Shown here: positions 1 to 64,000 of the stretch, piece by piece
Layout: each line of letters opens with the position of its first letter
Position numbering within the stretch: the first letter of the stretch is position 1
Source: an uncultured virus (IMG/VR IMGVR_UViG_3300018494_000099)
Taxonomy: Duplodnaviria; Heunggongvirae; Uroviricota; Caudoviricetes
Length of the DNA: 64,000 nucleotides
Reading direction: 5' to 3' (one strand)
Virus record (IMG/VR): IMGVR_UViG_3300018494_000099
The notes under the pieces: model-generated
Database searches by the model: none
Told to the model about the DNA's origin: nothing
Seen by the model: only the letters and a program-made list of their open reading frames with translations
Program-made: the position numbers and the translations under genes

Positions 1-294
1 CGGCACAAAGACAAACTCCATGTCCTTATCTGTAAAGCCAATCTCATTAAAGGCATCTACAAACAGCTGCTGATATTCCAGAGGCTTAATCCAACCCGGA
101 ACAAACAGGTCATAACGATTCGAATTACCTCCGCCGATAGCCACAGTCGTATGAGCATCAATTAAAGTTACTGTAAGGCTTCTTTTGTGATAAAACGTCT
201 CGATCTTATTTTTTATATTATCGATATGTTCTTTTATTTTATCATTAGTATCATACTTATTTGCTTTCTCAGTCATTCGTTCTTTAAAAGTCAT
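1..294 (-). CDS. hypothetical protein (runs off the window start)
   Basis: ATG at 294 preceded by AAGGAGG; open to position 1 (MTFKERMTEKANKY...). Confidence 0.7.
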   Translation of the reverse strand, partial: MTFKERMTEKANKYDTNDKIKEHIDNIKNKIETFYHKRSLTVTLIDAHTTVAIGGGNSNRYDLFVPGWIKPLEYQQLFVDAFNEIGFTDKDMEFVFVP

Positions 295-1143
295 ATAAAC
301 CTCCTTAAGTATAATAATATTCGGTCATGCCGTCGTGCCAGACCTTCTTGACGATAGTGTCATCAGGGTCAATATAAGTGATAGCACTAACTCCGAGAGC
401 AGACTCCTCACTTACCTTTTCCCAAGCAATCGCGGCAAGCTCGCTAAGTTCATAGTCAGTACCATTACAAACCTCAGGAAGCTTTACAAGCTTTTCAAAT
501 CCGTCATTAATTGCCATTAGCGTACTCCTTTACTTTTTCTTCAATATAATTCTCAGCATCCTCTTTATTAAAGAAACAGTATTTGTTAAATTCCTCGACC
601 GTATAGTCAGCCACAGAGCCGTTCCGAGTCACTCTAATTTTCCAAGACTTATCTGCCTTCTGCTGTAAGCCGGAAACGTGGCCTTCTCTAAGGTCGGTCA
701 TAACCTCTTTAAACATCCAGACATGCGGCACCCAAACCTTCATTCCGATATAAGCCGGCGGTTTTACCCAACCAGCTCTAAGAAGATTCTCAGCCAGCCA
801 CGATGTTTCACAATTTCTTTCCGTGCATCTGCATTCGCATTTATCACCATAAAAGCAAAGGTCCTTAGCACATTCATTTATTAATTCAGGTGAAAAATTT
901 TCAGTCATTATTTATCCTCGCTCCACATATTGAATTCCAAAATCTTTAACTTCATCGATAGACGGAAGCTTCCCTACCAGTACCTGTTCAGTAAACTTTT
1001 CTGCTTGACCTTTTTCCTTAAAGTTTTCACAAGCTTCCGTATCTTCATAGCACAAGAAGCCACACCAGCTATCTTTTGCTCTCGCGGGCGGATTTGAGCA
1101 ACAAAGGTTCCAGTCTCCCATGCCCATAAAATATTTGCAGTCT

Positions 1144-1464
1144 TTACATGTTTTCATCGGCAAACTCCATCTTTGAACCGCACTGCGGACAATAATAGTA
1201 ATATCTGTGATACGGAACATGCTTCTTACAAGCGCTACATTCCATCATTGTAGAAGAATACCTAGACCACTTAGCATGACGAGTTCCGGGAAAATCTCTA
1301 AAAGATCCTTTTACTTCATTCTCATAAACAGGCAGGTCAATAAAAGTATTCCTCTCAGACATCTTAAGAAATCTTAAAATATTTTCAAAGTCTTCCTCAT
1401 ACTTAAAATGACTTCTATACAATCTTATAAAAGCTGTACCTGAAACATAATCGTCAATCTTCAT
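1144..1464 (-). CDS. protein with C-terminal zinc ribbon
   Basis: W...ECSACK...YCPQCGSKM. Confidence 0.65.
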   Translation of the reverse strand: MKIDDYVSGTAFIRLYRSHFKYEEDFENILRFLKMSERNTFIDLPVYENEVKGSFRDFPGTRHAKWSRYSSTMMECSACKKHVPYHRYYYYCPQCGSKMEFADENM

Positions 1465-3348
1465 ACTTTCACCTTACCAAGCAGCATAATATTACAAATT
1501 GCAATAGTCTTAAATTGATTACGTTCTCTAAGATAGTCAGACATATCATAGAAGCTATTTACAGTGTTAATTTTAGTAGGGCGGGTAATTAAACTACAGC
1601 TCTGACCACTTCGTCCCTCTTTGTCCGTACACCAATAAGAAATGGCATATAAGTATTGTTTTCTTTTCATTCTACCTCCACCTGGCTCAAAGCCACTTCA
1701 GCCTCTTCTTTGTATACAAAAGCAAGCTCGCCGAAAACATTAAAACCGATACTCTCAGTAGTACCATCAGATCTGCAAGCATCCACGTATCCAATAAATT
1801 GCTCTTCGGTTTCTTCTGTAGTAATCTTTACAATCTTAAGAGCTTCTACAATACCATAGCCGATGAAATAAATAGTTTCTCCGATCTCCGGTCGCTCAAA
1901 AGTTTCACTATAATAACTCATTTATTCTGCCTCCTCCTCAAGCCACATTTTAATAACTTCTCTATTGTTTGGTATATCATCCAAATCCGGGAAAAATCTG
2001 CATCTCTTTATGCCAGACTCGTCGGCTAACTCACAATAGGCACATTCGATAGTATCATCATAAAAAGGTGTAATACCGAGCTTTTCTTTTGCCTCTACAT
2101 AACGGCATTCAATAGACTCACAATTATCACAATACTTCTTAGCGAACCAGTTTGTCCAAGACGAGTTATCAAACATACCATTCTCGTCAAGCCAAGCCGC
2201 AAAGTCCTCTAAAGACATCTTTTTTAAGTTTTCAAAATTATTCACCATCTTCCTCCCAAGATCTCACCCACTCCTTTGCCGACTCATAGGTATAGAAACG
2301 TACTATGTTAGGACCACCATAATCTTCCCAAGAAAAGCTGTAGTAGTGTTCAAGCCAGACCCAAGTATCCTTTATTGCAACTGGAAAAAGAGCAAATCGT
2401 CTTTTAATTCGATCGTATACTGTTTTAGATTTATAAGGCCATCTCATTAAATATCTTCTCCTTCACTATAACCAATTTCTCCTCTGCTTAAGGCTTCGTT
2501 AAGTATTTCCTGTACTTCTTCAGCATTATTTTTAAACTCATACCAATCCCAGAAAGCGCCACTTGAGCAACTATTAATTGGCACTAAATGATATTCATCG
2601 CACATTCCATTGGCGTCGTAGTAATGATAAACTAAAGGAACTGCAATATCACCTTTAGTATATTTGCCAGACCAAGGTAGCTCAAGCATGCCCCACTTAG
2701 CCCAGAGAAAAAGCCCGTAGACCTTAGGCAGACTGTCTAAATATTTCTTTGTCTTAGGCGTATTCTTAAGCACCTTTCTTGCCATCGCAGTCCTCCAGCA
2801 TTTCATTTATTACTTGGTCTATATCTTCTTCTCTGACTACTGAGTAAGTTTCTGCCAACGGGTTATCTGTAGTGCACTCACCAACACTTTCAGTATATCT
2901 TAATAAATTTGCATGTACGCGTCTTAGAGTAAGCTTTCTCTCAATTTTACGCTCCTCTGCTATTCGTTCAACCATTTCTTTATAGAGCTCTTCAGTGTCG
3001 GCTATTAGTCTTTTATTTTGGTCCTGTAAGGTCTGCTTCTCAGCAGCGACACATCGCCACATATCCATTTCGGCAGCAGCTTTAGCAGCGGACCTTTCAT
3101 AACCCTCAGACTCATAAGCACCAATACTGTTTATCCAGTTCTGATAATTATAAAAAGCTTCTTTAAAAGTATCTCGCTCTTCAGTAAGCTTTTTATTTTT
3201 ATGTACGATGTCGTTAACTACATCAAGAGTATATTTAGCAATAACACTTTCGAGCGGGCTTTCTTCGCACTCCTCTTTAAGCGGACAAGTTTCACAGGAA
3301 TTACGTCCGTTAAGACTGCAGCACCTAAGTGCCTCAATAATATCATCT

Positions 3349-3582
3349 TTACTGTATTTCATTTTTCTTCTCCTTAACTCGATTATATATTCTTATAAGG
3401 TGCTCAGCGTATTCTGCTCTTTTATTATAAATCTTTACAGCACTATCAGGGTTTACTTTTGCTTCACCCCAGTCAATAGGTGTTTCACAGCATTCCGTAC
3501 ATCGAACATACCAAAGGTCTCTTTGGTCACCACATCGTGATAACTTAGGTATGCCGCCGCAAAAAGGGCACTTTTTTATCAT
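3349..3582 (-). CDS. Lar (restriction alleviation)-like zinc-finger protein
   Basis: KKCPFCGG...VRCTEC...AVKIYNKR matches the Lar-family layout; start uncertain. Confidence 0.55.
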   Translation of the reverse strand: MIKKCPFCGGIPKLSRCGDQRDLWYVRCTECCETPIDWGEAKVNPDSAVKIYNKRAEYAEHLIRIYNRVKEKKNEIQ

Positions 3583-4235
3583 AGAAAAATTAGCTCGTTT
3601 CTTAAGTAAGTTCAGTATCTTCATTATTCTCTTCCTCACTTTCAAAGTCTTTACAGGTATCAAACGGGTCTTTCTGCACCGGGTAGCTAAGAACTGATAA
3701 ATTACAGTAAACTACACATTTTCCTTTTTCAAAGTGAGGATATCCATATTTACAAAACTTACACCACTTACAGCTCATTCATCTGCCTCCTCGTCCGACC
3801 AGGCAATGCAACTGGTAAAGCCGTCAAAGGTAGCATTGTCAAACCAAAGATCCTCATCGGCTTTTTCTTTAGCAATATCCTTAGCTTCCTCTTCAGTGTC
3901 GGCCTCAATGTCATCATAATCCATAGTAAGCATTATGCTTACACTTACATTCCATTTCATTTCTCGGTCTCCTTATCCCATACTTCTTTACCGGTATTTC
4001 TATCAAGCCAGACCTTATCAAAGTAGTAGTATTTGGCATTGCAATTACAGAATAAGTTTGAGCCCTCAAAGTTCTCACATTCTGCTCCACAAAACGGGCA
4101 GGTCTTCTTATATCTTTTGCGCTCGCTCATAAAGTCCTCCAAAATAAATTTCATTATTATATAATACAATATTAGGATCGACCGTATAAATAAAAAATGT
4201 GAATAATTTGTTAATAAATCATTCACATTTATTTT

Positions 4236-4535
4236 TTAATTCATCTTTGCCCCACAACAAGGACAAAACTTATATGTAGTATTTGCTTTTCCTTTACACG
4301 CTGAACAGACTACGTGCTTAAACATAGGGTCTGGCATTTCTTCATCTGGTTCAGGACTCCAAGTTCCGTACCTCGCAAGAATAACATCTTCTGCCTTTAT
4401 AGAATCAATCATATGTATGAAATGTCTGTGTTCAGCTATGTGATTCTGACTCTGCAGAGGATTATTATGCGGATTATAATTCATGCTCTCGATAACTCTA
4501 TCGACTAGTTCATTAGCTTTTATATACTTATCCAC
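4236..4535 (-). CDS. protein with C-terminal zinc ribbon
   Basis: GTW...VCSACK...KFCPCCGAKM. Confidence 0.65.
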   Translation of the reverse strand: MDKYIKANELVDRVIESMNYNPHNNPLQSQNHIAEHRHFIHMIDSIKAEDVILARYGTWSPEPDEEMPDPMFKHVVCSACKGKANTTYKFCPCCGAKMN

Positions 4536-5284
4536 TTATCTTTCCCTTTCAGCTGGCTCTTCATCTAAAATTTTATACCCAATAGAAACACTGCTCTTAT
4601 TACTTCTTATTTGTTCAATAGGATAACCGCAAAAAGTATCGGGCTCATCTTTTGCGACAGTAAATCTTAGATCATATTTATAATTAACTGCCAAAGAATT
4701 AAACAAATCCGGTGTGATAAAGATAGTCGGCTTATAACCTGTTCTCATCTCAAAATTTTCGGCGTGATAAAGGATGTTATGAAACAAATTTTCTACTGGA
4801 TTTGGTGAAACATACATATAATTTTTACTCATAAGTTTACCCCGCATCAAACATTACTTCAGGAAACCAAGAAGTCTCTCTACCCTCGGTCTCTGTATAA
4901 TCTACATTAATACTGAACTTAGGTCTAAAGTCTCCATCGCCATCAGCATAAAAACCAATAAGCGAAGAATGACCTATATTACCATTACGTTCAAGTTGTC
5001 TCAAGAAAGAACAGAAATCATTTACCCATCTTTCAGGCATCTCACAATCAATAGTAAATCTCTTATTTGCCATTTTTCTTTTTCACCTCCCACCATTCTT
5101 TAATATCGTCTATCTCACGAGCCATTCTCTTATAGTACTCTTCTTCCTCTAAAACAGTACTGCAATCCTCACAAAGATATTCCTGTTCAACTTCTCCGTT
5201 AGCTACAGGACAATCCGGGTCGCCGTACTTACAACCATGCCACTTACAACAATGTGCAGCGTGTACTCCAATAGATCCTCTCAT

Positions 5285-5638
5285 TTAATCTCGCTCCCTT
5301 ACAGTAAGAATTTTTCCTTCAGTATTAATAATTTCATATTTATTTAGAAAATCATTCATTGATACTGAGTCATCTATAATAACTTGATAATGTGTTTCAT
5401 ATTTAGCAGGCGTTTCACAATATACTCCAAATAGAAATCCAAAAAGTAGACTTATAAATATTCCGAAACCTACTAGAGCTATCCAGCCTATTAAATCGGG
5501 GCCTTCAGTTATTGATAGAATTATACCAATAATTATAAAAATACCAAAGATTATGCTAAATGTAATCCAGAAAGCAGTCCAACCAAAACTGGATTCTGTT
5601 ACTACTTGAATTTCATTTAAAATTTCTACACCAGTCAT
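5285..5638 (-). CDS. membrane protein with two predicted TM helices
   Basis: Two long hydrophobic stretches (FWITFSIIFGIFIIIGIIL; WIALVGFGIFISLLFGFLFGV). Confidence 0.7.
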   Translation of the reverse strand: MTGVEILNEIQVVTESSFGWTAFWITFSIIFGIFIIIGIILSITEGPDLIGWIALVGFGIFISLLFGFLFGVYCETPAKYETHYQVIIDDSVSMNDFLNKYEIINTEGKILTVRERD

Positions 5639-5889
5639 TACTTTTCTCTCCTAATCATCTTAATCCAATCTTCAATAGCTTTCTCAACAGCTACATGATA
5701 AGGATTAAAAGTATTCCAGCCTCGACTGTCTGTATGGGCTCCGCAATAAGGACACTGTATTCTAACGTGATGGTATCTGTAGTCGCCAACGTCATCATAA
5801 TCCTCTATAAGCTCAGGCTCTTCACCGCAGAAACAATTAGGCAGGTCTACCGTTTCCTTACTTTCTTTATAATATTCAATTTTTGCCAT
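5638..5889 (-). CDS. Lar-like zinc-finger protein
   Basis: LPNCFCG...IQCPYCG...AIEDW; start at MAKIEYY after GGAGG. Confidence 0.5.
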   Translation of the reverse strand: MAKIEYYKESKETVDLPNCFCGEEPELIEDYDDVGDYRYHHVRIQCPYCGAHTDSRGWNTFNPYHVAVEKAIEDWIKMIRREK

Positions 5890-7030
5890 CAAACAAAACC
5901 TCCTTAAGCTTTTCAAACTCATCAAGATACTGGTCCCACTTATTCTCATTCCAGCCGGCGGTATAATCCTTAGTAGACATAATGTTATTATAATTTCTGA
6001 AAGCAAGGTCCTGATAAATCTTAGGAAGAGTCTGTACCCAGTAAGCATAAGTCTTTTTAGGAATATCATAGAGTCGCTGACAGGACTTAGCAATCTGATC
6101 GCCTACCTTATAGTAAGCCTTCATAAGATTCTGTACCTTCTCGAGCTCTTCCTTGTAGTCGGCGGCATAACAAAGAAACTCTTCTACCTCATTAGTAAGG
6201 ATTACGTTGATAAGATGCTTTCTATTGATCACATTATTATTCCGGGCGAAGTGCGCCATAACATAAGCAGGCGACTTTATCTTAACACGGTTAAAATTAG
6301 CATCACAGGCTACAACGCCTTCTGCGTCCCAAGGGAAATTCTCAGTAACCTTAATACAATGCTCCAAAGTATTAAAAGGGTACTGCTTAGGCAACTTAAA
6401 TCTTCCCATACCAAGAGCACCAGCAGCCAAAGGAGAACAGTTAAGCTCTTCTCCGGTATACTTATTACGAGCTCCAAGGAAATAGATATCAGGCTCTTCG
6501 TAAGGAATAACTACTCTGTTATAAGGGCCTACCAACTCAAACATATAGGTAAGGTCCGAGTCAAGCTCACAAAGAAAACTACTGCAGGTAGTATAGTATG
6601 TATGAATAGTTTCAGTAAAGTAAGTTCCGAAGTCAGGCATTCTAGCGTCACCAATCTCTGCCTTATAAGCATCAATAGTTCCATTAGTAGAGATCTTCCA
6701 AGAACCATCCCACCATACCTTAATTAGAGAGCCGTCGACCTTCTCAGATACGAAAGCGGTAGACCAATCAATCTCTGCTGCGTTTGGCTCTCCTGCATTA
6801 AAAAACTTCATAAACGGCCAACAAACAGGATGAGTCCAATCATCTCTTTTAAAGATAATGCCTCTAGCTTCCTGAACAATATGATTAGAAAAATCTGATC
6901 TGAGCTGGTCATAGTTAAAAATTACATAAGGGCCGTCTTCCTTTATCTTAAGATAATAAGGCTCTTGAGTCAAAAGCTCTTCCCAGTTATCGTGCATATA
7001 GCAAAACAAGCCAAGTTCAGTATTAAACAT
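5876..7030 (-). CDS. T4 Rnl1-like RNA ligase
   Basis: EARGIIF, PFMKFFN, motif I EKVDGSLI, FEL, EGVV and RVKIKS motifs typical of Rnl1-family ligases. Confidence 0.85.
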   Translation of the reverse strand: MFNTELGLFCYMHDNWEELLTQEPYYLKIKEDGPYVIFNYDQLRSDFSNHIVQEARGIIFKRDDWTHPVCWPFMKFFNAGEPNAAEIDWSTAFVSEKVDGSLIKVWWDGSWKISTNGTIDAYKAEIGDARMPDFGTYFTETIHTYYTTCSSFLCELDSDLTYMFELVGPYNRVVIPYEEPDIYFLGARNKYTGEELNCSPLAAGALGMGRFKLPKQYPFNTLEHCIKVTENFPWDAEGVVACDANFNRVKIKSPAYVMAHFARNNNVINRKHLINVILTNEVEEFLCYAADYKEELEKVQNLMKAYYKVGDQIAKSCQRLYDIPKKTYAYWVQTLPKIYQDLAFRNYNNIMSTKDYTAGWNENKWDQYLDEFEKLKEVLFDGKN

Positions 7031-7500
7031 CGTATCCTCACTTTCCAAGAACATCAAGAGTTTCAATAATGCTCTGAAGCCTATACATTTCCTTATTTAC
7101 GCTTACATAATTATCTGTGCGCTCATCATAGTACCAGTAGCCGAGAGCATCAATCTTCGCACACATGCCTTCATAAGAATTGATAGCTTCAAAAGCTTTG
7201 AGCTGAGCCTCAGTTTTAACATGTACATACATAGCTTCGTCTACTCTGGTAGTATTACAAAAATTATGATCAAGCATTACGGTGCCAGTAATATTTTCTA
7301 AATGGTCCTGCCACTCCTGAGCCTCAGACTGGTCTTCGAATTCTCTGCCGTCAGTAGTTTCATAAGTATAAGTAGTATGAGTTTTAATCTTAAGCTTTGA
7401 CATATCTTAGCACCTCAAAATAAGTTTTCTTATTATATAATACAATATCAGATATAGAAAAACAGCTACTTCTGTAAAAGAAATAGCTGTTAATTTATTT

Positions 7501-8043
7501 TTAATTATTTATAGTATTAAGTTTAGTCACTACTTTAGCAATAGCTTTCTGATAGCCTTCCTCATCGCCAGTGATTTCAGTATACGGAATATTTAATCTC
7601 TGATACAGTTCCTTAATTTCTGTGCTCAGAGCATCACTTTCTTCGGCCGTCTGATTACGACCCTTAGGATTATAAGGCTTAACTCTATTTATAAAGAAGT
7701 TAATATTATCATAAGAATTATATACAGCCATAGCCAACGCAGTAAGTGGTTCTTTAATCTTTTCATCTTTAGTATAAATAATAGTAAGCGGAAGCGGACT
7801 GTCTGTAACAATAACATCTACTTCATTTCTACATCTAGCAAGTCTGTAGGACTGCTTACCAAAGATATACTCCTGACAATTTAGGGCAGTAATATTATGC
7901 TCCCAAGTCTTATCCTTTGCAAACTCGCCGACAAGCTCACAGTTAATACCAAGTAGCTTAAGCTCACTAAAAATTTTTGCTGCACCAGTGCTCTTACCAG
8001 CTCCCGGTGCTCCGGTCAAATTAACAACAATAGGTTTATTCAT
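7501..8043 (-). CDS. P-loop kinase/ATPase (NadR/Ttd14 AAA-like)
   Basis: Walker A GAPGAGKST, EFAK, VIVTDSP, GRNQT. Confidence 0.75.
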   Translation of the reverse strand: MNKPIVVNLTGAPGAGKSTGAAKIFSELKLLGINCELVGEFAKDKTWEHNITALNCQEYIFGKQSYRLARCRNEVDVIVTDSPLPLTIIYTKDEKIKEPLTALAMAVYNSYDNINFFINRVKPYNPKGRNQTAEESDALSTEIKELYQRLNIPYTEITGDEEGYQKAIAKVVTKLNTINN

Positions 8044-9813
8044 AAATTACCTTCCTTTATATCTTCTTAAGTTTTTCTAGTATCTCTATGCCTTTATCGC
8101 AGAGCTCGTCCCAACCAAAAGACTGAAGACGGTCTACTACGCAATTATTAGATGTTTCACGTGAATCAAGCTCAATAGCAATTTCATAAAGATCGTCTAG
8201 CATTACAAATCTCTCCTCAATGGCTTTCATTTGATCTTCTAGAGTTGGACAATCACTAACCTCAATCTCGTTGGGATCAAAACCTTCAAAACCAACATCT
8301 TTAAGAAATTGCGCAACTTCTTCCGGTGTTGTCTCAATATCTTTAAATTTCATTATCGTCCTCCGGAATAACCTCAATGCAAAACAAATTTTTAAGGTTA
8401 TATATTTGCTCGTCTGTTGGCCTCTGCCACTGCATAGTGTCATCTATATAAAATGTCATAGCGCCACCACAGAGTTTTATTGTTGCCACTCTCTTAGGAA
8501 TTCTAATAGTATAATCGCCATCTGGCATAATAATATCATCCATTATTTTGTCCTCACCAATCTATATCATTAGATACGCCTCTGCTAAAGAAGTCATCAT
8601 CTAAAGAATAATTATATTTCTCTTCTAGTTTCTTACAAACAGTCATAGCTGCCTCAACAACTTCTTCTGAAGTCATTTTCTCATAGTCACACTTCCTGGT
8701 CCAGTCAGCAAAATAGAATTCAGTCAGTACATCGTAAAGAACTCTTTCCTGAATAGTTCTTTCGTAGTTCCCGAATACTTTTTTGAACTGTTCTTCTACA
8801 GGAAGCTCTTCAAAAGGTATTTTATTCTTCAACATCAATGCTCCTTTTTATCAGAGAAAAAGGTTTCTGCGTCAAACCACTGGTCTTTAATAATGTTACC
8901 AATAATCTTAACAGAGCCTCCCCAGCCTTTGGTAGCAACACGAACATACTTGCCCTTTAGGTTCTGAAATCTTTCTACACCAACGATATCCATGATTCTT
9001 GTCAAGTATTCCATACCCGCAGCACTACCACTAAAGAAATCATCATCGGCTCCAAGATAACCTTTGCCGAGACAATAGCCACCATAAACAACGCTCCATC
9101 CGCCACCGTCGAGAGTCATAGCAAGAGTAAGGCATCCGTGGTCTGCCATACTCAAATCTACATCTTTAATAACGGCATTTTCAATTTTATAACCTTCTTT
9201 AATCAACTGGTCGTAATCATACTTTCTCATTGGTTATTCTCCTTAAGCATAATCTTTCATCATCTTATTATATAAGCTTCCGTCTATATCAAGTCGGGCT
9301 CCCATCCAAACATTAGGATAATCTATCGAGAACCAACCACCGTCTACTGTTCTTACAAAGTACAAAGGTTCTGAATCAAAATTAGATTTTGCCATAATAA
9401 AATAATCAGTGTCCTGAGCAAATAACCAATAACACTCTCTTACTTGCTCTTCCCAAGCTTTATACAAATCAGTAATCTCGTAAGCTTCCTCTGGGTAAAT
9501 AAGCTTCTGTATTGTTGCAGTATAATGTCTGCTCATACTCAACTTACCGTCGTCAAAGATATGATATTCCTTTCCTACTTCCGGAACTGGCTGAAACTTA
9601 TAAGGCTCAGTATTAATAACAGTTATTCCTCCCATACTTTATCTACCTCACGCTCAATCCAGTAATATTTATAAGCCCAACAAGAATCATTAACGCACTG
9701 CTCGTATTCTTTAGCAGCCCTGCTAGCCTTTTCATTAGAAGAAAAAACTCCCATCACTCTTTCACACTCTTGCCCGGCGATCGTAACCTCTTCCATAACT
9801 ACATATACTTTCA

Positions 9814-10272
9814 TTAGCTATTCTCCTCCTTCATCTTTGCACCACAATTAAAACAATAGTAAGCTCCGTCATAATGCGGAAGATCTGTTTCCTTGCCACA
9901 TGCTGTGCACTTCCAACGATGATTATCCACTCTGATCCACTTACCAGTTCTGGAAGTAATATCAGGAACCTGCTCCCGCGGCAGCTGAGTATAAGAAACA
10001 AGTTCATCAATAAGTTCCTTTAAACTCTCTACTGTATTACATCCGTCATAGTCTACTCCGATAGCCCAGATCAAGTGACGACGGTTATTCAGGTCAGCGA
10101 CTTCTTTCTTAAGCTCATCTATATCTGCTTCTATTTCCTCTAGGTCTGCAAGCACGTCCTCGACAGTATAAACTCCAGCATAAAAATCTTCTCCGTCATG
10201 CTGATAAGCAGGCTCTTTGGCGAGCTTATTAAGTATCTCATTAACGTCATTTACTCTATAGTACTTTTCCAT
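9814..10272 (-). CDS. protein with C-terminal zinc ribbon
   Basis: GKWI...KCTACG...YCFNCGAKM. Confidence 0.65.
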   Translation of the reverse strand: MEKYYRVNDVNEILNKLAKEPAYQHDGEDFYAGVYTVEDVLADLEEIEADIDELKKEVADLNNRRHLIWAIGVDYDGCNTVESLKELIDELVSYTQLPREQVPDITSRTGKWIRVDNHRWKCTACGKETDLPHYDGAYYCFNCGAKMKEENS

Positions 10273-10697
10273 ACTCTATCTCCTCAAGCAACTCTGCTTT
10301 AATAGCAACACTGCGATATTTCTTACCCCAGTAGTAAAACAATATATCCTCAACATCTTCTTTCTTGAGCCGGCTATCAAATATAATATCTAACTTAGTA
10401 TTATCATCTGCCGGGCCATCGTAGTCATTTCTACCTCGGTATCCAGTAATTCTCCAAACGTTAGCTTTCACTAATCAATCTCCTCCACGCCATCTGTATT
10501 CGCCAGTTTTAGGGTCATATTCAAAAGCAGGTTCTTGATAATCCATACTATCAAAATAGAGCATATTAAATACCCATTTCTCATTTGCAGGATACTCGGT
10601 ATACTTAACTCCCCACTTATCTGCCCAGGCTTTAAGTTCTTCATACATGTTCATTTAAAGTATCCTCCAATAAATCTTCTTTATAATATAATACAAT

Positions 10698-10728
10698 AAG
10701 AGATAGCTTAAAATTAAGCTATCTCTTA
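10698..10728 (-). terminator. intrinsic terminator-like hairpin
   Basis: AAGAGATAGCTTAA-AA-TTAAGCTATCTCTT perfect inverted repeat between genes. Confidence 0.75.
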
Positions 10729-11300
10729 AGATTTATAATTTACTTTTCACAAGGATTTTCTACTTTAAGCTGCGTAGCAAGTCTCCTGATAATATCATAA
10801 GCACTTTCAGCACGAGCAAGTTTCTCAGCGTCTTGGGCATCTTGGACTGCTTTATAAGCACCCATCAAAAATCCTTTAATAATAGCTTCTTCGCCTCTGG
10901 TCATACTATACCTCCTTATAATGAATCCTCTGTCATTTGTTCTAGTGCTTCTTCTACTGCTTCTTTAAAAGTAATATCCGGATTCTTAGTTTCCGGCACA
11001 TTCTGATATTCAGTATAAAGCTCTGACTCATAAACGTTTTCTACTACTTCACCTGTCTTTGCCATCTTAACAATATAAGTAAATTCCTTAAAGATAAATC
11101 CGCTCTTCTTTGTGGATACTCCTGTAACCTCACAAGGAACACAAAACTTCTGTAGCTTTCTTTTATTAAACTCTGGCAGAATAACAAGTAGTTTATATAC
11201 CTTATCTCCTACCTTATACTTTGGTGTCTTGCCACTTCTATAAGTAGCTGATGCATCAAACCAACCCATATTTAACTATCTCCTTAGTAATATTATTAAT

Positions 11301-11702
11301 TTAATCTTCCTGATATAGTTCCATAGAACAGTCTACAGCTGAATGTTCACAAAGCAGGGCGGATTCAATAGTAAAGTCAGTAACAACATTAACTCCATTA
11401 TTATGAACTACATTTCCATACCCAGCTAAAGTAAATCCAAAATTACGTTCTGCGACTTTTATTGCTTTAATGTGTGCTGGCGAAAATACTTCAGCATCTA
11501 TAGTAACTACTCTACCATCTTCAAGGCGGGCAGTTCCCACCCCGATAAGTTCGTCAGCCTCATCCTTTATAGGCAAGGTTTTAGCTAAGCAAAGCTCTTT
11601 AAAAGCAGGCTCATTAAAAGCTTTCTCAAGAACCTCTTGAGAGTAGATTCTGCCATTCCGAGTACCTTTTTCCGGATACGCATATTTTATAGTAACTCTC
11701 AT
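11301..11702 (-). CDS. hypothetical protein with prohead-protease-like N-terminal motif
   Basis: TRNGRIYSQEVLEKA resembles the N-terminal NxNGRxY motif of T4 gp21-type proteases; catalytic His/Ser motifs not evident. Confidence 0.35.
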   Translation of the reverse strand: MRVTIKYAYPEKGTRNGRIYSQEVLEKAFNEPAFKELCLAKTLPIKDEADELIGVGTARLEDGRVVTIDAEVFSPAHIKAIKVAERNFGFTLAGYGNVVHNNGVNVVTDFTIESALLCEHSAVDCSMELYQED

Positions 11703-11712
11703 ATACTACTCC

Positions 11713-12528
11713 TTAAAAGTTAGTTATAATAACTTCTTTGCCTTTTCTATTATCACCATTTCTATTAATACTCCGGCGAACGTCTACTTCAGTAAAGTTA
11801 AAGCCTCTATATAGATCTCTGATGAGCTCAGTATCATGGTTAGTGAGCATACAGTAAACTCCGTAGTCAGAAAGCTCCTTGTAGAAGTCAGAAAGCCTTA
11901 CATGATCCTCGTAGGCAAAACCTTCTTTAGTATAATCGACAAAAGAAGTAGGGGTTAAGGGAGCGTAAGGGCTGTCAATAAAAATAAAATCTTTCGGGGC
12001 TATACTTTTATCAGATTGTTCAAAGTCACCGCAAAGAAACCTTACATTCTGAATCTGCTTCGATACCTCTCTAAGGTGTTCCGCGTGAAACGATTGTCCA
12101 GTAAGTTTGCCATTAAAAGGAACGTTAAACTCTCCCTTACTATTAACTCTATAAAGACCGTTGAAACAGTGCTTATTCAAGTAGATAAATCTCGCTGCCT
12201 GTATAGGAATATCATTACCTAGATTTGAATTATAATTATCTCTGACACGGTAATAATAGCCTTTTGGGTCATCACTGTTTTCGTACCAAGAATCCAGTAT
12301 AGACAAATCTTCAATAACTTCTTCTACATTATCTCTAACCTGAAGATACATATTAATAAGCTCAGGATTAATATCATTAACTACTGCTTCTTCTGGACAT
12401 AGATCAAGTAGTACTGCTCCGCCTCCTAAGAAAGGCTCAAAGTATTTATTATATGAAGAAGGCATAAGTTCTTTAATCTTTTGAAGTAGCTGGGTTTTGC
12501 CTCCCGTCCATTTAATTATTGGTTTCAT
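11713..12528 (-). CDS. dam: Dam-family DNA adenine methyltransferase
   Basis: KWTGGK, EPFLGGGAV, NDIN, FNGLYRVN..G.FNVP, DSPY (DPPY variant), EVIITNF. Confidence 0.92.
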   Translation of the reverse strand: MKPIIKWTGGKTQLLQKIKELMPSSYNKYFEPFLGGGAVLLDLCPEEAVVNDINPELINMYLQVRDNVEEVIEDLSILDSWYENSDDPKGYYYRVRDNYNSNLGNDIPIQAARFIYLNKHCFNGLYRVNSKGEFNVPFNGKLTGQSFHAEHLREVSKQIQNVRFLCGDFEQSDKSIAPKDFIFIDSPYAPLTPTSFVDYTKEGFAYEDHVRLSDFYKELSDYGVYCMLTNHDTELIRDLYRGFNFTEVDVRRSINRNGDNRKGKEVIITNF

Positions 12529-13794
12529 TATTTCTTTCTCCTCTTTCTTTTAAGTCTAGTAATCCAAGTAGTAATAGGCTGGATAATAAATAGTATAGTC
12601 AGAGGACTAAGAACACAGCTTAGGCCAACACCAACCCAGTCACTTGCTCTTACTGGAGTGCCTTCATCGATACAAATGATAATCAAGGTGGCTAAGGTAT
12701 TAATCAGAAGCCAAGTAAGTATTATTACAGTAACTAACATTTCTGCTTCCTTTCTGCTCTCAATTCTTTCATTCTTGTTTTAGCTTCTTCCTCTGTATTA
12801 AAACCATCTTCTATAATAGTAGAATTAAAGGAAGGTTGCCAGTGCCAGCAATACAAGGGATCTCCAGTCTTAAGCTCTTCTCCGTATATATAATAACTCG
12901 CTACCTTAAGAGGCTTTCCTTTCTGGCCCCAGTATTCCATGATAGCCCACTTAGTTTCATAGGGGCCAGGATAGTAAGCAAGTACCTTATCAGCTCTCTG
13001 TATCTTCTGCTCTAGCGTCATATCAAAGCTCCTCCAGCTCTTGCTTTAAGGTCTTAACCTTTTCTCTACAGTAGGTCTCAATAAGCTTTGCAAGCTCCCG
13101 GTCAGTTATAACAATACCGGTAGAAGTACTACCTTCATGCTGGATACAGGGTTTCTTTTTAAAGAGCTTATATCGCTGATAAGGATAAGACATTATATAA
13201 GAGATTAACTGGTAGTCGCCTATCTGATCTTCAAGTTCTTTTGCTCTCTCTAAAATTTCTTTCTTCATTACATCTCCTCCAGTTCTTTAAGTAGTGCATC
13301 AATCTTAGGCTGCACGACAGCAACCAATTCATCTTCTATATTAATTCCAGAAGTCTGTACTATTTCTTCTGTTGTACGTAAACTCTTAAGTTCATCTATA
13401 AGAGCTTCATAACATTCTATTCTATTTAATAATAGAGAAATCTCTACTGCTTTCTTTCTTGTCATTCTTCTACTTCCACAGTAAGTTCTATAAGCTTCTT
13501 CTCTACATCGAGGTCTGCAATAAGTTCATCTACATCACTATAGACATTACCGAAGAAACAAAGGTCTCCGAAGCTATTAGTAAAATGCTTCCATACCCAG
13601 TTCCTCAGAAGCTCCTGATAAGGGTACTTCAGGAAGTTATAAGTCTTAAAACTTACTTTCGCCTCAGGAATAAAGGGAACTTTCTTATGTTCAAGGTGTG
13701 CTCTCCACTCTTCGAGTACAAGGTCCTGAGCAAGTCGCAAGGTATCATCACTATTAGTCAACTCAGTATATACAGCAAGAAAAGTATACTTCAT
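12528..13794 (-). other. five small hypothetical genes, the first a membrane protein
   Basis: Abutting ORFs 12528-12740, 12734-13021, 13023-13268, 13268-13465, 13462-13794. Confidence 0.75.
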
Positions 13795-13907
13795 AATATA
13801 TCCTCCGTAAATTTCTATAATATATAATACGATCTTTTCTAAGGAAATTTAATCAAATAAAAAGAAAAAGATTCCCAGTAGTTAAACTAAGAATCTTATA
13901 GTCTTTA

Positions 13908-14432
13908 TTAGATTGTGGTCTTCATATCAAGCAGCTTCTGTTTAAGAGCATCTAGGTCTCTATTAACTATTCGCATTTCTTTAGCATCAAAACGCGCAGA
14001 CAACTTACTCGTAAATTCTGAGAAGAGCGTATTTAACTCGTCTTTAGCAAATACTTTTGTAAACTTACTAAAATTACCAGTAGCGATTCTTTGTAGGTTA
14101 TCTAGAACTGTGGGATTAGTTATACCCTCAGCTTCAAGCGACGCAAGTAAATTTTTTGCTATACGAGAACGAAGTCTAATCCAATCTGAAGTAATAGTAC
14201 CATCTGCATTTCTATACCTAACTGGACGCCTATTTGCCTGGAAGTCGGTATTAGCTTTGACCCAAGCATATAGCTCATCCCTGTTAGTAAGGTCATAAGC
14301 CTTTCTACCGAAGGTTCTTGTGACAGGTTCTGAAGCTTCCTCAGCAGCTACCTCAGCTACAGAATCTTCAGTAGCAGGAACTTCGTCTTCCCACATGTCT
14401 TCGTATAGTTTAAACTCTTCATGTAACTTCAT
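13908..14432 (-). CDS. acidic-leader hypothetical protein (candidate virion-packaged protein)
   Basis: AAGGAG RBS; N-terminus MKLHEEFKLYEDMWEDE; probably co-transcribed from the GCTAAATTA motif at 15228. Confidence 0.7.
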   Translation of the reverse strand: MKLHEEFKLYEDMWEDEVPATEDSVAEVAAEEASEPVTRTFGRKAYDLTNRDELYAWVKANTDFQANRRPVRYRNADGTITSDWIRLRSRIAKNLLASLEAEGITNPTVLDNLQRIATGNFSKFTKVFAKDELNTLFSEFTSKLSARFDAKEMRIVNRDLDALKQKLLDMKTTI

Positions 14433-14455
14433 ATTTATATACTCCTTATTAAAAA

Positions 14456-15196
14456 TTATATACACTTTGATTTATCTGTAATATCGCCGGTCTTAAGAAG
14501 AATATCAAGTAGTGCTTCATAATCTTTTATGTAACCCCTTGAAATAATCTTCTCGCCATTATCCTCTACAGAAAGAACATAATCCCATTTTTCATAGGAT
14601 TTAAAGTTTCTCATTTCTGTTGTAGTTACTTCCAGTCTACGCTCCAGGCCCTGCTTATCGACCCAATAAGTCCTTAGCAAAGTAGGAGTAATTTTTCTAT
14701 CATGGTCCTGAGCAGGCAAAGGATTCACTGTTCTTAAATGACTATCTAACTTAACAAATTCATCTTCCCAGCTTTCTACAACACCAAACATTGTTTTTAC
14801 TTTGGGTCTTTTCTTTGTACTGCTCTTAGTAGTGGCGGAGGATGTAGTAGATGCAGTCGAAGTACTATAGCCAGCACTTACTTTATTTCCTTTTACAGCT
14901 ACCCATTCATTTATTCTATTAAGTTCTTCATACCAGTCCTCGAAGGTAGGCTTCTCAATAGACTCAAAGACAGGTCTTACTACATAACCAGCATCAGTAA
15001 GTGTCTGCTCCCAAGCATCCTCATACTTCTGTCTTATTTCTGCATAATGCTTTTCTTTGGGCAACCACTTATTGCCTTTATCTGCTTCTATCTTGCTAAG
15101 CTCTGCTTCCATACTCTGATCAAGCTCTTGCTTACACTTAATCAATTCTGGAGTAAGCTCTCCATCTATTGCGCATTGTTCAAAAATATCGTTCAT
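14456..15196 (-). CDS. hypothetical protein with Ser/Thr linker (candidate virion-packaged protein)
   Basis: 246 aa ORF, RBS GAGAGG, upstream GCTAAATTA motif. Confidence 0.75.
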   Translation of the reverse strand: MNDIFEQCAIDGELTPELIKCKQELDQSMEAELSKIEADKGNKWLPKEKHYAEIRQKYEDAWEQTLTDAGYVVRPVFESIEKPTFEDWYEELNRINEWVAVKGNKVSAGYSTSTASTTSSATTKSSTKKRPKVKTMFGVVESWEDEFVKLDSHLRTVNPLPAQDHDRKITPTLLRTYWVDKQGLERRLEVTTTEMRNFKSYEKWDYVLSVEDNGEKIISRGYIKDYEALLDILLKTGDITDKSKCI

Positions 15197-15226
15197 ATGT
15201 AATACCTCTCATAGTTTTGTGTCTAG

Positions 15227-15237
15227 ATAATTTAGCA
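15227..15237 (-). promoter_or_regulatory. putative late promoter TGCTAAATTAT
   Basis: One of 8 intergenic copies of the motif, all upstream of minus-strand starts. Confidence 0.65.
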
Positions 15238-15282
15238 ATAAAAAATAGCCAACCCTGGAAATAAGAGTTAGCTCTTTAAACT

Positions 15283-15561
15283 TTATTTTAATTCATGGCT
15301 GTCTAGTACAAAGGCCCTGTCACAGACATACTGGGATCTATTTATTTCTGTAGGATTAACTGGTCTGACTTCATATACTATAGGTTGACCACCAAACTTG
15401 TCAGCACACTTCTTGGCATAATTAGCAGCCGACAGTCGAGAGGGAGTAACGAATACGCAGTCCATGAACTTCTTTCTAAAGTCTTCTCTAAGTACTCTGG
15501 TTTCAATAGGCGGCAGAATTACTTTCAACCCAGGTATAGATGTTCCATGATAGTAGTTCAT
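15283..15561 (-). CDS. small ADP-ribosyltransferase-like protein (Arr-like)
   Basis: YYHGTS...VFVT...AANYA...PIVYEVRP matches the H-x-x/Y ART core of Arr-like proteins. Confidence 0.6.
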   Translation of the reverse strand: MNYYHGTSIPGLKVILPPIETRVLREDFRKKFMDCVFVTPSRLSAANYAKKCADKFGGQPIVYEVRPVNPTEINRSQYVCDRAFVLDSHELK

Positions 15562-18290
15562 CGTTCCTCCTGTTGCTTTACAGGACTGGTAAGTCTACGG
15601 TAAGCAGTATGAATCTTTCGCTTTAGATCCTCTAACCACATAGGTAGATTAGGATCCCCGGAAGAAGATAGTACATACTCTATTAGTTCATCAGCATCTT
15701 CGATAGCTTCCTTAAGAAGTTCAGTAGTAGGTGTAATCATATATATTCTCCTTTTACATATCCCAGTATTCTTCACACTCTGTTCTGGTTAAGAAACCCC
15801 ATACTGCTCTACCGATAAAGTCCGGGCAACCATAGGTATGTAGTACTGCTGTAGTACCATTGTCAAGAGTAGCTATAGCTTCTTTACCCTTAGAGTTCTG
15901 TCTAACCTGTACTTCCTTAATGAGTCCGAATACTATATCCGTGTTGTAAGGCTTTTGATACCAACAGGGTCGGCCGATCAGGGAGTCTTGCTCTGTAAGT
16001 TTATTAGTCCAGTAGCTCATGATAGATCTCCTTAAATCCAATCGAAGTATTCATACTCCTCGGTAATAGCATACTCACTAACTTCAAAGTGCTGATATCT
16101 ATTACTAGCCTTAAGCTCTTCACACTTTCTTTCTGCAGCTTCCTTACTGAGTGAAGCTCCAAGCTGGACTCTACGACCTTGGAAGTCAGTTTCTATTACG
16201 TGTATGATTACGCAGTTCTTCATCAGGTATACTCCTCTTACTTTAATATAACCGTATTAGTATCCTTATCGTACCAGACTTCTACATCTGCCTTATGTTC
16301 ATAGGCCGCAACATCTACTGTAGCAAGTGGCGGCACCTTAGAAGTCAATACAGCAATAAGCTCCTCTACTCTACAGGCTGTTGTTATATATTCTTCATTA
16401 TAGATCATATTTAATCTACCTTTCTAAAGTTCTCAATTTCAATATCCAGATCCAGACATTCGTTCTCATACCAAGTCCAAGCTGCTATGAACTTAGAGCC
16501 CTCAAACCAGCCGAGAGAATAGTAAGCACCGGAATCATCATCAGTACATTCCTCATAGATGATATCACACTTCTCAGACAGAATATAATCTCCATAGCTG
16601 CTGAGCTCAATGTGATAATAGTTATGATTATAGTGAGATATATCTTTGATATGAGTCAGAGTTCTTTTATCGATCTCGAAAGACATAGTTACGTTTCTAT
16701 CAAACATATCTTCCTCCTTAATCTATATCAAGTACTCTCTTGATTTCTTTTATTTTATTAGCAGCCCCAGCGAGTTTACCATAGGTATGACCATGAACTA
16801 TAGCACACATGATATTCTGCTTATCCGGCAGCGAGAAGTTATCTAGAGTCTGATTAAGTTCCCTTACTACTGGAATCATCTGTTCGTAGTTTCCATAGAT
16901 GTTCTGTCTGTAGATGTATCCGTCCTCATACTTGTACCAAGTATCTCCGTACATAAATTCAAAAGGTTTCATCTTTAGTTCTCCTTTACATACATAGTAG
17001 CAAGTCGCATAGTTTCCCAAGTCTTATATTCTTTCGCATGCTCTGGGGTATCAACTACTACGAAGTGTTCCTTACCAGAGTATGTATCTTTATCTATTAA
17101 GATAACTACTTGCTTCTTTACAAAGCCGTCTTTTAACATCTGCTTAGTATCCATAACAAACCTCAGCTTTCATAGTACTGAATAGTAATATAAACTCCGT
17201 CTGAGTTAGTAGCACAGGTATCCCAGTTAATGATTTCTACGTTAGGGTTTTCTTCTAGCCACTCATTAAGATACTCTGTGGCAGAACAACTCTTGGATCG
17301 TTCGATTGTATTTTCATATGACTCGAAAGTCTTAAATTTAATCTTCATTACTTTACTCCATACTTCTCTTTAAGTTCTGTAATGTCCCAGGGGTTTAAGA
17401 TCACTCCTCTGGAACATCCACCTATTCTGCAGATGTCTGCTAATATTTGTTCTGCTGCAGCCTTCTTTCCTTCTTCATATCCAAAGTCATGAATAGCTTT
17501 CTTAACATCTGCAGGGGTTTCATATATTCTCTGATTAAGAGTTTTATCCATAATTACTCTACTCCGTATTTCTTTTTAAGTTCTTCATAAGCTCTCGCTT
17601 CATACTCGTTAGATACATGAAGATGTAGCTTATCTATATCTTCAAAGATTAGCGCAGCAGCTACCCACTTACCTGCTCTATAGCCGTCTTCGTAACCAGC
17701 ATTATATTTCTTCTGACGAGCGATAGCTTCGTATACCCAATCATTATTCATCATCTTCCTCCCAATACTTAGGGTCTCTAAGTTCCTGACCGAAGAGGTT
17801 ATACCACTTTCCACACTCACAGCTTACTGCACCTTCGTATCCAGTATCAAGAACAACCTCTCTACCACAGATACACTTTCCTACTGCAGGGTTCGAGTAA
17901 GTATGCTTATAGACCTTAAACTCCGGTTCATTGAGTCTATCATCTGACTGACAACGATCGTAGTTAGCTCTCATCTCAGGTCCCATGTTCTCGAAGTCAG
18001 GTTCTCCAGAAGGAGTAGCAGGAAACCAGAAGCCGGCTTCGGGGTCATCCTTATAAGTATACTCGATATGATATTCAGGAATAGTTTCCAATGTTCTTTC
18101 TTTAATAATCTTAATCATAGCTCTCTCTCTCCTTATCTCAGGGTTACTGTATTGGTTTCGTGAGCATAACTTACTTCCACATAAGTATCTACGAAGATAT
18201 GCTTTAACTCAAGCGAGGCATCATCAGGAAGTTGGCTAAGCATTTCCTTAAGCTCCCCTACTGTTCGAGCGATACCATTAAAATTTTCCA
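15558..18290 (-). other. array of small hypothetical genes
   Basis: About 12 packed ORFs downstream of a TTTACA-N17-TATAAT promoter at about 18328-18357. Confidence 0.75.
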
Positions 18291-18437
18291 TCTGAAGGTA
18301 CTCCTTATGTATTTCTTTTTACATTTATATTATACCACAAAAAGTTTATTTTGTAAACCCTTTTTCTTAATTGTTAACAATTTATTCACAAATAGAAAAG
18401 GTAACCTACGTTAATAGATTACCTTATAATACAGTAT

Positions 18438-19499
18438 TTATCTTTCAAAAAACTTAGTCGTAATTTCTTCAGCTTGTTCAGGAGTAAGCGCCGGAACCTT
18501 CTCTAAAAGGAATATCTTTACTTTCTTCTGATTAACTTTGTTCTTTATTAGTGTGTAGAAGTTCCAGTTAAGCTCAGAGTCATAGTAAGAATAAGCTTCG
18601 CGGGCTTGCTTATAAATCGTACCGCGGTCAACTATGTAAGTAGTAGAAGAAGGTACATCTATAGAGTAGTATCTATCTATGTTATGTGAGCCACCGCGGA
18701 AGTAATCTACTAATACAATAAGCTTATTATGATCATACGCTAGATCCATTACTTTATCTATTGCTCTATCCGACTTAATAGGATTACCATTATTGTTTCT
18801 CCAAGTTAGAGAATAGCTTCCAATAAAACCGCCAGCACTCTTCCATACAGAATAAGCAGAAAGTACACCAGTACCAAACCTCTGTATTGCCATACCTAAG
18901 AGAGCATCTAAATCTTTATCACTTAAAGTAACCGCCGGTGTCGTGTCTTCTACCGGAGCCTCTGATGATACCGGTTCTTCTGTAGTATCAGAAACAGAGG
19001 TAGTTAGATCAGGTGCAGTGTCTGCTACTGGAGTTGTAGAAGTAGTAGAACTTACTGGCGCTGAAGCTGTCGCTGTGATCCCTCGCCTACTAAGTTCTCC
19101 CTCTATGATCTCAACTATCTCATCATAACCCTTACTCTTCGCGATCTCTAAGTAAGTATTTAGCTTAGCTTCACCTGCTGCTTTATAGTTTTCTCTTCTA
19201 GTACCATTATGCCAAGCATCAACCTTTTCTTCTGCAGTTAAGGAGCTTTCTAGTATTGTTTCTTCCTGTAGACTTTCCGAGTACTCAGATCCGAAAGCGT
19301 TCTCATCAAGTCCATCTGCCCATTCCCAGAAAAGATCATAAGCATCATTAATGTCTATATCGATTCCAAGTTCTATTATAGCATCAGTTACTATAGTCTC
19401 TTTGTCTTCTGCTCCAGCTGACTGCCAAGATTCCCAATCCCAGTTCGTAAGACCCTCCCAGAAAAGATCTACGAGTCTAGATCTAGTAAATTCATTCAT
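18438..19499 (-). CDS. acidic hypothetical protein with Thr/Ser/Pro linker (candidate virion-packaged protein)
   Basis: 353 aa; RBS GAGAGG; TGCTAAATTAT at 19533-19543; ESLQEETILES segment. Confidence 0.75.
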   Translation of the reverse strand: MNEFTRSRLVDLFWEGLTNWDWESWQSAGAEDKETIVTDAIIELGIDIDINDAYDLFWEWADGLDENAFGSEYSESLQEETILESSLTAEEKVDAWHNGTRRENYKAAGEAKLNTYLEIAKSKGYDEIVEIIEGELSRRGITATASAPVSSTTSTTPVADTAPDLTTSVSDTTEEPVSSEAPVEDTTPAVTLSDKDLDALLGMAIQRFGTGVLSAYSVWKSAGGFIGSYSLTWRNNNGNPIKSDRAIDKVMDLAYDHNKLIVLVDYFRGGSHNIDRYYSIDVPSSTTYIVDRGTIYKQAREAYSYYDSELNWNFYTLIKNKVNQKKVKIFLLEKVPALTPEQAEEITTKFFER

Positions 19500-19548
19500 G
19501 TTATAAACCTCTCGAATAATTTATTTAACTACATAATTTAGCAAATTA

Positions 19549-19579
19549 AAAACCCGGCCAACGTTAATCGACCGGGTTT
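19549..19579 (-). terminator. intrinsic terminator closing the methyltransferase operon
   Basis: AAACCCGGCC...GACCGGGTTT hairpin with U-tract on the minus strand. Confidence 0.7.
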
Positions 19580-19586
19580 GCAAGTG

Positions 19587-20144
19587 TTACCTATTGTATC
19601 TGTCGTATTTCTTCTCAAGCTTCTTCTGAAGAACATAGACATCTGTTCTATTATATTTAAACTGCTTTGATTTCTCAGGATTAAACTCCTTCTTAATCTG
19701 TCCTGTCTTTACGTAGTAGTGAAGCTGCTGCTTAGTAAGCTTAAGAAGATCACATACTTCTTTCGCAGACAGGGCATTAAGATACCGGATAGAAGACCTT
19801 GTATCTGGGTCATATACCAGTCTCCAGTTACTAGGTTCCCAGATACCGCAGCATGTTCCGGGCTCTGCTACTGAACTAAAGAAAGTCTTAGTGTAGTGTA
19901 GAATACTTGCTTCACGTTCTCCGTCAAGATCACCACTATCTTCTAAGAATTCAAGAAGCTCCGGGATACTATCTTTATACTGAGTGTAGAGTTCTACTTC
20001 ATCAGGTTCATCGACAAGAAAACCTTCTTCTACTAGGGAGTCACGCTCCTGCTGGAATACCGCGGACACATCGAACTCTTCATTAAGTACAGTAAGATAA
20101 CACTCTCTGTATCCTACTTTAAGATCATATATAAGTTTAAGCAT
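19587..20144 (-). CDS. protein with C-terminal MerR/excisionase-type HTH
   Basis: LSAKEVCDLLKLTKQQLHYYVKTGQI...YNRTDV. Confidence 0.75.
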   Translation of the reverse strand: MLKLIYDLKVGYRECYLTVLNEEFDVSAVFQQERDSLVEEGFLVDEPDEVELYTQYKDSIPELLEFLEDSGDLDGEREASILHYTKTFFSSVAEPGTCCGIWEPSNWRLVYDPDTRSSIRYLNALSAKEVCDLLKLTKQQLHYYVKTGQIKKEFNPEKSKQFKYNRTDVYVLQKKLEKKYDRYNR

Positions 20145-20157
20145 CTACTTTATCTCC

Positions 20158-20616
20158 TTAGAAAAATGAACTAAATAAATCACCGGGCTCAGGCTTCTTC
20201 CAATCATAAGCCGAACTAAATACAGTAAGACATCTTGGATCGGTAGCATCTCCTTGATGCAAGTGATGATAAGGAATCTCAGGTTTCCCAAGTTCTCTAC
20301 AGATCTTGTTTAATCTTCTTCGGCAAGCATTCAGCATAGTTTTGTCTAGCTCATTACCGAATACTTTATTAGAGTCTGCCCCAGCAATTAAACATGCTGC
20401 CAGCAAGTTTCCTGAACCCGCAGTAGGATCAAGTATCTTCTGACCTGCTAAAGAATCGACTTCGAATCTTTCTATCATCTGGATACTCAGGGCTGCTGGG
20501 GTAAAGAACTGTCCAAGCTTATCTCTTTCTTCCTGAGTTCTTCCTGCATACATTTCTTTTTTAAAGCTTTCAAACTCTGCAGTTATCTTCTGCCTTACTT
20601 CTTTTGATAGAATCAT
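20158..20616 (-). CDS. N6-adenine methyltransferase SAM-binding half (motifs X, I, II, III only)
   Basis: GQFFTP, ILDPTAGSGNLL, GNELD, HQGDA; ends without NPPY. Confidence 0.8.
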   Translation of the reverse strand: MILSKEVRQKITAEFESFKKEMYAGRTQEERDKLGQFFTPAALSIQMIERFEVDSLAGQKILDPTAGSGNLLAACLIAGADSNKVFGNELDKTMLNACRRRLNKICRELGKPEIPYHHLHQGDATDPRCLTVFSSAYDWKKPEPGDLFSSFF

Positions 20617-20618
20617 TC

Positions 20619-20957
20619 TTAAACCTCAATAATTTCAAAATCATGCTCAAATATATTTTCTACTTCATAAGTAGTTATATCGATTTCATCTGTACAAATT
20701 TGATTCTGTATAAATTTATGGTGTAAAGTAAACTTTAGATTATGCTCTATAGGATTGTAGGTATAGGAAGAAATTTCCAATACTTGATTTTTTAAACCTT
20801 TTACAAATAGTTCTTTCGACAACACATATGGATCTGCTCCTTCAAAATATGTAAGCTCTCCATCTTTTATCGGTGGGGTTGGACGACTGTTTGTACCAAT
20901 AGCAATAGCTAAATTTACATTTAAACAAACTACTTCTGTATTAAACTTTACTTTCAT
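20619..20957 (-). CDS. hypothetical protein lying between the two methyltransferase genes
   Basis: ORF starting MKVKFNTE with GGAGAG RBS. Confidence 0.6.
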   Translation of the reverse strand: MKVKFNTEVVCLNVNLAIAIGTNSRPTPPIKDGELTYFEGADPYVLSKELFVKGLKNQVLEISSYTYNPIEHNLKFTLHHKFIQNQICTDEIDITTYEVENIFEHDFEIIEV

Positions 20958-20958
20958 A

Positions 20959-22176
20959 TTATCTCTCCATATCCTTAAAGTTTTCAAGATCAGCCATAAC
21001 GTCAGCTATCTCAGTTTCAGTGTAACCATAGTCAGCAAGGATTTCTTCTACGGTCCAAGCGCGAGTCCAGTCTACTTTCGGGAACCACTTGTTAACTGGG
21101 ATGCTACTGTCAATATTGAGCGCTACAAAGACCTTAGAAATAAATCTAAAACCATTTGCAGAGTATAAGAAGTTTGCACAATTAGTTTTTTCGATTTCAG
21201 AAGCAAAGCATACTAGATAAAAGTCACCAACTCTACCAAACTGCTGCTCGCTCTTTGCAGACTGCTCGATTACATCTTCGCCTGTAATACTATTAGTATT
21301 ATATCTTGTAATAAGACTATTTTTGTCATAAGGTAAGTGTCCATGAGCTGCATCACGTTTACCGATATATATAGACTTACAAACACCGACATCTTCAAAA
21401 GCTTTGAAAGACGGTTTGTACAAAGCGCTATCAATCGCGTAGTGTCGTTTAGCCAGCAAAGTTTTAAAATACCGGTCAAGCTGCTGGTCAATATACTGGG
21501 AGATCTCAAATTCTTCCACAGTCATCTCATTAGCATCTTTAACAACTTCACAAAGGTGAGTGGTAACTGCAGCATCTGCAAATCCATTCTGGATGGGCTC
21601 CATATTTCTTACATACTGATGAAGGTTACTTACTCTCTTGTAATCATTTGCAGGAAGCAGGTTAATGTACTGAGCATAAGAAACATCAGAACGAATCTTA
21701 TCTGTAATCATAGCACCAATCTTTCCATAAGGCGGATTGGCAATAATAAGGTCAAACTTCATATTAAATATTTCCTTTAGTTCAATGATATTAATTTCTT
21801 CGTTAAAGCTTGCGGCAGCATGTCTTTTGAGAATAGCATAAGTAGAATCAGTCTTACTAGGAACTACCGTCTTTCCGGATACATGCCACTTACCCACGGC
21901 GATATAGATGTTCGCAGGATCGAAATCGGCTTTAAGAAGCTCAAGGTAAAGATGAAAAGAAGTATCATTCTGCAGACAAATCTTCGCGGTCTTAGGTACA
22001 GCAATCCTGGCTACGATTGCTTTAGCAATACTTTCAGAAAAGCCGTAAGAAATGTTACCTCTGAAGTTAATCAGGTCAGGGCTGATGAGCTGCTTAAGAA
22101 TATCGAGATCTGCAGCACTTACCTCGGAACCCTGTCTGTTATAGAAATTAGTAAATCTGCTCTTAATAGTCAACAT
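20959..22176 (-). CDS. Eco57I-like methyltransferase catalytic/target-recognition subunit
   Basis: MKFDLIIANPPYG (motif IV); C-terminal PKVDWTRAWTVEEILADYGYTETEI typical of Eco57I-like MTases; no intact motif I. Confidence 0.75.
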   Translation of the reverse strand: MLTIKSRFTNFYNRQGSEVSAADLDILKQLISPDLINFRGNISYGFSESIAKAIVARIAVPKTAKICLQNDTSFHLYLELLKADFDPANIYIAVGKWHVSGKTVVPSKTDSTYAILKRHAAASFNEEINIIELKEIFNMKFDLIIANPPYGKIGAMITDKIRSDVSYAQYINLLPANDYKRVSNLHQYVRNMEPIQNGFADAAVTTHLCEVVKDANEMTVEEFEISQYIDQQLDRYFKTLLAKRHYAIDSALYKPSFKAFEDVGVCKSIYIGKRDAAHGHLPYDKNSLITRYNTNSITGEDVIEQSAKSEQQFGRVGDFYLVCFASEIEKTNCANFLYSANGFRFISKVFVALNIDSSIPVNKWFPKVDWTRAWTVEEILADYGYTETEIADVMADLENFKDMER

Positions 22177-22217
22177 CTTTTCATCCTCCTTAATATATAA
22201 TACGATATGAACAGTTG

Positions 22218-24608
22218 TTAAAGGCTGGTCGCAAGAAGAAAAGTCTGAGTGTTTCCAAACTTATTAATCATAGTCTCAACCAGGACTATATCCTTAAATC
22301 CGAGTTCTGCCCAAATCGTATCGAAGCAGACTCTATCTGTAATACTAAAAGTACAAGCAGTATCGTCTGCAAATGAAATGCTCTCACACTGGAAAGCTCT
22401 TCTCAGACCGAGTCGGAAAGCATGGGCAAGTCTTTCTACCATAGTTGCCTCGGCAGTTTTCTTTGTAGACTTCTCAGTACCGATCGCGGAAGTAATGTCA
22501 TCAATAGTCTTCTTCGCTGCAGCACTCATAGCTCTTCCTGCTTTAGTAGGTCTTTCACTCTTGTTAGCTTTCTTGGAAGTCTTAAGGTCTGCCCAGAGAT
22601 CGACACTGAACCAGTCTTCGAGATTAGGAACATCAGCAGTAAGCTCAGTAGCAGTATCCTCAAAGATCTGATAGATTCTCTGTGCCTGTCTGTCTTTGTC
22701 ACGAGCTTCGTTCAGAGCATGAAGAGTAGCAACACAGTCTTCAGTATAATCCTGATAGATTACTTCCTTACCAGAAAGTGCCTTCTTAATTCTCTTGATG
22801 GTCTCGCTGTGTTCCTTCGAAGGCTTTGCACCTTCGTAAGTACTGTAGTCACTGTTATAGATAAGGTTCTCTGCATTGTTGGTAAAGTCGAAAACAATAC
22901 CTTCGGGATTAGGTCTATCAGACTTAACAACTATTCTGCCGAGCTGCTGAAGATACAGACGAGTAGAATTTGTTTTACGGAACATGATGAGAGTATTGAT
23001 TCCATTGTAGTGAGCACCCTCATTTACCATAGCTACAGTAATCAAACACTTACTATGAGTATCTTTACTGTAATCCCTCTCGTCACTATTCTCGTTAGGG
23101 GCTTTATCATCGAACCATCTTTTAGTATCTGCCTTTACATCGTCTGCAAGTTTGCAGGTCAGGGTTCGCATGTAGTCAGAAGAAGCAAACTTCGGATCAT
23201 ACTTCTTCATGATAGCTTCAGCAAAAGGTATCTCGTCTTTGTTACTTACAAAGACAATAATCTTACGACGGTTATTCGGCATATGCTTTCTAAGAATGTT
23301 CTCGATCGGATTCTCGTTTGCCTGAAGATTAAGTCTCTCCCACAGAAGCATTCCTGCCGCACCGTGTTTAGCAAAGTCATCTTTAACATCTTCCATTCTG
23401 TAGATAGACTGGATGTAACCGAAGGGGTGAATATTTCCATTCTGAATTCCATCTGCCAGATTCAAACCGTAGCAAATTCGACCGCCGAAGATAGAGTCGG
23501 TTCCGTCAAACTGTTTTGAAGTAGGAGTAGCAGTAAGACCGATGATCTTAATATTAGTTTCTTTCAGAGCATGAACAACTCCCTCTCCCCATCTCTCTGC
23601 ATCAAGATGATGAGCTTCGTCACAGATGATTACACTGTACTGCGAAAGGTCTCTGAGTCTGTAGTCATTCATAAAAGTCTGGTAATTAAGAATATCTGCA
23701 TTTGCTCCAAGGTCTGTCCAGTTACGAGCATCTTCCCAACCCGTTTTGATAGTATCGCCAGGACCGAGAACCAGAGCTTTACCACCCACGAGTCTAAGAT
23801 ACTCAAGAGCTGTAGTAGTCTTTCCTCCGCCTGTACAGATATAAACCAAAGCAGACTGATTAGTTCTGAAGTAAGTAATGAGATCTGCGAAAGCACCGAC
23901 ATTATAATCGAAGAGCTTTGTATTCAAAGCTGCGGACTTAAGCTCTTCGTATACTGCAAGACGACCGCCTTCAGCACCGTCTTTCTTAGGAAGAATACAA
24001 ATCATCTCAAGAAGTTCTTCAGGTGTCTTGTCGAGTCGCTGTCTGATAAATGCAGAAGTGCAGAAACGATTTACTACCTTCAACCAAGCATCTCGGTTAT
24101 CAGTGATTACATTATTATAGTTGTAGTTACAACCCTTACCATCTTCGTTCTTGCTGCTGTACCAAGAAGTATCAGCATTACACATGATAGAGTTAATAGC
24201 AAGAAGCATCCACTGTACTCCACCAGGACCAGTAAGGTCTTCTTGATCATTGTCTGCTACATCAACATTCTGCTCTGCAATCAGAAGATGTTCCCAAGCA
24301 TGCTCGAGAAGATTACCATAGCACATGTTCTCTGCTTTCTGATACTCTGCAGAAGCAGTGACTGCAATATCAGGATTAGAAAGAGAAGGAACTATATCTT
24401 CACAGATGTGATGATACTGAAGACCGTCAGCTCCATGACCAACCTTGTTATTCTTCGTAGGCTTTCCAGTCTTATCAGAAATACGAAGCTCGCCGTCTTC
24501 AGTGATTCTAAAATAGTCTTCTCTTGTGTATCCGAGAGCATCATATTTTTCCTGCAGAAACTTACTTGCCTCTCTATAGTCATTAATCTCAAATACAGAC
24601 TTTATCAT
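22218..24608 (-). CDS. SF2 (Res-III-like) helicase with N-terminal HNH-like nuclease domain
   Basis: TGGGKT, IICDEAHH, GLTATP, EG, QQLGR helicase motifs; N-terminal YHHICED...NLLEHAWEH His cluster. Confidence 0.8.
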   Translation of the reverse strand: MIKSVFEINDYREASKFLQEKYDALGYTREDYFRITEDGELRISDKTGKPTKNNKVGHGADGLQYHHICEDIVPSLSNPDIAVTASAEYQKAENMCYGNLLEHAWEHLLIAEQNVDVADNDQEDLTGPGGVQWMLLAINSIMCNADTSWYSSKNEDGKGCNYNYNNVITDNRDAWLKVVNRFCTSAFIRQRLDKTPEELLEMICILPKKDGAEGGRLAVYEELKSAALNTKLFDYNVGAFADLITYFRTNQSALVYICTGGGKTTTALEYLRLVGGKALVLGPGDTIKTGWEDARNWTDLGANADILNYQTFMNDYRLRDLSQYSVIICDEAHHLDAERWGEGVVHALKETNIKIIGLTATPTSKQFDGTDSIFGGRICYGLNLADGIQNGNIHPFGYIQSIYRMEDVKDDFAKHGAAGMLLWERLNLQANENPIENILRKHMPNNRRKIIVFVSNKDEIPFAEAIMKKYDPKFASSDYMRTLTCKLADDVKADTKRWFDDKAPNENSDERDYSKDTHSKCLITVAMVNEGAHYNGINTLIMFRKTNSTRLYLQQLGRIVVKSDRPNPEGIVFDFTNNAENLIYNSDYSTYEGAKPSKEHSETIKRIKKALSGKEVIYQDYTEDCVATLHALNEARDKDRQAQRIYQIFEDTATELTADVPNLEDWFSVDLWADLKTSKKANKSERPTKAGRAMSAAAKKTIDDITSAIGTEKSTKKTAEATMVERLAHAFRLGLRRAFQCESISFADDTACTFSITDRVCFDTIWAELGFKDIVLVETMINKFGNTQTFLLATSL

Positions 24609-27600
24609 GTGTAACCTCCAAATTATCTTACATTATATTATACAATATGTAATTTATAATTTTTACTTTTTGTTATCAGTTTTTACCAGTGCTCCTTACA
24701 TTATATATTATATCACAAAATCCGACAAAATGTGCTAATAAACCGTTAATAAATTGTAAATAAAAAAGAACCATACCGTCTATCGATACAGTTCTTTTTA
24801 TTCATTAGAAGCTTTCGACATTGAGGTCAGCATCCAGAATCTCAACAATATTTCCAGAGTAGCTAGGATTCTCGGATACAGTGAGTACCTTGAATCTAGT
24901 AGGATACTGACGGAAGCCGTCGTGAGAAAGGATTCTGAAGCACTGTCCTTCCTTCATCTCTATCTTAGATTTGAACTCAAGGTTCATCGGCCAGTGGCTG
25001 GATTCTACTGTGTAATAAAACATATTAGGTTTCTCCTTTCACTTATTCGTTAATGGTCTTAACAAGTTTCATTTCAGGAGCACCCTCACCTGTATAGACA
25101 CCTGTGATTTCCATAATCCTAAAAGGATAAGGCCAACCGCCTAAGGTACCAGAGTCAGCATCATTACATCTATCCTCTGCTTCCTCAACTGTATCATAAG
25201 TATCAAACCTAGTCAGACTTTCGAAGTTCGGGGTAGTGGTATAATAGCTGTGGCGGGAGGAGTAAGTCAAGAACTCATTTTCATAACCAGGACCATCGTC
25301 TGTAACCACAACATACTTTCTAACCTTTTTAATTGCCATTTTAATATCTCCTTATTAATTATGTATTTGTTTTATAATTATATTATAACATGTTTTGATT
25401 CATTTGTAAACCCCTTTTGGTGATTGTTTACAATTTGTTCACAATTATGTTTAAACCATACTTACCAGCTCAAGCTGAATAGTATCCTTACCGGGAGAAT
25501 ACATAGAAGACCACTCTCTAGTAATCTTTGCAAGTGCCAGACCTTCAGCTACCTTATCGGAATCTGCATGCACTACAATAGTCTTATGCAAGGGCTCAGA
25601 GCCATTTACTCGTACCTTATAAGTATACATTTTCTTTTCCATAATCATTCTTCCTTCCTTTTATATTTTATATAGCTCCCTCTCGAGGATGTCTTTTTCT
25701 ACCATTATATTATACAGTATTAACCAAATAAATGTAGCCGGCTAAATAAATATTTTTATAGGTAAAGAAAAAGCACCCATGAGATAACCACAGGTGCTCT
25801 TTTAAATTATTAACCCAATCGTCTGATACGTCCGCCGGAAGTATTTATCACTACGTCGCCGAACTCTGAGAAGTGCTCATTGTCTAAGTTCCAAACGTAA
25901 GAGTTAACGTAGAAAGTATCCGGGTGCAAGGTATCCATGATACACTCATCAACACTCTGAGTATTCTTAGTTACGCATAACATGGACCAGCACTCCCCGA
26001 ACTCTAACCACTCATGAGTAATAGCATAGACTAAGACATCATTAGCTTCCTGCACTTTCTTTACCTTATCCTGTAGTACCAGGTCATTAAACAGATAATA
26101 CCCCGCGAATCTTTCGAAGAACATCGGTATATCTTCCCTCTCGAATTTCTTTATGTACGGTCTGTAGATGTCTAGCTTCTTTAAACATTGAATTGCAATT
26201 TCTTTCTGGCTCATGTTAATTTTCCTCCTTGGAATTATTTGTAAAACCATTTATGCATCAAGTCAGTCACGTAGCATCTATTATTACGTGCGATGACATA
26301 GAAGCCGCCACTTTCATTACGATACAATCTTAACTTTCGATGAAACACTATTCTTCCCGCCTGCTCCGAGCATACATACTGCAGGATCATCTTATCTGAG
26401 CTAACACTCGTGAGTGGTGTCTGGTAAAGAGTGCAGTTGTTATTACATGAAATAAAATTAGTTTCGCTAAGCTTCTTCATAGGTGCTTCCTCCTCTTTAA
26501 TGAGCTACTCGATTTCTTCAATAGAAATGATTTCGTACTCGCAGTCTGGATCAATGTCGAGACCGTAGAACTTCTTACACTCTTCTAGCGAGCTACAGAT
26601 ACACTGTTGCTCAGACCACTTACCGTCTTTTGAATACTGGTCTCTGTACTTAAATTTAATAAGTAACATTTAAAGCACCTCCTTCTTTACCACATTATAC
26701 CATATAATAAAACAAAATGTGCTACAAAATTACGAACTTTTAAAAAAATATAAAAAAAAATAAGGGAACCGAAGCTCCCTTATTATTAACGAGTAGCTTA
26801 GCGCAGCTCTGTACAATCTCTTACAACTACACTGTTGCCAAAGTCTTGCTGAAATCGGTAGATAGCGTCATTTCTATCGTAGGCTTCTACAATCATCGAT
26901 CTACGCTTATCACCGGACTTTACATTATTATCATAATAGACTACCTTAAAAGTTTTAGTTGCTCCCATAAGTTATTCTCCTTTTGTATTTTCTATTTTAT
27001 TATACGATACTGTATTAATTAGTTTCACCGTCGAGCTCGATTATTTGGATCGGAACAACTACTGCTCTTTCTCCGGGTCTCTTACGCTCATTAATCTCTC
27101 GACAAGAACTTTCTGCAGTTCCTTTGACTCTGTAAATAGAAGCCTGATTAAAGTAAGGTCCCCAGCGATTAACTCCTTTACCTCTGAAGTAGAGTCCTGT
27201 ATCCGGGTTCTTAAGTACGTAGTAGTTCATGTTAATCCTCCGAATGTTCTTTAGTAATTCTTTCCCATTCGCCGAGAAGCCAAGTAGCAAGCTCTTCCGC
27301 ATCGTCTTCCCACTCGAGAGCGACACAGGTATCATCTACGTTTCCTTCCTCGTCGAAGGGCATGTTCATCATCTCAAAGTCGGTGTAAGCGTAAGGTCCT
27401 TCGTTCATGGCGATCTTAACACACATCGCATACTTTGGATTAGTCTTACTTACACAAAGAAGATCATCCCAGCTTTCTGAGAAGCCTTCCATCCAGCCGC
27501 CGATAATAGAGAAAGGTGAATCCTTTGTTCCCTTAAACCATGAGATGAGAATGTCGCTATCTCCTTTAGCGAGTTCCTTAAGCTGCTCGATCCATTCAGC

Positions 27601-27902
27601 GAGATTTTTAATAGTAGTCTTGTTAGTCATTTGTATTATGTAACTCCTTTTTAACTTTTGTAAATTTATTGCCAGTGATACTTTTCGTTTAAAGCTTTGT
27701 AATTATGAATCCAGTTGCAGAGTATTTCATCTGCTTCTTTTCTGGAAAGCTCAGGGCAGAACTCTTTCAGATAAGGTGAAGCACCGAACATATTAGTAAT
27801 ACCGCTTTTGCGGATTGCTTCTAATACATTATAGTAAGCTTCCCACTCTTCTTTAATAGGATACTTTTCAGTATTGTTCATAGGGCGGTCTCCTTTGTTT
27901 TT

Positions 27903-27967
27903 CTTACACTTATATTATAACATATTTTCGGTGATTTGTAAACTGACAAATTAGACGAAGTTTTCGG
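27903..27967 (-). promoter_or_regulatory. repeated sigma-A-type promoter module (copy 1 of 6)
   Basis: TTTACA-N17-TATAAT with TG extension and upstream TTCGTCTAATTTGTCAG element. Confidence 0.8.
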
Positions 27968-29315
27968 TTCTTTTATTGCCTGTCCTGTGCATATTGTATG
28001 AAGCTTCGTGATTTCGGTATAACCATCAGCCCAAACAGTTTTAAAATAGTTTCTGGTGGTATCAATAAACTCTTCTACTTCACACCCTGAGATAGACCCG
28101 GAATTAACCCGGATCCACCGCAGAGTATGAAATCTCACTTCGCCGTTCATCAGCTCTCTAGCTCCACAGGTTCCCAACCGAGTTCTACCTGTGCTCTATA
28201 AATTCTCACTTCCTCGTAGTATCCACCATCAAGATAAGAAGCGATAGTTCTAAGGTTAGCTATATTACTGCACCCTGTTGACTGAGTAGCCAGCATTGCT
28301 CCACCCTCGAAGTGAAGGATTAACCACTCCTTGAATCTCATTGTATCGCCGATTTCTTTCTGATAGACTTCATACTCTATCTTCTCAATCAAAGAGCCGG
28401 CAGGCTTCATCTGGAATACCTGGTCAAGGGCTTCAATAAATCTCTTCTTCTCAGACCACATAGCAACTTTTTCTTCAAATGTCATTTTCTGTATCCTCCT
28501 TAGTTTTACTTTTATAACTATATTATAACATATTTCACCACGAATAGATACAGGAAAAGCACACGAGATTTATTTAATTACTTAGTCGTTATATACAATG
28601 TGAGAAAGAACGCGGTCTGCTTTTCTAAATGCGCTCAGGTCAATGTCTATCTTATGCTGCCTGAGTTTCTCACAGCGGGTTTCGCAGAACCTCTCGTTTC
28701 TCTGTACTCTCATAAGCATGTAAGCGACTTCTTCCGGGGTTGTATCGAACTTACCGTATCCGTCGTCTTCTCCATAGCCGTAGGTCTTTACTTCTATAGT
28801 AAGCTTAGACTCAGGTTTGCATTCCTTAAGAAAGTCCTGAAAGATAGTCCAGTCGATAAGGTCAGCGTAGCAGACAGGTGATCCGCTCACGAGACCTCTC
28901 GAAACGAATGTAGTGGTGTTTGCTCTACAAGTAATGTCCGAAAAGATAATCATATTAGTTGTCTCCTTCAAAAATAGATACCTGAGATGTTTTAAAAATC
29001 CCTCTATTAACAAGCTCACCCTCATACTCGGTAGCTCTCTCAGCAGCTCTACTCTGAAGCCCAAGCTTTTTAGCAACGTCAGAAGTAGAATCATCAAGAG
29101 CTTTAGTATAGAGTACCCAAAGTTCCTGGTCAGTAAGAGCTTCCAAGGGTTTATCTTTTAATGTTATTATTCTTACGTATTCACCTATCGGGCATTCTTT
29201 AAAGTCTTTAAGGTCTGGCATCTTTTATTTAATCTCCTTAACTTTATTTATATTTATATTATATCATACAAATATTTCTAAAATTAGTTATTTTTGTGAA
29301 CAAATTGTAAATAAA

Positions 29316-29341
29316 AACCGACCATTAAAAAGAATGGTCGG
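29316..29341 (-). terminator. intrinsic terminator
   Basis: CCGACCATT-loop-AATGGTCGG followed by U-tract on the minus strand. Confidence 0.75.
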
Positions 29342-30831
29342 CATTTGTTTTTAATCTTCTTCAATCTCGAAATCTTCAAGCTTAGAATATGGAATCTCAA
29401 GTTCTTTCTCAATAGCATCAAAGAGATAACGACTCAGAGTGCGAGCTTCTTCTGCGGTAAGACCTTTTGCTTTGAATCTTATTTCATAATCCAGAAGTTC
29501 TTCTTCCTCTTCTTCATAATCGTCTTCTTCGTAATCGGGTTCTGGCCACTCCTCAATCATAGTCTCATCTTCAGGAATACGCTTTTCGAAATCTGTCATT
29601 TTTGTTTTACCTCTCTTATTTAATTATTACATCGTTAATTTCTCTATCGTAGTAAACTTCAATATAGCACCAAGGTTCCGGTACAGCTGCCATAGTGATA
29701 GTAGCAGAAGGATCGGTCTTATTCAGAAGCTCCTGTAGTTCTCTTACATTTCTAGCTGTTCCGATATATTCCATCTTAACCCTCCAGTTCGAAGTTAGCA
29801 TAGATAGTATCCGCCATATCCTGATTACCCAAGTGGCAGACAGCAACGTAGGTATGTACTGACTCAAGCTCCTTAGCATAAGCGAGAGCTTCTTCTTTCG
29901 GCAGAAGCATTTTAAGTTTCAGTTGTCCTTTTACTTCACCTGCGAAAACTACGTATCTATTCATCTTAATCTGTCCTCCAGCTTCTTAAGTCTTTCTTCA
30001 TACTTCTTCATGACCTCGCGGTCGATCTTATTTGCGGCTACAAGTTCCTGCACGAGTTCGTACATTGTGTCATCCCTCTCCTGCTTCTTCTCGAGCAGCT
30101 CAATCCTGTCGCAGTTATATTCAATGATAGAAGCAACAAACCAGATCATTGAGTTAATAAACCAACAGAGAGCAGCAAAGCAGTTATTAAGATTTTCTCT
30201 CAGCCCTTCAAGAGTGCTTTCATCTGCTCCCGGCTGAAAAAGAAAGATGATAAAAAGTACAATACTTACCGTACCAAAGATTACTCTGAACCACTGAGTT
30301 TTCCAATAACTTACCATAACTTTTACCTCACTTAAATGTAATTGCCGCAATCTCAGAGACTGAGATAGTAGTTGTGCCGAAAGTAAGTTGGCCTTTGTCA
30401 GCAGTATGACTGGACATATAGTTCTCAACGTCCTTTCGCATCGACTCGATAGCTTTGAATACTCTAGTATCCTTGCTATTGAACTTGATAGAATCTTCTA
30501 CCTTTACTCCTGATTTCAGGATACAGGTCATCGTTACTTTCTTCTTCATTAGTCATCTCCCCATTTAATAAGAATGTAGTTATCGTAACCGTTAGGTCCG
30601 TCGTAGTAGACATGCTCTGCTTCGAAGCCCTGCTCCTTAAGCTGTCTTACTACTTCAGCCCCAGTCTTTTCCGGGCTGGGAACTCCCTCGAAACTTACTG
30701 TAGTATGGAAATGTCCGTTATTGATCGCGTCCTGAATTGGGATTCCTGTATTGTTAATAATAAATTCTTTAGCCATAACAACAAGTCTGTCGTTAGTTGC
30801 GGCTCTCGCTTCTTTTGCAGTCATCATTTCT

Positions 30832-31245
30832 TTAATCCTCCGGTTGATTATGATTAGTCATATACTTTCCACAGTGTGGGCAGAACTTAGATTTGACAGG
30901 AAGTCTGCGGTAGTTATTGAGAGCAGAATATTTACAGTTAGAACAGTAGGGATGTGCTTCAAGGTCCTCTGGAAAATCCACAAGCCACTCAGCTTCAGTA
31001 TCCTTAAATTCCTTAGGTTCTGAAATTGCTACAATCTCGTATTCCATATCAGGGGCGAAGTACTTTTTCTTCTTGATTACTTCGATCTGCTCTTCTGCTT
31101 TTTCTTTCCAGTGATAGACCTGAGCTTTTCTGAGTTGCGGGTCAAAGTAGGAATTACCACACCAGTATCCGCCGGCAGAAGTTTTAATTACCCAATTTCC
31201 TTTAGTTTTCACGCTTTTGCCTCCTGAAGACATTCTTCGTTCCAC
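30832..31245 (-). CDS. protein with C-terminal zinc ribbon
   Basis: AEW...YCSNCK...KFCPHCGKYM. Confidence 0.65.
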   Translation of the reverse strand: MERRMSSGGKSVKTKGNWVIKTSAGGYWCGNSYFDPQLRKAQVYHWKEKAEEQIEVIKKKKYFAPDMEYEIVAISEPKEFKDTEAEWLVDFPEDLEAHPYCSNCKYSALNNYRRLPVKSKFCPHCGKYMTNHNQPED

Positions 31246-33723
31246 CAGCCAGTGAAGCCGGAAACTTTGTATTGAGCAACTCCGTTGTGCTCTCTTAAGT
31301 CTGTAATCTTTCCGCCGATAGCAGAAGAAGTGTTACCAAAACCTCCGCCTCCGAAGAAAGAAGAGAACATATCGGTGAACTTAATCTGCACCTGAGTACC
31401 TTTCTTAAACTTAAAGCTCATCTCAGATCTCCTTAGGTATAAGCGTTAATCCAGTGGGTAATGCGCTTTTTCATCTCTTTCTCAAAGATACGAGCTTCCT
31501 CAAGAGAAGAGAAACCATACTGAAACGTTACGCAGTCAGTGTGAAAAGTGTCTACATTCGGATACATCTCCTGAATAAACTCTCTGAACTTATCCCAAAG
31601 ATCTTCGTCCTGAGAAAGTCCGTAAAGAGTGTCCTGCATATTCTGAGCCCACTCAATCTGCCATCCAAGGTATTCGTTATGTACTATCATCTTAAGCCTC
31701 CTCGATTTCAAGATTTGCGAGATCGTAGATTTCCATACTTTCGTTCATAGCATCGAAGAAACATTTCTTCATTGCTCTCAGGTCATCAGGGGTAAGCTTA
31801 GCAGAGAAAGAAATTCTGTACCACTTTGCTTCCTCAAGAGGAAGAACCTCAAACTCAGACTCTCCAGAACTCTCTGTATCGCATTTTGTCTCGGGGCCCT
31901 GTAAAGTATCCGCCTCAGTATCCAAAGCAAGCTGTGCGCGAAATTCTGACTCCGTGGCGAGTCCTGCAAAAACAGACTCAGGAAATACTTCGTCCTCCAT
32001 ATCATTTACATAATAATGCGGTTTGTTGTTATAAGCTTTAGCAATACCTGTAATCTTTGCAACAGTCCCTGCTCTCCACGCAAGTCCGCAAGTAGGATTA
32101 GTGAACTTACTTTTGAATCTTATGTAGTCTCCTACGTTGTACTTATACTGAATGATGCTCATTATATTCTTCCTCCGTAACTTCATAAATTTCATAATCT
32201 GCGGGATTAAATACTGAGAGTACAGGAAACTCACAACCTTTTTCAGGAACATACTCAAAATAGCTGCAGTATCCGTTTCTAGCAACCATCTTAAAGAAAC
32301 GTTTAGTCATATCTCATCGTCCTCCTCAACTTCAATTTCAAGGTCTTCAGAGTCTTCAAACCAATCTTCGAGCTGACTGTCATAGTAGCGATTGGTAACT
32401 ACATAAGAGCTATCTTCTGTGTCAATCCACCACTCTCCCATACATCTAGGAAAAGTCTGAATAAGATCATTGACTTCGTCGATAGTCTTACACTCAGAAA
32501 TTGCTGCCCAGCAGTCATTGATATGATTAAATACTTTCATCTTTCGTAATCCTCCAAGTTTCGTTTACAAATATATTATACCCCATAATTACTACGTAGA
32601 TATTATATATTTGTAAACGAATTGTGAATATGTAAAATTATTTAAAATTCTTCCACACAACATCATTGATGTCGTCGTTATCTTCCGGCATATAAACTAC
32701 CTCAAAGTACTTATAGACATTTTCAGACTTAAGCGCCACAGCGCCTACCATAGCGTCTTCTTTAGTCTTATAGGCACAGATAGGATACAGGTCATCTTTC
32801 TTCTTACCTGCGTTAAGAATATAAGGAAAGCTTTCAGTCTTCTTCATCTTCTGTGTCCTCCACATAAATCTCATTTGCTTTAAGCATTTCTGCTACGTCG
32901 TCTTCGCTCATCCATTTGAGCGCGCACTCTGCAAGAGTCTTATAGTCAATAAGACCTTCGTCTGCGAGCTCAAGAGCTCTGCAAGTTGTTTTACGAACTT
33001 CTGCGAACTCGGGTCTTTTAATTATGTTCCAGCCAAAAGAACTATCTGTCATATTATTCTTCCTCCTCATCAAAATCGATATAGTCTTCAAGGTCTTCTT
33101 TACAGGTTACTGGCCGTGGTGTCGCAGTCGTTCCTGCACTATAATCATAGAGATAGTAATCGTTGTAAGCTTCTTCACTTTCCCAGATTGCCGCGAGTAT
33201 GTGCATAGCAACATTAAAGCTACTGTCATCGATCTTACTCTTTGCAAAATCAATGAGCACATCTTCTGTAGTAAGGTCGTCTACGTTCTCATAAGCCCAC
33301 TCGAGAAGCTCATCAAGTGTCATAGCTTCAAACTCTTCTCTCGTCATTGTCGGCATCATAACTAAGTTCCTCCTTAATATTGAGTAGTAGCCCTTAGGCC
33401 ACTACTCTTCTCTTAGGTCTATACCACATACCATTGATAACAGCGTCGTGGCAAAGCTTATCAACTGCTTCTTTAGTTTCGCAGGCTTCAAGGTTTTCTG
33501 TAAAACGTCTCTTTGCGTCTGCCTCAATAAAAGCAGGCATAATCATTACTTTGACCATACGGATCATTTCTTCAGTAGACACGCTCGGCTCATTAAGCAT
33601 AAGCTTAATATTATTGCAGTTCTCTCTGAGCTCTTTCGAATAGCAACCTTTAACTTTAGTAAGGTTCATAACAATTTCCTCTTTCGTATAATATGTATTT
33701 TTTTGTAAGTCTGTTTCCTCCGA

Positions 33724-33821
33724 CTTACATTTATATTATAACATGTTTTCGCCCATTTGTAAACTGACGAAATAGACAAAGTTTCGGAAATTTATAAACG
33801 AAATCCTGTCTATTTCGCCAG
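33724..33821 (-). promoter_or_regulatory. repeated promoter module (copy 2) with 15-bp inverted repeat
   Basis: -35 at 33758-33763, -10 at 33735-33740; CTGACGAAATAGACA (33764-33778) and TGTCTATTTCGCCAG (33807-33821). Confidence 0.8.
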
Positions 33822-34391
33822 CAGGCTAAAATTATTAACGAACGGAAGCAGTGAGCTTCTTCAAAAGCTCCTGCTTTGCTTTTTCCTTTGCACCGTACTC
33901 ATTGAGGGCTTCCACTGCGAAATCAAAGTCAACACCGGCGTAGGAAAGGGTTACAGTGTAAGGTCTATAAGAAGCATAGTGATATTTACCGGTGTTTCTG
34001 CCCTTAAGAAGCTCATAAAGCTCATAGCAATCACCGACAGTCACATTGCCGTGCATATAATAAGGAGATACACTACAACTGCGGTCCCATATCAGTCCGT
34101 TGTTTCCGCCGTCGTCAATCTCGATCTTGATGATCTGCTTAATCTTATTAGCGAAGAAGCTAACGACGTCCGGACATACGTAGTGGGTGTCCTCAAGATA
34201 AATATAGCCGTTCGCGTCAGTGCCGTAGTCCAGACTCTTCCAGTACTTTTCCATAGAGCGGGTGTTTTCCCAGATGCCGTCGCTCATCTGTCCGATGACA
34301 GAGCTAAGGATGTTAAGTCTCTTGTCGGTTGCAGGGATAGTAGTTGTAATTCTCATTTGTAGTTCCTCCAAAAATTAGTTTGTTCAATCAA

Positions 34392-34464
34392 CTTACATAT
34401 ATATTATAACATGAAATTGTCCAAAAGTAAACTGACAAAACCAACGAAATTTAAAAAATTTTTA
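34392..34464 (-). promoter_or_regulatory. repeated promoter module (copy 3)
   Basis: TTTACT-N17-TATAAT plus upstream GTCAG element. Confidence 0.75.
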
Positions 34465-34538
34465 TAAGTTTTCCTATGCAATCCGTATAAAATAAAAAGA
34501 GCCCTGAAATTAAGGCTCTTTAAATTACTGTATTTTAT

Positions 34539-35111
34539 TTAAATTTCATCAGACTCAGCAGCAGGTTTCTCAGATACTTCACTATTGGGTGTTACATAGA
34601 AAGTAATATAACAAGTACAAGCAACAGTAAGAGTACCATCAACTTCTACATAAGGATGAGAGTCGTGTCCATAATAACCGAAATATTCGTAATCTCCGAT
34701 ACCGCTATCTTCATAGCTAATATCATCTATCTCAGTATCAATAGTATCATTTTCATCAGCATCATCAAGCTCAAGCTGAACAGTGTAACCCTCAATTGTG
34801 GCTTCTTTAGTTTTAAAAGCATCTTCAACGTCAGTCGTGAGGCTGTTGGCGTATTCTATATCGCCATCTGCCGAATAAGCATCGTCCTCATCAGCAGCTG
34901 TCCAAGACGCTGCACGCGTAACCTCAATATCACCTGCGTGAGTAACTTCGATAGCAAGGTCGCCAGACATTTCATCTGCTTCTACCTTAGTAATCTCGAA
35001 GTCTACTTCATCAGTAAAGATATGTTCCGAGTTAATTGTTTTTATTAGCGCATCGGCAAAAGCTCTTTGCTCTTGTACAGAAACCTCAGCAAAATTTTCT
35101 ATAGTTGACAT
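34539..35111 (-). CDS. highly acidic hypothetical protein
   Basis: 190 aa, Asp/Glu-rich; AAGGAG RBS; TGCTAAATTAT at 35159-35169. Confidence 0.75.
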   Translation of the reverse strand: MSTIENFAEVSVQEQRAFADALIKTINSEHIFTDEVDFEITKVEADEMSGDLAIEVTHAGDIEVTRAASWTAADEDDAYSADGDIEYANSLTTDVEDAFKTKEATIEGYTVQLELDDADENDTIDTEIDDISYEDSGIGDYEYFGYYGHDSHPYVEVDGTLTVACTCYITFYVTPNSEVSEKPAAESDEI

Positions 35112-35192
35112 AAGTATGTTCTCCTTAATTTTATAAAATGGGTAAACTTAATACCTAAATAATTTAGCATTAAATTTACCCGTTAATTTTTA

Positions 35193-36488
35193 TTAGAAGT
35201 CGGGGGTAAGCTTATCAGTTCTGAAGTCTTTGAATACCGGGAAGCGAAGACTCTTGCCGCCATCTGCGTTAGTAGTTTCCTCAAAGTACTGAATCTCAAC
35301 TATCTTACCAATGAAGTCAGAAGGCTCAAGCCAGATGAGTGCACGAAGTTCATCAGAGAAACCGGAACCGACTTTAACGATATTACCGTTCTTATATCTT
35401 ACGTGAATAGCTCCGAGAGTACCGGCAAGTCTTCCTGATCCCTCTTCGTATCCGACTATCTCGAGGTCGAGAGTATTCATCTTCTTTACCTTCATAAGCG
35501 ACCAGGTTCTGCCGAACTCATAAGGAGCATCGCAGATGTTGATCATGACTCCCTCTTCCTGATTAGCGATTGCTTCATCGAGGAATTCAAGTACCTTAGT
35601 AGTATCCGTTCCTCTGTAAAGCTCCGGAAGAACTTCGAAGTAAATCAAAGCTTTTCGAGCAACAAGTGTATTAAGCAAAGCTCTTCTCTCGATGTAGTCG
35701 TGAGTAGACTTTTGAGCCTTCCACTCATCGATATACATCGCATCGAAGCACTTCATCTTGAGTCCATGCTTCTCTCCATCAGAACGCGTGATCTTCATCG
35801 CTCTCTTGTAAGCTTCCTTAGAAGGGATACCACGATCCTCGAAGATAGTGATCTCTCCGTCAAGGACAGTTCCGTCCGGCATGTTCTCCTGCATTTCCCT
35901 CTCGAGATCTACGAGGCCCTCATACAACTGACCTGCTCGAGTGAAAAACGAAACTTGACCATTTTCCTTTATGGCGATAATACGACCGCCGTCGATCTTC
36001 GTAGTGAGAGCAAAATACTTACCCTCAAGCTTCTCAGGCTTATCGAAGTACTTCTGAGCGAGCTGTACGTCGAAAGTAGGAATAAGTCCTGGAATTACAG
36101 AGTTAATTGACTTAGCATCGCACCCGATACTGAGATCCTTGCAGATAAGCTTCTCAAGAAGGTCTGCAGACTCTCTGTCGCAAGCCGCTACGCCGTCAAG
36201 GAAGTCCTGACACAGACCTACTATCTGATCAGTGCCGGTATTGTACTGCGTAAGGTAGGTGAAAAGCTCAAAGATGGAGTGGATGCCTATAATGGAAGTT
36301 GCCGGAACCGACTTATGAAGTTTCTTAGTCGAAATACCGTAGACTGCATAAGGATCAAAGGCAATCTTAAGGTATCTATGTACTACAGAGTCGTCCTTAT
36401 ACTTCTCAAGCACTCCCTGCTTAAACTTTCTTGAATTATTTGCGCTGATCTCCTTAACAAAATCTTTGAAGTGAAAAAGTGTTTTCAT
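35193..36488 (-). CDS. lig: ATP-dependent DNA ligase
   Basis: KIDGGR (motif I), LDGEI, CFD, EGVM, MKVK, VGSGFSD, SLRFPVF. Confidence 0.93.
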   Translation of the reverse strand: MKTLFHFKDFVKEISANNSRKFKQGVLEKYKDDSVVHRYLKIAFDPYAVYGISTKKLHKSVPATSIIGIHSIFELFTYLTQYNTGTDQIVGLCQDFLDGVAACDRESADLLEKLICKDLSIGCDAKSINSVIPGLIPTFDVQLAQKYFDKPEKLEGKYFALTTKIDGGRIIAIKENGQVSFFTRAGQLYEGLVDLEREMQENMPDGTVLDGEITIFEDRGIPSKEAYKRAMKITRSDGEKHGLKMKCFDAMYIDEWKAQKSTHDYIERRALLNTLVARKALIYFEVLPELYRGTDTTKVLEFLDEAIANQEEGVMINICDAPYEFGRTWSLMKVKKMNTLDLEIVGYEEGSGRLAGTLGAIHVRYKNGNIVKVGSGFSDELRALIWLEPSDFIGKIVEIQYFEETTNADGGKSLRFPVFKDFRTDKLTPDF

Positions 36489-36503
36489 CTTAGGTATTCC
36501 TCC

Positions 36504-39500
36504 TTACTTACCTTCTGCGACGATATAACCGAAACGAGAAGCAACTACCATAGGAACACCATCAACTGAGATAGCATGAAGTTCCCAAGACCAGTTAGCA
36601 TCCTTAGGCGTATAGAACCCAAGGAAAGCACTTCTCATCGCTCTGATGTTTGCTTTGTCAAGAGAAGCAGGCGTCAGAGCGATTGCATTAGTGATGTCAG
36701 CTTTTGTAATTTTCATAGTAATAACCTCCAGTGTTTCTTACACATATATTATAACACATAAATATGAACCAGATATTATTAAATTATGAACAGATTGTAA
36801 ACGTTAAATAATCGAATACTTCTGGAACATTTCTTTAATAGACTTATACCAGTAAGTCGGCTCAGTGTCTTCTTTATTCTGGAGGAAAGTAATACTTCTG
36901 GCAGTTCTGAGAACATCGGGAATAAAGGCATCAGGCTTGTACTTGCTCAGCTCCTGAAGCATATAAGTAAGATACTTCTGAAGTTGCTCCCACTCCCACT
37001 TAGAGAACTTAGTAGCTGCTTCAACTGCATGATCACCCATCAAGGTTTCAAGCTCGCTCATTTCCAGAATAAGCTTATTCTGAATTCTAATGCACTTAGC
37101 AAGAAGCTCACACTCAGAAGGATACTCGATAGAAGCTTCTGCTGCCTGATATTCTTTCTCGTACTGAACACAAGCTCGGAAGAAATCCTGAAGCATCTCA
37201 TCAGTCAGACTGGCAACAGAGATTCCGTTATAGCTCCAAGTAGCTGCCTGATAATTAGGAAGCTTAGAATAAACTTCATAAGGAAGCTGACCAGAGACAT
37301 GAGCGGAAAGATAAGCCTGACCGTCTGCGACGAGCTTCGAGATGTGGCTATTAGTATCAGAGAAACGATAGCAAGTAAATCTGTTGCCGTCGTCGGAGAA
37401 ATCCTCCTCAGGGAATCTGATGAAACCGTACTTTACAAGATTAATTCTAGTCATTTTGTTTTTCCTCCAACTTAAATAATTTGATATTTCTTAATATACA
37501 GACTCAGCTTCTACTTTACAAATTTCAGCAGGGAAAGACTGTCCGTTGCCGTACAAGCAATCAGTGTCAGGCTTGTAGAGCCAGTCCACATCACAGACAT
37601 AGAAAGCAGAGAGTCCGTTCTTAGGTTCGATTTTCATAGTGCCGTGAAATGCTTTATAACCTTCAACCTTAATCATAATAACTTCCTCCTTAGAATATTT
37701 CAATTTCGTGATTATCTGCTTTTGCTCTTACTACCGAGAGCTCCCTCTCAACCTCAGCCTTCATATCAGGATCATCAGTATCGAGGTCATAGACTACAAG
37801 GTCTACGTCGCCATCTCCATAAGCTTCCCAGATAACTCCATTCTTAAGAACGACGTGTACAGTGTTTTTCATTTTTAATTTCCTCCAAAGTATGTTTGAT
37901 TTACTTACATATATATTATAACATATTTTAGGCAAAAAGTAAACCGACAAAACAAACGAAATTTAAAAAATTTTTTCGTATTATTCTGTCGGTTTTGCAC
38001 AGTTAACCTCTTTTATTATAATAGGAAGAAATTTTTGCGAAAGACTCTGCTGACTTAATCAGTCCGTGAGCCTGCTCGCCGGTATAAGAAGTCCACTCAA
38101 TGCCAAGGTACTCCTTACCGGTGATCATCTTATTCCTAAGATTATCAGCAGAAAGGTTAGACTTAAAGAGAGTAGTCATCAGAGAAAGGAAGTAATCGAA
38201 CTGCTTCAGGTCTACGATAATATGTCTACCCATAAGATCGAAAGGAAGAAGAGCATTTCGCTTTGTCTGATCGTAATCCGCGACTGAAGCGTCGTCTACT
38301 ACAGGATCGCCAACCCCAGAAGTCAGGATAAGGTCCCCGAGACCGAGCAGCTTAAACTGAGTTTCTACCGGAATCTTAGGAAGATTGAAAATACTATCAA
38401 GTCCTTTGTTAATCGCTTTGATAGTTGGGCGATACTGCTGGTACTCTTGAATAGCATAAGTAAACTGCATCATCTGTGGGGGAAGAAGATGTCCCATGCC
38501 GATAATGTGATAGAGATCAACCATGACTATCTTAGTCATAATCTCTTCTTCTGCTGCACAAAAGCTTTTAAGGTCAGCAGCTCTCACCAAAGAAAGTTGG
38601 CTGAGATCATCTGTGGTGTGTATATCACCGAGATGAAGCTCGCAGAGTCTTATGCGATCCGCGAGCGCATCCATGATTTTCTGAAATTCTTCTTTTTTCA
38701 TATTAGTCGCAGAAGCAGTAGCTTACTTTCTCCTTAAAGATCTGAGAACGCTTCGCTGCCTTCTTATCAGCAAGTTCTTCTACGGTAAACCAACCGTCGC
38801 GTACTCTTCTGACCTGCTGGGCATTGAGTCGGATCATCTTCATTGCCTTCGCGTCAGAAGTGAGTCTTTCGAATATGTAGTAGTAATTCCGGTGTCCGGG
38901 GGTAAGGTTTCTTACCCTTCTTCCGTTCACTTTCTTTTTCTTATACGCGCCGGTAATAGACGCTACGCCAACGTGTGTGCACTTCCAGTCTCCAGAAGTA
39001 AGTCCGTAAAATTCTGATCTTATCATTTGTAAATGTGTCCTCCGTACTATTTGTTAATTGTTAATTAGCCTGCACCAACACAGACATCAAGTTTAATTTT
39101 TGTTTTGAGCACCTTATAGCTCATAATCTCACCAACGTCAAGTTGCTCGCCGTCGATGTAGAGTTTCCAGTATTCCCACTGATGTACGTAGTCAAGAGTG
39201 GAATAATGAGTCTCGCCGACAACTTTCCAAATTTCGAACTTCTTCAGAGAGTCGAACTTATGCTGAGTAGGTTCGTACTCTATTCTCTTACCGTGAGAGT
39301 CCCAGAAGTTCGTGCACTCTACTTTCGAAGTATAACCTTCGTAGAGAAGCTCGCGGTGCAGATCACGAGAAGTAATTCCGGTAATAGTCGGCATAATTAG
39401 TCCTCCTCAAACAGTTTAAGAATAGCTTCAGGATACTTTGCCATCCTGCGATACATCTCTGCCATCTTAGCCGCATGCTCCGCATTTTCTTCATGCATTT

Positions 39501-39624
39501 GAGCAGTCTCAGCATCGGGCGAACCCTTCGCCCAAAGTCTTTCGTTACTCGCTGCACCGTCATACTGCTCAGCAAGTTCTTCAAAGTCCTGCACGATCTG
39601 AATTTTAGTAAGTTCGTTATCCAT
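36504..39624 (-). other. cluster of hypothetical genes
   Basis: ORFs 36504-36716, 36804-37454, 37491-37703, 37690-37872, 38003-38701, 38703-39026, 39065-39394, 39397-39624 with RBSs. Confidence 0.75.
37904..37995 (-). promoter_or_regulatory. repeated promoter module (copy 4) with inverted repeat
   Basis: TTTACT-N17-TATAAT; AAACCGACA...TGTCGGTTT inverted pair. Confidence 0.75.
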
Positions 39625-39718
39625 TTTTAAATCCTCCGTTTGTTTCTTACGTATATATTATAACGTATAAATACTAACAGGATGTTACGAAATTATTACG
39701 AAATTGTAAATAATTAAA

Positions 39719-40009
39719 TTACATTGTTTTCAGAACGTAAAGACGAGAAAGGTACTCCTGAACCTCAGCTACCTTAGTATTCCAGTCGGTCTTCGCTCTA
39801 TTGATTGCTTCTTCTTTAGAGCGATAGATGTCATCAGTATCCTCTGCTTTAAGTAGCTTACAGCACTGGCACTCATAGCGATAAAGGTAGTGCCCGGGGT
39901 AACCACCTCCATTAGGTCGTCTAAGGTCTGTGGTAATTCTTTCAGGTGCTTCTCCGCAAATAGGGCAAGGCTTTATCGAAATATATTCTTCTCTTTTTCT
40001 GGGTGGCAT
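39719..40009 (-). CDS. Lar-like zinc-finger protein
   Basis: IKPCPICGE...YECQCC...EAINRAKTDWN. Confidence 0.55.
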   Translation of the reverse strand: MPPRKREEYISIKPCPICGEAPERITTDLRRPNGGGYPGHYLYRYECQCCKLLKAEDTDDIYRSKEEAINRAKTDWNTKVAEVQEYLSRLYVLKTM

Positions 40010-40022
40010 AAGTAGGTCCTCC

Positions 40023-40724
40023 TTAAAATACGTCATTAGAAACACCGGTGCAAATCTTTTGCTCAGGAAGTTTAGTCGCAGCTGTCTGAGTAAACTTTCC
40101 GGGGTTGTAGATTCTATTGATTGCCCAAGTAGCATCCTTATAGCTGTTAGTAGTAGCAATCTCGATAATCTTAAGTCGCAGAGCTTTATCTGTAGTATAT
40201 CCGGTAATAGTCTTCTCGAATACCTGCACTACCGCTTTAGTAAACTTACAGTTCTGTGCGTCGATCATTCCATCGATCCAGCGTTCATAAGCTGCTCGAA
40301 GTTCGAGGTCATCTTCTAAGATAGCTTTCTTCATAGTCGCTTTGATCCCGGCGACCTTTGCAGCTCTATCATCTGCTGTCTTTCTACCAGACTTCTTAAG
40401 CTTCGTAGTATCCTCATCTGTGATTACCGCAACCATTCCGTTTACTGCGATAGCAATCTTATTAGGGTCTTCCGGTTCCTTAAGAAGCACTCCGAGACTC
40501 AGAAGCTTTTCATCACACTTAAGCTGCTTAGCAACCGAGAGAGTGGTCTCCCTCTCCACATAGTCTCTATCGAGCGGGAAGAAGCCTTTCTCATCCATGG
40601 TCTGCTTCTTTACTACCTGTTTAAGAATACTCTGAAGTTCTGCCCAGTAAGCTGCGACCTCAAAGCCGGCAAGTCTTACAAGTCTTTTATTTAATCTTAG
40701 TTCGTCAAATAGATCAAGATACAA
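40023..40724 (-). CDS. putative replication initiator / replisome organiser (winged-helix N-terminus)
   Basis: NKRLVRLAG..VAAYWAEL...GFF...VERETTLS..KQ....KL..LGVL resembles phage replication-organiser wHTH domains; TTG start after GGAGGA. Confidence 0.55.
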   Translation of the reverse strand: MYLDLFDELRLNKRLVRLAGFEVAAYWAELQSILKQVVKKQTMDEKGFFPLDRDYVERETTLSVAKQLKCDEKLLSLGVLLKEPEDPNKIAIAVNGMVAVITDEDTTKLKKSGRKTADDRAAKVAGIKATMKKAILEDDLELRAAYERWIDGMIDAQNCKFTKAVVQVFEKTITGYTTDKALRLKIIEIATTNSYKDATWAINRIYNPGKFTQTAATKLPEQKICTGVSNDVF

Positions 40725-40804
40725 TTTTGAAATCCTCCGAATTTCATTTTCTAAATATATTATACAATAAGAAGGGACCGGTTATGGGCCAGCCCCTAAA
40801 AATT

Positions 40805-41662
40805 TTATACATAAGATACCTTAAGCTCGGCAATACAATTTTTCAGGTACTTATAAAGCTTCTGATTATTAGCTTTATCTATTACATCAAAAACGGCATT
40901 AAGCTTTTCATCAGAGATAGTGTAACGCGACTTAAAAGACTTCTTATAAGAAGCAGGAAGCTTACTTACTATCTGAACCAGCTTATAGGGCCAGAACTCA
41001 GAACTGTGTTCGGTATATCTGTAAGTCTCGCCGTCAGCGTTTGTAGTCTTTATAGTTTTCTTAAAATGCTTTTGCACATCATTAAAAGCTATGTTGTCAA
41101 TCAGGATTGCTTCGATGATCTTATTACGGTTTATGTAGCTCTGCACGAGCGTAATAGCATCGTCAGTGCTAGAATCATAGCAGCTATCTTCATCCTCAAG
41201 CATATCACCGAGAGTCTTTGCCTCATCATCAGAATCACCGCAGATAGGCGTATCCAAACTCGTACAAAAGTTTACTGCCTTCTTCTTATCAAGTCTGAGG
41301 TCATAATACTTCTGAAGCTTTATGGTCTCGATGCACTTATTTATGCACTGTTGAGCATTAAGCTTCTTAGTTGTATCTCTCCAGCCTCGGTACTTACAAG
41401 CGTACTCGATTGCCTCGTAGAGCCACCAGAAGAAATCTTCGTACTCAAGGCAGGGTGCTACAGTATTCGCTCTATACATCTTATCAATAGTGTACCAGAA
41501 ACGAAGTATAAGTGCCGAGATATAAATATCTTTAAGCGTTTCATTGTTAGTATCACAGGCATCGCAGTAAGCGTCGGCAAGTTCGTCGATAGTATAAGTC
41601 TCGTAAGGTTGGCTAAGTTTTCTTGCATAATCTATCAGGTCTCTTTTTGTTTCTTGTAGCAT
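40805..41662 (-). CDS. sigma-factor-like protein
   Basis: Region-2-like helix (LEYEDFFWWLYEAIEYAC) and SLDTPI..D.DDE..TLGDML region-3.2-like motif. Confidence 0.55.
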   Translation of the reverse strand: MLQETKRDLIDYARKLSQPYETYTIDELADAYCDACDTNNETLKDIYISALILRFWYTIDKMYRANTVAPCLEYEDFFWWLYEAIEYACKYRGWRDTTKKLNAQQCINKCIETIKLQKYYDLRLDKKKAVNFCTSLDTPICGDSDDEAKTLGDMLEDEDSCYDSSTDDAITLVQSYINRNKIIEAILIDNIAFNDVQKHFKKTIKTTNADGETYRYTEHSSEFWPYKLVQIVSKLPASYKKSFKSRYTISDEKLNAVFDVIDKANNQKLYKYLKNCIAELKVSYV

Positions 41663-41719
41663 AGCAAGTATATCTCCTGTCAAATTTTTATCTAGTCGTA
41701 GTTTAAGTTAATATGTAAA

Positions 41720-42448
41720 TTAAATCCGTTCAAGCTTTACTTTCATTTCATCATCGCAGGCAAGTCGATAACCTGTATCTGTTCTGTCAGCAAGTCTCTG
41801 AAAAGCTTCAGCAAGGCTTTGCAGTTGGTAAATTTCAGAAACGTCTACTTCGCCTGCGTCAGTCATTTCAAGTTCGCTGAAGCCGAGGTATACAAGGTCC
41901 TCAGCATAAGTATCATTGAAATCTTCTACCGACTTTTCCATCTCAACAACTTCGAACTTAAGTTGAGAAAGCTCATCTACATAAGCTCTAAGGTCATCAC
42001 AGAGTCTATCGAAGTCTCTTACAAGCTTAGTGAACATCTGAAGCTCAAAACGATTTTCTTTTACTGTATATCCGTAATAACGACACCATTCTTTATATTG
42101 AGAATAATCATCATTATCAGTTATAGAGCAAGGAAGAACATCACCACGGTTATCTGCATTATAAAGAACAAGATAACCGCCGCTTCTTCCGTTGAAGCCG
42201 ACGACATAACCGGGATGCTCCCTCTCCCAATCTTTGATCATCCAGTTAAGGGTATCATACTCTCCGTTGTCAAGAAGACTAAGAGCAGTCCAGCAGTCTC
42301 CGCTGAGGTTGAGTCTATGTACCTTTACGTTGTTTGCAATAGAATAAACTCCGTTCCAAGAGTTCATAGTTGCATAACGGAAGTGGTCCTTAAGAAAATT
42401 GAACATCTGCTTATCGTTTGTAATATCAATGCCGGTCTGGTAAAACAT
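41720..42448 (-). CDS. conserved-looking phage hypothetical protein
   Basis: 242 aa, HFRY.TMNSWN and GFNGRSGGYLVLY motifs, GGAGG RBS. Confidence 0.7.
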   Translation of the reverse strand: MFYQTGIDITNDKQMFNFLKDHFRYATMNSWNGVYSIANNVKVHRLNLSGDCWTALSLLDNGEYDTLNWMIKDWEREHPGYVVGFNGRSGGYLVLYNADNRGDVLPCSITDNDDYSQYKEWCRYYGYTVKENRFELQMFTKLVRDFDRLCDDLRAYVDELSQLKFEVVEMEKSVEDFNDTYAEDLVYLGFSELEMTDAGEVDVSEIYQLQSLAEAFQRLADRTDTGYRLACDDEMKVKLERI

Positions 42449-42795
42449 TATGTATTCCTCCTAAATTACTGTTCAGAAATAGTGATATAAAGTTCGTTAG
42501 TTATGTCCGCGAAGTCGTAATCAATCTCGAAGTACTCTTCAGCTTCAGAGCCATATACTCGGGTACGAGACTTGTTGTACTCAAGCTCTTCAGGGTCGTC
42601 AGACTGAACAACCTCGTCATAGCAAACATCCTTACACTCTACAAGACCTTTGAGAGCGTCAGACTTAGAAGTATAAACTCCATGAACTCCGCAAAAAGCC
42701 TTAGAGTTTCCATCATCGTCCTGTCCAGCAGAGCCCCAACAAACAATATAAAGTTTTTCCATATTCTTTTCCTCCGAAATATGTATTGTGTTTTT

Positions 42796-42861
42796 CTTAC
42801 ATATATTATTATATCACAAAAAGGCCGATTTGTAAACTGACAAAACAACCGAAGTTTTCGA
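42796..42861 (-). promoter_or_regulatory. repeated promoter module (copy 5)
   Basis: TTTACA-N17-TATAAT plus upstream TTCGGTTGTTTTGTCAG. Confidence 0.75.
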
Positions 42862-42884
42862 AATTATTTTAATTATTTTTATGT

Positions 42885-42984
42885 AGTGTGCACAGGAGAA
42901 AGCTGCGTATTCAGGGGACAAGTTACATAAGGATTTGCTAGTGTCTTCTCCCGTGCACTGTTGGGCTGTGTATTTGGAACACTC
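42885..42984 (-). ncRNA. candidate structured non-coding RNA
   Basis: Own TTTACA-N17-TATAAT promoter (43017-42989); 13-bp stem 42888-42900/42946-42958; no credible ORF. Confidence 0.4.
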
Positions 42985-43020
42985 TCTTATTATATATTAA
43001 ATGAAGAGTTTTGTAAATGC

Positions 43021-43614
43021 TTAACCTATGAATTCGAGATGGTAATAATCACCATCTTTGTATTCTACCTTAGAGAATATTTTGTAGGTAAGTACAAAAG
43101 ACTCTGGTTCATCAATGAACTTAATCTTTACGTAATCGTTCTTATTGAAATCCTTAAGAAGCTTACAACTTACTTTAAGTGTGTTGTCATCTTCAAGAAC
43201 TACGTAGTCAGAGTTGGTCAGCTCAACTACTGGATTGGCGTCTTCTTCGGAACCGTACTCTCTATCGATCCAGAGTTCTCTCTGATAAACAGAACCGAGA
43301 TTTATAGTACCCTCATCTTCAGGGTCTTCTACTACAGTTTCTACTTCTATAGAGAAATAGACAGTCTCTTCATCAGGCTCCTCATAACCGGCTTCGCGCA
43401 GAGATTTGAAAGAAACTTTCTCAGCACAAGCGATTGCTGCATCCGGATCATCGAACTCACCTACAAGAATCTCAGCGTCGGTCATCTCTTCAGCACAGGT
43501 ATAGCCGAGAGCCCAGACTTCGTAAGTTACCTTAGTGTCTTCAGGAATATCCTCAATGTCCTCTACGATGTTCTCCATAAGTTCTTCGTTCTCAAAAAGT
43601 TCCTTAATGTTCAT
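43021..43614 (-). CDS. acidic hypothetical protein, paralogue of 44974-45324
   Basis: YEVWALGY...F.DP.AAI..A...EVETVV...EGTIN shared motif. Confidence 0.75.
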   Translation of the reverse strand: MNIKELFENEELMENIVEDIEDIPEDTKVTYEVWALGYTCAEEMTDAEILVGEFDDPDAAIACAEKVSFKSLREAGYEEPDEETVYFSIEVETVVEDPEDEGTINLGSVYQRELWIDREYGSEEDANPVVELTNSDYVVLEDDNTLKVSCKLLKDFNKNDYVKIKFIDEPESFVLTYKIFSKVEYKDGDYYHLEFIG

Positions 43615-44050
43615 TTTATTATCCTCCAAAAGTATTTAAATTAGTTAACTGCAAGTCCAATACCCGATGCTCTCGAGTTCCAAACAAACATCAGAACTCG
43701 CTGTCCGACTGAAGATGATACTCTCGACCGACCCTGAAGCATTTTGATAATGTCGGCCTGAAGTTTCTTAGAGCCTTTAGTAAACATATTATTCTTTTCC
43801 ATCTCAGCTTCGACGATAGACATTATCTGAAGTCCGTCGCCAGACATACAAGCAGACTCAAAGTCAGGGTTGTTAGAAACGTGGGTTGCGAGAAGGTGGT
43901 CTTCTACTTTCTTCTGGGTTTCAGGTGTGTACATGTTAGTTCCTCCAAAATTTAATTTAAGTAATTAGTTTGTTCATTGAACTTACTATATTTATTATAA
44001 CATGTTTTATTATATAATGTGCTAACAAATTGTAAACAAATTATTGATAT

Positions 44051-44350
44051 TTATTTAATTCGTTGCCAGCCGCACATATCACAATAATAGAGTCTCTGAC
44101 TTACGCCAGTATCAATCTCGATAATATCACTCATCGAGAGGGAATGTCCGTTAAAGTCTTTCGGGCGACACATATTAAATAGATAGAAGATAACCTCGCA
44201 AATTTCGGTAGCTGTCTTCGTGTCATCGGTGAACTCGCCTTCGTAGCGGCACTCATAATCTGAGAAGTTAAACTTTTTAGGATCCCAGCCACGGAAAGCG
44301 TAGTCTGTATTTGCTATGTCCTTAATCTGATGAATCTTATATGTAATCAC
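44051..44350 (-). CDS. YodL-domain protein
   Basis: YKIHQIK...DY...YEG...IF..FN..RP.DF.GHSLSMSDII...YYCD..GW. Confidence 0.8.
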   Translation of the reverse strand: MITYKIHQIKDIANTDYAFRGWDPKKFNFSDYECRYEGEFTDDTKTATEICEVIFYLFNMCRPKDFNGHSLSMSDIIEIDTGVSQRLYYCDMCGWQRIK

Positions 44351-44888
44351 AGTTAATCCTCCAAGTAGTTTTTCTTATATTTGGGTTTGCGGTATCTGCG
44401 GTCATCAAAGACCTGAGCCTTATTTCTAAGTCTCGAATATTTTCTGTCCGGGTTAGGAACAGACATAATATCAACATTAACAGTAATGATATTATCAGGT
44501 TTCTTCATTTTAATTATATGTGTCTTCTGTTTCATTGGCCTTATCCTCCTCAGCTATCCAAGCCATTACGTACATCTAAACAAATATAGTTAGGCGATTC
44601 ACTGGTCAGAAGCTCATTAAGCCACTCGATTCCATCATCAGAGAGCTCAGCTTCAACAAGTCTACAGATTAGACTGTAATCTGCATCTGAGATATTCATC
44701 AGGCTGGCCAAATAAATATTAGATACATCATCAGGCTCACGGTCAAAGAACTCCTGAACTTTGTTGTGAAAAGTTATCTGAGCCACAGACGAATGCTGAC
44801 CCACCCAGTGAATAAGAAAGTTTTCACCGCTGTCGTAATCCTCATAGATAATAAAACAAGTTTTCATTTTAAATTTCTCCTTAGGTTT

Positions 44889-44946
44889 CTTACATTTATA
44901 TTATAACATATTTTATTAAATTTGTAAACTGACAAAACTACCAAAG
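44889..44946 (-). promoter_or_regulatory. repeated promoter module (copy 6)
   Basis: TTTACA-N17-TATAAT plus upstream GTAGTTTTGTCAG. Confidence 0.75.
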
Positions 44947-44973
44947 ATAAAGAAAAAATCCTAACATTTTCTG

Positions 44974-45324
44974 TTAGGATTTAATAATAAACATCTTTTT
45001 ATATAAAGTACATATATTTATGGTGCCTTCTTCATTATCATCAATAACTGTCTCAACCTCAAGGGCGACAGCATTAAACTCAGTAAGGTCAGCTTCAAGT
45101 AGAATCCGCCTGAGTTCCTGTGGTGCTTCAGTCTTCGCATACTCTATAGCATCTTCAGGGTCTGTAAAAACTCTAAGTAAGAAAGTATTATCAGTTACTC
45201 TTCTATTATAGTATCCAATAGCCCACACTTCATAACACAATGGAGCATCCTCCGGTAGAATCTCTAACATTCTATGTACTGACCTTTGTTCTTCCTTAGT
45301 TAATAAGTCCTTTACTATACTCAT
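44974..45324 (-). CDS. hypothetical protein, paralogue of 43021-43614
   Basis: YEVWAIGY...FTDPEDAIEYA...EVETVIDDNEEGTIN. Confidence 0.75.
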   Translation of the reverse strand: MSIVKDLLTKEEQRSVHRMLEILPEDAPLCYEVWAIGYYNRRVTDNTFLLRVFTDPEDAIEYAKTEAPQELRRILLEADLTEFNAVALEVETVIDDNEEGTINICTLYKKMFIIKS

Positions 45325-45471
45325 AATGCTGCCTCCTAATGAATTATTAAGTTGATAAGTTAATAATAACATAGTTGGTAATATTTGTAAATAGCCTAAT
45401 AATAAAAAATAACGTTTGTTAAATTAAACAAAATGTCGGATTTTGTCAATTGTAGCAAACGTTATGTCTTT

Positions 45472-45960
45472 TTATTCATATAATGTTATATTATCATTTT
45501 TAAGGGAAGTCTGAACATCTATAACTCTTTGGTTCGAAGAGCCGCGATACTTTAGCCTGAGGTCCTTAAGCTCTTCTACAAACTTACCATCTACGACTAC
45601 ATCAACCCCGGATCCAATAATGTCATCAGCTACTTCTTCCCAAAGATAGCCGGTCCAGATCCAGACAGTTTTATTGGGATACACTTCCTTAAACTTCTTT
45701 ACTAGGTCTAGAACGTCTGTTCTGTTTCTAGGATGTAGTGGTTCACCACCTAGGATACTCAGTCCGCTAATGTGATCTGGCTTAGCGAGTTCTAGAAGAA
45801 GGTCCATGGTTTGATCCGTGAACTCCTTACCACCTTCAAAGTCTCTAGCGACTGTGTTAAAGCAGCCCGGGCAGTTGAAGGTGCATCCCTGAACAAACAG
45901 GGATACCCTACAGCCAGGTCCGTTAGCAATGTCCAATTGTCTAATTACATTGTAGTTCAT
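45472..45960 (-). CDS. nrdG: anaerobic ribonucleotide reductase activase
   Basis: NGPGCRVSLFVQGC...CPGCFN radical-SAM motif, LGGEP, RGSSNQR. Confidence 0.95.
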   Translation of the reverse strand: MNYNVIRQLDIANGPGCRVSLFVQGCTFNCPGCFNTVARDFEGGKEFTDQTMDLLLELAKPDHISGLSILGGEPLHPRNRTDVLDLVKKFKEVYPNKTVWIWTGYLWEEVADDIIGSGVDVVVDGKFVEELKDLRLKYRGSSNQRVIDVQTSLKNDNITLYE

Positions 45961-48161
45961 TCGCAACCACACTCATGACAATCTAGGTGAACATAGCGGT
46001 CTCTAATCTCTGCGGTTCTTCCTTGATTAAAGTTTTGTGCAGAAATATAGCCACAGACTCTACGCGCAATATTCATACGGTCTCTATCTGTATTTCCACA
46101 GTTAGGGCACTTCCAGATAAGCTTACCAGATTCATCTTCTTCGATAAGAATTTCTCGATCCCAGCCGCACTCATGACAGTAATCTGACTTAGTATTAATC
46201 TCAGCGTACATGATATGATCGTAGATATACTGGATAATAGTCAGAGCCGCTTCGAGATTATTCTCAAGATTAGCACTTTCGATGTAGCTGATTGCACCGC
46301 CTTTAGAAAGTCTCTGGAACTTAGCTTCTACCTCAAGCTTCTTAAACGGATCAATAGGAGTTTCTACATGAACATGATAACTGTTGGTGACATAGTTGCG
46401 ATCCGAAACTCCGGGGATTTCGCCCCAGCGCTTCTGCAAGCATCTAGCGAACTTATAAGTAGTACTCTCGAGAGGGGTACCGTAGATTCCGAATCCAAGA
46501 TTAAGTTCTTCATTCCACTCATCACACTTCTCATTCATATGTCTGAGGATCTCTAGTCCGAGTTCCTGACCTTCCTCAGAAAGCAGGTCCTTACCGGTCA
46601 GTTCTTTAACGCATTCCCAAAGTCCGGCATATCCGAGTGAGATAGTAGAGTATCCACCAGTAAGAAGCTTATCAATTGTCTCACCTTTCTTAAGTCGAGC
46701 GATAGCACCATGCTGCCAGAGTACTGGAGCAACATCACTGATAGTACCTTTGAGTCTTTCATAGCGGCAAAGCAAGGCTTTATGACAGAGTTCAAGTACT
46801 TCATCAAATGTCTTCCAGAAGCTATCCATGTCTTTAGAATAGTTTTCGCCGGTTGCCGAGCAAGCTACATCTACTAAGTTAACAGTAACTACTCCCTTAT
46901 TAAATCTACCCCAATACTTTGCTTTTCCATTCTCGTCATACCAAGGAGACAGGCAGCTTCTACAACCCATAGGTGCGAAGCAGGAACCTTCCTTAAGTTC
47001 CTTCATGATCTTCTCACTAATATAGTCAGGAACAAGTCGCTTAGCTGAGCATTTAGCAGCAAGCTTCGTAAGATACCAGTAGTCAGTTCCCTCTCGTATG
47101 TTATCTTCTTCTAGAACATAGATGAGTTTCGGGAAAGCCGGTGTGATCCAAACACCTTTCTCATTCTTAACTCCCTCATATCTCTGAAGAAGAACTTCCT
47201 CGATGATCATCGCCAGGTCTTTTTTAGTCTGCTCGTCTTCTACTTCGTTGAGGTACATAAACACGGTAATGAAAGGTGCCTGGCCATTAGTAGTGAGTAG
47301 GGTATTGACCTGATACTGGATCGTCTGTACTCCACGCTTTACTTCTGCGCGAACTCGCTTTTCTGTAATGTCAGCTGCCAACAGAGTTCGGCTATACTGA
47401 TCCAAAGATTTAAGCTCTTCTTCAACCTCAGCTCTGATCTTCTTACGGCTAATGTCTACAAAAGGTGCCAGGTGGGAGAGGGTGATTGACTGACCACCAT
47501 ACTGATTACTACTTACCTGCGCAACTATCTGTGTAGCTACATTACACGCAGTAGAAAAACTATGTGGCTTCTCAATAAGAGTACCGCTGATTACAGTACC
47601 GTTCTGAAGCATGTCATCTAGGGCAACTAGATCGCAGTTATGTAGTCTCTGCGCGAAGTAGTCCATGTCATGGAAATGAATTGTACCTTCGTCATGTGCC
47701 TTCACTACATCTTTAGGTAGAAGAAGTCTGCGTGTAAGGTCCTTAGATACTTCTCCTGCCATGTAGTCTCTCTGTGTAGAGTTAATTACCGGATTCTTAT
47801 TTGCATTCTCCTGCTTAAGTTCCTCATTGCTAAGATTAATTAAGCTGAGAATCGAATCATCGGTAGTATTAGATTTTCTTACTAACTCTTTATTATGTCT
47901 GTATTTAATAAATGCGCGAACGAGATTGTTATAATTTCGGAAGATAAGTTCGTCTTCAATTAGGTCGTTAATATCTTCGACCTTTATTGCGCGCTTATAT
48001 ACACTACACTTCTCTTCTACGATATCTGCAAGCTGATCAATCTTTCTTCTGCTGATCTGCTTTGATTTAATGACTTCCTGATTAGCATGTGAAATTGCTT
48101 CGATAATCTTCATCTTATCGAACTCAACTTCTCTGCCATCACGCTTAATAACTCTTTGCAT
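45957..48161 (-). CDS. nrdD: class III anaerobic ribonucleoside-triphosphate reductase
   Basis: N-terminal ATP cone (VIKRDG), HFHDMDY, MGCRS, TNSYHV, CPNCG, glycyl loop RVCGY. Confidence 0.96.
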   Translation of the reverse strand: MQRVIKRDGREVEFDKMKIIEAISHANQEVIKSKQISRRKIDQLADIVEEKCSVYKRAIKVEDINDLIEDELIFRNYNNLVRAFIKYRHNKELVRKSNTTDDSILSLINLSNEELKQENANKNPVINSTQRDYMAGEVSKDLTRRLLLPKDVVKAHDEGTIHFHDMDYFAQRLHNCDLVALDDMLQNGTVISGTLIEKPHSFSTACNVATQIVAQVSSNQYGGQSITLSHLAPFVDISRKKIRAEVEEELKSLDQYSRTLLAADITEKRVRAEVKRGVQTIQYQVNTLLTTNGQAPFITVFMYLNEVEDEQTKKDLAMIIEEVLLQRYEGVKNEKGVWITPAFPKLIYVLEEDNIREGTDYWYLTKLAAKCSAKRLVPDYISEKIMKELKEGSCFAPMGCRSCLSPWYDENGKAKYWGRFNKGVVTVNLVDVACSATGENYSKDMDSFWKTFDEVLELCHKALLCRYERLKGTISDVAPVLWQHGAIARLKKGETIDKLLTGGYSTISLGYAGLWECVKELTGKDLLSEEGQELGLEILRHMNEKCDEWNEELNLGFGIYGTPLESTTYKFARCLQKRWGEIPGVSDRNYVTNSYHVHVETPIDPFKKLEVEAKFQRLSKGGAISYIESANLENNLEAALTIIQYIYDHIMYAEINTKSDYCHECGWDREILIEEDESGKLIWKCPNCGNTDRDRMNIARRVCGYISAQNFNQGRTAEIRDRYVHLDCHECGCE

Positions 48162-48247
48162 AACTAATACCTTTCCTCAATTTTTATGTCTAAGAGCCTT
48201 CTGCTCTGTAATTAATTTAGCTGATTCTAAGGCTAATTTCTGCCTAT

Positions 48248-48322
48248 AAAAGGAGTGGGACGACGAGTTTTACCTCATCGCCCCCGATGCCAATGACACA
48301 TCATCTACTCGCACTCACCCTA
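48248..48322 (-). ncRNA. candidate structured leader/attenuator or sRNA upstream of nrdD
   Basis: Promoter motif at 48327-48336, GC-rich foldable segment, 11-bp hairpin 48257-48284 and U-tract. Confidence 0.45.
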
Positions 48323-48546
48323 CTATATTATACGATATTAAGCGTGTATTTTTTGATGATATGAAAAATAAATTCCCAAGCCGTCAGCATACAAATAATA
48401 CTTTTCTGAACTATTCGTTTCTGTCACTATAAAGTTTTTATATTTAAAATCCTTAAAATAAATGGCTCCAACGGGTTTTTTGTTTATATCAAGCAGTTCG
48501 ATTATCGGTGGATTATCAGATTCAGCCAAAGCATGAAATAAACTGG

Positions 48547-48930
48547 TTAGTGGGTGTTCCATATATCTCGTGTACCTCCTAAAAAAGAAAACCAAAAATG
48601 TCCGTGACCAAGATACTCATCGTATTCATCTAACATTCGCTTTAGAGTATCCAAGTCCCTCTCGTAGAAAGCTATAACATCTTGGAGTTGGGAGTAAGCA
48701 AGGAGTTTAGTAAAGTCCGTCGACCCGGTCGACACTTCTTTACAGTAAGTTTTAAAAAGATTAGCTGCTGCTTTCGTTAACATCTTAATAACTAACTTAG
48801 TGGATCTATAATCCTTCCAATAACTTATAAAATCATGCCAGGTAGTGATTAACTGAAATTGGATCAATTTCCCTTCTTCTGCATACTCTAATATTTTTAA
48901 TAAAAGTTCTTGTGCTTCTTTATCTTGCAT
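48547..48930 (-). CDS. hypothetical protein
   Basis: 127 aa ORF with AAGGA RBS. Confidence 0.7.
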   Translation of the reverse strand: MQDKEAQELLLKILEYAEEGKLIQFQLITTWHDFISYWKDYRSTKLVIKMLTKAAANLFKTYCKEVSTGSTDFTKLLAYSQLQDVIAFYERDLDTLKRMLDEYDEYLGHGHFWFSFLGGTRDIWNTH

Positions 48931-48956
48931 TTTTAGCTATTCCTTATAATAATTAA

Positions 48957-49034
48957 AATAAAAGCGCTGGACGGGAGGAAACATCCAGCGCAACGAACAA
49001 AGGAGGAAACTTGTATAAGAGTTTTCTCTTATAT
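48957..49034 (-). ncRNA. candidate sRNA with two anti-Shine-Dalgarno (GUUUCCUCC) motifs
   Basis: Promoter motif 49038-49047; 5' hairpin 49014-49033; terminator hairpin 48964-48991 with U-tract. Confidence 0.55.
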
Positions 49035-49093
49035 TATATTATACGATAAATAATTTGAAATTTCTCAAATTGTCTCAATAATTTTTATGCAAA

Positions 49094-49630
49094 TTAATTA
49101 TACCAACCAAACAGCACGTTAAAGATGCTGTCAGCAAGCTTAGAAACATCTGCTGCAGGCTGGGCCTTAGCATTAGAGTTTACCTGGCTGCTGATAGTAG
49201 TCTCAAAGTCGCCATCCCTAAGAGTCATGTGATAATTCTCATACTTTGCCTGAAAAGCCTTGAGAGCTTCATCGAAAGCAGCCTCTGCATCAGCGAGCTT
49301 GTTAGCAATGTCTTTCTTGCCAAGCTCATAAGCTTTCTTAAGATTCTCAAGAGCTTCAGCATATTCCTTAGTAAGCTGAGTAAGATCTTCCTTATAAACC
49401 TTACGTGCAGCATTGAGTGACTTAAAAGCATCTTCTACTTTCTTAGCATCAGCTTTCTTCTGAGCAGCTGCATCTTCCTTAGCCTTTCGTGCTTCACAGT
49501 ACTCGGCTTCGGCAGCAGTGAGCTCTTCAATAGAATCAAAAGGTTTCTGAAGTACTCTCGAGTAGTAAGAATAGGTCTGCTCGCCACTTTTTTCAATAGT
49601 TACGTTGTTCTTTTTCATTTTAAATACCAA
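49094..49630 (-). CDS. Ala/Lys/Glu-rich coiled-coil protein
   Basis: Long heptad-like helical region; strongly biased codon usage. Confidence 0.75.
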   Translation of the reverse strand: MVFKMKKNNVTIEKSGEQTYSYYSRVLQKPFDSIEELTAAEAEYCEARKAKEDAAAQKKADAKKVEDAFKSLNAARKVYKEDLTQLTKEYAEALENLKKAYELGKKDIANKLADAEAAFDEALKAFQAKYENYHMTLRDGDFETTISSQVNSNAKAQPAADVSKLADSIFNVLFGWYN

Positions 49631-49705
49631 TCCTTTTTGTTATTTTTTATATTAAGCCGGACAGCAGTCCTCTCAACTATCCGACTTTATATTATACGAT
49701 AAAAA

Positions 49706-50614
49706 TTAATTAAATCCGCATTCTATGCAAATTCCGGTTTCAATATCAAAGGTTTCTTTTCCACACTCGGGACAGAACTTTAGGTGAGAATCTGAAACTT
49801 CTGGAGTTTCGGCAGGATAACCACCATCATACTCATTACCGAGATCATGAACCTCTTCTACTTCTTCATCAAGGAAATCCCAATAATTTCCTTCTCTGAA
49901 AGTAAGAGTCTCACCTCTAGACTTTATAGCCATCTCACATCTACTACAAAGCCAACCGAGATCTACTTCCTTACGACACTCACTCTTATCAAAAAGGTCA
50001 TTACACCAGGTACACTCAACTGTATCCTCATTCTCTTCCATCTCTTCTACTAGCTGCTCGATAGTCATTCCTTCTGGAATCGGCTTTTTAGCGCACTCAG
50101 CAATCTTAAAGTCATCACCAAGTTCAGCTCTATATTCTCTGAGCTTATCAAGAAGGTTAGAGTCGTCAGCATCGTTCTCGTCTATAAACTTACGAAGGTC
50201 TGCACCTGTAATTATACCAATTTCGCGGCAGAGCTTAAAGAACTCTTCTTGATCTGCTTTATTCTTAAATGAAAATCTCGTAGGTGCAACTTCTTCTACA
50301 AGTCCGTTACTAAAGTAGAATTCATCATCATCGAACTCAGAATCATCTGTATACTTCCCAAAGTCACCTTTATTAAAAACAGATACTGCGGGTTCTGCTT
50401 CAGTTTCCTTACCTACAGCATCTTCCCAAGACCAAACTGTTCCAAGATCACAAGAGTCAGTACACTCGCCAAAATCATTTCTATTAACCTCAATTTGATT
50501 AATAACAGGCTTCTGGTTCATGCAGCCCATAGCAAATGCCTTAGCTTCGTCAAAGAAGTCGAAGGGCTCATCCTCACAGTTAGGGCACTTTACAAAATAA
50601 ATATATGTTACCAT
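49706..50614 (-). CDS. acidic multi-zinc-ribbon protein
   Basis: CPNC, CTWC/CSRC, CPECG/CIECG; TGCTAAATTAT at 50641-50651. Confidence 0.75.
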   Translation of the reverse strand: MVTYIYFVKCPNCEDEPFDFFDEAKAFAMGCMNQKPVINQIEVNRNDFGECTDSCDLGTVWSWEDAVGKETEAEPAVSVFNKGDFGKYTDDSEFDDDEFYFSNGLVEEVAPTRFSFKNKADQEEFFKLCREIGIITGADLRKFIDENDADDSNLLDKLREYRAELGDDFKIAECAKKPIPEGMTIEQLVEEMEENEDTVECTWCNDLFDKSECRKEVDLGWLCSRCEMAIKSRGETLTFREGNYWDFLDEEVEEVHDLGNEYDGGYPAETPEVSDSHLKFCPECGKETFDIETGICIECGFN

Positions 50615-50663
50615 TTATATTCTCCTTAAAGATTAATCACATAATTTAGCAAATTGAAATTAC

Positions 50664-51101
50664 TTAAATTTCGTCAAGTAACCCAGACTTTCTTAACAAC
50701 TTCTCCGATTCTGAAATTAGCGCAATCTCGTTTACTTCGCCGGCAACTAAGAAGATTTTAAGTATCCTACCTTTGTAGCAGAGTCTGATATCCCGGAAAT
50801 CTCCATTATGAAAATACTCTAATTTCGCACCGGCGAAATCCGGGCAATTACAGAAGTCAGTAATCAGGTCGAGTTCACGATCCACGAACTTACATATGTC
50901 TTCTTTGTAGTAGATGTTGTTAAGCCCTAGGTCTACCAGCTTCCCTCTCCACTGAGCAAAGCATTGATGACCCGATGGATCAGAGAGGAAGTTTAGAGTT
51001 TCCCCTCTGTACTCTATAGTATCGTATCTTATTACTAACCCGAGTTCCCTGGCTTCCTTAGAGATCTCGAAGGATTGCTCGGAGTTAGCTTCAGTCAACA
51101 T
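50664..51101 (-). CDS. hypothetical protein
   Basis: ORF overlapping the end of the HNH gene; start uncertain. Confidence 0.65.
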   Translation of the reverse strand: MLTEANSEQSFEISKEARELGLVIRYDTIEYRGETLNFLSDPSGHQCFAQWRGKLVDLGLNNIYYKEDICKFVDRELDLITDFCNCPDFAGAKLEYFHNGDFRDIRLCYKGRILKIFLVAGEVNEIALISESEKLLRKSGLLDEI

Positions 51102-52011
51102 ATTCAAACTGATAAAGATCACCTGCCCTATTCTTTACAGGACCCTTACTAATAATAGACCTATCGATCATTGGGATACTTATAGGTAATGCAAAACTAG
51201 CCTTACGCTTAGACTCAAATATCTCTCCAGTATTTAAGCACTTAACTTTTCTACCTGTGGCTGAGGTCTTTCCGTACATTGGATTAGCTGCTCCGGCTCG
51301 ACTTTGATGAGTAGCACCTAAGCGATAACCTTCAGGGGCTTCTTCTGGTAGACAATATACATCAGTGAGCCCATTAGTAAACCACTTCTTACCATTTCTA
51401 GTATTATGTGCTTTCTCTTTCATTTCGTCAGTAAACTTACAGCCTGACCTAGGATTATTAGTTCCTGATAGTTTCAAGCTCATCTTAGCTAGCTCTTCTT
51501 CTGTGTGCCTTGGTCCACCGAGACGCCAGTCAGTATTTTCTAATAAAAATGTCTCTAGCTCTTCAGGAAAGATATATTTTTTAATATTTAATTTTTCATT
51601 ATAAACAGCTTTACGTCCTCTAATGCCATTACCCGATATAGCTGGGTCTTTTCGTACGGCTTCTAAGTACAGAGTTCGAGCAAGTTCAAAGTCTTCTTCT
51701 GAAATATCAAAAGACCTTTTATTACTCCAAGAACTATTAACTTTAAATGTATTAGCCATTATATAAAATGCTTGGGCGAAAGCTGGAATTTCTGGAAAGT
51801 CTAAAGCTAATAGCTTATGTGCCTTAAAGTGTTCACCCGGAGTTAGTCTAATGATATTAGGGTGTCTATCTTTAGTACGACCCTCTCCTCCGTAGCTAGT
51901 AGGAATAATGTGATGACCTTCCCAATGAGATAGACCATCCGACCACTGTCCTCTATTGTTAATTATAGACTCAATAAAAATTATATAATCTGTATTTGTA
52001 AAATCTAGCAT
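51091..52011 (-). CDS. free-standing HNH homing endonuclease with NUMOD-type DNA-binding repeats
   Basis: EGHHIIP..GG...NII.LT..EHFKAHKLL; HTEEE..KMS, NPMYGK, VKCLNTGEIFES. Confidence 0.88.
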   Translation of the reverse strand: MLDFTNTDYIIFIESIINNRGQWSDGLSHWEGHHIIPTSYGGEGRTKDRHPNIIRLTPGEHFKAHKLLALDFPEIPAFAQAFYIMANTFKVNSSWSNKRSFDISEEDFELARTLYLEAVRKDPAISGNGIRGRKAVYNEKLNIKKYIFPEELETFLLENTDWRLGGPRHTEEELAKMSLKLSGTNNPRSGCKFTDEMKEKAHNTRNGKKWFTNGLTDVYCLPEEAPEGYRLGATHQSRAGAANPMYGKTSATGRKVKCLNTGEIFESKRKASFALPISIPMIDRSIISKGPVKNRAGDLYQFEYVD

Positions 52012-52072
52012 TTAAATAAGCTCCTTAAAATACTTCATTTAATTTAGCTTATTTTTTACTCGCGAAATTCTA

Positions 52073-53800
52073 TCACAAATCTCTGATAATTGCTCTTAGC
52101 TCATCATCGAGTAAATTATTTGTTATATTGCTAGACTCAATACCATCTATCAGGTAATTACCAAGTTCCTTCTTTGACTCGATAATTTGTTGCACTCTTT
52201 CATCAATAGTATCTCGACAAATTAAAACAGTGATAAAAGCTGGACGAGTATTATTTACACGATATATGCGGTCTACTCCTTGGTCGAACATCGCAGCAGT
52301 GTAAGGTGTATCTAGACAGATAAGGTAGGAAGCAGAGTTAAGAGTCCAGCCGGTTCCGACCTTTCCCCAAGTACCAATGAATACTTGTTCATTAGGATCA
52401 TCTTGGAATCTAGCTACGTTACTAGCAACTACCGGATCTGGGACATCACCGGTATTTATACTAAAACGAAATTCGTCGAGTTTCGCTGCGAGCTCATTTA
52501 GAGTTTCTTTAAACACTGAGAGTACCACAACCTTCTCTCCTTGAGAAGTAAGTTCTTGGATCAGCTCTAGACAGCGATCTACTTTGCATGAACTTACGGG
52601 TTGAGTAGTCAGGATACTCGGACATGCGGATGCTTGTCTAAGTCTAGTAGTAAGAGCAAGGAGGCTCGAGGTCTTAAGTTCAATCTTGTCGGCTTCTTCC
52701 TTGACTCCTTCTTTGATTGCTTCATAGAACTTACGCTGATCGTCTTCCGGCTCTAGAAGTTCCAGGGTTACTGTCTTCGGTGGCATGTCAGATCTTACTT
52801 GATCCAGAGTTCTTCTAAGTGAACACGACTTAATAACTTCCTGGAGGACATCTAGATTCTTGAAGCCAATAACTTGGTTATTTTTGAAACCTCCGAAATT
52901 ACAGTACTGAGATTTGTAGTTCGTGAGAGTCGACTCATCATTACCAGTCCACGAGAGAGGGACATATGCGGAGAGGGGATTATTAGTAATCAAAGTTCCG
53001 GTTGCTGCAATCTTAAAGGGAGCTTCTAGCTTTAGCAGGTTAGTTCCCTGCTGAGAAGTCTTAGTCGCTGCCTTATGGGCTTCGTCGAAAGCGATCATGC
53101 CGAACTTGTTAGCCGACTTATTGAAGGCTTCGATGATCCGGTCGTCTCTGAGACTTTCTAAGTTGGTGATAACAAAGAATTCCTCTATTGGATCCTTGAG
53201 CTGCTGTGCTCTCTTGTCCATAGACCTGTAACGAGTAGTTCCGTTTCGGGTTATGTACTCTCCTAAGACAACAGCTGACTCGGTCGAGAACTTCTGAATC
53301 TCTTTCTTCCAGTTCTGTTTCAGAGAGTTGACTCCGCAGATAATGAAACAGTGATCAATTATCCCTCTCCTCTTAAGAGTCTCAGCGAGCCAGATAATAG
53401 AGTTCGTCTTTCCTAGACCCATAGAGTCCAGAAGAAGCCACTTCTCTTTGTCTAACCCAAAGTTAATAGCCTCGAGCTGATGTTCGAAAGGTTTCATCTT
53501 GAACGAAACTTTCTCAATTTCAGAAAGTGGCTCCAGGTTAAAATGTTTGTTAAAATGAAATTCGCCAGATTTCGGCGTATCTAATAATTTAAGTTGTATC
53601 TCGTCCAAGAAAGTAAGACTATCTAATAATCGGCCGAGATAACAAATCGGAAGTTCCCAGCATTTCTCTTTCTTATGATAGTGTGCTGTAGGTATAGTCT
53701 TAATAGAGTCTACTATGTATTGATTAAAGTTGAAGTCAACTATCAAGGAAGATAGACCTGATATTTTCTTTGGCGGCGAGATCTCAAAGATTCTAATCAT
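52073..53800 (-). CDS. SNF2-family helicase
   Basis: DSMGLGKT, FDEAHK, ATGT, LRR, GTGWTL, QGVDRIYR. Confidence 0.92.
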   Translation of the reverse strand: MIRIFEISPPKKISGLSSLIVDFNFNQYIVDSIKTIPTAHYHKKEKCWELPICYLGRLLDSLTFLDEIQLKLLDTPKSGEFHFNKHFNLEPLSEIEKVSFKMKPFEHQLEAINFGLDKEKWLLLDSMGLGKTNSIIWLAETLKRRGIIDHCFIICGVNSLKQNWKKEIQKFSTESAVVLGEYITRNGTTRYRSMDKRAQQLKDPIEEFFVITNLESLRDDRIIEAFNKSANKFGMIAFDEAHKAATKTSQQGTNLLKLEAPFKIAATGTLITNNPLSAYVPLSWTGNDESTLTNYKSQYCNFGGFKNNQVIGFKNLDVLQEVIKSCSLRRTLDQVRSDMPPKTVTLELLEPEDDQRKFYEAIKEGVKEEADKIELKTSSLLALTTRLRQASACPSILTTQPVSSCKVDRCLELIQELTSQGEKVVVLSVFKETLNELAAKLDEFRFSINTGDVPDPVVASNVARFQDDPNEQVFIGTWGKVGTGWTLNSASYLICLDTPYTAAMFDQGVDRIYRVNNTRPAFITVLICRDTIDERVQQIIESKKELGNYLIDGIESSNITNNLLDDELRAIIRDL

Positions 53801-53804
53801 TAAT

Positions 53805-53899
53805 GAAATCTCCTAAGTTACGGAATGAAATAAACGAGATTACCGAAATCTCGAAAGTTACAGAAACGAGATTTTTGAGATTATCGAAATTTCGGAAGT
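53805..53899. repeat. degenerate ~40-bp tandem repeat (about 2.4 copies)
   Basis: GAAATCTC..AAGTTAC.GAA...GAGATTA.C units start at 53805, 53845, 53886. Confidence 0.65.
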
Positions 53900-54001
53900 C
53901 TCGCGCGCATATACGCATGCGCGTAAGGAAATAGCCAAAATTCGACTAAAAAGCGCAAAAAGGTGCAAATTAGCTCGAATTTTAGCTAGAAAAAGGTGTA
54001 A

Positions 54002-54310
54002 TTAATCTAAAAGTGAGACATACTGGGTAGAAAAATCCTTTTCAGGGGCTTCTTCTCTAGTTTTATATGTAACTGTAGCTTCAACAACAAAGGGCTTATC
54101 ACAGTAGTCACAAATAAAGCTTTCTGTCATGTCTGGCTCTCTAGTTTCAGTATAATAATCTTCATAGATGATCTTACCTAAAGAATCTTTTACTACTTCA
54201 TCTGGTTGGCCTATAAGAGAACCAGGCATATAAATCTCCCCAGGAAGATATTCTGCTCCACAATGTGGGCATCTAATAATTGCTGATTTATGGTTAATTA
54301 CTGTCTTCAT
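54002..54310 (-). CDS. zinc-ribbon protein
   Basis: CPHCG and CDYCD pairs; AGGAG RBS. Confidence 0.75.
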   Translation of the reverse strand: MKTVINHKSAIIRCPHCGAEYLPGEIYMPGSLIGQPDEVVKDSLGKIIYEDYYTETREPDMTESFICDYCDKPFVVEATVTYKTREEAPEKDFSTQYVSLLD

Positions 54311-55073
54311 GTATGCTCCTAACTGAAAAATCTGATTTTTTGAAAATTTCTAAAAAATTATTTGCACGCGCGCACCATGCGCACGCACGCTCTAGTCCTA
54401 TATATAATAATACTCCAGGGCTATATTATAGATCTATAATAGATATATTTATATTTCTATATATTCTATATTTTTATTTTTGGTTTTTGAGAATTTTTTT
54501 AGTATTGCGGCAAGCCGCATAGCCTTCGGCCTAAAGGCCTCAGTCTATAACTACAGTTAAAATAAAATATTTAAAAGATCTATCTATTATAATATACAGT
54601 ATATATTATAGTAATTTAATAAATTATTAAAAAAATTTTTAGAAAATTTTATATTATTTATATGGGCGGGCTATTAATTTAATAAATTAATAAATTAATG
54701 AAATTGTGAACATTTCGTAAACTTTTAATTTTACAGGTGGCGGGAGAACCGCCAGAACGCATTCTAGCATACCAAATTCTCTTTGTATTGCAGTTGTATA
54801 CTAGTACCCTACTGTTTATATACCCAAGGCATTTAAACGTGCCAGAGGTACCTTAAAACGCGCCACACGAAATTGTAAACATTTCGTAAACAATTCCAGA
54901 GCAGTATAATATTTTTAAAACATTCACCAGAAGCCCAAATTCTCTTCCTGTCGCGTTTTCCCTCTCGGCCTTATAAAGTTTATAGACCAACTACCTTTCG
55001 TGCGACCTGAATAAAAATATGAGCTCATAAAAATAATTAGACCCCTTATAATAAAATAAGAGGTCAATAAAAA
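54311..55073. other. long non-coding region, candidate replication origin
   Basis: About 760 bp without a credible gene; AT-rich tracts, alternating purine-pyrimidine runs, 23-bp direct repeat at 54700-54722 and 54869-54891. Confidence 0.45.
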
Positions 55074-55610
55074 TTATTCAATTCCAGCTGCTGAATTTAT
55101 TTTCACAAGCAGGTCTTCTATTATTTCCTGGGTAGCATCAGAAAGATTTTTCTCGGGGTCTTCTTTAGCCTTATTATAATAAAACTCAGAAAGTTCTTTC
55201 ATATCTCCGGAAGCTATAGAAAAACTTCCCCAGTCGCAAATCATCTCAAGAATATAGACATAAGGCATATCCTCTCCGAGCCAGTACTCAGGGTGATGCT
55301 CATTGTTCTGCCAGTGATGTTCCCAGGCCCTCTCGTACTCAGGAGTCTTCTTCTTATCTCCGTGCCATCTCTGAGCATAAGGCTCGAACTCTTCTTCTGA
55401 GAACTTAGACTCATCATGCTCGGCTATGAGATCATCAAATACATCAATATCTATATTCTCAAAAAGGTCCGGGCAATTCTCCTTAAGCCAAGAAGAAAAT
55501 TGAGAAACTCTTTCTTTATGAGCAATAACATATTCTTTATATTCTTTCTGATAGTCTGCTCCGCCTTCATTAATCATATTCAGTAGCCCGAAGGCATTTA
55601 GTAAGTTCAT
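55074..55610 (-). CDS. DUF5662-like HD-type protein
   Basis: H...HDESKF...AWEHH...N.HHPEYW...EMICDW. Confidence 0.75.
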   Translation of the reverse strand: MNLLNAFGLLNMINEGGADYQKEYKEYVIAHKERVSQFSSWLKENCPDLFENIDIDVFDDLIAEHDESKFSEEEFEPYAQRWHGDKKKTPEYERAWEHHWQNNEHHPEYWLGEDMPYVYILEMICDWGSFSIASGDMKELSEFYYNKAKEDPEKNLSDATQEIIEDLLVKINSAAGIE

Positions 55611-55640
55611 AAAATATTTTTTCTGCCTTTCTAATATTTT

Positions 55641-56456
55641 TTAATCCCAAAGATTTTCGTAAGTCTTAAAGTCTTCTGCTATAGAAGAAGCGGATTCACA
55701 TAAACTCTTATGTTCCGGACTTCCATAGCTAGGAACACTAAAATAACCTTTAAGGTACTTTAGCAGTTCTTCCCACCCGCTAGCCATATAAGTCATTATC
55801 TGTTTACCGTCTTTAAAAATATAAATAGAAAATAAATCTTTAAATCTACTGCAGCCTACCTTAACTTCGATTTCATGATCTTTTTCATTAGCCGGCTTAT
55901 GATGTTCCTTATAATGAAAACCTGTATTATCTAGTCTAGACTCTTCAGTTGCAATAACATCTGAAGCTTTATGATTAACCATATAAGCAATAAGCTCTAT
56001 AAATTTTTCTTTATTAGTTTTAGAAGAAACTACTGAAGCCGGCTGAGAACTACTTGTTGTAGAATTATTCATGACAATCCATTCTACTAGTAAGTCATCA
56101 TACTCCTGAGTCCCAGAGTCAGGAAGAAACATATAAGGCTCAATAGCGGCTACGAAATTTTCATAGCCCTTACGTTGAATACTCTCTACTTCCTCATGGT
56201 CTATAAAAATATGTATTTCGAATTCTTCGGTACTCGTATCGACCGCTACTATAATGCTCCTATCAAATTCTTTAGAGCCATCGTTATAATGCTCGCTAAG
56301 GCGGAAGTACCTATCAGAAATATCTTTTCTCGTAATACTCTCAAGTTCAGAAGAAGCATGGTCTATATGATATTTAATAAGTTTTTCAAATCTTTTCTTA
56401 TAGCTTCCTGAATTACTAGCAGGCTTACTCATATACTGCCATTCTCTTAATTCCAT
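55641..56456 (-). CDS. protein with internally duplicated domain (candidate virion-packaged protein)
   Basis: Two similar halves (KKRFEKLIKY../KEKFIELIAY..); GCTAAATTA at 56555-56563. Confidence 0.75.
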   Translation of the reverse strand: MELREWQYMSKPASNSGSYKKRFEKLIKYHIDHASSELESITRKDISDRYFRLSEHYNDGSKEFDRSIIVAVDTSTEEFEIHIFIDHEEVESIQRKGYENFVAAIEPYMFLPDSGTQEYDDLLVEWIVMNNSTTSSSQPASVVSSKTNKEKFIELIAYMVNHKASDVIATEESRLDNTGFHYKEHHKPANEKDHEIEVKVGCSRFKDLFSIYIFKDGKQIMTYMASGWEELLKYLKGYFSVPSYGSPEHKSLCESASSIAEDFKTYENLWD

Positions 56457-56862
56457 AGGTTAATCTCCTTATAATAAAAGCTCCTAAGAAAGAGCTTAGA
56501 AGCAAGTATTTTATTTTTGAGTCTATTTCACGCATTCTATTTTTCCCATTCAATTAATTTAGCATAACTATTTTAATTAATTATTATTTTAATAATCTGA
56601 TAAGTTATTAGGCTTTAGGAAGAAAAAAGAAAGGTTTCGCCTATTCTATATAGTTAGAAGAATTAGAAGTAGTTAGTTTAATATAAAGAAAATATAAATG
56701 AGTTATGCTTTTCTCTATATAAAACTTAAACTCATTTTCTATATGCTCTATTTATTATATTGTTTTATATATGAGATTAAGGTAGAACTTTAACTCATAT
56801 ATTTTTTCATGCTGGCGAAAAAGAAAAAGCTTAAAGATTTTATTCTCTAAGCTTTTATTATT

Positions 56863-57480
56863 TTAATTATTTATATCTGATAATTCATTATACCAGTCAG
56901 TCTCTTCTGCTGGGTCGGTTTTACTCTGAATCTTCTTAACTGCTAAAGCAATAAGTTTTTGCTTATCTGTTTTCTGTCCGGCATATTTAAGTAATGAAGT
57001 GAGAATTTTTGTAAGGTCAGTTTCATTAGCAACTTCTTGTTCAAAGCGAGACAGATTATCATTAATTTTATCTTGTTCTGCTTTCTTAAGATCTTTTATA
57101 TGCTGTGTGTATCCCTGAGCTTTTCTCTCAAAGTCTGCTCCATCAAGTATTTTTCTAAGGTCAACAGTATTTCTTGTTTCAGGTATCAGCTTAGAGAATC
57201 GTGTTTCTGTATTCTCTACCCCAATAGAATACAGATTAGAGCCAAAATTTTTACCGCTTGCAAATCCAAAACCAGTAAAATAAATAGAACCATAGAAGGT
57301 GATATAATTACCCGAGTCTTCTATAATAGAAGCTCCAGCCTTAGAAGCTTGCTGTAATAGTCTATTCTTCATATCCTCCGCGTCAATCTCAGAAGCATAA
57401 GCAAGACAAGTAGAAAGCTCAAAAGTTTTATTCTTAGTATTCACTCTATTATATGATTTATACAAAGTGCAATAAAACAT
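56863..57480 (-). CDS. hypothetical protein, paralogue of 60318-60872
   Basis: MFYCTLYK...CLAY...DAE...LLQQA..AG...GNY; TGCTAAATTAT at 57515-57525. Confidence 0.8.
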   Translation of the reverse strand: MFYCTLYKSYNRVNTKNKTFELSTCLAYASEIDAEDMKNRLLQQASKAGASIIEDSGNYITFYGSIYFTGFGFASGKNFGSNLYSIGVENTETRFSKLIPETRNTVDLRKILDGADFERKAQGYTQHIKDLKKAEQDKINDNLSRFEQEVANETDLTKILTSLLKYAGQKTDKQKLIALAVKKIQSKTDPAEETDWYNELSDINN

Positions 57481-57530
57481 AATATAAAAATCTCCTTAAG
57501 AATTTTTTAACTATATAATTTAGCAAAAAA

Positions 57531-57561
57531 GAAGCTTGGAAGCAATTAATCCTCCAAGCTT
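57531..57561 (-). terminator. terminator after pnuC
   Basis: AAGCTTGGA...TCCAAGCTT hairpin with U-tract on the minus strand. Confidence 0.7.
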
Positions 57562-57570
57562 TCTAATTTA

Positions 57571-58254
57571 TTAAGCTCTCTGAAGTTTAGTCCAGTTATA
57601 CCAACCATAGAAAGCATTAGCAGTCCAAGCGATATACATAGCAACCATAGACCACTGACCGAGAATAATAAACATAACCAAACTTGCTACATCGATAAGA
57701 ATCCAGCAAGCCCACTGTTCTCTGTATCTCCAAACCATAAGAAGCTGAGCAATAACAGCAAGAGCAACAGTCATAGCGTCAAGATAAGGAAGAGTGCTTC
57801 CGAGAACTGCTTCGCCGAAGAAACCAAGAAGGAATGTACTAATTGCAACTACGCCAGCAGACACAAGCCACTGCCAAAGCTTAAACTTCTTCGCCTTAAC
57901 CTGTTCAGAGCCGTCTTCATTTTTAGTCATATTCTTTTTCCACATAAAGACGCCGAAGATACAAACAATGAAGTAGAACACCTGTTCACCGAACTCAAGA
58001 TAGAGTGCAAGGTCCCAACAGATAATCATATATGTAACCATCTGAAGGAAGTTGAAGAAGTAAGAGGAAATCTTTCCTTTCGCTGTCAGGGCAACGCAGA
58101 TAACTCCAGCAAGTCCACAGACAATTCCGATAGCAGAGTCAGGTACAATGAAATACATAATTACCTGAAGCAGAATAAGAGAAGCGAAAAAGATCTTCTC
58201 AAAAGCAGTATAACCGTTCCAAAATTCGTTCTTAAGCCATTTTACCATTTTCAA
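57571..58254 (-). CDS. pnuC: nicotinamide riboside transporter PnuC
   Basis: Multi-TM protein; PYLDA, AQLLMVWRYREQW..WI..D, GWYNW; overlaps nadR. Confidence 0.9.
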   Translation of the reverse strand: MKMVKWLKNEFWNGYTAFEKIFFASLILLQVIMYFIVPDSAIGIVCGLAGVICVALTAKGKISSYFFNFLQMVTYMIICWDLALYLEFGEQVFYFIVCIFGVFMWKKNMTKNEDGSEQVKAKKFKLWQWLVSAGVVAISTFLLGFFGEAVLGSTLPYLDAMTVALAVIAQLLMVWRYREQWACWILIDVASLVMFIILGQWSMVAMYIAWTANAFYGWYNWTKLQRA

Positions 58255-59344
58255 TAATCTCCTTTACATCATCAACAATTTTCTTAAAGTTATTATAATA
58301 TCCGCCGTCGAGAATAACTACTTTATCCCAGTTTCCGGAAGCTTTTATGTTATTACAAAGAATTTCAAAGAGTTCTCTTCTCTCGTCCATACCACTGAAC
58401 TCCATATAACGAGTGTGATCGTCTACAAAAGTTCCGTGTGGACAAAGAAGATAAATCTTATCCCAACGGCATTTCTTAGTAATAGCATCTGCAGCAACAG
58501 CAATATCTTTGAACTCTTCTTCAGTAAGGTCAAGCTCAGGGTCTCTGTGATAGTACTCAGCATACATACGGGTAGTCATACTGTCAGAGTCAGCAAAGAA
58601 GATTCCCTGATTACTCGGTGAATTAATCAACTTTTTATTCATCTGATACTGTCCGTCGAGAAAAGCAAGATAGTCAGCACCATCGAGTTCCCATTCAGAA
58701 ATATAACTCTCTCCCATATAGTCTCTGGCATACTCATGAGAATAAGGCGCATTGAAATATTTACCAAGGTCTTTTACCAGAGTAGTCTTTCCTTCGCTCG
58801 CAGTTCCGCAAATAAGAATATTAGTACTGAATACTCTTCTAAAAGGAAAAGTAATTTTGTCCCAGTACTTAATAGGATTTTCTCTTATCATTGTAGCTGA
58901 GATGGGATTTTCAGTGCGGTCAAGAAGGACTACTTCAAAACCTTCTTCTGTAAGTCGAGCATGATAAGCGGCTTCACTAACATAGAAAACCGGTTCAGGA
59001 TATTCCTCAGTGCCATTTCTGAAGATGTCTTTTACAACCTCAAGAAACGGAAGCCAGCCATTAGGATAAGCAGGAATATTCTTTTCAGTCTCGTCTATGG
59101 GATAAACAGCAACAAGGTCGTCATCAGCGAAGAATTCTCTTACATAACGATAACGACGTCTCAGAGGCATCTTCTCACCGCCACGGTCTCCCTCTCGACC
59201 ATCGACAATTACAATACAACCGCCGTCACATTCTTTCTTAGCTCTCATAATAACATCAAGGTGTCCCTGATGCAAAGGAGCAAAAGTTCCAAAGACAATA
59301 CCAACCTTTTTGCCTTTAAGTTTTTTCTGATAGGTATAAATCAT
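58232..59344 (-). CDS. nadR: NadR-type NMN adenylyltransferase / nicotinamide riboside kinase (no HTH)
   Basis: FGTFAPLHQGH (HxGH), ISATMIR, Walker A GTASEGKTT, EYAR. Confidence 0.9.
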   Translation of the reverse strand: MIYTYQKKLKGKKVGIVFGTFAPLHQGHLDVIMRAKKECDGGCIVIVDGREGDRGGEKMPLRRRYRYVREFFADDDLVAVYPIDETEKNIPAYPNGWLPFLEVVKDIFRNGTEEYPEPVFYVSEAAYHARLTEEGFEVVLLDRTENPISATMIRENPIKYWDKITFPFRRVFSTNILICGTASEGKTTLVKDLGKYFNAPYSHEYARDYMGESYISEWELDGADYLAFLDGQYQMNKKLINSPSNQGIFFADSDSMTTRMYAEYYHRDPELDLTEEEFKDIAVAADAITKKCRWDKIYLLCPHGTFVDDHTRYMEFSGMDERRELFEILCNNIKASGNWDKVVILDGGYYNNFKKIVDDVKEIIENGKMA

Positions 59345-59459
59345 TTGTGTCCTCCTTAATTGTTTCGTATTTTATAATACGATATACAAATTATTAATTT
59401 AATAAATTAATAAAAAAAAGAGTCATCTGTTAATACAAAATGACTCTTTTAATATTTTT

Positions 59460-59713
59460 AATTAAACTTCAGAAGTAGTATTAATTGCTACACCTTCTCC
59501 AGAAGGCTCGCCGTTAATAAACAGATATAATAAGCTCAGCATTGTTCGTTTGTTCTTTTAAGAATTTGTTTCTGTCTGTCTGAGTGCTATATTTTGCAAA
59601 TATAAACTGTCTAAATCTTTTTTCATTTGTACATAGCGGATTGCCACTTCTTCAACAGAGTCACACTCTTTAAACATATCATCAACCATTGACATAAAAT
59701 CATATCTATCCAT
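59460..59713 (-). CDS. small hypothetical protein not in the ORF track
   Basis: MDRYDFMSMVDDMFK... follows GGAGGA; end approximate. Confidence 0.45.
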
Positions 59714-59718
59714 ACTAC

Positions 59719-60171
59719 CTAGTCCTCCTTATTTTTTGCGTCCTCTAAGATAAAGCCGTAGTAGCCTTTTTCATTGGGTTGTACTTCTTCACTCCAGTGC
59801 GTAAAAGGAAGGTCGATTCCTCTTTCTTTTAACGCACGGCAGAAGTGATAATCACACCTTTCTGGATAAAGTCTCTTATTAGGAACAAAATCGCTGTTAG
59901 ATTTTACTTCAATCTGTCGCATATTCTTAGGCTTAGGATCACCTCGCATAAAGCTTGAGAGTTCTTTTTCGTAGCTTATTGAATAATCTGTGTCATAGAT
60001 TACTGTATAAATTTTCTGGTCTTTTATATAGACGTGGAAAGTTTCTCTTTCGCAAGTATATCCATACAGCAGTGTTCTATTATACAAATAAGGCCTTAGC
60101 TCCGATATTCCAATAATAGTTTCATTAGCTTTATCTATTTCACTAAGCTTATCAAACCATTCTTTTTTCAT
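59719..60171 (-). CDS. hypothetical protein
   Basis: RTLLYGYT..R.TFHVY...VPNKRLYPE.CD; GGAGG RBS. Confidence 0.75.
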   Translation of the reverse strand: MKKEWFDKLSEIDKANETIIGISELRPYLYNRTLLYGYTCERETFHVYIKDQKIYTVIYDTDYSISYEKELSSFMRGDPKPKNMRQIEVKSNSDFVPNKRLYPERCDYHFCRALKERGIDLPFTHWSEEVQPNEKGYYGFILEDAKNKED

Positions 60172-60317
60172 ATAGCTTTCCTCCAAAATAAATTCTATAT
60201 ATTTTATAATACAATACTGGTGGAGAAAGAATTATAAAAAATTAAAATTTAGCTATTTACAAATTACACCAGTTATGGTAATATAAACTTAAATAAATTT
60301 TAAAGGAGGAATTTAAT

Positions 60318-60872
60318 ATGTTTTACTGTACCATTTACAAGCAAGCAAAGCTGTCCGACAAAAACACCTGTGAGGTTTTTCTCTGTTTGTCTTACCTCGA
60401 TAAAGCAGATGCAGAGAACTATCAGCAAAAGCTAATTCAACAAGCTATTGAAGCAGGTGGCCGTACTTATGTAACTGAAGGTAATTATACTACAATAACT
60501 GGCAAAATTATACTTAAGCCGACGGGTATCACAAGTAATCGAAGCGGCAACCATTATAGAATTGGTGTAGAAAGTGAGTCTACTAAATTTTCTATTATTC
60601 CAACCAAAGCAAAGTCCTTGATTCCTGCCTACAAAATAACTGACGGCCTCGCTTATGAAATTTATGTGGAAGATGCTGCACAACGTCAGCTAACAGAGCA
60701 TTTAGCACGGCAAGAAGAAGTTAGTGAGAATTTAAAGAAATTTACAGCTGAGATAAACCCAATGACAGACCTCTATCTAGTTCTAAGGTCTTTTGTTAAG
60801 TATTCTAATCAAAAGTCAGACAAAGAAATGCTTACTGCTATAGCTATTGAAAAGATTCAAGAATTAATCTAA
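60318..60872 (+). CDS. hypothetical protein, paralogue of 56863-57480; the only clear plus-strand gene
   Basis: AAAGGAGG RBS, upstream TTTACA, convergent terminator at 60880-60912. Confidence 0.85.
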   Translation: MFYCTIYKQAKLSDKNTCEVFLCLSYLDKADAENYQQKLIQQAIEAGGRTYVTEGNYTTITGKIILKPTGITSNRSGNHYRIGVESESTKFSIIPTKAKSLIPAYKITDGLAYEIYVEDAAQRQLTEHLARQEEVSENLKKFTAEINPMTDLYLVLRSFVKYSNQKSDKEMLTAIAIEKIQELI

Positions 60873-60879
60873 AATAACA

Positions 60880-60912
60880 AAAGAGCTTAAGAAAAATATC
60901 TTAAGCTCTTTT
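60880..60912. terminator. bidirectional terminator
   Basis: AAAGAGCTTAAGA...TCTTAAGCTCTTT between convergent genes. Confidence 0.8.
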
Positions 60913-60978
60913 TCTTGTATATTATAATTTTCTTAAGAAGCTTTGCTTGGTATTCTGTTTCTACTTATAAATTATCTC

Positions 60979-63963
60979 TTACTTCAAAAAGAATAACACC
61001 AAATTATCTATTGATATACTATCAAGAGTATTGTTATTTGAAAGCGTAGCTTTACATCTAAGAAATCGTAATTTCTTATCCTCTGTAATGTTAAACGCAT
61101 AAAAGCAGGTGCCACAAGATACATCATCTATCTGATTAACAATTCCCGCATTTACCGTAAAATAGCGAGTACCCTCTAACGTATATCTTTGTGAAAAGTC
61201 AGTAACAAAGGCGTTATAAGCATACGAGTTACCATTAGTATCTTTTAACCAAGTTATAAACCGTAGACTCACTCCTATTAAGCTATCAATCGTTGCATCA
61301 CCTATAAACTGAGATATATCAATCGTTTTACCACCCTCACTCTGAGTATAAACATTTTTAGACTCATCGCTGCAAGGAACTACAGAAAGAAAACCATTTG
61401 GTAAGTCAGCTTTTTTAAGATATGTCTCACTAAAGATGTTTCCACTATTATCCTGCAGAGCTCTCGTAGCAAAATCAGTTCTAGTAGCTGAAGCTGCTAT
61501 TTTAGCTTTGGATACCGTATGAACCTGCATAGTACCATCTGAATTAATTGATACTGAATCTAATGGAATTTCTGAAATATATATCTTGTAATATTGATTG
61601 GAGCCTCCACCAGCAGTAACATTCATTATGAAAGCATTAATCTTTCCTGGGTACTCTGCAGTGAATATTGCGGAGCCGTTGCTGATAGTAAACTTCTGAG
61701 GATTATCCCAGGAAGCACCTGCATCAATATCAAACGTTGCTGATGCTGAGAAATTTGCTGGGTCAGAACCTGAAGTGTGAGGTAATAATATAACCTTATA
61801 CTGTTTATCTTTTTCAAGACTAAAAGCGTTAGCAAAATATGTAGTACTGCCACTTTCGCCTTTTATGCCATTTACCAGTAAGGTAGCATTAAGACCTTTT
61901 ACATGTCCAAGATTTAAGTCGGTAGCAATCTGGGATGGGTGCATGTTAGAAGCATACTCAGTATGAGTATGAGACTTAAGAGCATACTTATCATCGTGAA
62001 GATGGCTAGATGCAGCATAGTTATGAGTATGATCTGTTAGCGCATATTCATTATGATTATGGCTTACTGGCGCATAACCCGAAAGATCAGGAGCAGAAAT
62101 CTTTCCTATTTCTGTATCTACATACTCCATGGTAGCAACGTCTTTAGCTTTTTTAGGACCAGTCTTAACCGTTGCAGTACCATCTTTATTTACAGTAAAT
62201 GCATTTTGGTAGCCTAATATAACTTGATCTGATTCAGTAGAGGTACAGTTACGACCCAGAATAATTGCATTATCATGGTTAGCTACACTGGAGTTGCCTA
62301 TAACAATGGCATTAGCAGCATTTGCTACAACATTTTTTCCTATTGCCATTGAAGACGAACCCGCGCTAAGAGCACCAAATCCTATTGCTGTAGAAACATG
62401 TCCAAGTGCAGACGCACTATGACCAATAGCTGTGCCATGGCTAGGCTGTGTGAGACTTGCATATTCGGCAGCTCTTAAATCTGATCCATTAGCAAATGAT
62501 TTAAATTTTAATACGCTAGGTAATGAAATATCAAATGATAAATAAGTCATTCCTAAAATATACGTTTTATCCGTATTATTATAATCAAACGGTAAAGTTA
62601 CTGTAAGGACATAATTACCAACATCTCCCGTCAAGGCGGCTGTATAAGTTTTAGGTGCTTTAGAATCTTCTTGAACAATCACACTAGGAGTTAAAGTAAG
62701 TTTCACTGTACCACATGATATATTCCATGAGTATTTGTAAGAAGAGCCATCGTTTTCAATTTTATAATAATCTGTATATGTTTGGCCTAAAGGAAGCTTT
62801 ACTACTGTGTTTGCTAAGCAGTTAGTTCCCATAAAGTAGCCAGAAGTAGATTTTTTCTTACCTACTCCAATACCACCTGATTCAAAGCTAATGCTACCAC
62901 TTACTTTAACATTACCTTTTTTAGTAACGGTTAAAGCATTACTCGTATTTGAAGATGAGGTACCATTGCCAATGATAAATAAAGCCTCTGCATGGCCTTT
63001 ATTATATGTACCTAGTACCGTCTGATAGTCTGCTGAGCTTCTAGTATAGCAACCCATAGTAAACGCACCAGTGTGTTTTGCCTCAGAGTGCCATCCACCA
63101 GCAGTAGCGTTTTTAGCGCTGGCTTCAGTATAACCATTGAACGCAAATCCGTAATCACCGGAAGCTGTAGTGTAATAACCAAGCGCCACACTAGAAGGAC
63201 CTTGTGCCTTAGCGTTGTTACCCATAGCGGTAGACTGAGTTCCAGTAGCTTTACTGGTTAATCCTGCTGCAATGCTCTCTTGGCCTAATGCTTCACAAGC
63301 GGCGCCAGCAACTAAAGCTCTATGACCTGCTATAGTATCTTCTCCGAAAGCTACTGTGAATTTTCCTAAAGCTCTAGCGTTTTTGCCCATAGCTACTGAA
63401 CTATTATTAACAGCAGAAGAGTTTATTCCAGCAGTAATAGTATTAAAACCAATATCAATAGTTCCTAGTTCTGGATAACCTTCAATTATAAAGTTATTGT
63501 AAACATTAAAGTTTGCAGGATCATCTTTTTTAGGATTAGAGGTTCTATCTTTATTATTTTCAAGATTTACTTGAATAAAATTACCTTCAGTAGGGCCATC
63601 ATTAACAACAATTTCACGGTTATTTACATCAACGCTTGCAATAGTTCCCTTATGATATGAAGCAGATCGCACTACTAAAGAATAATATATTTCATTTGGA
63701 TTTGCATCTACTGCCTCTTTTAAGTTTGTTAATTGAGTTTTAAGTTCTTCATCGCCTGCACCATCAACAATCTCCATTTCAGCATTTCGAATTCCTACTT
63801 TGATTTTATTGTCAATGATTGCTAATTTTTGGTCGCCTTGAGGATAAACTTTAAATGCCTTACTAACCGAGTTGACACCTAGTTTTGTCGACATTTCATC
63901 GACTAAAGCTAGTTTATCTTCAATTTGTTTACCGGTATAAGGTAAATCATAAAATTCACTCAT
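60979..63963 (-). CDS. tail fibre / adhesin-like protein with YadA-head repeats and HxH repeats
   Basis: Two runs of ~14-residue S.A.G..A.A.G repeats, neck-like NALTV.K.G, and four HxH..YA repeats. Confidence 0.75.
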   Translation of the reverse strand: MSEFYDLPYTGKQIEDKLALVDEMSTKLGVNSVSKAFKVYPQGDQKLAIIDNKIKVGIRNAEMEIVDGAGDEELKTQLTNLKEAVDANPNEIYYSLVVRSASYHKGTIASVDVNNREIVVNDGPTEGNFIQVNLENNKDRTSNPKKDDPANFNVYNNFIIEGYPELGTIDIGFNTITAGINSSAVNNSSVAMGKNARALGKFTVAFGEDTIAGHRALVAGAACEALGQESIAAGLTSKATGTQSTAMGNNAKAQGPSSVALGYYTTASGDYGFAFNGYTEASAKNATAGGWHSEAKHTGAFTMGCYTRSSADYQTVLGTYNKGHAEALFIIGNGTSSSNTSNALTVTKKGNVKVSGSISFESGGIGVGKKKSTSGYFMGTNCLANTVVKLPLGQTYTDYYKIENDGSSYKYSWNISCGTVKLTLTPSVIVQEDSKAPKTYTAALTGDVGNYVLTVTLPFDYNNTDKTYILGMTYLSFDISLPSVLKFKSFANGSDLRAAEYASLTQPSHGTAIGHSASALGHVSTAIGFGALSAGSSSMAIGKNVVANAANAIVIGNSSVANHDNAIILGRNCTSTESDQVILGYQNAFTVNKDGTATVKTGPKKAKDVATMEYVDTEIGKISAPDLSGYAPVSHNHNEYALTDHTHNYAASSHLHDDKYALKSHTHTEYASNMHPSQIATDLNLGHVKGLNATLLVNGIKGESGSTTYFANAFSLEKDKQYKVILLPHTSGSDPANFSASATFDIDAGASWDNPQKFTISNGSAIFTAEYPGKINAFIMNVTAGGGSNQYYKIYISEIPLDSVSINSDGTMQVHTVSKAKIAASATRTDFATRALQDNSGNIFSETYLKKADLPNGFLSVVPCSDESKNVYTQSEGGKTIDISQFIGDATIDSLIGVSLRFITWLKDTNGNSYAYNAFVTDFSQRYTLEGTRYFTVNAGIVNQIDDVSCGTCFYAFNITEDKKLRFLRCKATLSNNNTLDSISIDNLVLFFLK

Positions 63964-64000
63964 AAAATATTCTCCTTTTTTTTGGATTAACTTTCATATG

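Follow-up and report, generated by a model that had tools for sequence, protein, structure and literature searches.

A phage-borne restriction-modification-like cassette with a candidate two-chain gamma-type adenine methyltransferase and a likely internal translation start

A five-gene unit in a large phage from animal faeces is, with moderate probability, a phage-borne restriction-modification (R-M) cassette whose gamma-type N6-adenine methyltransferase (MTase) would be built from two chains: a 152-aa SAM-binding half and a 267-aa isoform predicted to be made from an internal start in the neighbouring 405-aa gene. The window, i.e., the whole stretch of DNA analysed, is 64,000 nucleotides long and derives from an uncultured virus of the Caudoviricetes (IMGVR_UViG_3300018494_000099). 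A complete 233-kb genome, identical across the window's contig, holds a single copy of each MTase gene; the window also encodes a Dam-type MTase. ORF calling recovered all five genes listed in the initial annotation, all on the minus strand, and the unit ends at the intrinsic terminator described there (19579-19550, minus strand), which has a 13-pair stem with 6 GC pairs and a T run.

The stand-alone SAM-binding half (20158-20616, minus strand, 152 aa) carries MTase motifs X, I, II, and III and ends before motif IV, NPPY being absent, just as had been proposed; a Pfam N6_Mtase match above cutoff at aa 27-99 agrees with this. The protein has 348 homologues, and D63, P64, G67, S68, and G69 are invariant in all 111 that were aligned. 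Among the small-protein homologues listed, DPxxGxG is found in 120 of 120 and motif IV in 0 of 120. GenBank phages yielded only three weak partial matches to this protein and none to its 405-aa partner.

The partner, a gamma-type MTase-fold ORF (20959-22176, minus strand, 405 aa in its long isoform), has 673 homologues. Its NPPY motif IV lies at aa 147-150 (21727..21738, minus strand), its Eco57I profile match is above cutoff, and N147, P149, and Y150 are invariant in all 86 aligned homologues; the NPPY motif, the Eco57I likeness, and the degenerate motif I position were correctly read from the start. The idea that the two proteins are simple complementary halves was not borne out. An AlphaFold2 model of the 405-aa protein (pLDDT 93) shows all of the seven-strand class I fold together with a target-recognition domain (TRD) and matches M.TaqI with Z 13.0 and rmsd 3.7 over 267 aligned positions (residues 44-372 vs 21-413); it is a whole M.TaqI-like fold that retains its own degenerate SAM half. 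The model has the gamma-class Rossmann fold, with the order X-I-II-III-IV-VIII followed by the TRD, but the family lacks the motifs I and II that a gamma-class enzyme carries on its NPPY chain. When residue equivalence is taken from the model's strand 66-69, glycine occurs at the two GxG positions of motif I in 0 of 72 aligned homologues and D or E at the motif II positions in 0 of 71. The N-terminal half, here called N' (aa 1-138; 21763..22176, minus strand), keeps the X-I-II-III topology and has lost the SAM-binding residues; 70 of 72 close homologues keep N70 and D71, and more distant N' halves lose both. In the model, N' occupies the place that the small protein would need. When profiles of the small and large families were compared with each other, the match fell short of significance (probability 2.3%, E 0.02), so the case for N' being homologous to the small protein is one of fold and topology, not sequence. 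The initial annotation overlooked both the degenerate SAM half of the 405-aa protein and a conserved internal start.

This internal start probably resolves the clash between N' and the small protein. A putative ribosome-binding site and start codon (21760..21778, minus strand) consist of a site at 21777-21773 and an in-frame ATG at 21762-21760, corresponding to Met139, and initiation here is likely to give a 267-aa isoform made up of the catalytic half and the TRD. A methionine 6-12 residues ahead of motif IV is present in 89 of 104 homologues against a background of 13.8%, and a second clade has one in the same interval in 24 of 32. Shine-Dalgarno (SD) energies of -4 or lower precede 19 of 20 candidate ATGs, compared with 9.8% of 184 other in-frame ATGs. 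In 23 of 25 genes the SD signal is stronger than synonymous recoding would give (Wilcoxon p 1.5e-7), although the loci are related and the p-values overstate their independence. The SD of the gene in the window is modest (-5.7 vs a synonymous mean of -4.6, p 0.36) and is not significant alone. Five of 16 intact gamma-MTases used as controls also have a start and SD at this point, all five being similar proteins of about 1000 aa. An acidic helix favours GA-rich codons, which counts against the SD signal. A convincing internal start is absent from two loci (L057 and L025), and in another (L146) a stop codon overlaps the internal ATG and N' is a separate 121-aa gene. The SD and start are retained across widely differing amino-acid contexts, across start codons (ATG and TTG), and in both phage and bacterial kin; this retention across contexts and start codons suggests current selection on the internal start. 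Neither this split nor this internal start was found described in the literature searched, which covers a minority of subscription papers.

The two genes travel together. Of 27 informative loci, 26 have a motif-IV/TRD gene next to the small one; 10 further loci were too short to judge. The stop-to-start distance is -4 to +5 nt in 15 of 16 direct gene junctions measured. In L051 and L054, the NPPY ORFs that follow the small gene proved to be 75-aa HTH-like proteins and were dropped from this count. Natural fusions occur in gamma order (P0251 and P0338), in Cat-TRD-SAM order (P0242 and P0246), and in Cat-SAM order (L026 and L060), so that pieces encoded together in nearly every informative locus are fused elsewhere in three orders, as expected of a two-chain enzyme. 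A search for longer proteins, from which those of 267-401 aa were left out, found only 2 among 7999 scored candidates. The permuted L026 fusion models as a single beta-class-like fold (Z 10.9, rmsd 3.6, 144 aligned, residues 2-207, against beta-class MTases); the model is middling (pLDDT 67, pTM 0.65) and may pass through its likeness to solved beta-class structures. Co-occurrence, fusions in both orders, and this one-fold model support the heterodimeric MTase with an ATP-dependent partner put forward in the initial annotation in part. The reversed gene order noted there is merely the beta-class order of the fused relatives.

Several arrangements show how separable the pieces are. Genes consisting of the catalytic half only, starting at the strand before motif IV, are found in L029, L056, L058, and L146 and make up 15 of 150 matches, at times with two or three per small gene; in intact enzymes, a member of the small family is fused in cis where N' would otherwise be. 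In a 28.8-kb phage with terminal repeats, a gene for the catalytic half alone is present and the small gene is missing; in L055 the small gene has no partner within 6 kb and sits beside a beta-class MTase. Across 18 pairs, small-protein similarity correlates with catalytic similarity (Mantel rho 0.42, p 0.0015) and with TRD similarity (rho 0.29, p 0.016), which shows co-inheritance and not co-evolution. The trees built, the second by a quick method, have several small clades in common and are mostly unresolved. N' and the catalytic half recombine independently, at the internal-start junction. The hypervariable target-recognition region (aa 249-328; 21193..21432, minus strand) has a median identity of 27% in 193 homologue pairs that are at least 85% identical over aa 1-215. 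Genome K-mer bias gave no tie to the TRD of the 405-aa protein.

Upstream lies the SF2 helicase ORF (22218-24608, minus strand, 796 aa), an assignment upheld by matches to Pfam ResIII (4e-11), DEAD, and Helicase_C and to phrog_16. Walker A (aa 258), DEAH (aa 330), and motif VI are intact, as in Type III Res-type ATPases, and the protein is a putative restriction subunit acting as a helicase or translocase. Its His-rich N-terminal domain (aa 10-139; 24192..24581, minus strand) is related to SAV1803 (NCBIfam NF053682, SAV1803_dom, 69.6 bits vs a cutoff of 40), and H66, H67, E70, N94, N99, E102, H103, and H107 are invariant in 4 of 4 aligned sequences. We regard it as a putative HNH-like nuclease; searches gave no Pfam HNH match and no PDB sequence match, and one Atlas neighbour cluster was 12% HNH at TM 0.45. 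In L023, L045, and L146 the same domain is encoded by its own gene next to the small one. Elsewhere a GIY-YIG domain matching homing-endonuclease models is fused ahead of N' (5 loci), and an SF2 helicase is adjacent in 6.

The remaining genes are less constant. Between the two MTase genes is the small unrelated ORF reported earlier, an orphan (20619-20987, minus strand, 122 aa if it starts at TTG) that more likely begins at the ATG at 20957 (20619..20957, 112 aa), because an SD precedes this ATG and a homologue is likewise 112 aa long. Its GC content is 28.5%, profile searches of Pfam, PHROG, PADLOC, and NCBIfam gave no family match, and its one homologue occupies the equivalent position in locus L034. 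It is a passenger, swapped out or missing in most relatives. Downstream, the 185-aa protein (19587-20144, minus strand) is present as annotated, but its C-terminal excisionase/MerR-like HTH rests on HTH_17/MerR matches that are weak and below cutoff; PHROG and PADLOC mad1 matches are also weak. Membership of MADS was rejected (mad1 E 4e-4, MAD2 19 bits vs a cutoff of 720, other mad genes absent from the six ORFs scanned). Of 37 loci, 8 have an HTH gene after the small gene. A related phage from the same samples lacks 20145-24831 between common flanks, keeping the 185-aa HTH gene without the four genes upstream, and the HTH protein is possibly a regulator or the flank of an insertion site. Promoter-like sites numbered 22 against 17.4 +/- 4.0 expected by chance, which is no excess, and the listing of 24 runs names no RNA data set carrying the sequence.

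We propose that the short 267-aa isoform would expose strand beta4, with which beta1 of the small protein would pair, and that the resulting 152-aa and 267-aa dimer would methylate target sites and so mark the phage's own DNA. The full-length 405-aa isoform, plugged by its SAM-blind N' half, would lack methylation activity and would recognise the identical site through the common TRD. It would probably bring in the SF2 translocase, His-rich domain included, and unmethylated DNA of the host or a co-infecting phage would then be cut. A single TRD gene would keep restriction and modification matched whenever the TRD is swapped. More tentatively, and with somewhat less than even confidence, we suggest that this is a novel R-M design, in which the long, pseudo-SAM-plugged isoform serves restriction targeting, the short isoform completed in trans is the methylase, and one small subunit serves several swappable catalytic/TRD cassettes. 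The design would be common to a widespread bacterial three-gene system and would preserve living intermediates of gamma-to-beta circular permutation.

The methionine and SD could instead be relics of gene fusion. The small protein would then displace N' of the full-length chain by a domain swap and turn a reader into a methylase with no second start, an account that draws on the topology common to N' and the small protein, on the fused genes of L057 and L025 without an internal SD, and on the L146 junction, which is an ordinary gene boundary. We think it unlikely, as the SD and start are kept across varied contexts in a manner suggestive of current selection and the 405-aa chain is modelled as one well-packed fold. 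In a different reading the 405-aa protein would be self-sufficient, with non-canonical SAM binding via Asn-Asp and a purely regulatory or SAM-sensing role for the small protein. The conservation of N70 and D71 and the completeness of the fold suit this view, but it is very improbable: the Asn-Asp pair is lost in distant N' halves, N'-less genes adjoin the same small family, and that family can take the place of N' in cis.

Two further alternatives concern what the cassette is for. It might be a protective, anti-restriction two-piece methylase only, with the helicase and His-rich domain vestigial or otherwise employed; phage DNA methylases are common (the Dam-type MTase of the window being one), the nuclease identity of the His-rich domain is putative and has no Pfam or PDB HNH match, and TRD shuffling would also suit the tracking of host specificities. 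This seems rather unlikely given that the pair is repeatedly accompanied by varied nucleases and helicases, GIY-YIG fused to N' among them, that the bacterial counterpart has a T5orf172/GIY-YIG helicase, and that a purely protective enzyme has no use for a SAM-blind long isoform. An improbable alternative is a selfish, homing-type element that spreads to cassette-free sister phages in mixed infections and serves neither defence nor host-DNA degradation. The cassette does directly follow the major head gene in L003, L021, L023, and L025, the GIY-YIG domains resemble those of homing endonucleases, and the related phage from the same samples is without the cassette; yet insertion sites differ widely among loci, and a short, shuffled TRD target would presumably be cut at many sites and not one. 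Homing is a matter of biological role, and the split-MTase biochemistry is compatible with it. If the two-isoform R-M design is true, alternative starts and mutually exclusive half-domains would be a new way of coupling restriction and modification to one specificity domain. It would explain why widespread genes annotated "N-6 DNA methylase" and "Eco57I domain" look broken and would predict that they fail when cloned singly. It would also supply a natural split methylase with exchangeable TRDs and a natural series (intact, split, plugged, and re-fused permuted) for the long-debated origin of circularly permuted MTases, and it would point to R-M-like weapons aboard large gut phages.

The closest known enzymes are the gamma-class MTases (M.TaqI, CamA, and M.BseCI; N6_Mtase and Eco57I), which the phage protein resembles in fold, X-I-II-III-IV-VIII-TRD order, and NPPY; BseCI is the top or among the top sequence matches for both the small and the large family. 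In contrast to these enzymes, the phage main chain has a degenerate SAM half, its intact SAM half is a separate gene, and the beta3/beta4 boundary carries a predicted internal start. LlaGI and LlaBIII (Type ISP) join a gamma MTase to an SF2 translocase and nuclease and use one TRD for restriction and modification. Type ISP/IIG enzymes (LlaGI, LlaBIII, MmeI, and Eco57I) are alike in the one TRD for both activities, the gamma MTase, and TRD swapping, and a variable TRD between conserved flanks is also found in the 405-aa family. However, the phage parts are on separate chains, encoded by separate ORFs with their own stops and SD sites, and the MTase is split within the Rossmann sheet. Type III R-M (EcoP15I) is similar in having a separate ResIII-like helicase gene adjoining the modification gene. 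The Type III Mod subunit is an intact homodimer of the beta class, and the Type III nuclease is C-terminal. The phage MTase, on the other hand, is gamma-type and split, with a putative N-terminal nuclease; the 405-aa protein is gamma-ordered and does not have the TRD between motifs VIII and X, beta order being found only in fused relatives of the pair.

Two precedents exist for parts of the proposal. The C5 MTase M.AquI is naturally split and active from two separately encoded pieces (PMC5944983), and the phage enzyme would likewise be an MTase made of two such pieces. McrB has a second isoform, translated from an internal start, that alters complex assembly in a restriction system (PMC12707154); the McrB short form inhibits restriction, whereas the phage short form would be a methylase. 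The nearest parallel in layout is a widespread set of bacterial three-gene loci, e.g., on a Rhizobium plasmid (NZ_CP013575.1) and the Lactococcus plasmid pUC047G, that combine an "N-6 DNA methylase", an "Eco57I domain protein", and a GIY-YIG/T5orf172 helicase. No paper on the mechanism of this system was found in the literature searched; it is annotated and partly catalogued, and its PADLOC model PDLC03375 (348 positions) begins at the internal-start methionine. As in the phage, the small bacterial protein has motifs X-I-II-III without NPPY, and the large partner has an altered motif I (DPxxK[ST]G) and an SD and ATG eight codons ahead of NPPY. Unlike in the phage arrangement, the small gene is the upstream one in the bacterial loci, whose sequences are distant from those of the phage pair.

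The two MTase genes of the locus, which lie on the minus strand, belong to families that are found as separate proteins, with 348 homologues for the small gene (152 aa, 20158-20616) and 673 for the large gene (405 aa, 20959-22176). All 120 small proteins among the matches listed carry DPxxGxG and none of the 120 has motif IV, and so the truncation of the small gene is conserved rather than a product of decay. As modeled by AlphaFold2 (pLDDT 93), the 405-aa protein contains all seven strands together with the TRD, and M.TaqI aligns with it over model residues 44-372 (Z 13.0, rmsd 3.7, 267 aligned). The large protein therefore retains an N-terminal half of its own, N' (aa 1-138), which in the model fills the place that the small protein would occupy; the pair of complementary halves proposed in the initial annotation is not borne out. 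Its reading of motif I as degenerate in the 405-aa protein holds across the aligned homologues, as N' lacks the motif I glycines in all 72 that could be compared and the motif II acid in all 71, with residues equated through the model. A sequence-profile comparison of N' with the small family gave no significant match.

A start signal just before motif IV (NPPY) is a family-level feature of the large-gene sequences. Of 104 N'-bearing homologues, which are related and not independent, 89 have a Met 6-12 residues ahead of motif IV, compared with 13.8% of other sequence windows, and a distant clade has one at the same spot in 24 of 32. In 20 of the 25 genes with DNA, again not independent, there is an ATG before motif IV. 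Scored with an anti-SD motif that we assumed, the SD reaches -4 kcal/mol or lower at 19 of these 20 ATGs, versus 9.8% of 184 other in-frame ATGs. In comparisons that left the encoded protein unchanged, the native SD is stronger than the synonymous mean in 23 of these 25 related genes (p 1.5e-7). The start is TTG in two loci (L022 and L034). Points against an internal start are that no internal SD was found in two others (L057 and L025) and that the window's own is individually not significant (p 0.36). Three homologues (P0144, P0148, and P0149) show recombination between N' and the catalytic half at the internal-start point, sharing 93-96% identity with the window over N' and 45-47% over the catalytic half. 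At locus L146, N' is a separate 121-aa gene whose stop overlaps the ATG before motif IV. This locus is a fully disassembled form of the system, in which one run (1411-6567) holds a helicase, two catalytic-half-only genes, the N' gene, a SAV1803-like gene, and one small gene. A further point against an internal start is that five of 16 intact controls have an SD and start at this position, all of them similar proteins of about 1000 aa. The MTases of about 1000 aa with intact motif I at L104, L105, L107, L109, and L111 have a start with a strong SD immediately ahead of motif IV, and this group possibly uses the same two-isoform trick.

To assess linkage of the two genes, 37 distinct loci in which the small gene stands alone were surveyed, several of them close kin. 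The co-occurrence expected from the initial annotation is seen in 26 of the 37, where a motif-IV/TRD gene is present; 10 lie on contigs too short to judge, and one (L055) has no such gene within 6 kb of the small gene. Direct junctions were measured in 16 cases, and in 15 of them the two genes are spaced by -4 to +5 nt. About 4.7 kb separates the pair in L022, whose genome carries an additional large gene but a single small gene. A 233-kb record rated 100% complete, which is 99.99-100% identical to the 124-kb virus record over the contig whose first 64 kb form the window, has one small and one large gene, and its 778 ORFs yielded no further motif IV in a pattern scan. In the reverse direction, the small gene is present in five of six distinct viral loci found via the large family. 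The exception is a 28.8-kb phage (G004) that lacks the small gene and has a catalytic-half-only gene (L029:6989-7825) as well as a free-standing gene of homing-endonuclease type; a host or helper might supply the missing half. In other phages (L141:2963-4446 and L142:4986-6270), the SAM half paired with a motif-IV gene is 156-164 aa long, and its motif I resembles that of the bacterial-type small protein.

Fused homologues, for which a search was suggested at the outset, place the small family in cis in three orders: gamma (P0251 and P0338), catalytic-TRD-SAM (P0242 and P0246), and catalytic-SAM (L026 and L060). The last two were read with TAG as Gln, and in-frame TAG also occurs in two neighboring genes of L026. 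When the middling model of the L026 fusion (pLDDT 67, pTM 0.65) was compared with 48,161 chains, the top 11 matches were all beta-class MTases; they superpose on both of its halves, the best with Z 10.9 and rmsd 3.6 over residues 2-207, a match that may reflect likeness to solved structures. Genes starting right at the strand before motif IV are common, at 15 of 150 hits; in L056 and in L146 a single small gene has two of them next to it, and L058 has three motif-IV genes in tandem. Tandem motif-IV/TRD cassettes with near-identical C-terminal ends precede one small gene at L058:2-2344 and L057:1329-2372, and their differing cassette number suggests recombinational shuffling. In P0241, a small-family domain without motif IV follows about 310 aa of unrelated Gln/Met-rich sequence.

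For 193 large-protein pairs whose identity over aa 1-215 is 85% or more, median identity in aa 249-328 is 27%, the pattern that would be expected of swapped TRDs. The 593-aa large protein of L022 (470-2251) matches the family profile twice in its TRD region, a tandem duplication. Nuclease and helicase partners recur: GIY-YIG is fused ahead of N' in L003, L025, L033, L035, and L050 (Pfam E <= 1.5e-4, with one match narrowly missing the cutoff), and an SF2 helicase adjoins in the window, L022, L023, L052, L145, and L146. The SAV1803-like, His-rich domain forms part of the helicase in the window (796 aa, 22218-24608) and in the L022 genome, is a separate gene next to the small gene in L023, L045, and L146, and has a similar counterpart joined to Eco57I in an Atlas cluster. 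The HNH character initially ascribed to it found no match in Pfam or PDB sequence comparison. SAV1803 is treated as a hypothetical marker in PMC6805111, the single paper found to name it. A related phage in three samples retains the HTH gene and terminator, and in two of these a contig bridges the interval 20145-24831 with different sequence; the four genes upstream therefore form a variable cassette. Nevertheless, in 8 of the 37 loci an HTH gene comes after the small gene. An NPPY string occurs in 75-aa HTH-like proteins encoded directly after the small gene (L051:585-812 and L054:547-777).

The five ORFs, motifs, and terminator first described are all in the sequence, and the middle ORF probably encodes 112 aa. 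Phage genes of the region include ligase, NrdD, NadR/PnuC, and a Dam-type MTase. The last is an intact, separate D12 adenine MTase (11713-12528), and GATC is rarer than expected in the genome (556 vs 801, both strands). The NAD salvage genes (57571-59344) encode a PnuC transporter and a NadR-like nucleotidyltransferase, and a 994-aa protein with YadA-head-type repeats (60979-63963) is probably a tail fiber or adhesin. An intergenic TATAAT-repeat motif on the minus strand (e.g., 24640-24655) occurs 13 times on the coding strand and 0 times on the other by 10-mer count, and is likely a phage promoter signal. At least half of the locus is present in six faeces metagenome runs, from which it may derive. 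Bacterial kin (L007-L016, L150-L153, and plasmids of Rhizobium and Lactococcus) pair a 215-250-aa SAM half without NPPY with a large partner whose motif I is altered (or which is fused behind a helicase), and have an SD and an ATG located eight codons upstream of NPPY. Matches came from seven of the 301 genomes in one family and, for the small protein, from 74 plasmid records.

From the observed architecture, conservation, linkage, fusions, TRD variation, and family-level start signal, we propose that translation from Met139 would yield a 267-aa isoform, whose sheet the 152-aa protein would complete while supplying SAM. The plugged long isoform would target the translocase-nuclease, with unmethylated host or rival-phage DNA as the victim. 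A two-chain methylase is probable, and the internal start is a reasonably likely route to it; for restriction the balance tilts only slightly in favor, and the same slight lean applies to the mechanism taken whole. A literature search returned no description of this MTase split or its internal start. Precedents include the M.AquI-type split C5 enzymes, cut at another place (PMC5944983), internal initiation in McrB (PMC12707154), and permutation models (PMC3320104 and PMC6158711). Compared with Type ISP/IIG enzymes, the window system would work like one in pieces, differing in that it is not a single chain and its large protein does not carry an intact motif I.

What the first reader, a model, noticed from the sequence alone, without database searches (positions are those of the whole stretch)
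48957..49047. Candidate phage sRNA displaying two anti-Shine-Dalgarno motifs
Seen: on the minus strand a promoter motif (ATCGTATAAT, 49038-49047) is followed by a perfect 8-bp hairpin, then single-stranded AAGUUUCCUCCUUUG, then a terminator hairpin containing a second GUUUCCUCC, then a U-tract, all in about 78 nt with no ORF. The complementary RBS GGAGGAAA precedes several phage genes (26221, 37461, 37879, 42768, 60177). Known: Firmicute sRNAs such as RNAIII and RsaE use exposed C-rich motifs to block RBSs. Inference: a phage translational silencer of early phage or host mRNAs.
Basis: partly seen in the sequence, partly recalled or inferred. Interest (0 to 1): 0.75.

Follow-up and report, generated by a model that had tools for sequence, protein, structure and literature searches.

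The report
Conserved jumbo-phage RNA with anti-ribosome-site loops
A giant uncultured phage and at least two dozen relatives carry a tiny folded non-coding RNA that twice displays the sequence ribosomes use to dock onto messages, so it probably covers ribosome-binding sites to damp translation, although no transcript or target has been shown.

Summary
On the window's minus strand (the coding strand of a 233-kb phage record) a perfect copy of the phage's own 16-nt promoter motif is followed by a 78-nt unit. It has a 5' hairpin, a weakly paired region showing GUUUCCUCCUUUG, a 10-bp GC-rich hairpin with UUUCCUCC in its loop, and a U tract.

I found 24 distinct variants in viral and metagenome contigs. 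The stems covary (19 of 21 pairs with double changes; 0 of 500 shuffles) while both UCCUCC motifs stay exposed. U-G pairs fix the minus strand as the RNA strand. No Rfam family, conserved ORF or cellular homologue was found.

It is therefore also a 5' leader. In a distant relative, however, the RNA and that gene pair lie about 30 kb apart, each with its own promoter, so the RNA is a separable module.

Best reading (about 0.5): a phage sRNA that pairs with GGAGG-type ribosome-binding sites. Targets are unresolved, and expression could not be tested.

The parts
49033..49048 (-). Phage promoter motif TATCGTATAATATAAT. It is a perfect copy of the phage's recurrent 16-mer and has no -35 element.
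   Evidence: There are 47 copies (at most 1 mismatch) on the coding strand, 0 on the other strand and 0 in simulations. 15 copies are exact, including this one.
48955..49032 (-). The ~78-nt RNA unit, defined as the full-length match to covariance model R1.
   Evidence: 82.2 bits, E about 2e-17. It is a single copy in the 233-kb genome.
49015..49032 (-). 5'-terminal hairpin AUAAGAG-AAAA-CUCUUAU. It starts at or within about 2 nt of the inferred transcription start.
   Evidence: Fold. Helices 1 and 2: 7 of 7 pairs have a double change in some variant, and 92-95% of cells are paired.
48992..49014 (-). Central region ACAAGUUUCCUCCUUUGUUCGUU holding anti-SD motif 1 (GUUUCCUCC at 49010-49002). It can form a weak 4-5 bp hairpin that puts UUUCCUCC in a loop.
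   Evidence: Helix 3: 77% of cells paired, and 2 of 4 pairs show C-G to G-C or A-U changes. Mean unpaired probability is 0.54 in read-through transcripts.
48964..48991 (-). 3' hairpin (terminator stem) GCGCUGGAUG / CGUCCAGCGC with anti-SD motif 2 (UUUCCUCC, 48981-48974) as its 8-nt loop.
   Evidence: Helix 4: 10 of 10 pairs have compensatory changes. The motif's mean unpaired probability is 0.97 across 18 variants.
48955..48963 (-). U tract UUUUAUUUU.
   Evidence: A U-rich tail is present in 22 of 24 variants and absent in L068 and L028.
48547..48930 (-). Downstream 127-aa gene. Its product is predicted as a three-helix protein of unknown function. It has a weak SD (AAGGA) and no promoter of its own, so it is expressed by read-through.
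   Evidence: A homologue follows the RNA in 18 of 18 short forms. No Pfam, PHROG or PDB match was found.
48338..48562 (-). The 85-aa (probably 74-aa) partner gene of the cassette. Its start overlaps the end of the 127-aa gene.
   Evidence: It is 59-71% identical in 15 loci.
49094..49618 (-). Upstream gene of about 174 aa with unknown function. It has no terminator of its own before the RNA's promoter.
   Evidence: A homologue lies directly upstream in 20 of 24 variant loci; 3 of the remaining 4 have too little upstream sequence to tell.

Best explanation
This is a gene for a ~78-nt phage small RNA. It is transcribed from the phage's own strong promoter class and folds into a 5'-terminal protective hairpin plus two presentation sites for the sequence UUCCUCC. 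One site is in a weakly closed central loop and one is in the loop of the terminator hairpin.

Because UUCCUCC is the exact complement of the phage's commonest ribosome-binding core (GGAGGA), the RNA most likely base-pairs with GGAGG-type Shine-Dalgarno sites of mRNAs and blocks 30S binding. These mRNAs could be phage, host or both. This is the mechanism of the C-rich-loop sRNAs of Gram-positive bacteria.

In most relatives a leaky terminator also lets the same promoter express a downstream two-gene cassette, so the short RNA is made by termination within that 5' leader.

Shown:
- promoter recurrence and strand
- fold and covariation
- exposure of the motifs
- separability from the cassette

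Inferred:
- that a discrete RNA accumulates
- that it pairs with ribosome-binding sites
- what it represses
For: 1. Promoter. The unit has a perfect copy of a 16-mer found 47 times on the coding strand only. The same 16-mer also precedes tRNA genes.

2. Structure. z is -6.47. Across 20 aligned variants, 90.3% of cells are paired, 19 of 21 pairs have double changes, and the covariation score is 0.445 against 0.180 for shuffles (0 of 500 reach it). Slid controls give 36-49% paired.

3. Strand. Recurrent U-G and G-U pairs (for example U-G in 10 of 20 variants at one pair) would be A.C mismatches on the other strand.

4. Motif exposure. The stems of variants differ completely, yet motif 2 always sits in the 3' hairpin loop (unpaired probability 0.97) and motif 1 lies between hairpins. 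The search pattern did not require either placement.

5. Motif-independent retrieval. Two searches that did not require CCUCC gave four distinct variants in all, and all four carry both motifs. Synteny with the upstream protein gave window-type, L003 and L004-type. Promoter plus 5' hairpin gave window-type, L003-type and L015-type.

6. Conservation. The RNA is more conserved than its flanks: 85% and 80% identity against 69-71% for the neighbouring genes.

7. Separability. In phage record G002 the RNA stands after the 174-aa homologue. It has a strong terminator, and the next gene has its own sigma-70-like promoter. The 127/85-aa cassette lies about 30 kb away behind its own promoter, with no RNA.

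8. Rarity of the motif. CCTCC is rare in phage transcripts: 26 on the coding strand against 179 GGAGG. TTCCTCC occurs 8 times in 233 kb, and 2 of the 8 are here.

9. Match to phage ribosome-binding sites. GGAGG is present in 105 of 338 called translation-initiation regions and is followed by A in 72 of 105.

10. Candidate targets. The nucleotidyltransferase gene's ribosome-binding site carries CAAAGGAGGAAAC, a 13-nt perfect match (-24.1 kcal/mol against -20.0 for the next best). Two ortholog groups score strongly against each phage's own RNA in three genomes: a GyrA/ParC-like topoisomerase subunit and an unknown 1347-aa protein (0 of 5000 permutations).
Against: - Expression. No transcript evidence exists. 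The two public runs that hold the region are contigs and cannot show ends or strand.
- Ascertainment. 20 of the 24 variants were found with a pattern that required two TCCTCC motifs. The conservation of the 6-nt core is therefore partly ascertained.
- Generic motif. The motif has no conserved specific target. The nucleotidyltransferase gene is absent from 2 of 3 related records. A hairpin with a GGAGGAAAC loop at 33704-33729 is not conserved. The comparative hits may only reflect conserved strong ribosome-binding sites, since ortholog energies correlate at 0.35-0.45.
- Self-targeting. The phage's own genes depend on GGAG-type sites (240 of 338), so a global silencer would also hit the phage.
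- Leader position. In 18 of 18 short forms the unit lies in the 5' leader of a conserved cassette, and 2 variants have no U tract. In those two a free sRNA could arise only by processing.
- Link to long forms. Model R1 does not recognise the G002-type long form significantly (E 0.11 and 0.24). The connection rests on architecture, synteny, the promoter and intermediate forms (L076 E 1.4e-7, L056 4.8e-6).
Confidence: 0.5

Rival explanations
1. It is a cis-acting 5' leader (attenuator or translational control element) of the 127-aa/85-aa cassette. On this reading the hairpin and U tract set how much transcription reaches the cassette. The CCUCC motifs act only within the same transcript, for example by masking a cassette ribosome-binding site or binding a cassette protein for autoregulation.
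For: - The cassette follows the unit within about 25-32 nt, with no promoter between, in 18 of 18 short forms.
- Two variants (L068, L028) keep the hairpin and its CCUCC loop but have no U tract, so there the unit can only be a 5' UTR.
- The cassette's first gene always has a weak SD. It has GGAGG in 0 of 18 and GGAG in 2 of 18, against 105 and 240 of 338 genome-wide. This is as expected if a strong SD would be trapped by the leader.
- The phage P1/P7 c4 RNA is a precedent for a repressor RNA encoded upstream of its targets in one operon (PMC12197685, passages read).
Against: - In G002 the RNA and the cassette are about 30 kb apart, each with its own promoter. In the long forms L004/L020, L074 and L076 the next gene has its own sigma-70-like promoter.
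- No alternative (antiterminator) pairing is apparent. The hairpin arms change completely between variants while the upstream segment stays constant.
- Predicted pairing of motif 1 with the cassette SD is inconsistent, at 0 to 5.5 expected base pairs with a mean of 1.2. Pairing of motif 2 with it is nil.
- The motif is invariant while the cis SDs vary (AAGGA, UAGGA, CAGGA, CGGGA, GAGGU), so there is no covariation.
- The 85-aa gene has GGAGG in only 3 of 15.
Confidence: 0.2
2. It is a decoy or mimic rather than an antisense regulator. On this reading the two UUCCUCC displays imitate the CCUCC core of the 16S rRNA 3' tail, or they form a pyrimidine-rich protein-binding site. They would titrate a protein or nuclease that acts on that tail, or act as a sponge for another RNA that carries GGAGG.
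For: - There are two (in L061 three) repeated displays of one short motif in loops. Repeated loop motifs are typical of sponge RNAs; that comparison is recalled, for example CsrB-type sponges and ToxI-type RNA antitoxins.
- Motif 1 (CCUCCUUU) extends the identity with the 16S tail core beyond CCUCC. The 16S sequence is recalled and was not tested, because the host is unknown.
- No specific conserved mRNA target was found.
Against: - There is no candidate binding partner. The flanking proteins have no recognisable RNA-binding or nuclease fold.
- The bases directly 5' of CCUCC are U-rich in the variants. They match the phage's GGAGGA(A) sites better than they would a strict copy of the rRNA tail. 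One of these U's was forced by the search pattern.
Confidence: 0.15
3. It is ordinary intergenic punctuation. On this reading a promoter for the downstream genes and a terminator for the upstream gene happen to lie together, and the CCUCC strings occur by chance.
For: - Promoter and terminator pairs are common between genes of this phage.
- The upstream gene has no other terminator.
Against: - The order here is promoter then terminator, the reverse of the usual terminator-then-promoter junctions of this genome.
- This order is kept in 24 variants, with covarying stems and fixed loop content.
- The motif is rare on the coding strand.
- The unit is more conserved than the flanking genes.
Confidence: 0.04
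4. The plus strand is the functional one. On this reading AAAGGAGG serves as the ribosome-binding site of a 12-codon TTG peptide at 49011, or the plus-strand RNA carries SD-like stabiliser elements.
For: AAAGGAGGAAAC followed by TTG is present on the plus strand.
Against: - Only 11 of 21 variants have a start codon 4-12 nt after that GGAGG. The peptides are 1-27 aa and unrelated.
- All neighbouring genes, the promoter motif and the U tract are on the minus strand.
- U-G pairs would be A.C mismatches on the plus strand.
Confidence: 0.01

Closest known systems
csRNAs (CiaRH-dependent small RNAs) of Streptococcus
   Same: Both are short sRNAs with two stem-loops, the 3' one being the terminator, flanking an unpaired stretch. 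A conserved CCUCCU motif is proposed to block ribosome binding (review PMC4438229, passages read).
   Different: - csRNAs are chromosomal, are driven by a CiaR-dependent promoter, and pair an anti-SD with an anti-start-codon.
- This unit is phage-encoded and uses a phage promoter.
- The short forms here have no anti-AUG at a suitable spacing.
- This unit shows a second copy of the motif in the terminator loop.
- There is no Rfam hit.
C-rich-loop sRNAs of Gram-positive bacteria: RsaE/RoxS, the hairpin loops of S. aureus RNAIII, and 6C of Actinobacteria
   Same: Exposed C-rich loop motifs pair with G-rich ribosome-binding sites of many mRNAs without Hfq. For 6C I saw the title and abstract start of PMC6486639 in a search listing. 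RsaE/RoxS and RNAIII are recalled.
   Different: - Those motifs are UCCC or CCCC runs that match a subset of targets, and the RNAs are host-encoded and stress-regulated.
- Here the motif is the full complement of the consensus SD core, is duplicated, and is carried by a virulent-type jumbo phage.
- No Rfam match to any of them was found.
c4 antisense RNA of phages P1 and P7
   Same: It is a phage-encoded RNA (about 77 nt, size recalled) whose loop sequences pair around a ribosome-binding site. It is encoded upstream of its target genes in the same operon (PMC12197685, passages read; operon arrangement recalled).
   Different: - c4 has gene-specific complementarity to two sites of its own operon and is released by processing.
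- Here the downstream cassette has no matching pair of sites.
- The motif here is generic, and the unit has its own terminator.
- No Rfam match was found.
Anti-SD small RNAs noted earlier in this scan in other uncultured phages (e1-5960991, e1-5832697)
   Same: Each is a promoter-to-terminator unit of a large phage with CCUCC exposed in a loop, conserved in relatives (AI notes).
   Different: - They are in different genomes, and no sequence similarity was found.
- Those units have one display. This one has two and doubles as a cassette leader.
- They are unverified notes, not independent evidence.

Membership tests
Generic trans-acting base-pairing sRNA gene | Own promoter | tested here: met
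   The unit has a perfect copy of the phage 16-mer. This motif occurs 47 times on the coding strand and 0 times on the other strand.
Generic trans-acting base-pairing sRNA gene | Intrinsic terminator that gives a discrete short product | tested here: inconclusive
   A hairpin plus U tract is present here and in 22 of 24 variants. Many short forms have interrupted U tracts, 2 have none, and read-through must occur to express the cassette.
Generic trans-acting base-pairing sRNA gene | No conserved ORF; conserved structure with covariation | tested here: met
   (no conserved ORF); 19 of 21 pairs have double changes, and 0 of 500 shuffles reach the observed score.
Generic trans-acting base-pairing sRNA gene | Discrete transcript detected | not testable with these tools
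   Only Logan contigs of two runs hold parts of the region, and these carry no end or strand information.
Generic trans-acting base-pairing sRNA gene | Demonstrated target pairing | not testable with these tools
   Only predictions are available. No target with extended complementarity is conserved.
csRNA (Streptococcus, CiaRH regulon) | CiaR-type direct-repeat promoter, anti-SD plus anti-start-codon, and a match to the family model | tested here: not met
   The upstream DNA is the phage 16-mer with no such repeat. There is no CAU at a suitable distance in the short forms. No Rfam hit was found at E up to 10.
RsaE/RoxS, 6C | Match to the Rfam covariance model | tested here: not met
   cmscan of 48000-50000 at E up to 10 lists neither family. 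The only overlapping row is a plus-strand sub-threshold L31 leader hit (24.1 bits against a 33-bit threshold).
c4 antisense RNA (P1/P7) | Two loop sequences complementary to two sites at a ribosome-binding site in the same operon, and a match to the family model | tested here: not met
   No Rfam hit was found. The cassette SDs are weak and variable, predicted leader-SD pairing is inconsistent, and the 85-aa gene has GGAGG in 3 of 15.
Transcription attenuator or riboswitch-type leader | Lies between a promoter and the regulated gene | tested here: met
   This holds in 18 of 18 short forms. It does not hold in the long forms or in G002.
Transcription attenuator or riboswitch-type leader | Alternative antiterminator structure or ligand-binding aptamer | tested here: not met
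   The hairpin arms vary freely while the upstream segments stay constant. The 3' hairpin forms, with its loop 0.97 unpaired, in ensemble folds of all 18 leaders. No Rfam cis-regulatory family matches.
STAB-SD-type 5' mRNA stabiliser (recalled) | An SD-like GGAGG on the transcribed strand of a 5' UTR | tested here: not met
   The transcribed (minus) strand carries CCUCC, not GGAGG.

The most novel reading that the evidence does not exclude
The RNA is a phage-made mimic of the ribosome's own mRNA-docking tail. Expressed from a top-strength promoter on a replicating jumbo genome, it would compete with 30S subunits for Shine-Dalgarno sites across the cell, or decoy a factor that recognises the 16S tail. 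Either way it would re-programme translation initiation globally during infection instead of regulating one or a few genes. The co-transcribed weak-SD cassette would be built to escape it.
Probability: 0.15. Interest if true: 0.85.

Novelty: new variant of a known kind. Interest (0 to 1): 0.6.

Why it matters
Small RNAs of virulent phages, and especially of phages of Gram-positive-type hosts, are almost uncharted. Six full-text searches and passages of a 2025 review of phage sRNAs (PMC12197685) turned up no phage sRNA that displays the anti-Shine-Dalgarno sequence.

This is a well-supported new RNA family with 24 variants and strong covariation. It sits in jumbo phages that also carry a GOLLD RNA and a tRNA cluster.

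If it does occlude ribosome-binding sites, it would be an RNA-only way for a phage to tune or seize translation initiation. It would also be a compact, portable anti-RBS module for synthetic biology. Together with similar units noted elsewhere in this scan, it suggests that anti-SD sRNAs may be a recurrent phage strategy.

Tried and rejected
1. Expression data. One search found 2 runs, both held as contigs. When laid, they cover parts of the stretch at 90-99% identity but cannot show ends, strand or level. One 485-nt contig of run X1 spans 48950-49160. Its 8 differences all lie at 49091-49118 and none lie in the RNA. The 178 nt from 48772 to 48949 are replaced by 176 unlike letters. I draw no conclusion on transcription from this.

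2. Known families. Rfam gave nothing. The INPHARED phage collection gave no DNA match.

3. Cellular homologues. 80 loci were listed and scanned with R1. None is a member: the best E is 0.03 and the 3' hairpin is missing.

4. False positives of the pattern scans. 37 of 61 distinct sequences lack the architecture. Examples are L019/L025, which is an opposite-strand coding region with ribosome-binding sites, and L022. L094 and L095 from the motif-free pattern are unrelated.

5. Function of the flanking proteins.
   - Pfam and PHROGs gave nothing for the 127-aa and 85-aa proteins, and only a weak unknown-function PHROG hit (phrog_9415, E 0.0027) for the upstream protein.
   - A PDB profile search gave nothing below E 0.49.
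   - The AlphaFold model of the 127-aa protein (pLDDT 88.7) is a three-helix bundle. Foldseek found 0 PDB matches at E of 0.001 or better.
   - The protein atlas gave no named relatives.

6. Specific targets.
   - The nucleotidyltransferase ribosome-binding site has a 13-nt match, but the gene is found in only 1 of 3 related records.
   - A 5' hairpin with a GGAGGAAAC loop at 33704-33729 has 9-nt loop-loop complementarity, but the loop is GAGAA in G003 and the hairpin is absent in G002.

7. Cis models.
   - Leader-SD pairing is inconsistent. Two start codons were mis-assigned by that script.
   - The 85-aa gene SD is not consistently GGAGG.

8. Terminator strength. Stand-alone forms tend to have longer U runs than cassette-linked forms, but the difference is not significant (Mann-Whitney p = 0.14).

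9. Plus-strand peptide. Rejected.

10. Second copies. None was found in the phage's own genome or in G001 or G003.
Full report
**Setting**

The window is the reverse strand of bases 74,870-138,869 of a 233,329-bp virus record that CheckV rates as 100% complete. Nearly all ORFs lie on the window's minus strand.

The neighbourhood is a replication and nucleotide-metabolism module. It holds NrdD/NrdG, helicases, a ligase, a methyltransferase, a NadR-like enzyme with PnuC, and a homing endonuclease.

The finding lies in the 163-nt gap between a ~174-aa gene (49094-49618) and a 127-aa gene (48547-48930), both on the minus strand and both of unknown function.

**Observation**

Read on the minus strand, the gap holds, in order:
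- the promoter motif TATCGTATAATATAAT (49048-49033)
- a hairpin, AUAAGAG-AAAA-CUCUUAU
- the stretch ACAAGUUUCCUCCUUUGUUCGUU
- a 10-bp hairpin, GCGCUGGAUG-UUUCCUCC-CGUCCAGCGC
- the U tract UUUUAUUUU
- 24 nt further on, the AUG of the 127-aa gene, behind a weak SD (AAGGA)

The fold is far more stable than shuffles: -25.4 against -9.62 +/- 2.44 kcal/mol, z -6.47. The terminator scan lists the 3' hairpin. GTTTCCTCC is over-represented, and two of its three copies are here.

**The promoter is real and strand-specific**

The 16-mer TATYGTATWATATAAT, with at most one mismatch, occurs:
- 47 times on the phage's coding strand
- 0 times on the other strand
- 0 times in five simulated genomes

Of the 47 copies, 36 lie within 150 nt of a called gene start. 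Fifteen are exact, including this one and copies at 189,027 and 191,319 inside the region that holds 13 tRNA genes; a near-exact copy (1 mismatch) at 195,115 lies upstream of the GOLLD RNA.

A second promoter class also exists, of the form TTTACA-N17-TGTTATAAT.

Elsewhere in the genome the usual junction is terminator then promoter. Here the order is promoter then terminator, which by itself predicts a short product.

**A family**

Relatives found through the upstream protein carry the same architecture at the same place, with different stems. L003 is 62% identical and L004-L007 are 41% identical.

I scanned for the promoter core plus two TCCTCC motifs. This gave 14 viral and 58 metagenome loci, holding 61 distinct sequences. 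Of these, 24 distinct sequences share the architecture and 37 do not.
- Eighteen are 'short forms' like the window.
- Six are 'long forms' with an extra hairpin and a conserved UUUCAUAG. These are L020 (same as L004), L074, L076, L061, L056 and L085. L061 has three CCUCC displays.

A covariance model built on the short forms (R1) gave these results:
- It finds 20 sequences at E of 1e-5 or better.
- It finds a single copy in the phage's own genome.
- It finds one copy each in G001 and G003.
- It links some long forms (L076 at 1.4e-7, L056 at 4.8e-6, L061 at 5e-4).
- It does not link the G002 type significantly (E 0.11).

**Covariation and strand**

On the model-based alignment of 20 sequences:
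- 90.3% of cells pair, against 75.4% for shuffles.
- 19 of 21 pairs have a change on both sides.
- The covariation score is 0.445 against 0.180, and 0 of 500 shuffles reach it.
- Slid controls give 36-49% paired.
- The 3' hairpin has compensatory changes at 10 of 10 pairs and the 5' hairpin at 7 of 7.
- The weak central helix pairs in 77% of cells, with C-G to G-C or A-U changes at 2 of 4 pairs.

That alignment was fitted to the structure. An independent MAFFT and RNAalifold run still gave 5 of 6 predicted pairs with compensatory changes.

Frequent U-G and G-U pairs are compatible only with the minus-strand RNA.

The RNA is more conserved than its flanking genes: 85% and 80% identity against 69-71%.

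**Conservation of the motifs, and a caveat**

My main pattern demanded TCCTCC twice, so the invariance of that hexamer is partly ascertained. Four things were not imposed by the pattern:
- Motif 2 always falls in the loop of the 3' hairpin (mean unpaired probability 0.97), and motif 1 always falls between hairpins.
- The flanks are conserved (UUUCCUCCUUUG).
- Two retrievals that did not use the motif gave four distinct variants in all, and all four have both motifs (synteny; promoter plus 5' hairpin).
- CCTCC is scarce on the phage coding strand. There are 26 copies against 179 GGAGG. TTCCTCC occurs 8 times in 233 kb, and two of those are in this 78-nt unit.

**Relation to the neighbouring genes**

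The ~174-aa homologue lies directly upstream in 20 of 24 variant loci. Three of the other four have too little upstream sequence to tell, and L085 is the one exception.

In all 18 short forms a homologue of the 127-aa gene starts about 25-32 nt after the hairpin, with no promoter between. An 85-aa homologue follows it in 15 loci.

That gene always has a weak SD. It has GGAGG in 0 of 18, against 105 of 338 called genes genome-wide. My gene caller picks starts by SD strength, which inflates the genome-wide figure.

Two short forms (L068, L028) keep the hairpin and its CCUCC loop but have no U tract. In these phages the unit is therefore also the cassette's 5' leader, and the terminator must be leaky.

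The module is separable, however. In G002 (221 kb) the RNA sits after the 174-aa homologue, ends in a strong U tract, and is followed by a sigma-70-like promoter and an unrelated small gene. The 127/85-aa cassette lies about 30 kb away, directly behind its own terminator and 16-mer promoter, with no RNA element.

The 127-aa protein is predicted with confidence (pLDDT 88.7) as three long helices. It has no informative relatives.

**How it probably works**

UUCCUCC is the exact complement of the phage's preferred ribosome-binding core. GGAGG is followed by A in 72 of 105 cases, against a 42% A background in spacers.

The combination of two exposed copies, a 5'-terminal hairpin and a terminator hairpin is the design of C-rich-loop sRNAs that occlude ribosome-binding sites. 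A 5'-terminal hairpin is a known protection against 5' exonucleolytic decay in Bacillota (recalled).

I therefore favour a base-pairing anti-SD sRNA, at about 0.5.

**Targets remain open**

In the phage's own genome the best site is the ribosome-binding site of a nucleotidyltransferase gene. It carries CAAAGGAGGAAAC, 13 nt perfectly complementary, at -24.1 kcal/mol against -20.0 for the next best. Its G001 ortholog keeps GGAGGAAAC, but G002 and G003 lack the gene.

The only other GGAGGAAAC on the coding strand is the 10-nt loop of a 5'-terminal hairpin at 33704-33729. That loop is not conserved.

I ran a three-genome comparison in which each phage's genes were scored against its own RNA (123 ortholog triples). 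It singles out a GyrA/ParC-like topoisomerase subunit and an unknown 1347-aa protein. Their summed z scores are -7.6 and -7.2, against -4.1 for the next. None of 5000 permutations matched this, and both remain top after regressing out SD strength. These are leads only, because orthologous SD strengths are themselves correlated.

**Rivals**

*Purely cis-acting leader (0.2).* This fits the tight linkage and the weak cassette SD. Against it:
- the G002 arrangement
- the lack of any alternative structure
- inconsistent predicted leader-SD pairing (mean 1.2 expected base pairs)
- no covariation between the invariant motif and the variable cis SDs
- GGAGG in only 3 of 15 SDs of the 85-aa gene

*Decoy or mimic of the 16S tail, or a protein sponge (0.15).* This is not excluded, but it has no candidate partner.

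*Chance punctuation (0.04) and a plus-strand peptide (0.01).* Both are disfavoured.

**Comparison with known systems**

The closest by architecture and proposed mechanism are the streptococcal csRNAs (PMC4438229, passages read). Next are RsaE/RoxS, RNAIII and 6C (6C from a search listing; the others recalled).

The closest phage precedent is the c4 RNA of P1/P7 (PMC12197685, passages read).

The unit is a member of none of these. There is no Rfam match, the promoter differs, the short forms have no anti-start-codon, and the operon has no matching cis sites.

Six literature searches and the 2025 review passages gave no phage sRNA with an anti-SD display. Earlier AI notes of this scan describe similar units in other uncultured phages, but these are unverified.

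**Verdict**

This is a real, conserved, previously uncatalogued phage RNA family. The mechanism is plausible but untested. The unit's second role as a cassette leader is an important qualification.

I classify it as a new variant of a known kind and score its interest at 0.6.

Noticed in passing
window 33704-33729 (minus strand): A transcript from a sigma-70-like promoter (TTTACA-N17-TGTTATAAT) begins with an 8-bp hairpin. Its 10-nt loop is GGAGGAAACA, a 9-nt perfect complement of the sRNA's GUUUCCUCC. It lies about 45 nt upstream of a 91-aa gene that has its own SD. The ortholog in G003 keeps the hairpin but with a GAGAA loop, and G002 lacks the hairpin.
   Followed up: yes
window 48257-48337 (minus strand): A second promoter-to-hairpin unit lies between the 85-aa gene and nrdD. 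A near-consensus 16-mer promoter (genome 90533) is followed by a ~75-nt leader that ends in an 11-bp GC-rich hairpin (48284-48257), and nrdD starts at 48161. No Rfam match was found. It may be an nrdD leader or attenuator.
   Followed up: partly
own genome G000:C1:186500-197500 (L231), outside the window: A cluster of 13 tRNA genes by ARAGORN lies here, with further long tRNA-model hits of 130-196 nt that may hold introns. A GOLLD RNA (Rfam RF02032, 156.3 bits against a 150-bit threshold) lies at L231:8995-9508. Copies of the same 16-mer promoter as the sRNA's lie within this region.
   Followed up: partly
window 51091-52011 (minus strand): A homing endonuclease gene (PHROG 655, E 2e-21; NUMOD3 motif) is inserted in the replication module two genes upstream of the sRNA.
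   Followed up: no
own genome G000:C1: about 7,600-14,800 and about 226,100-233,300, outside the window: The last ~7.2 kb of the record repeats an internal stretch near its start, with over 95% identity in 200-nt windows at an offset of 218,493. The unique genome is therefore about 226 kb or less, and the record is not a simple linear genome.
   Followed up: partly
whole genome; window examples at 42768 and 60177: GGAGG in ribosome-binding sites is followed by A in 72 of 105 cases and by T in only 15. The usual extension toward the 16S tail would favour U (recalled). This is an unusual SD flavour that happens to match the sRNA.
   Followed up: partly
L019/L025 (contig of L003, 15072-15949): A second hit of the two-CCUCC pattern in the L003 phage is probably the opposite strand of a small gene region with two AAAGGAGG ribosome-binding sites. 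It is not an RNA of this family: R1 gave no hit at this place, only weak matches elsewhere on the contig (E about 0.8).
   Followed up: partly
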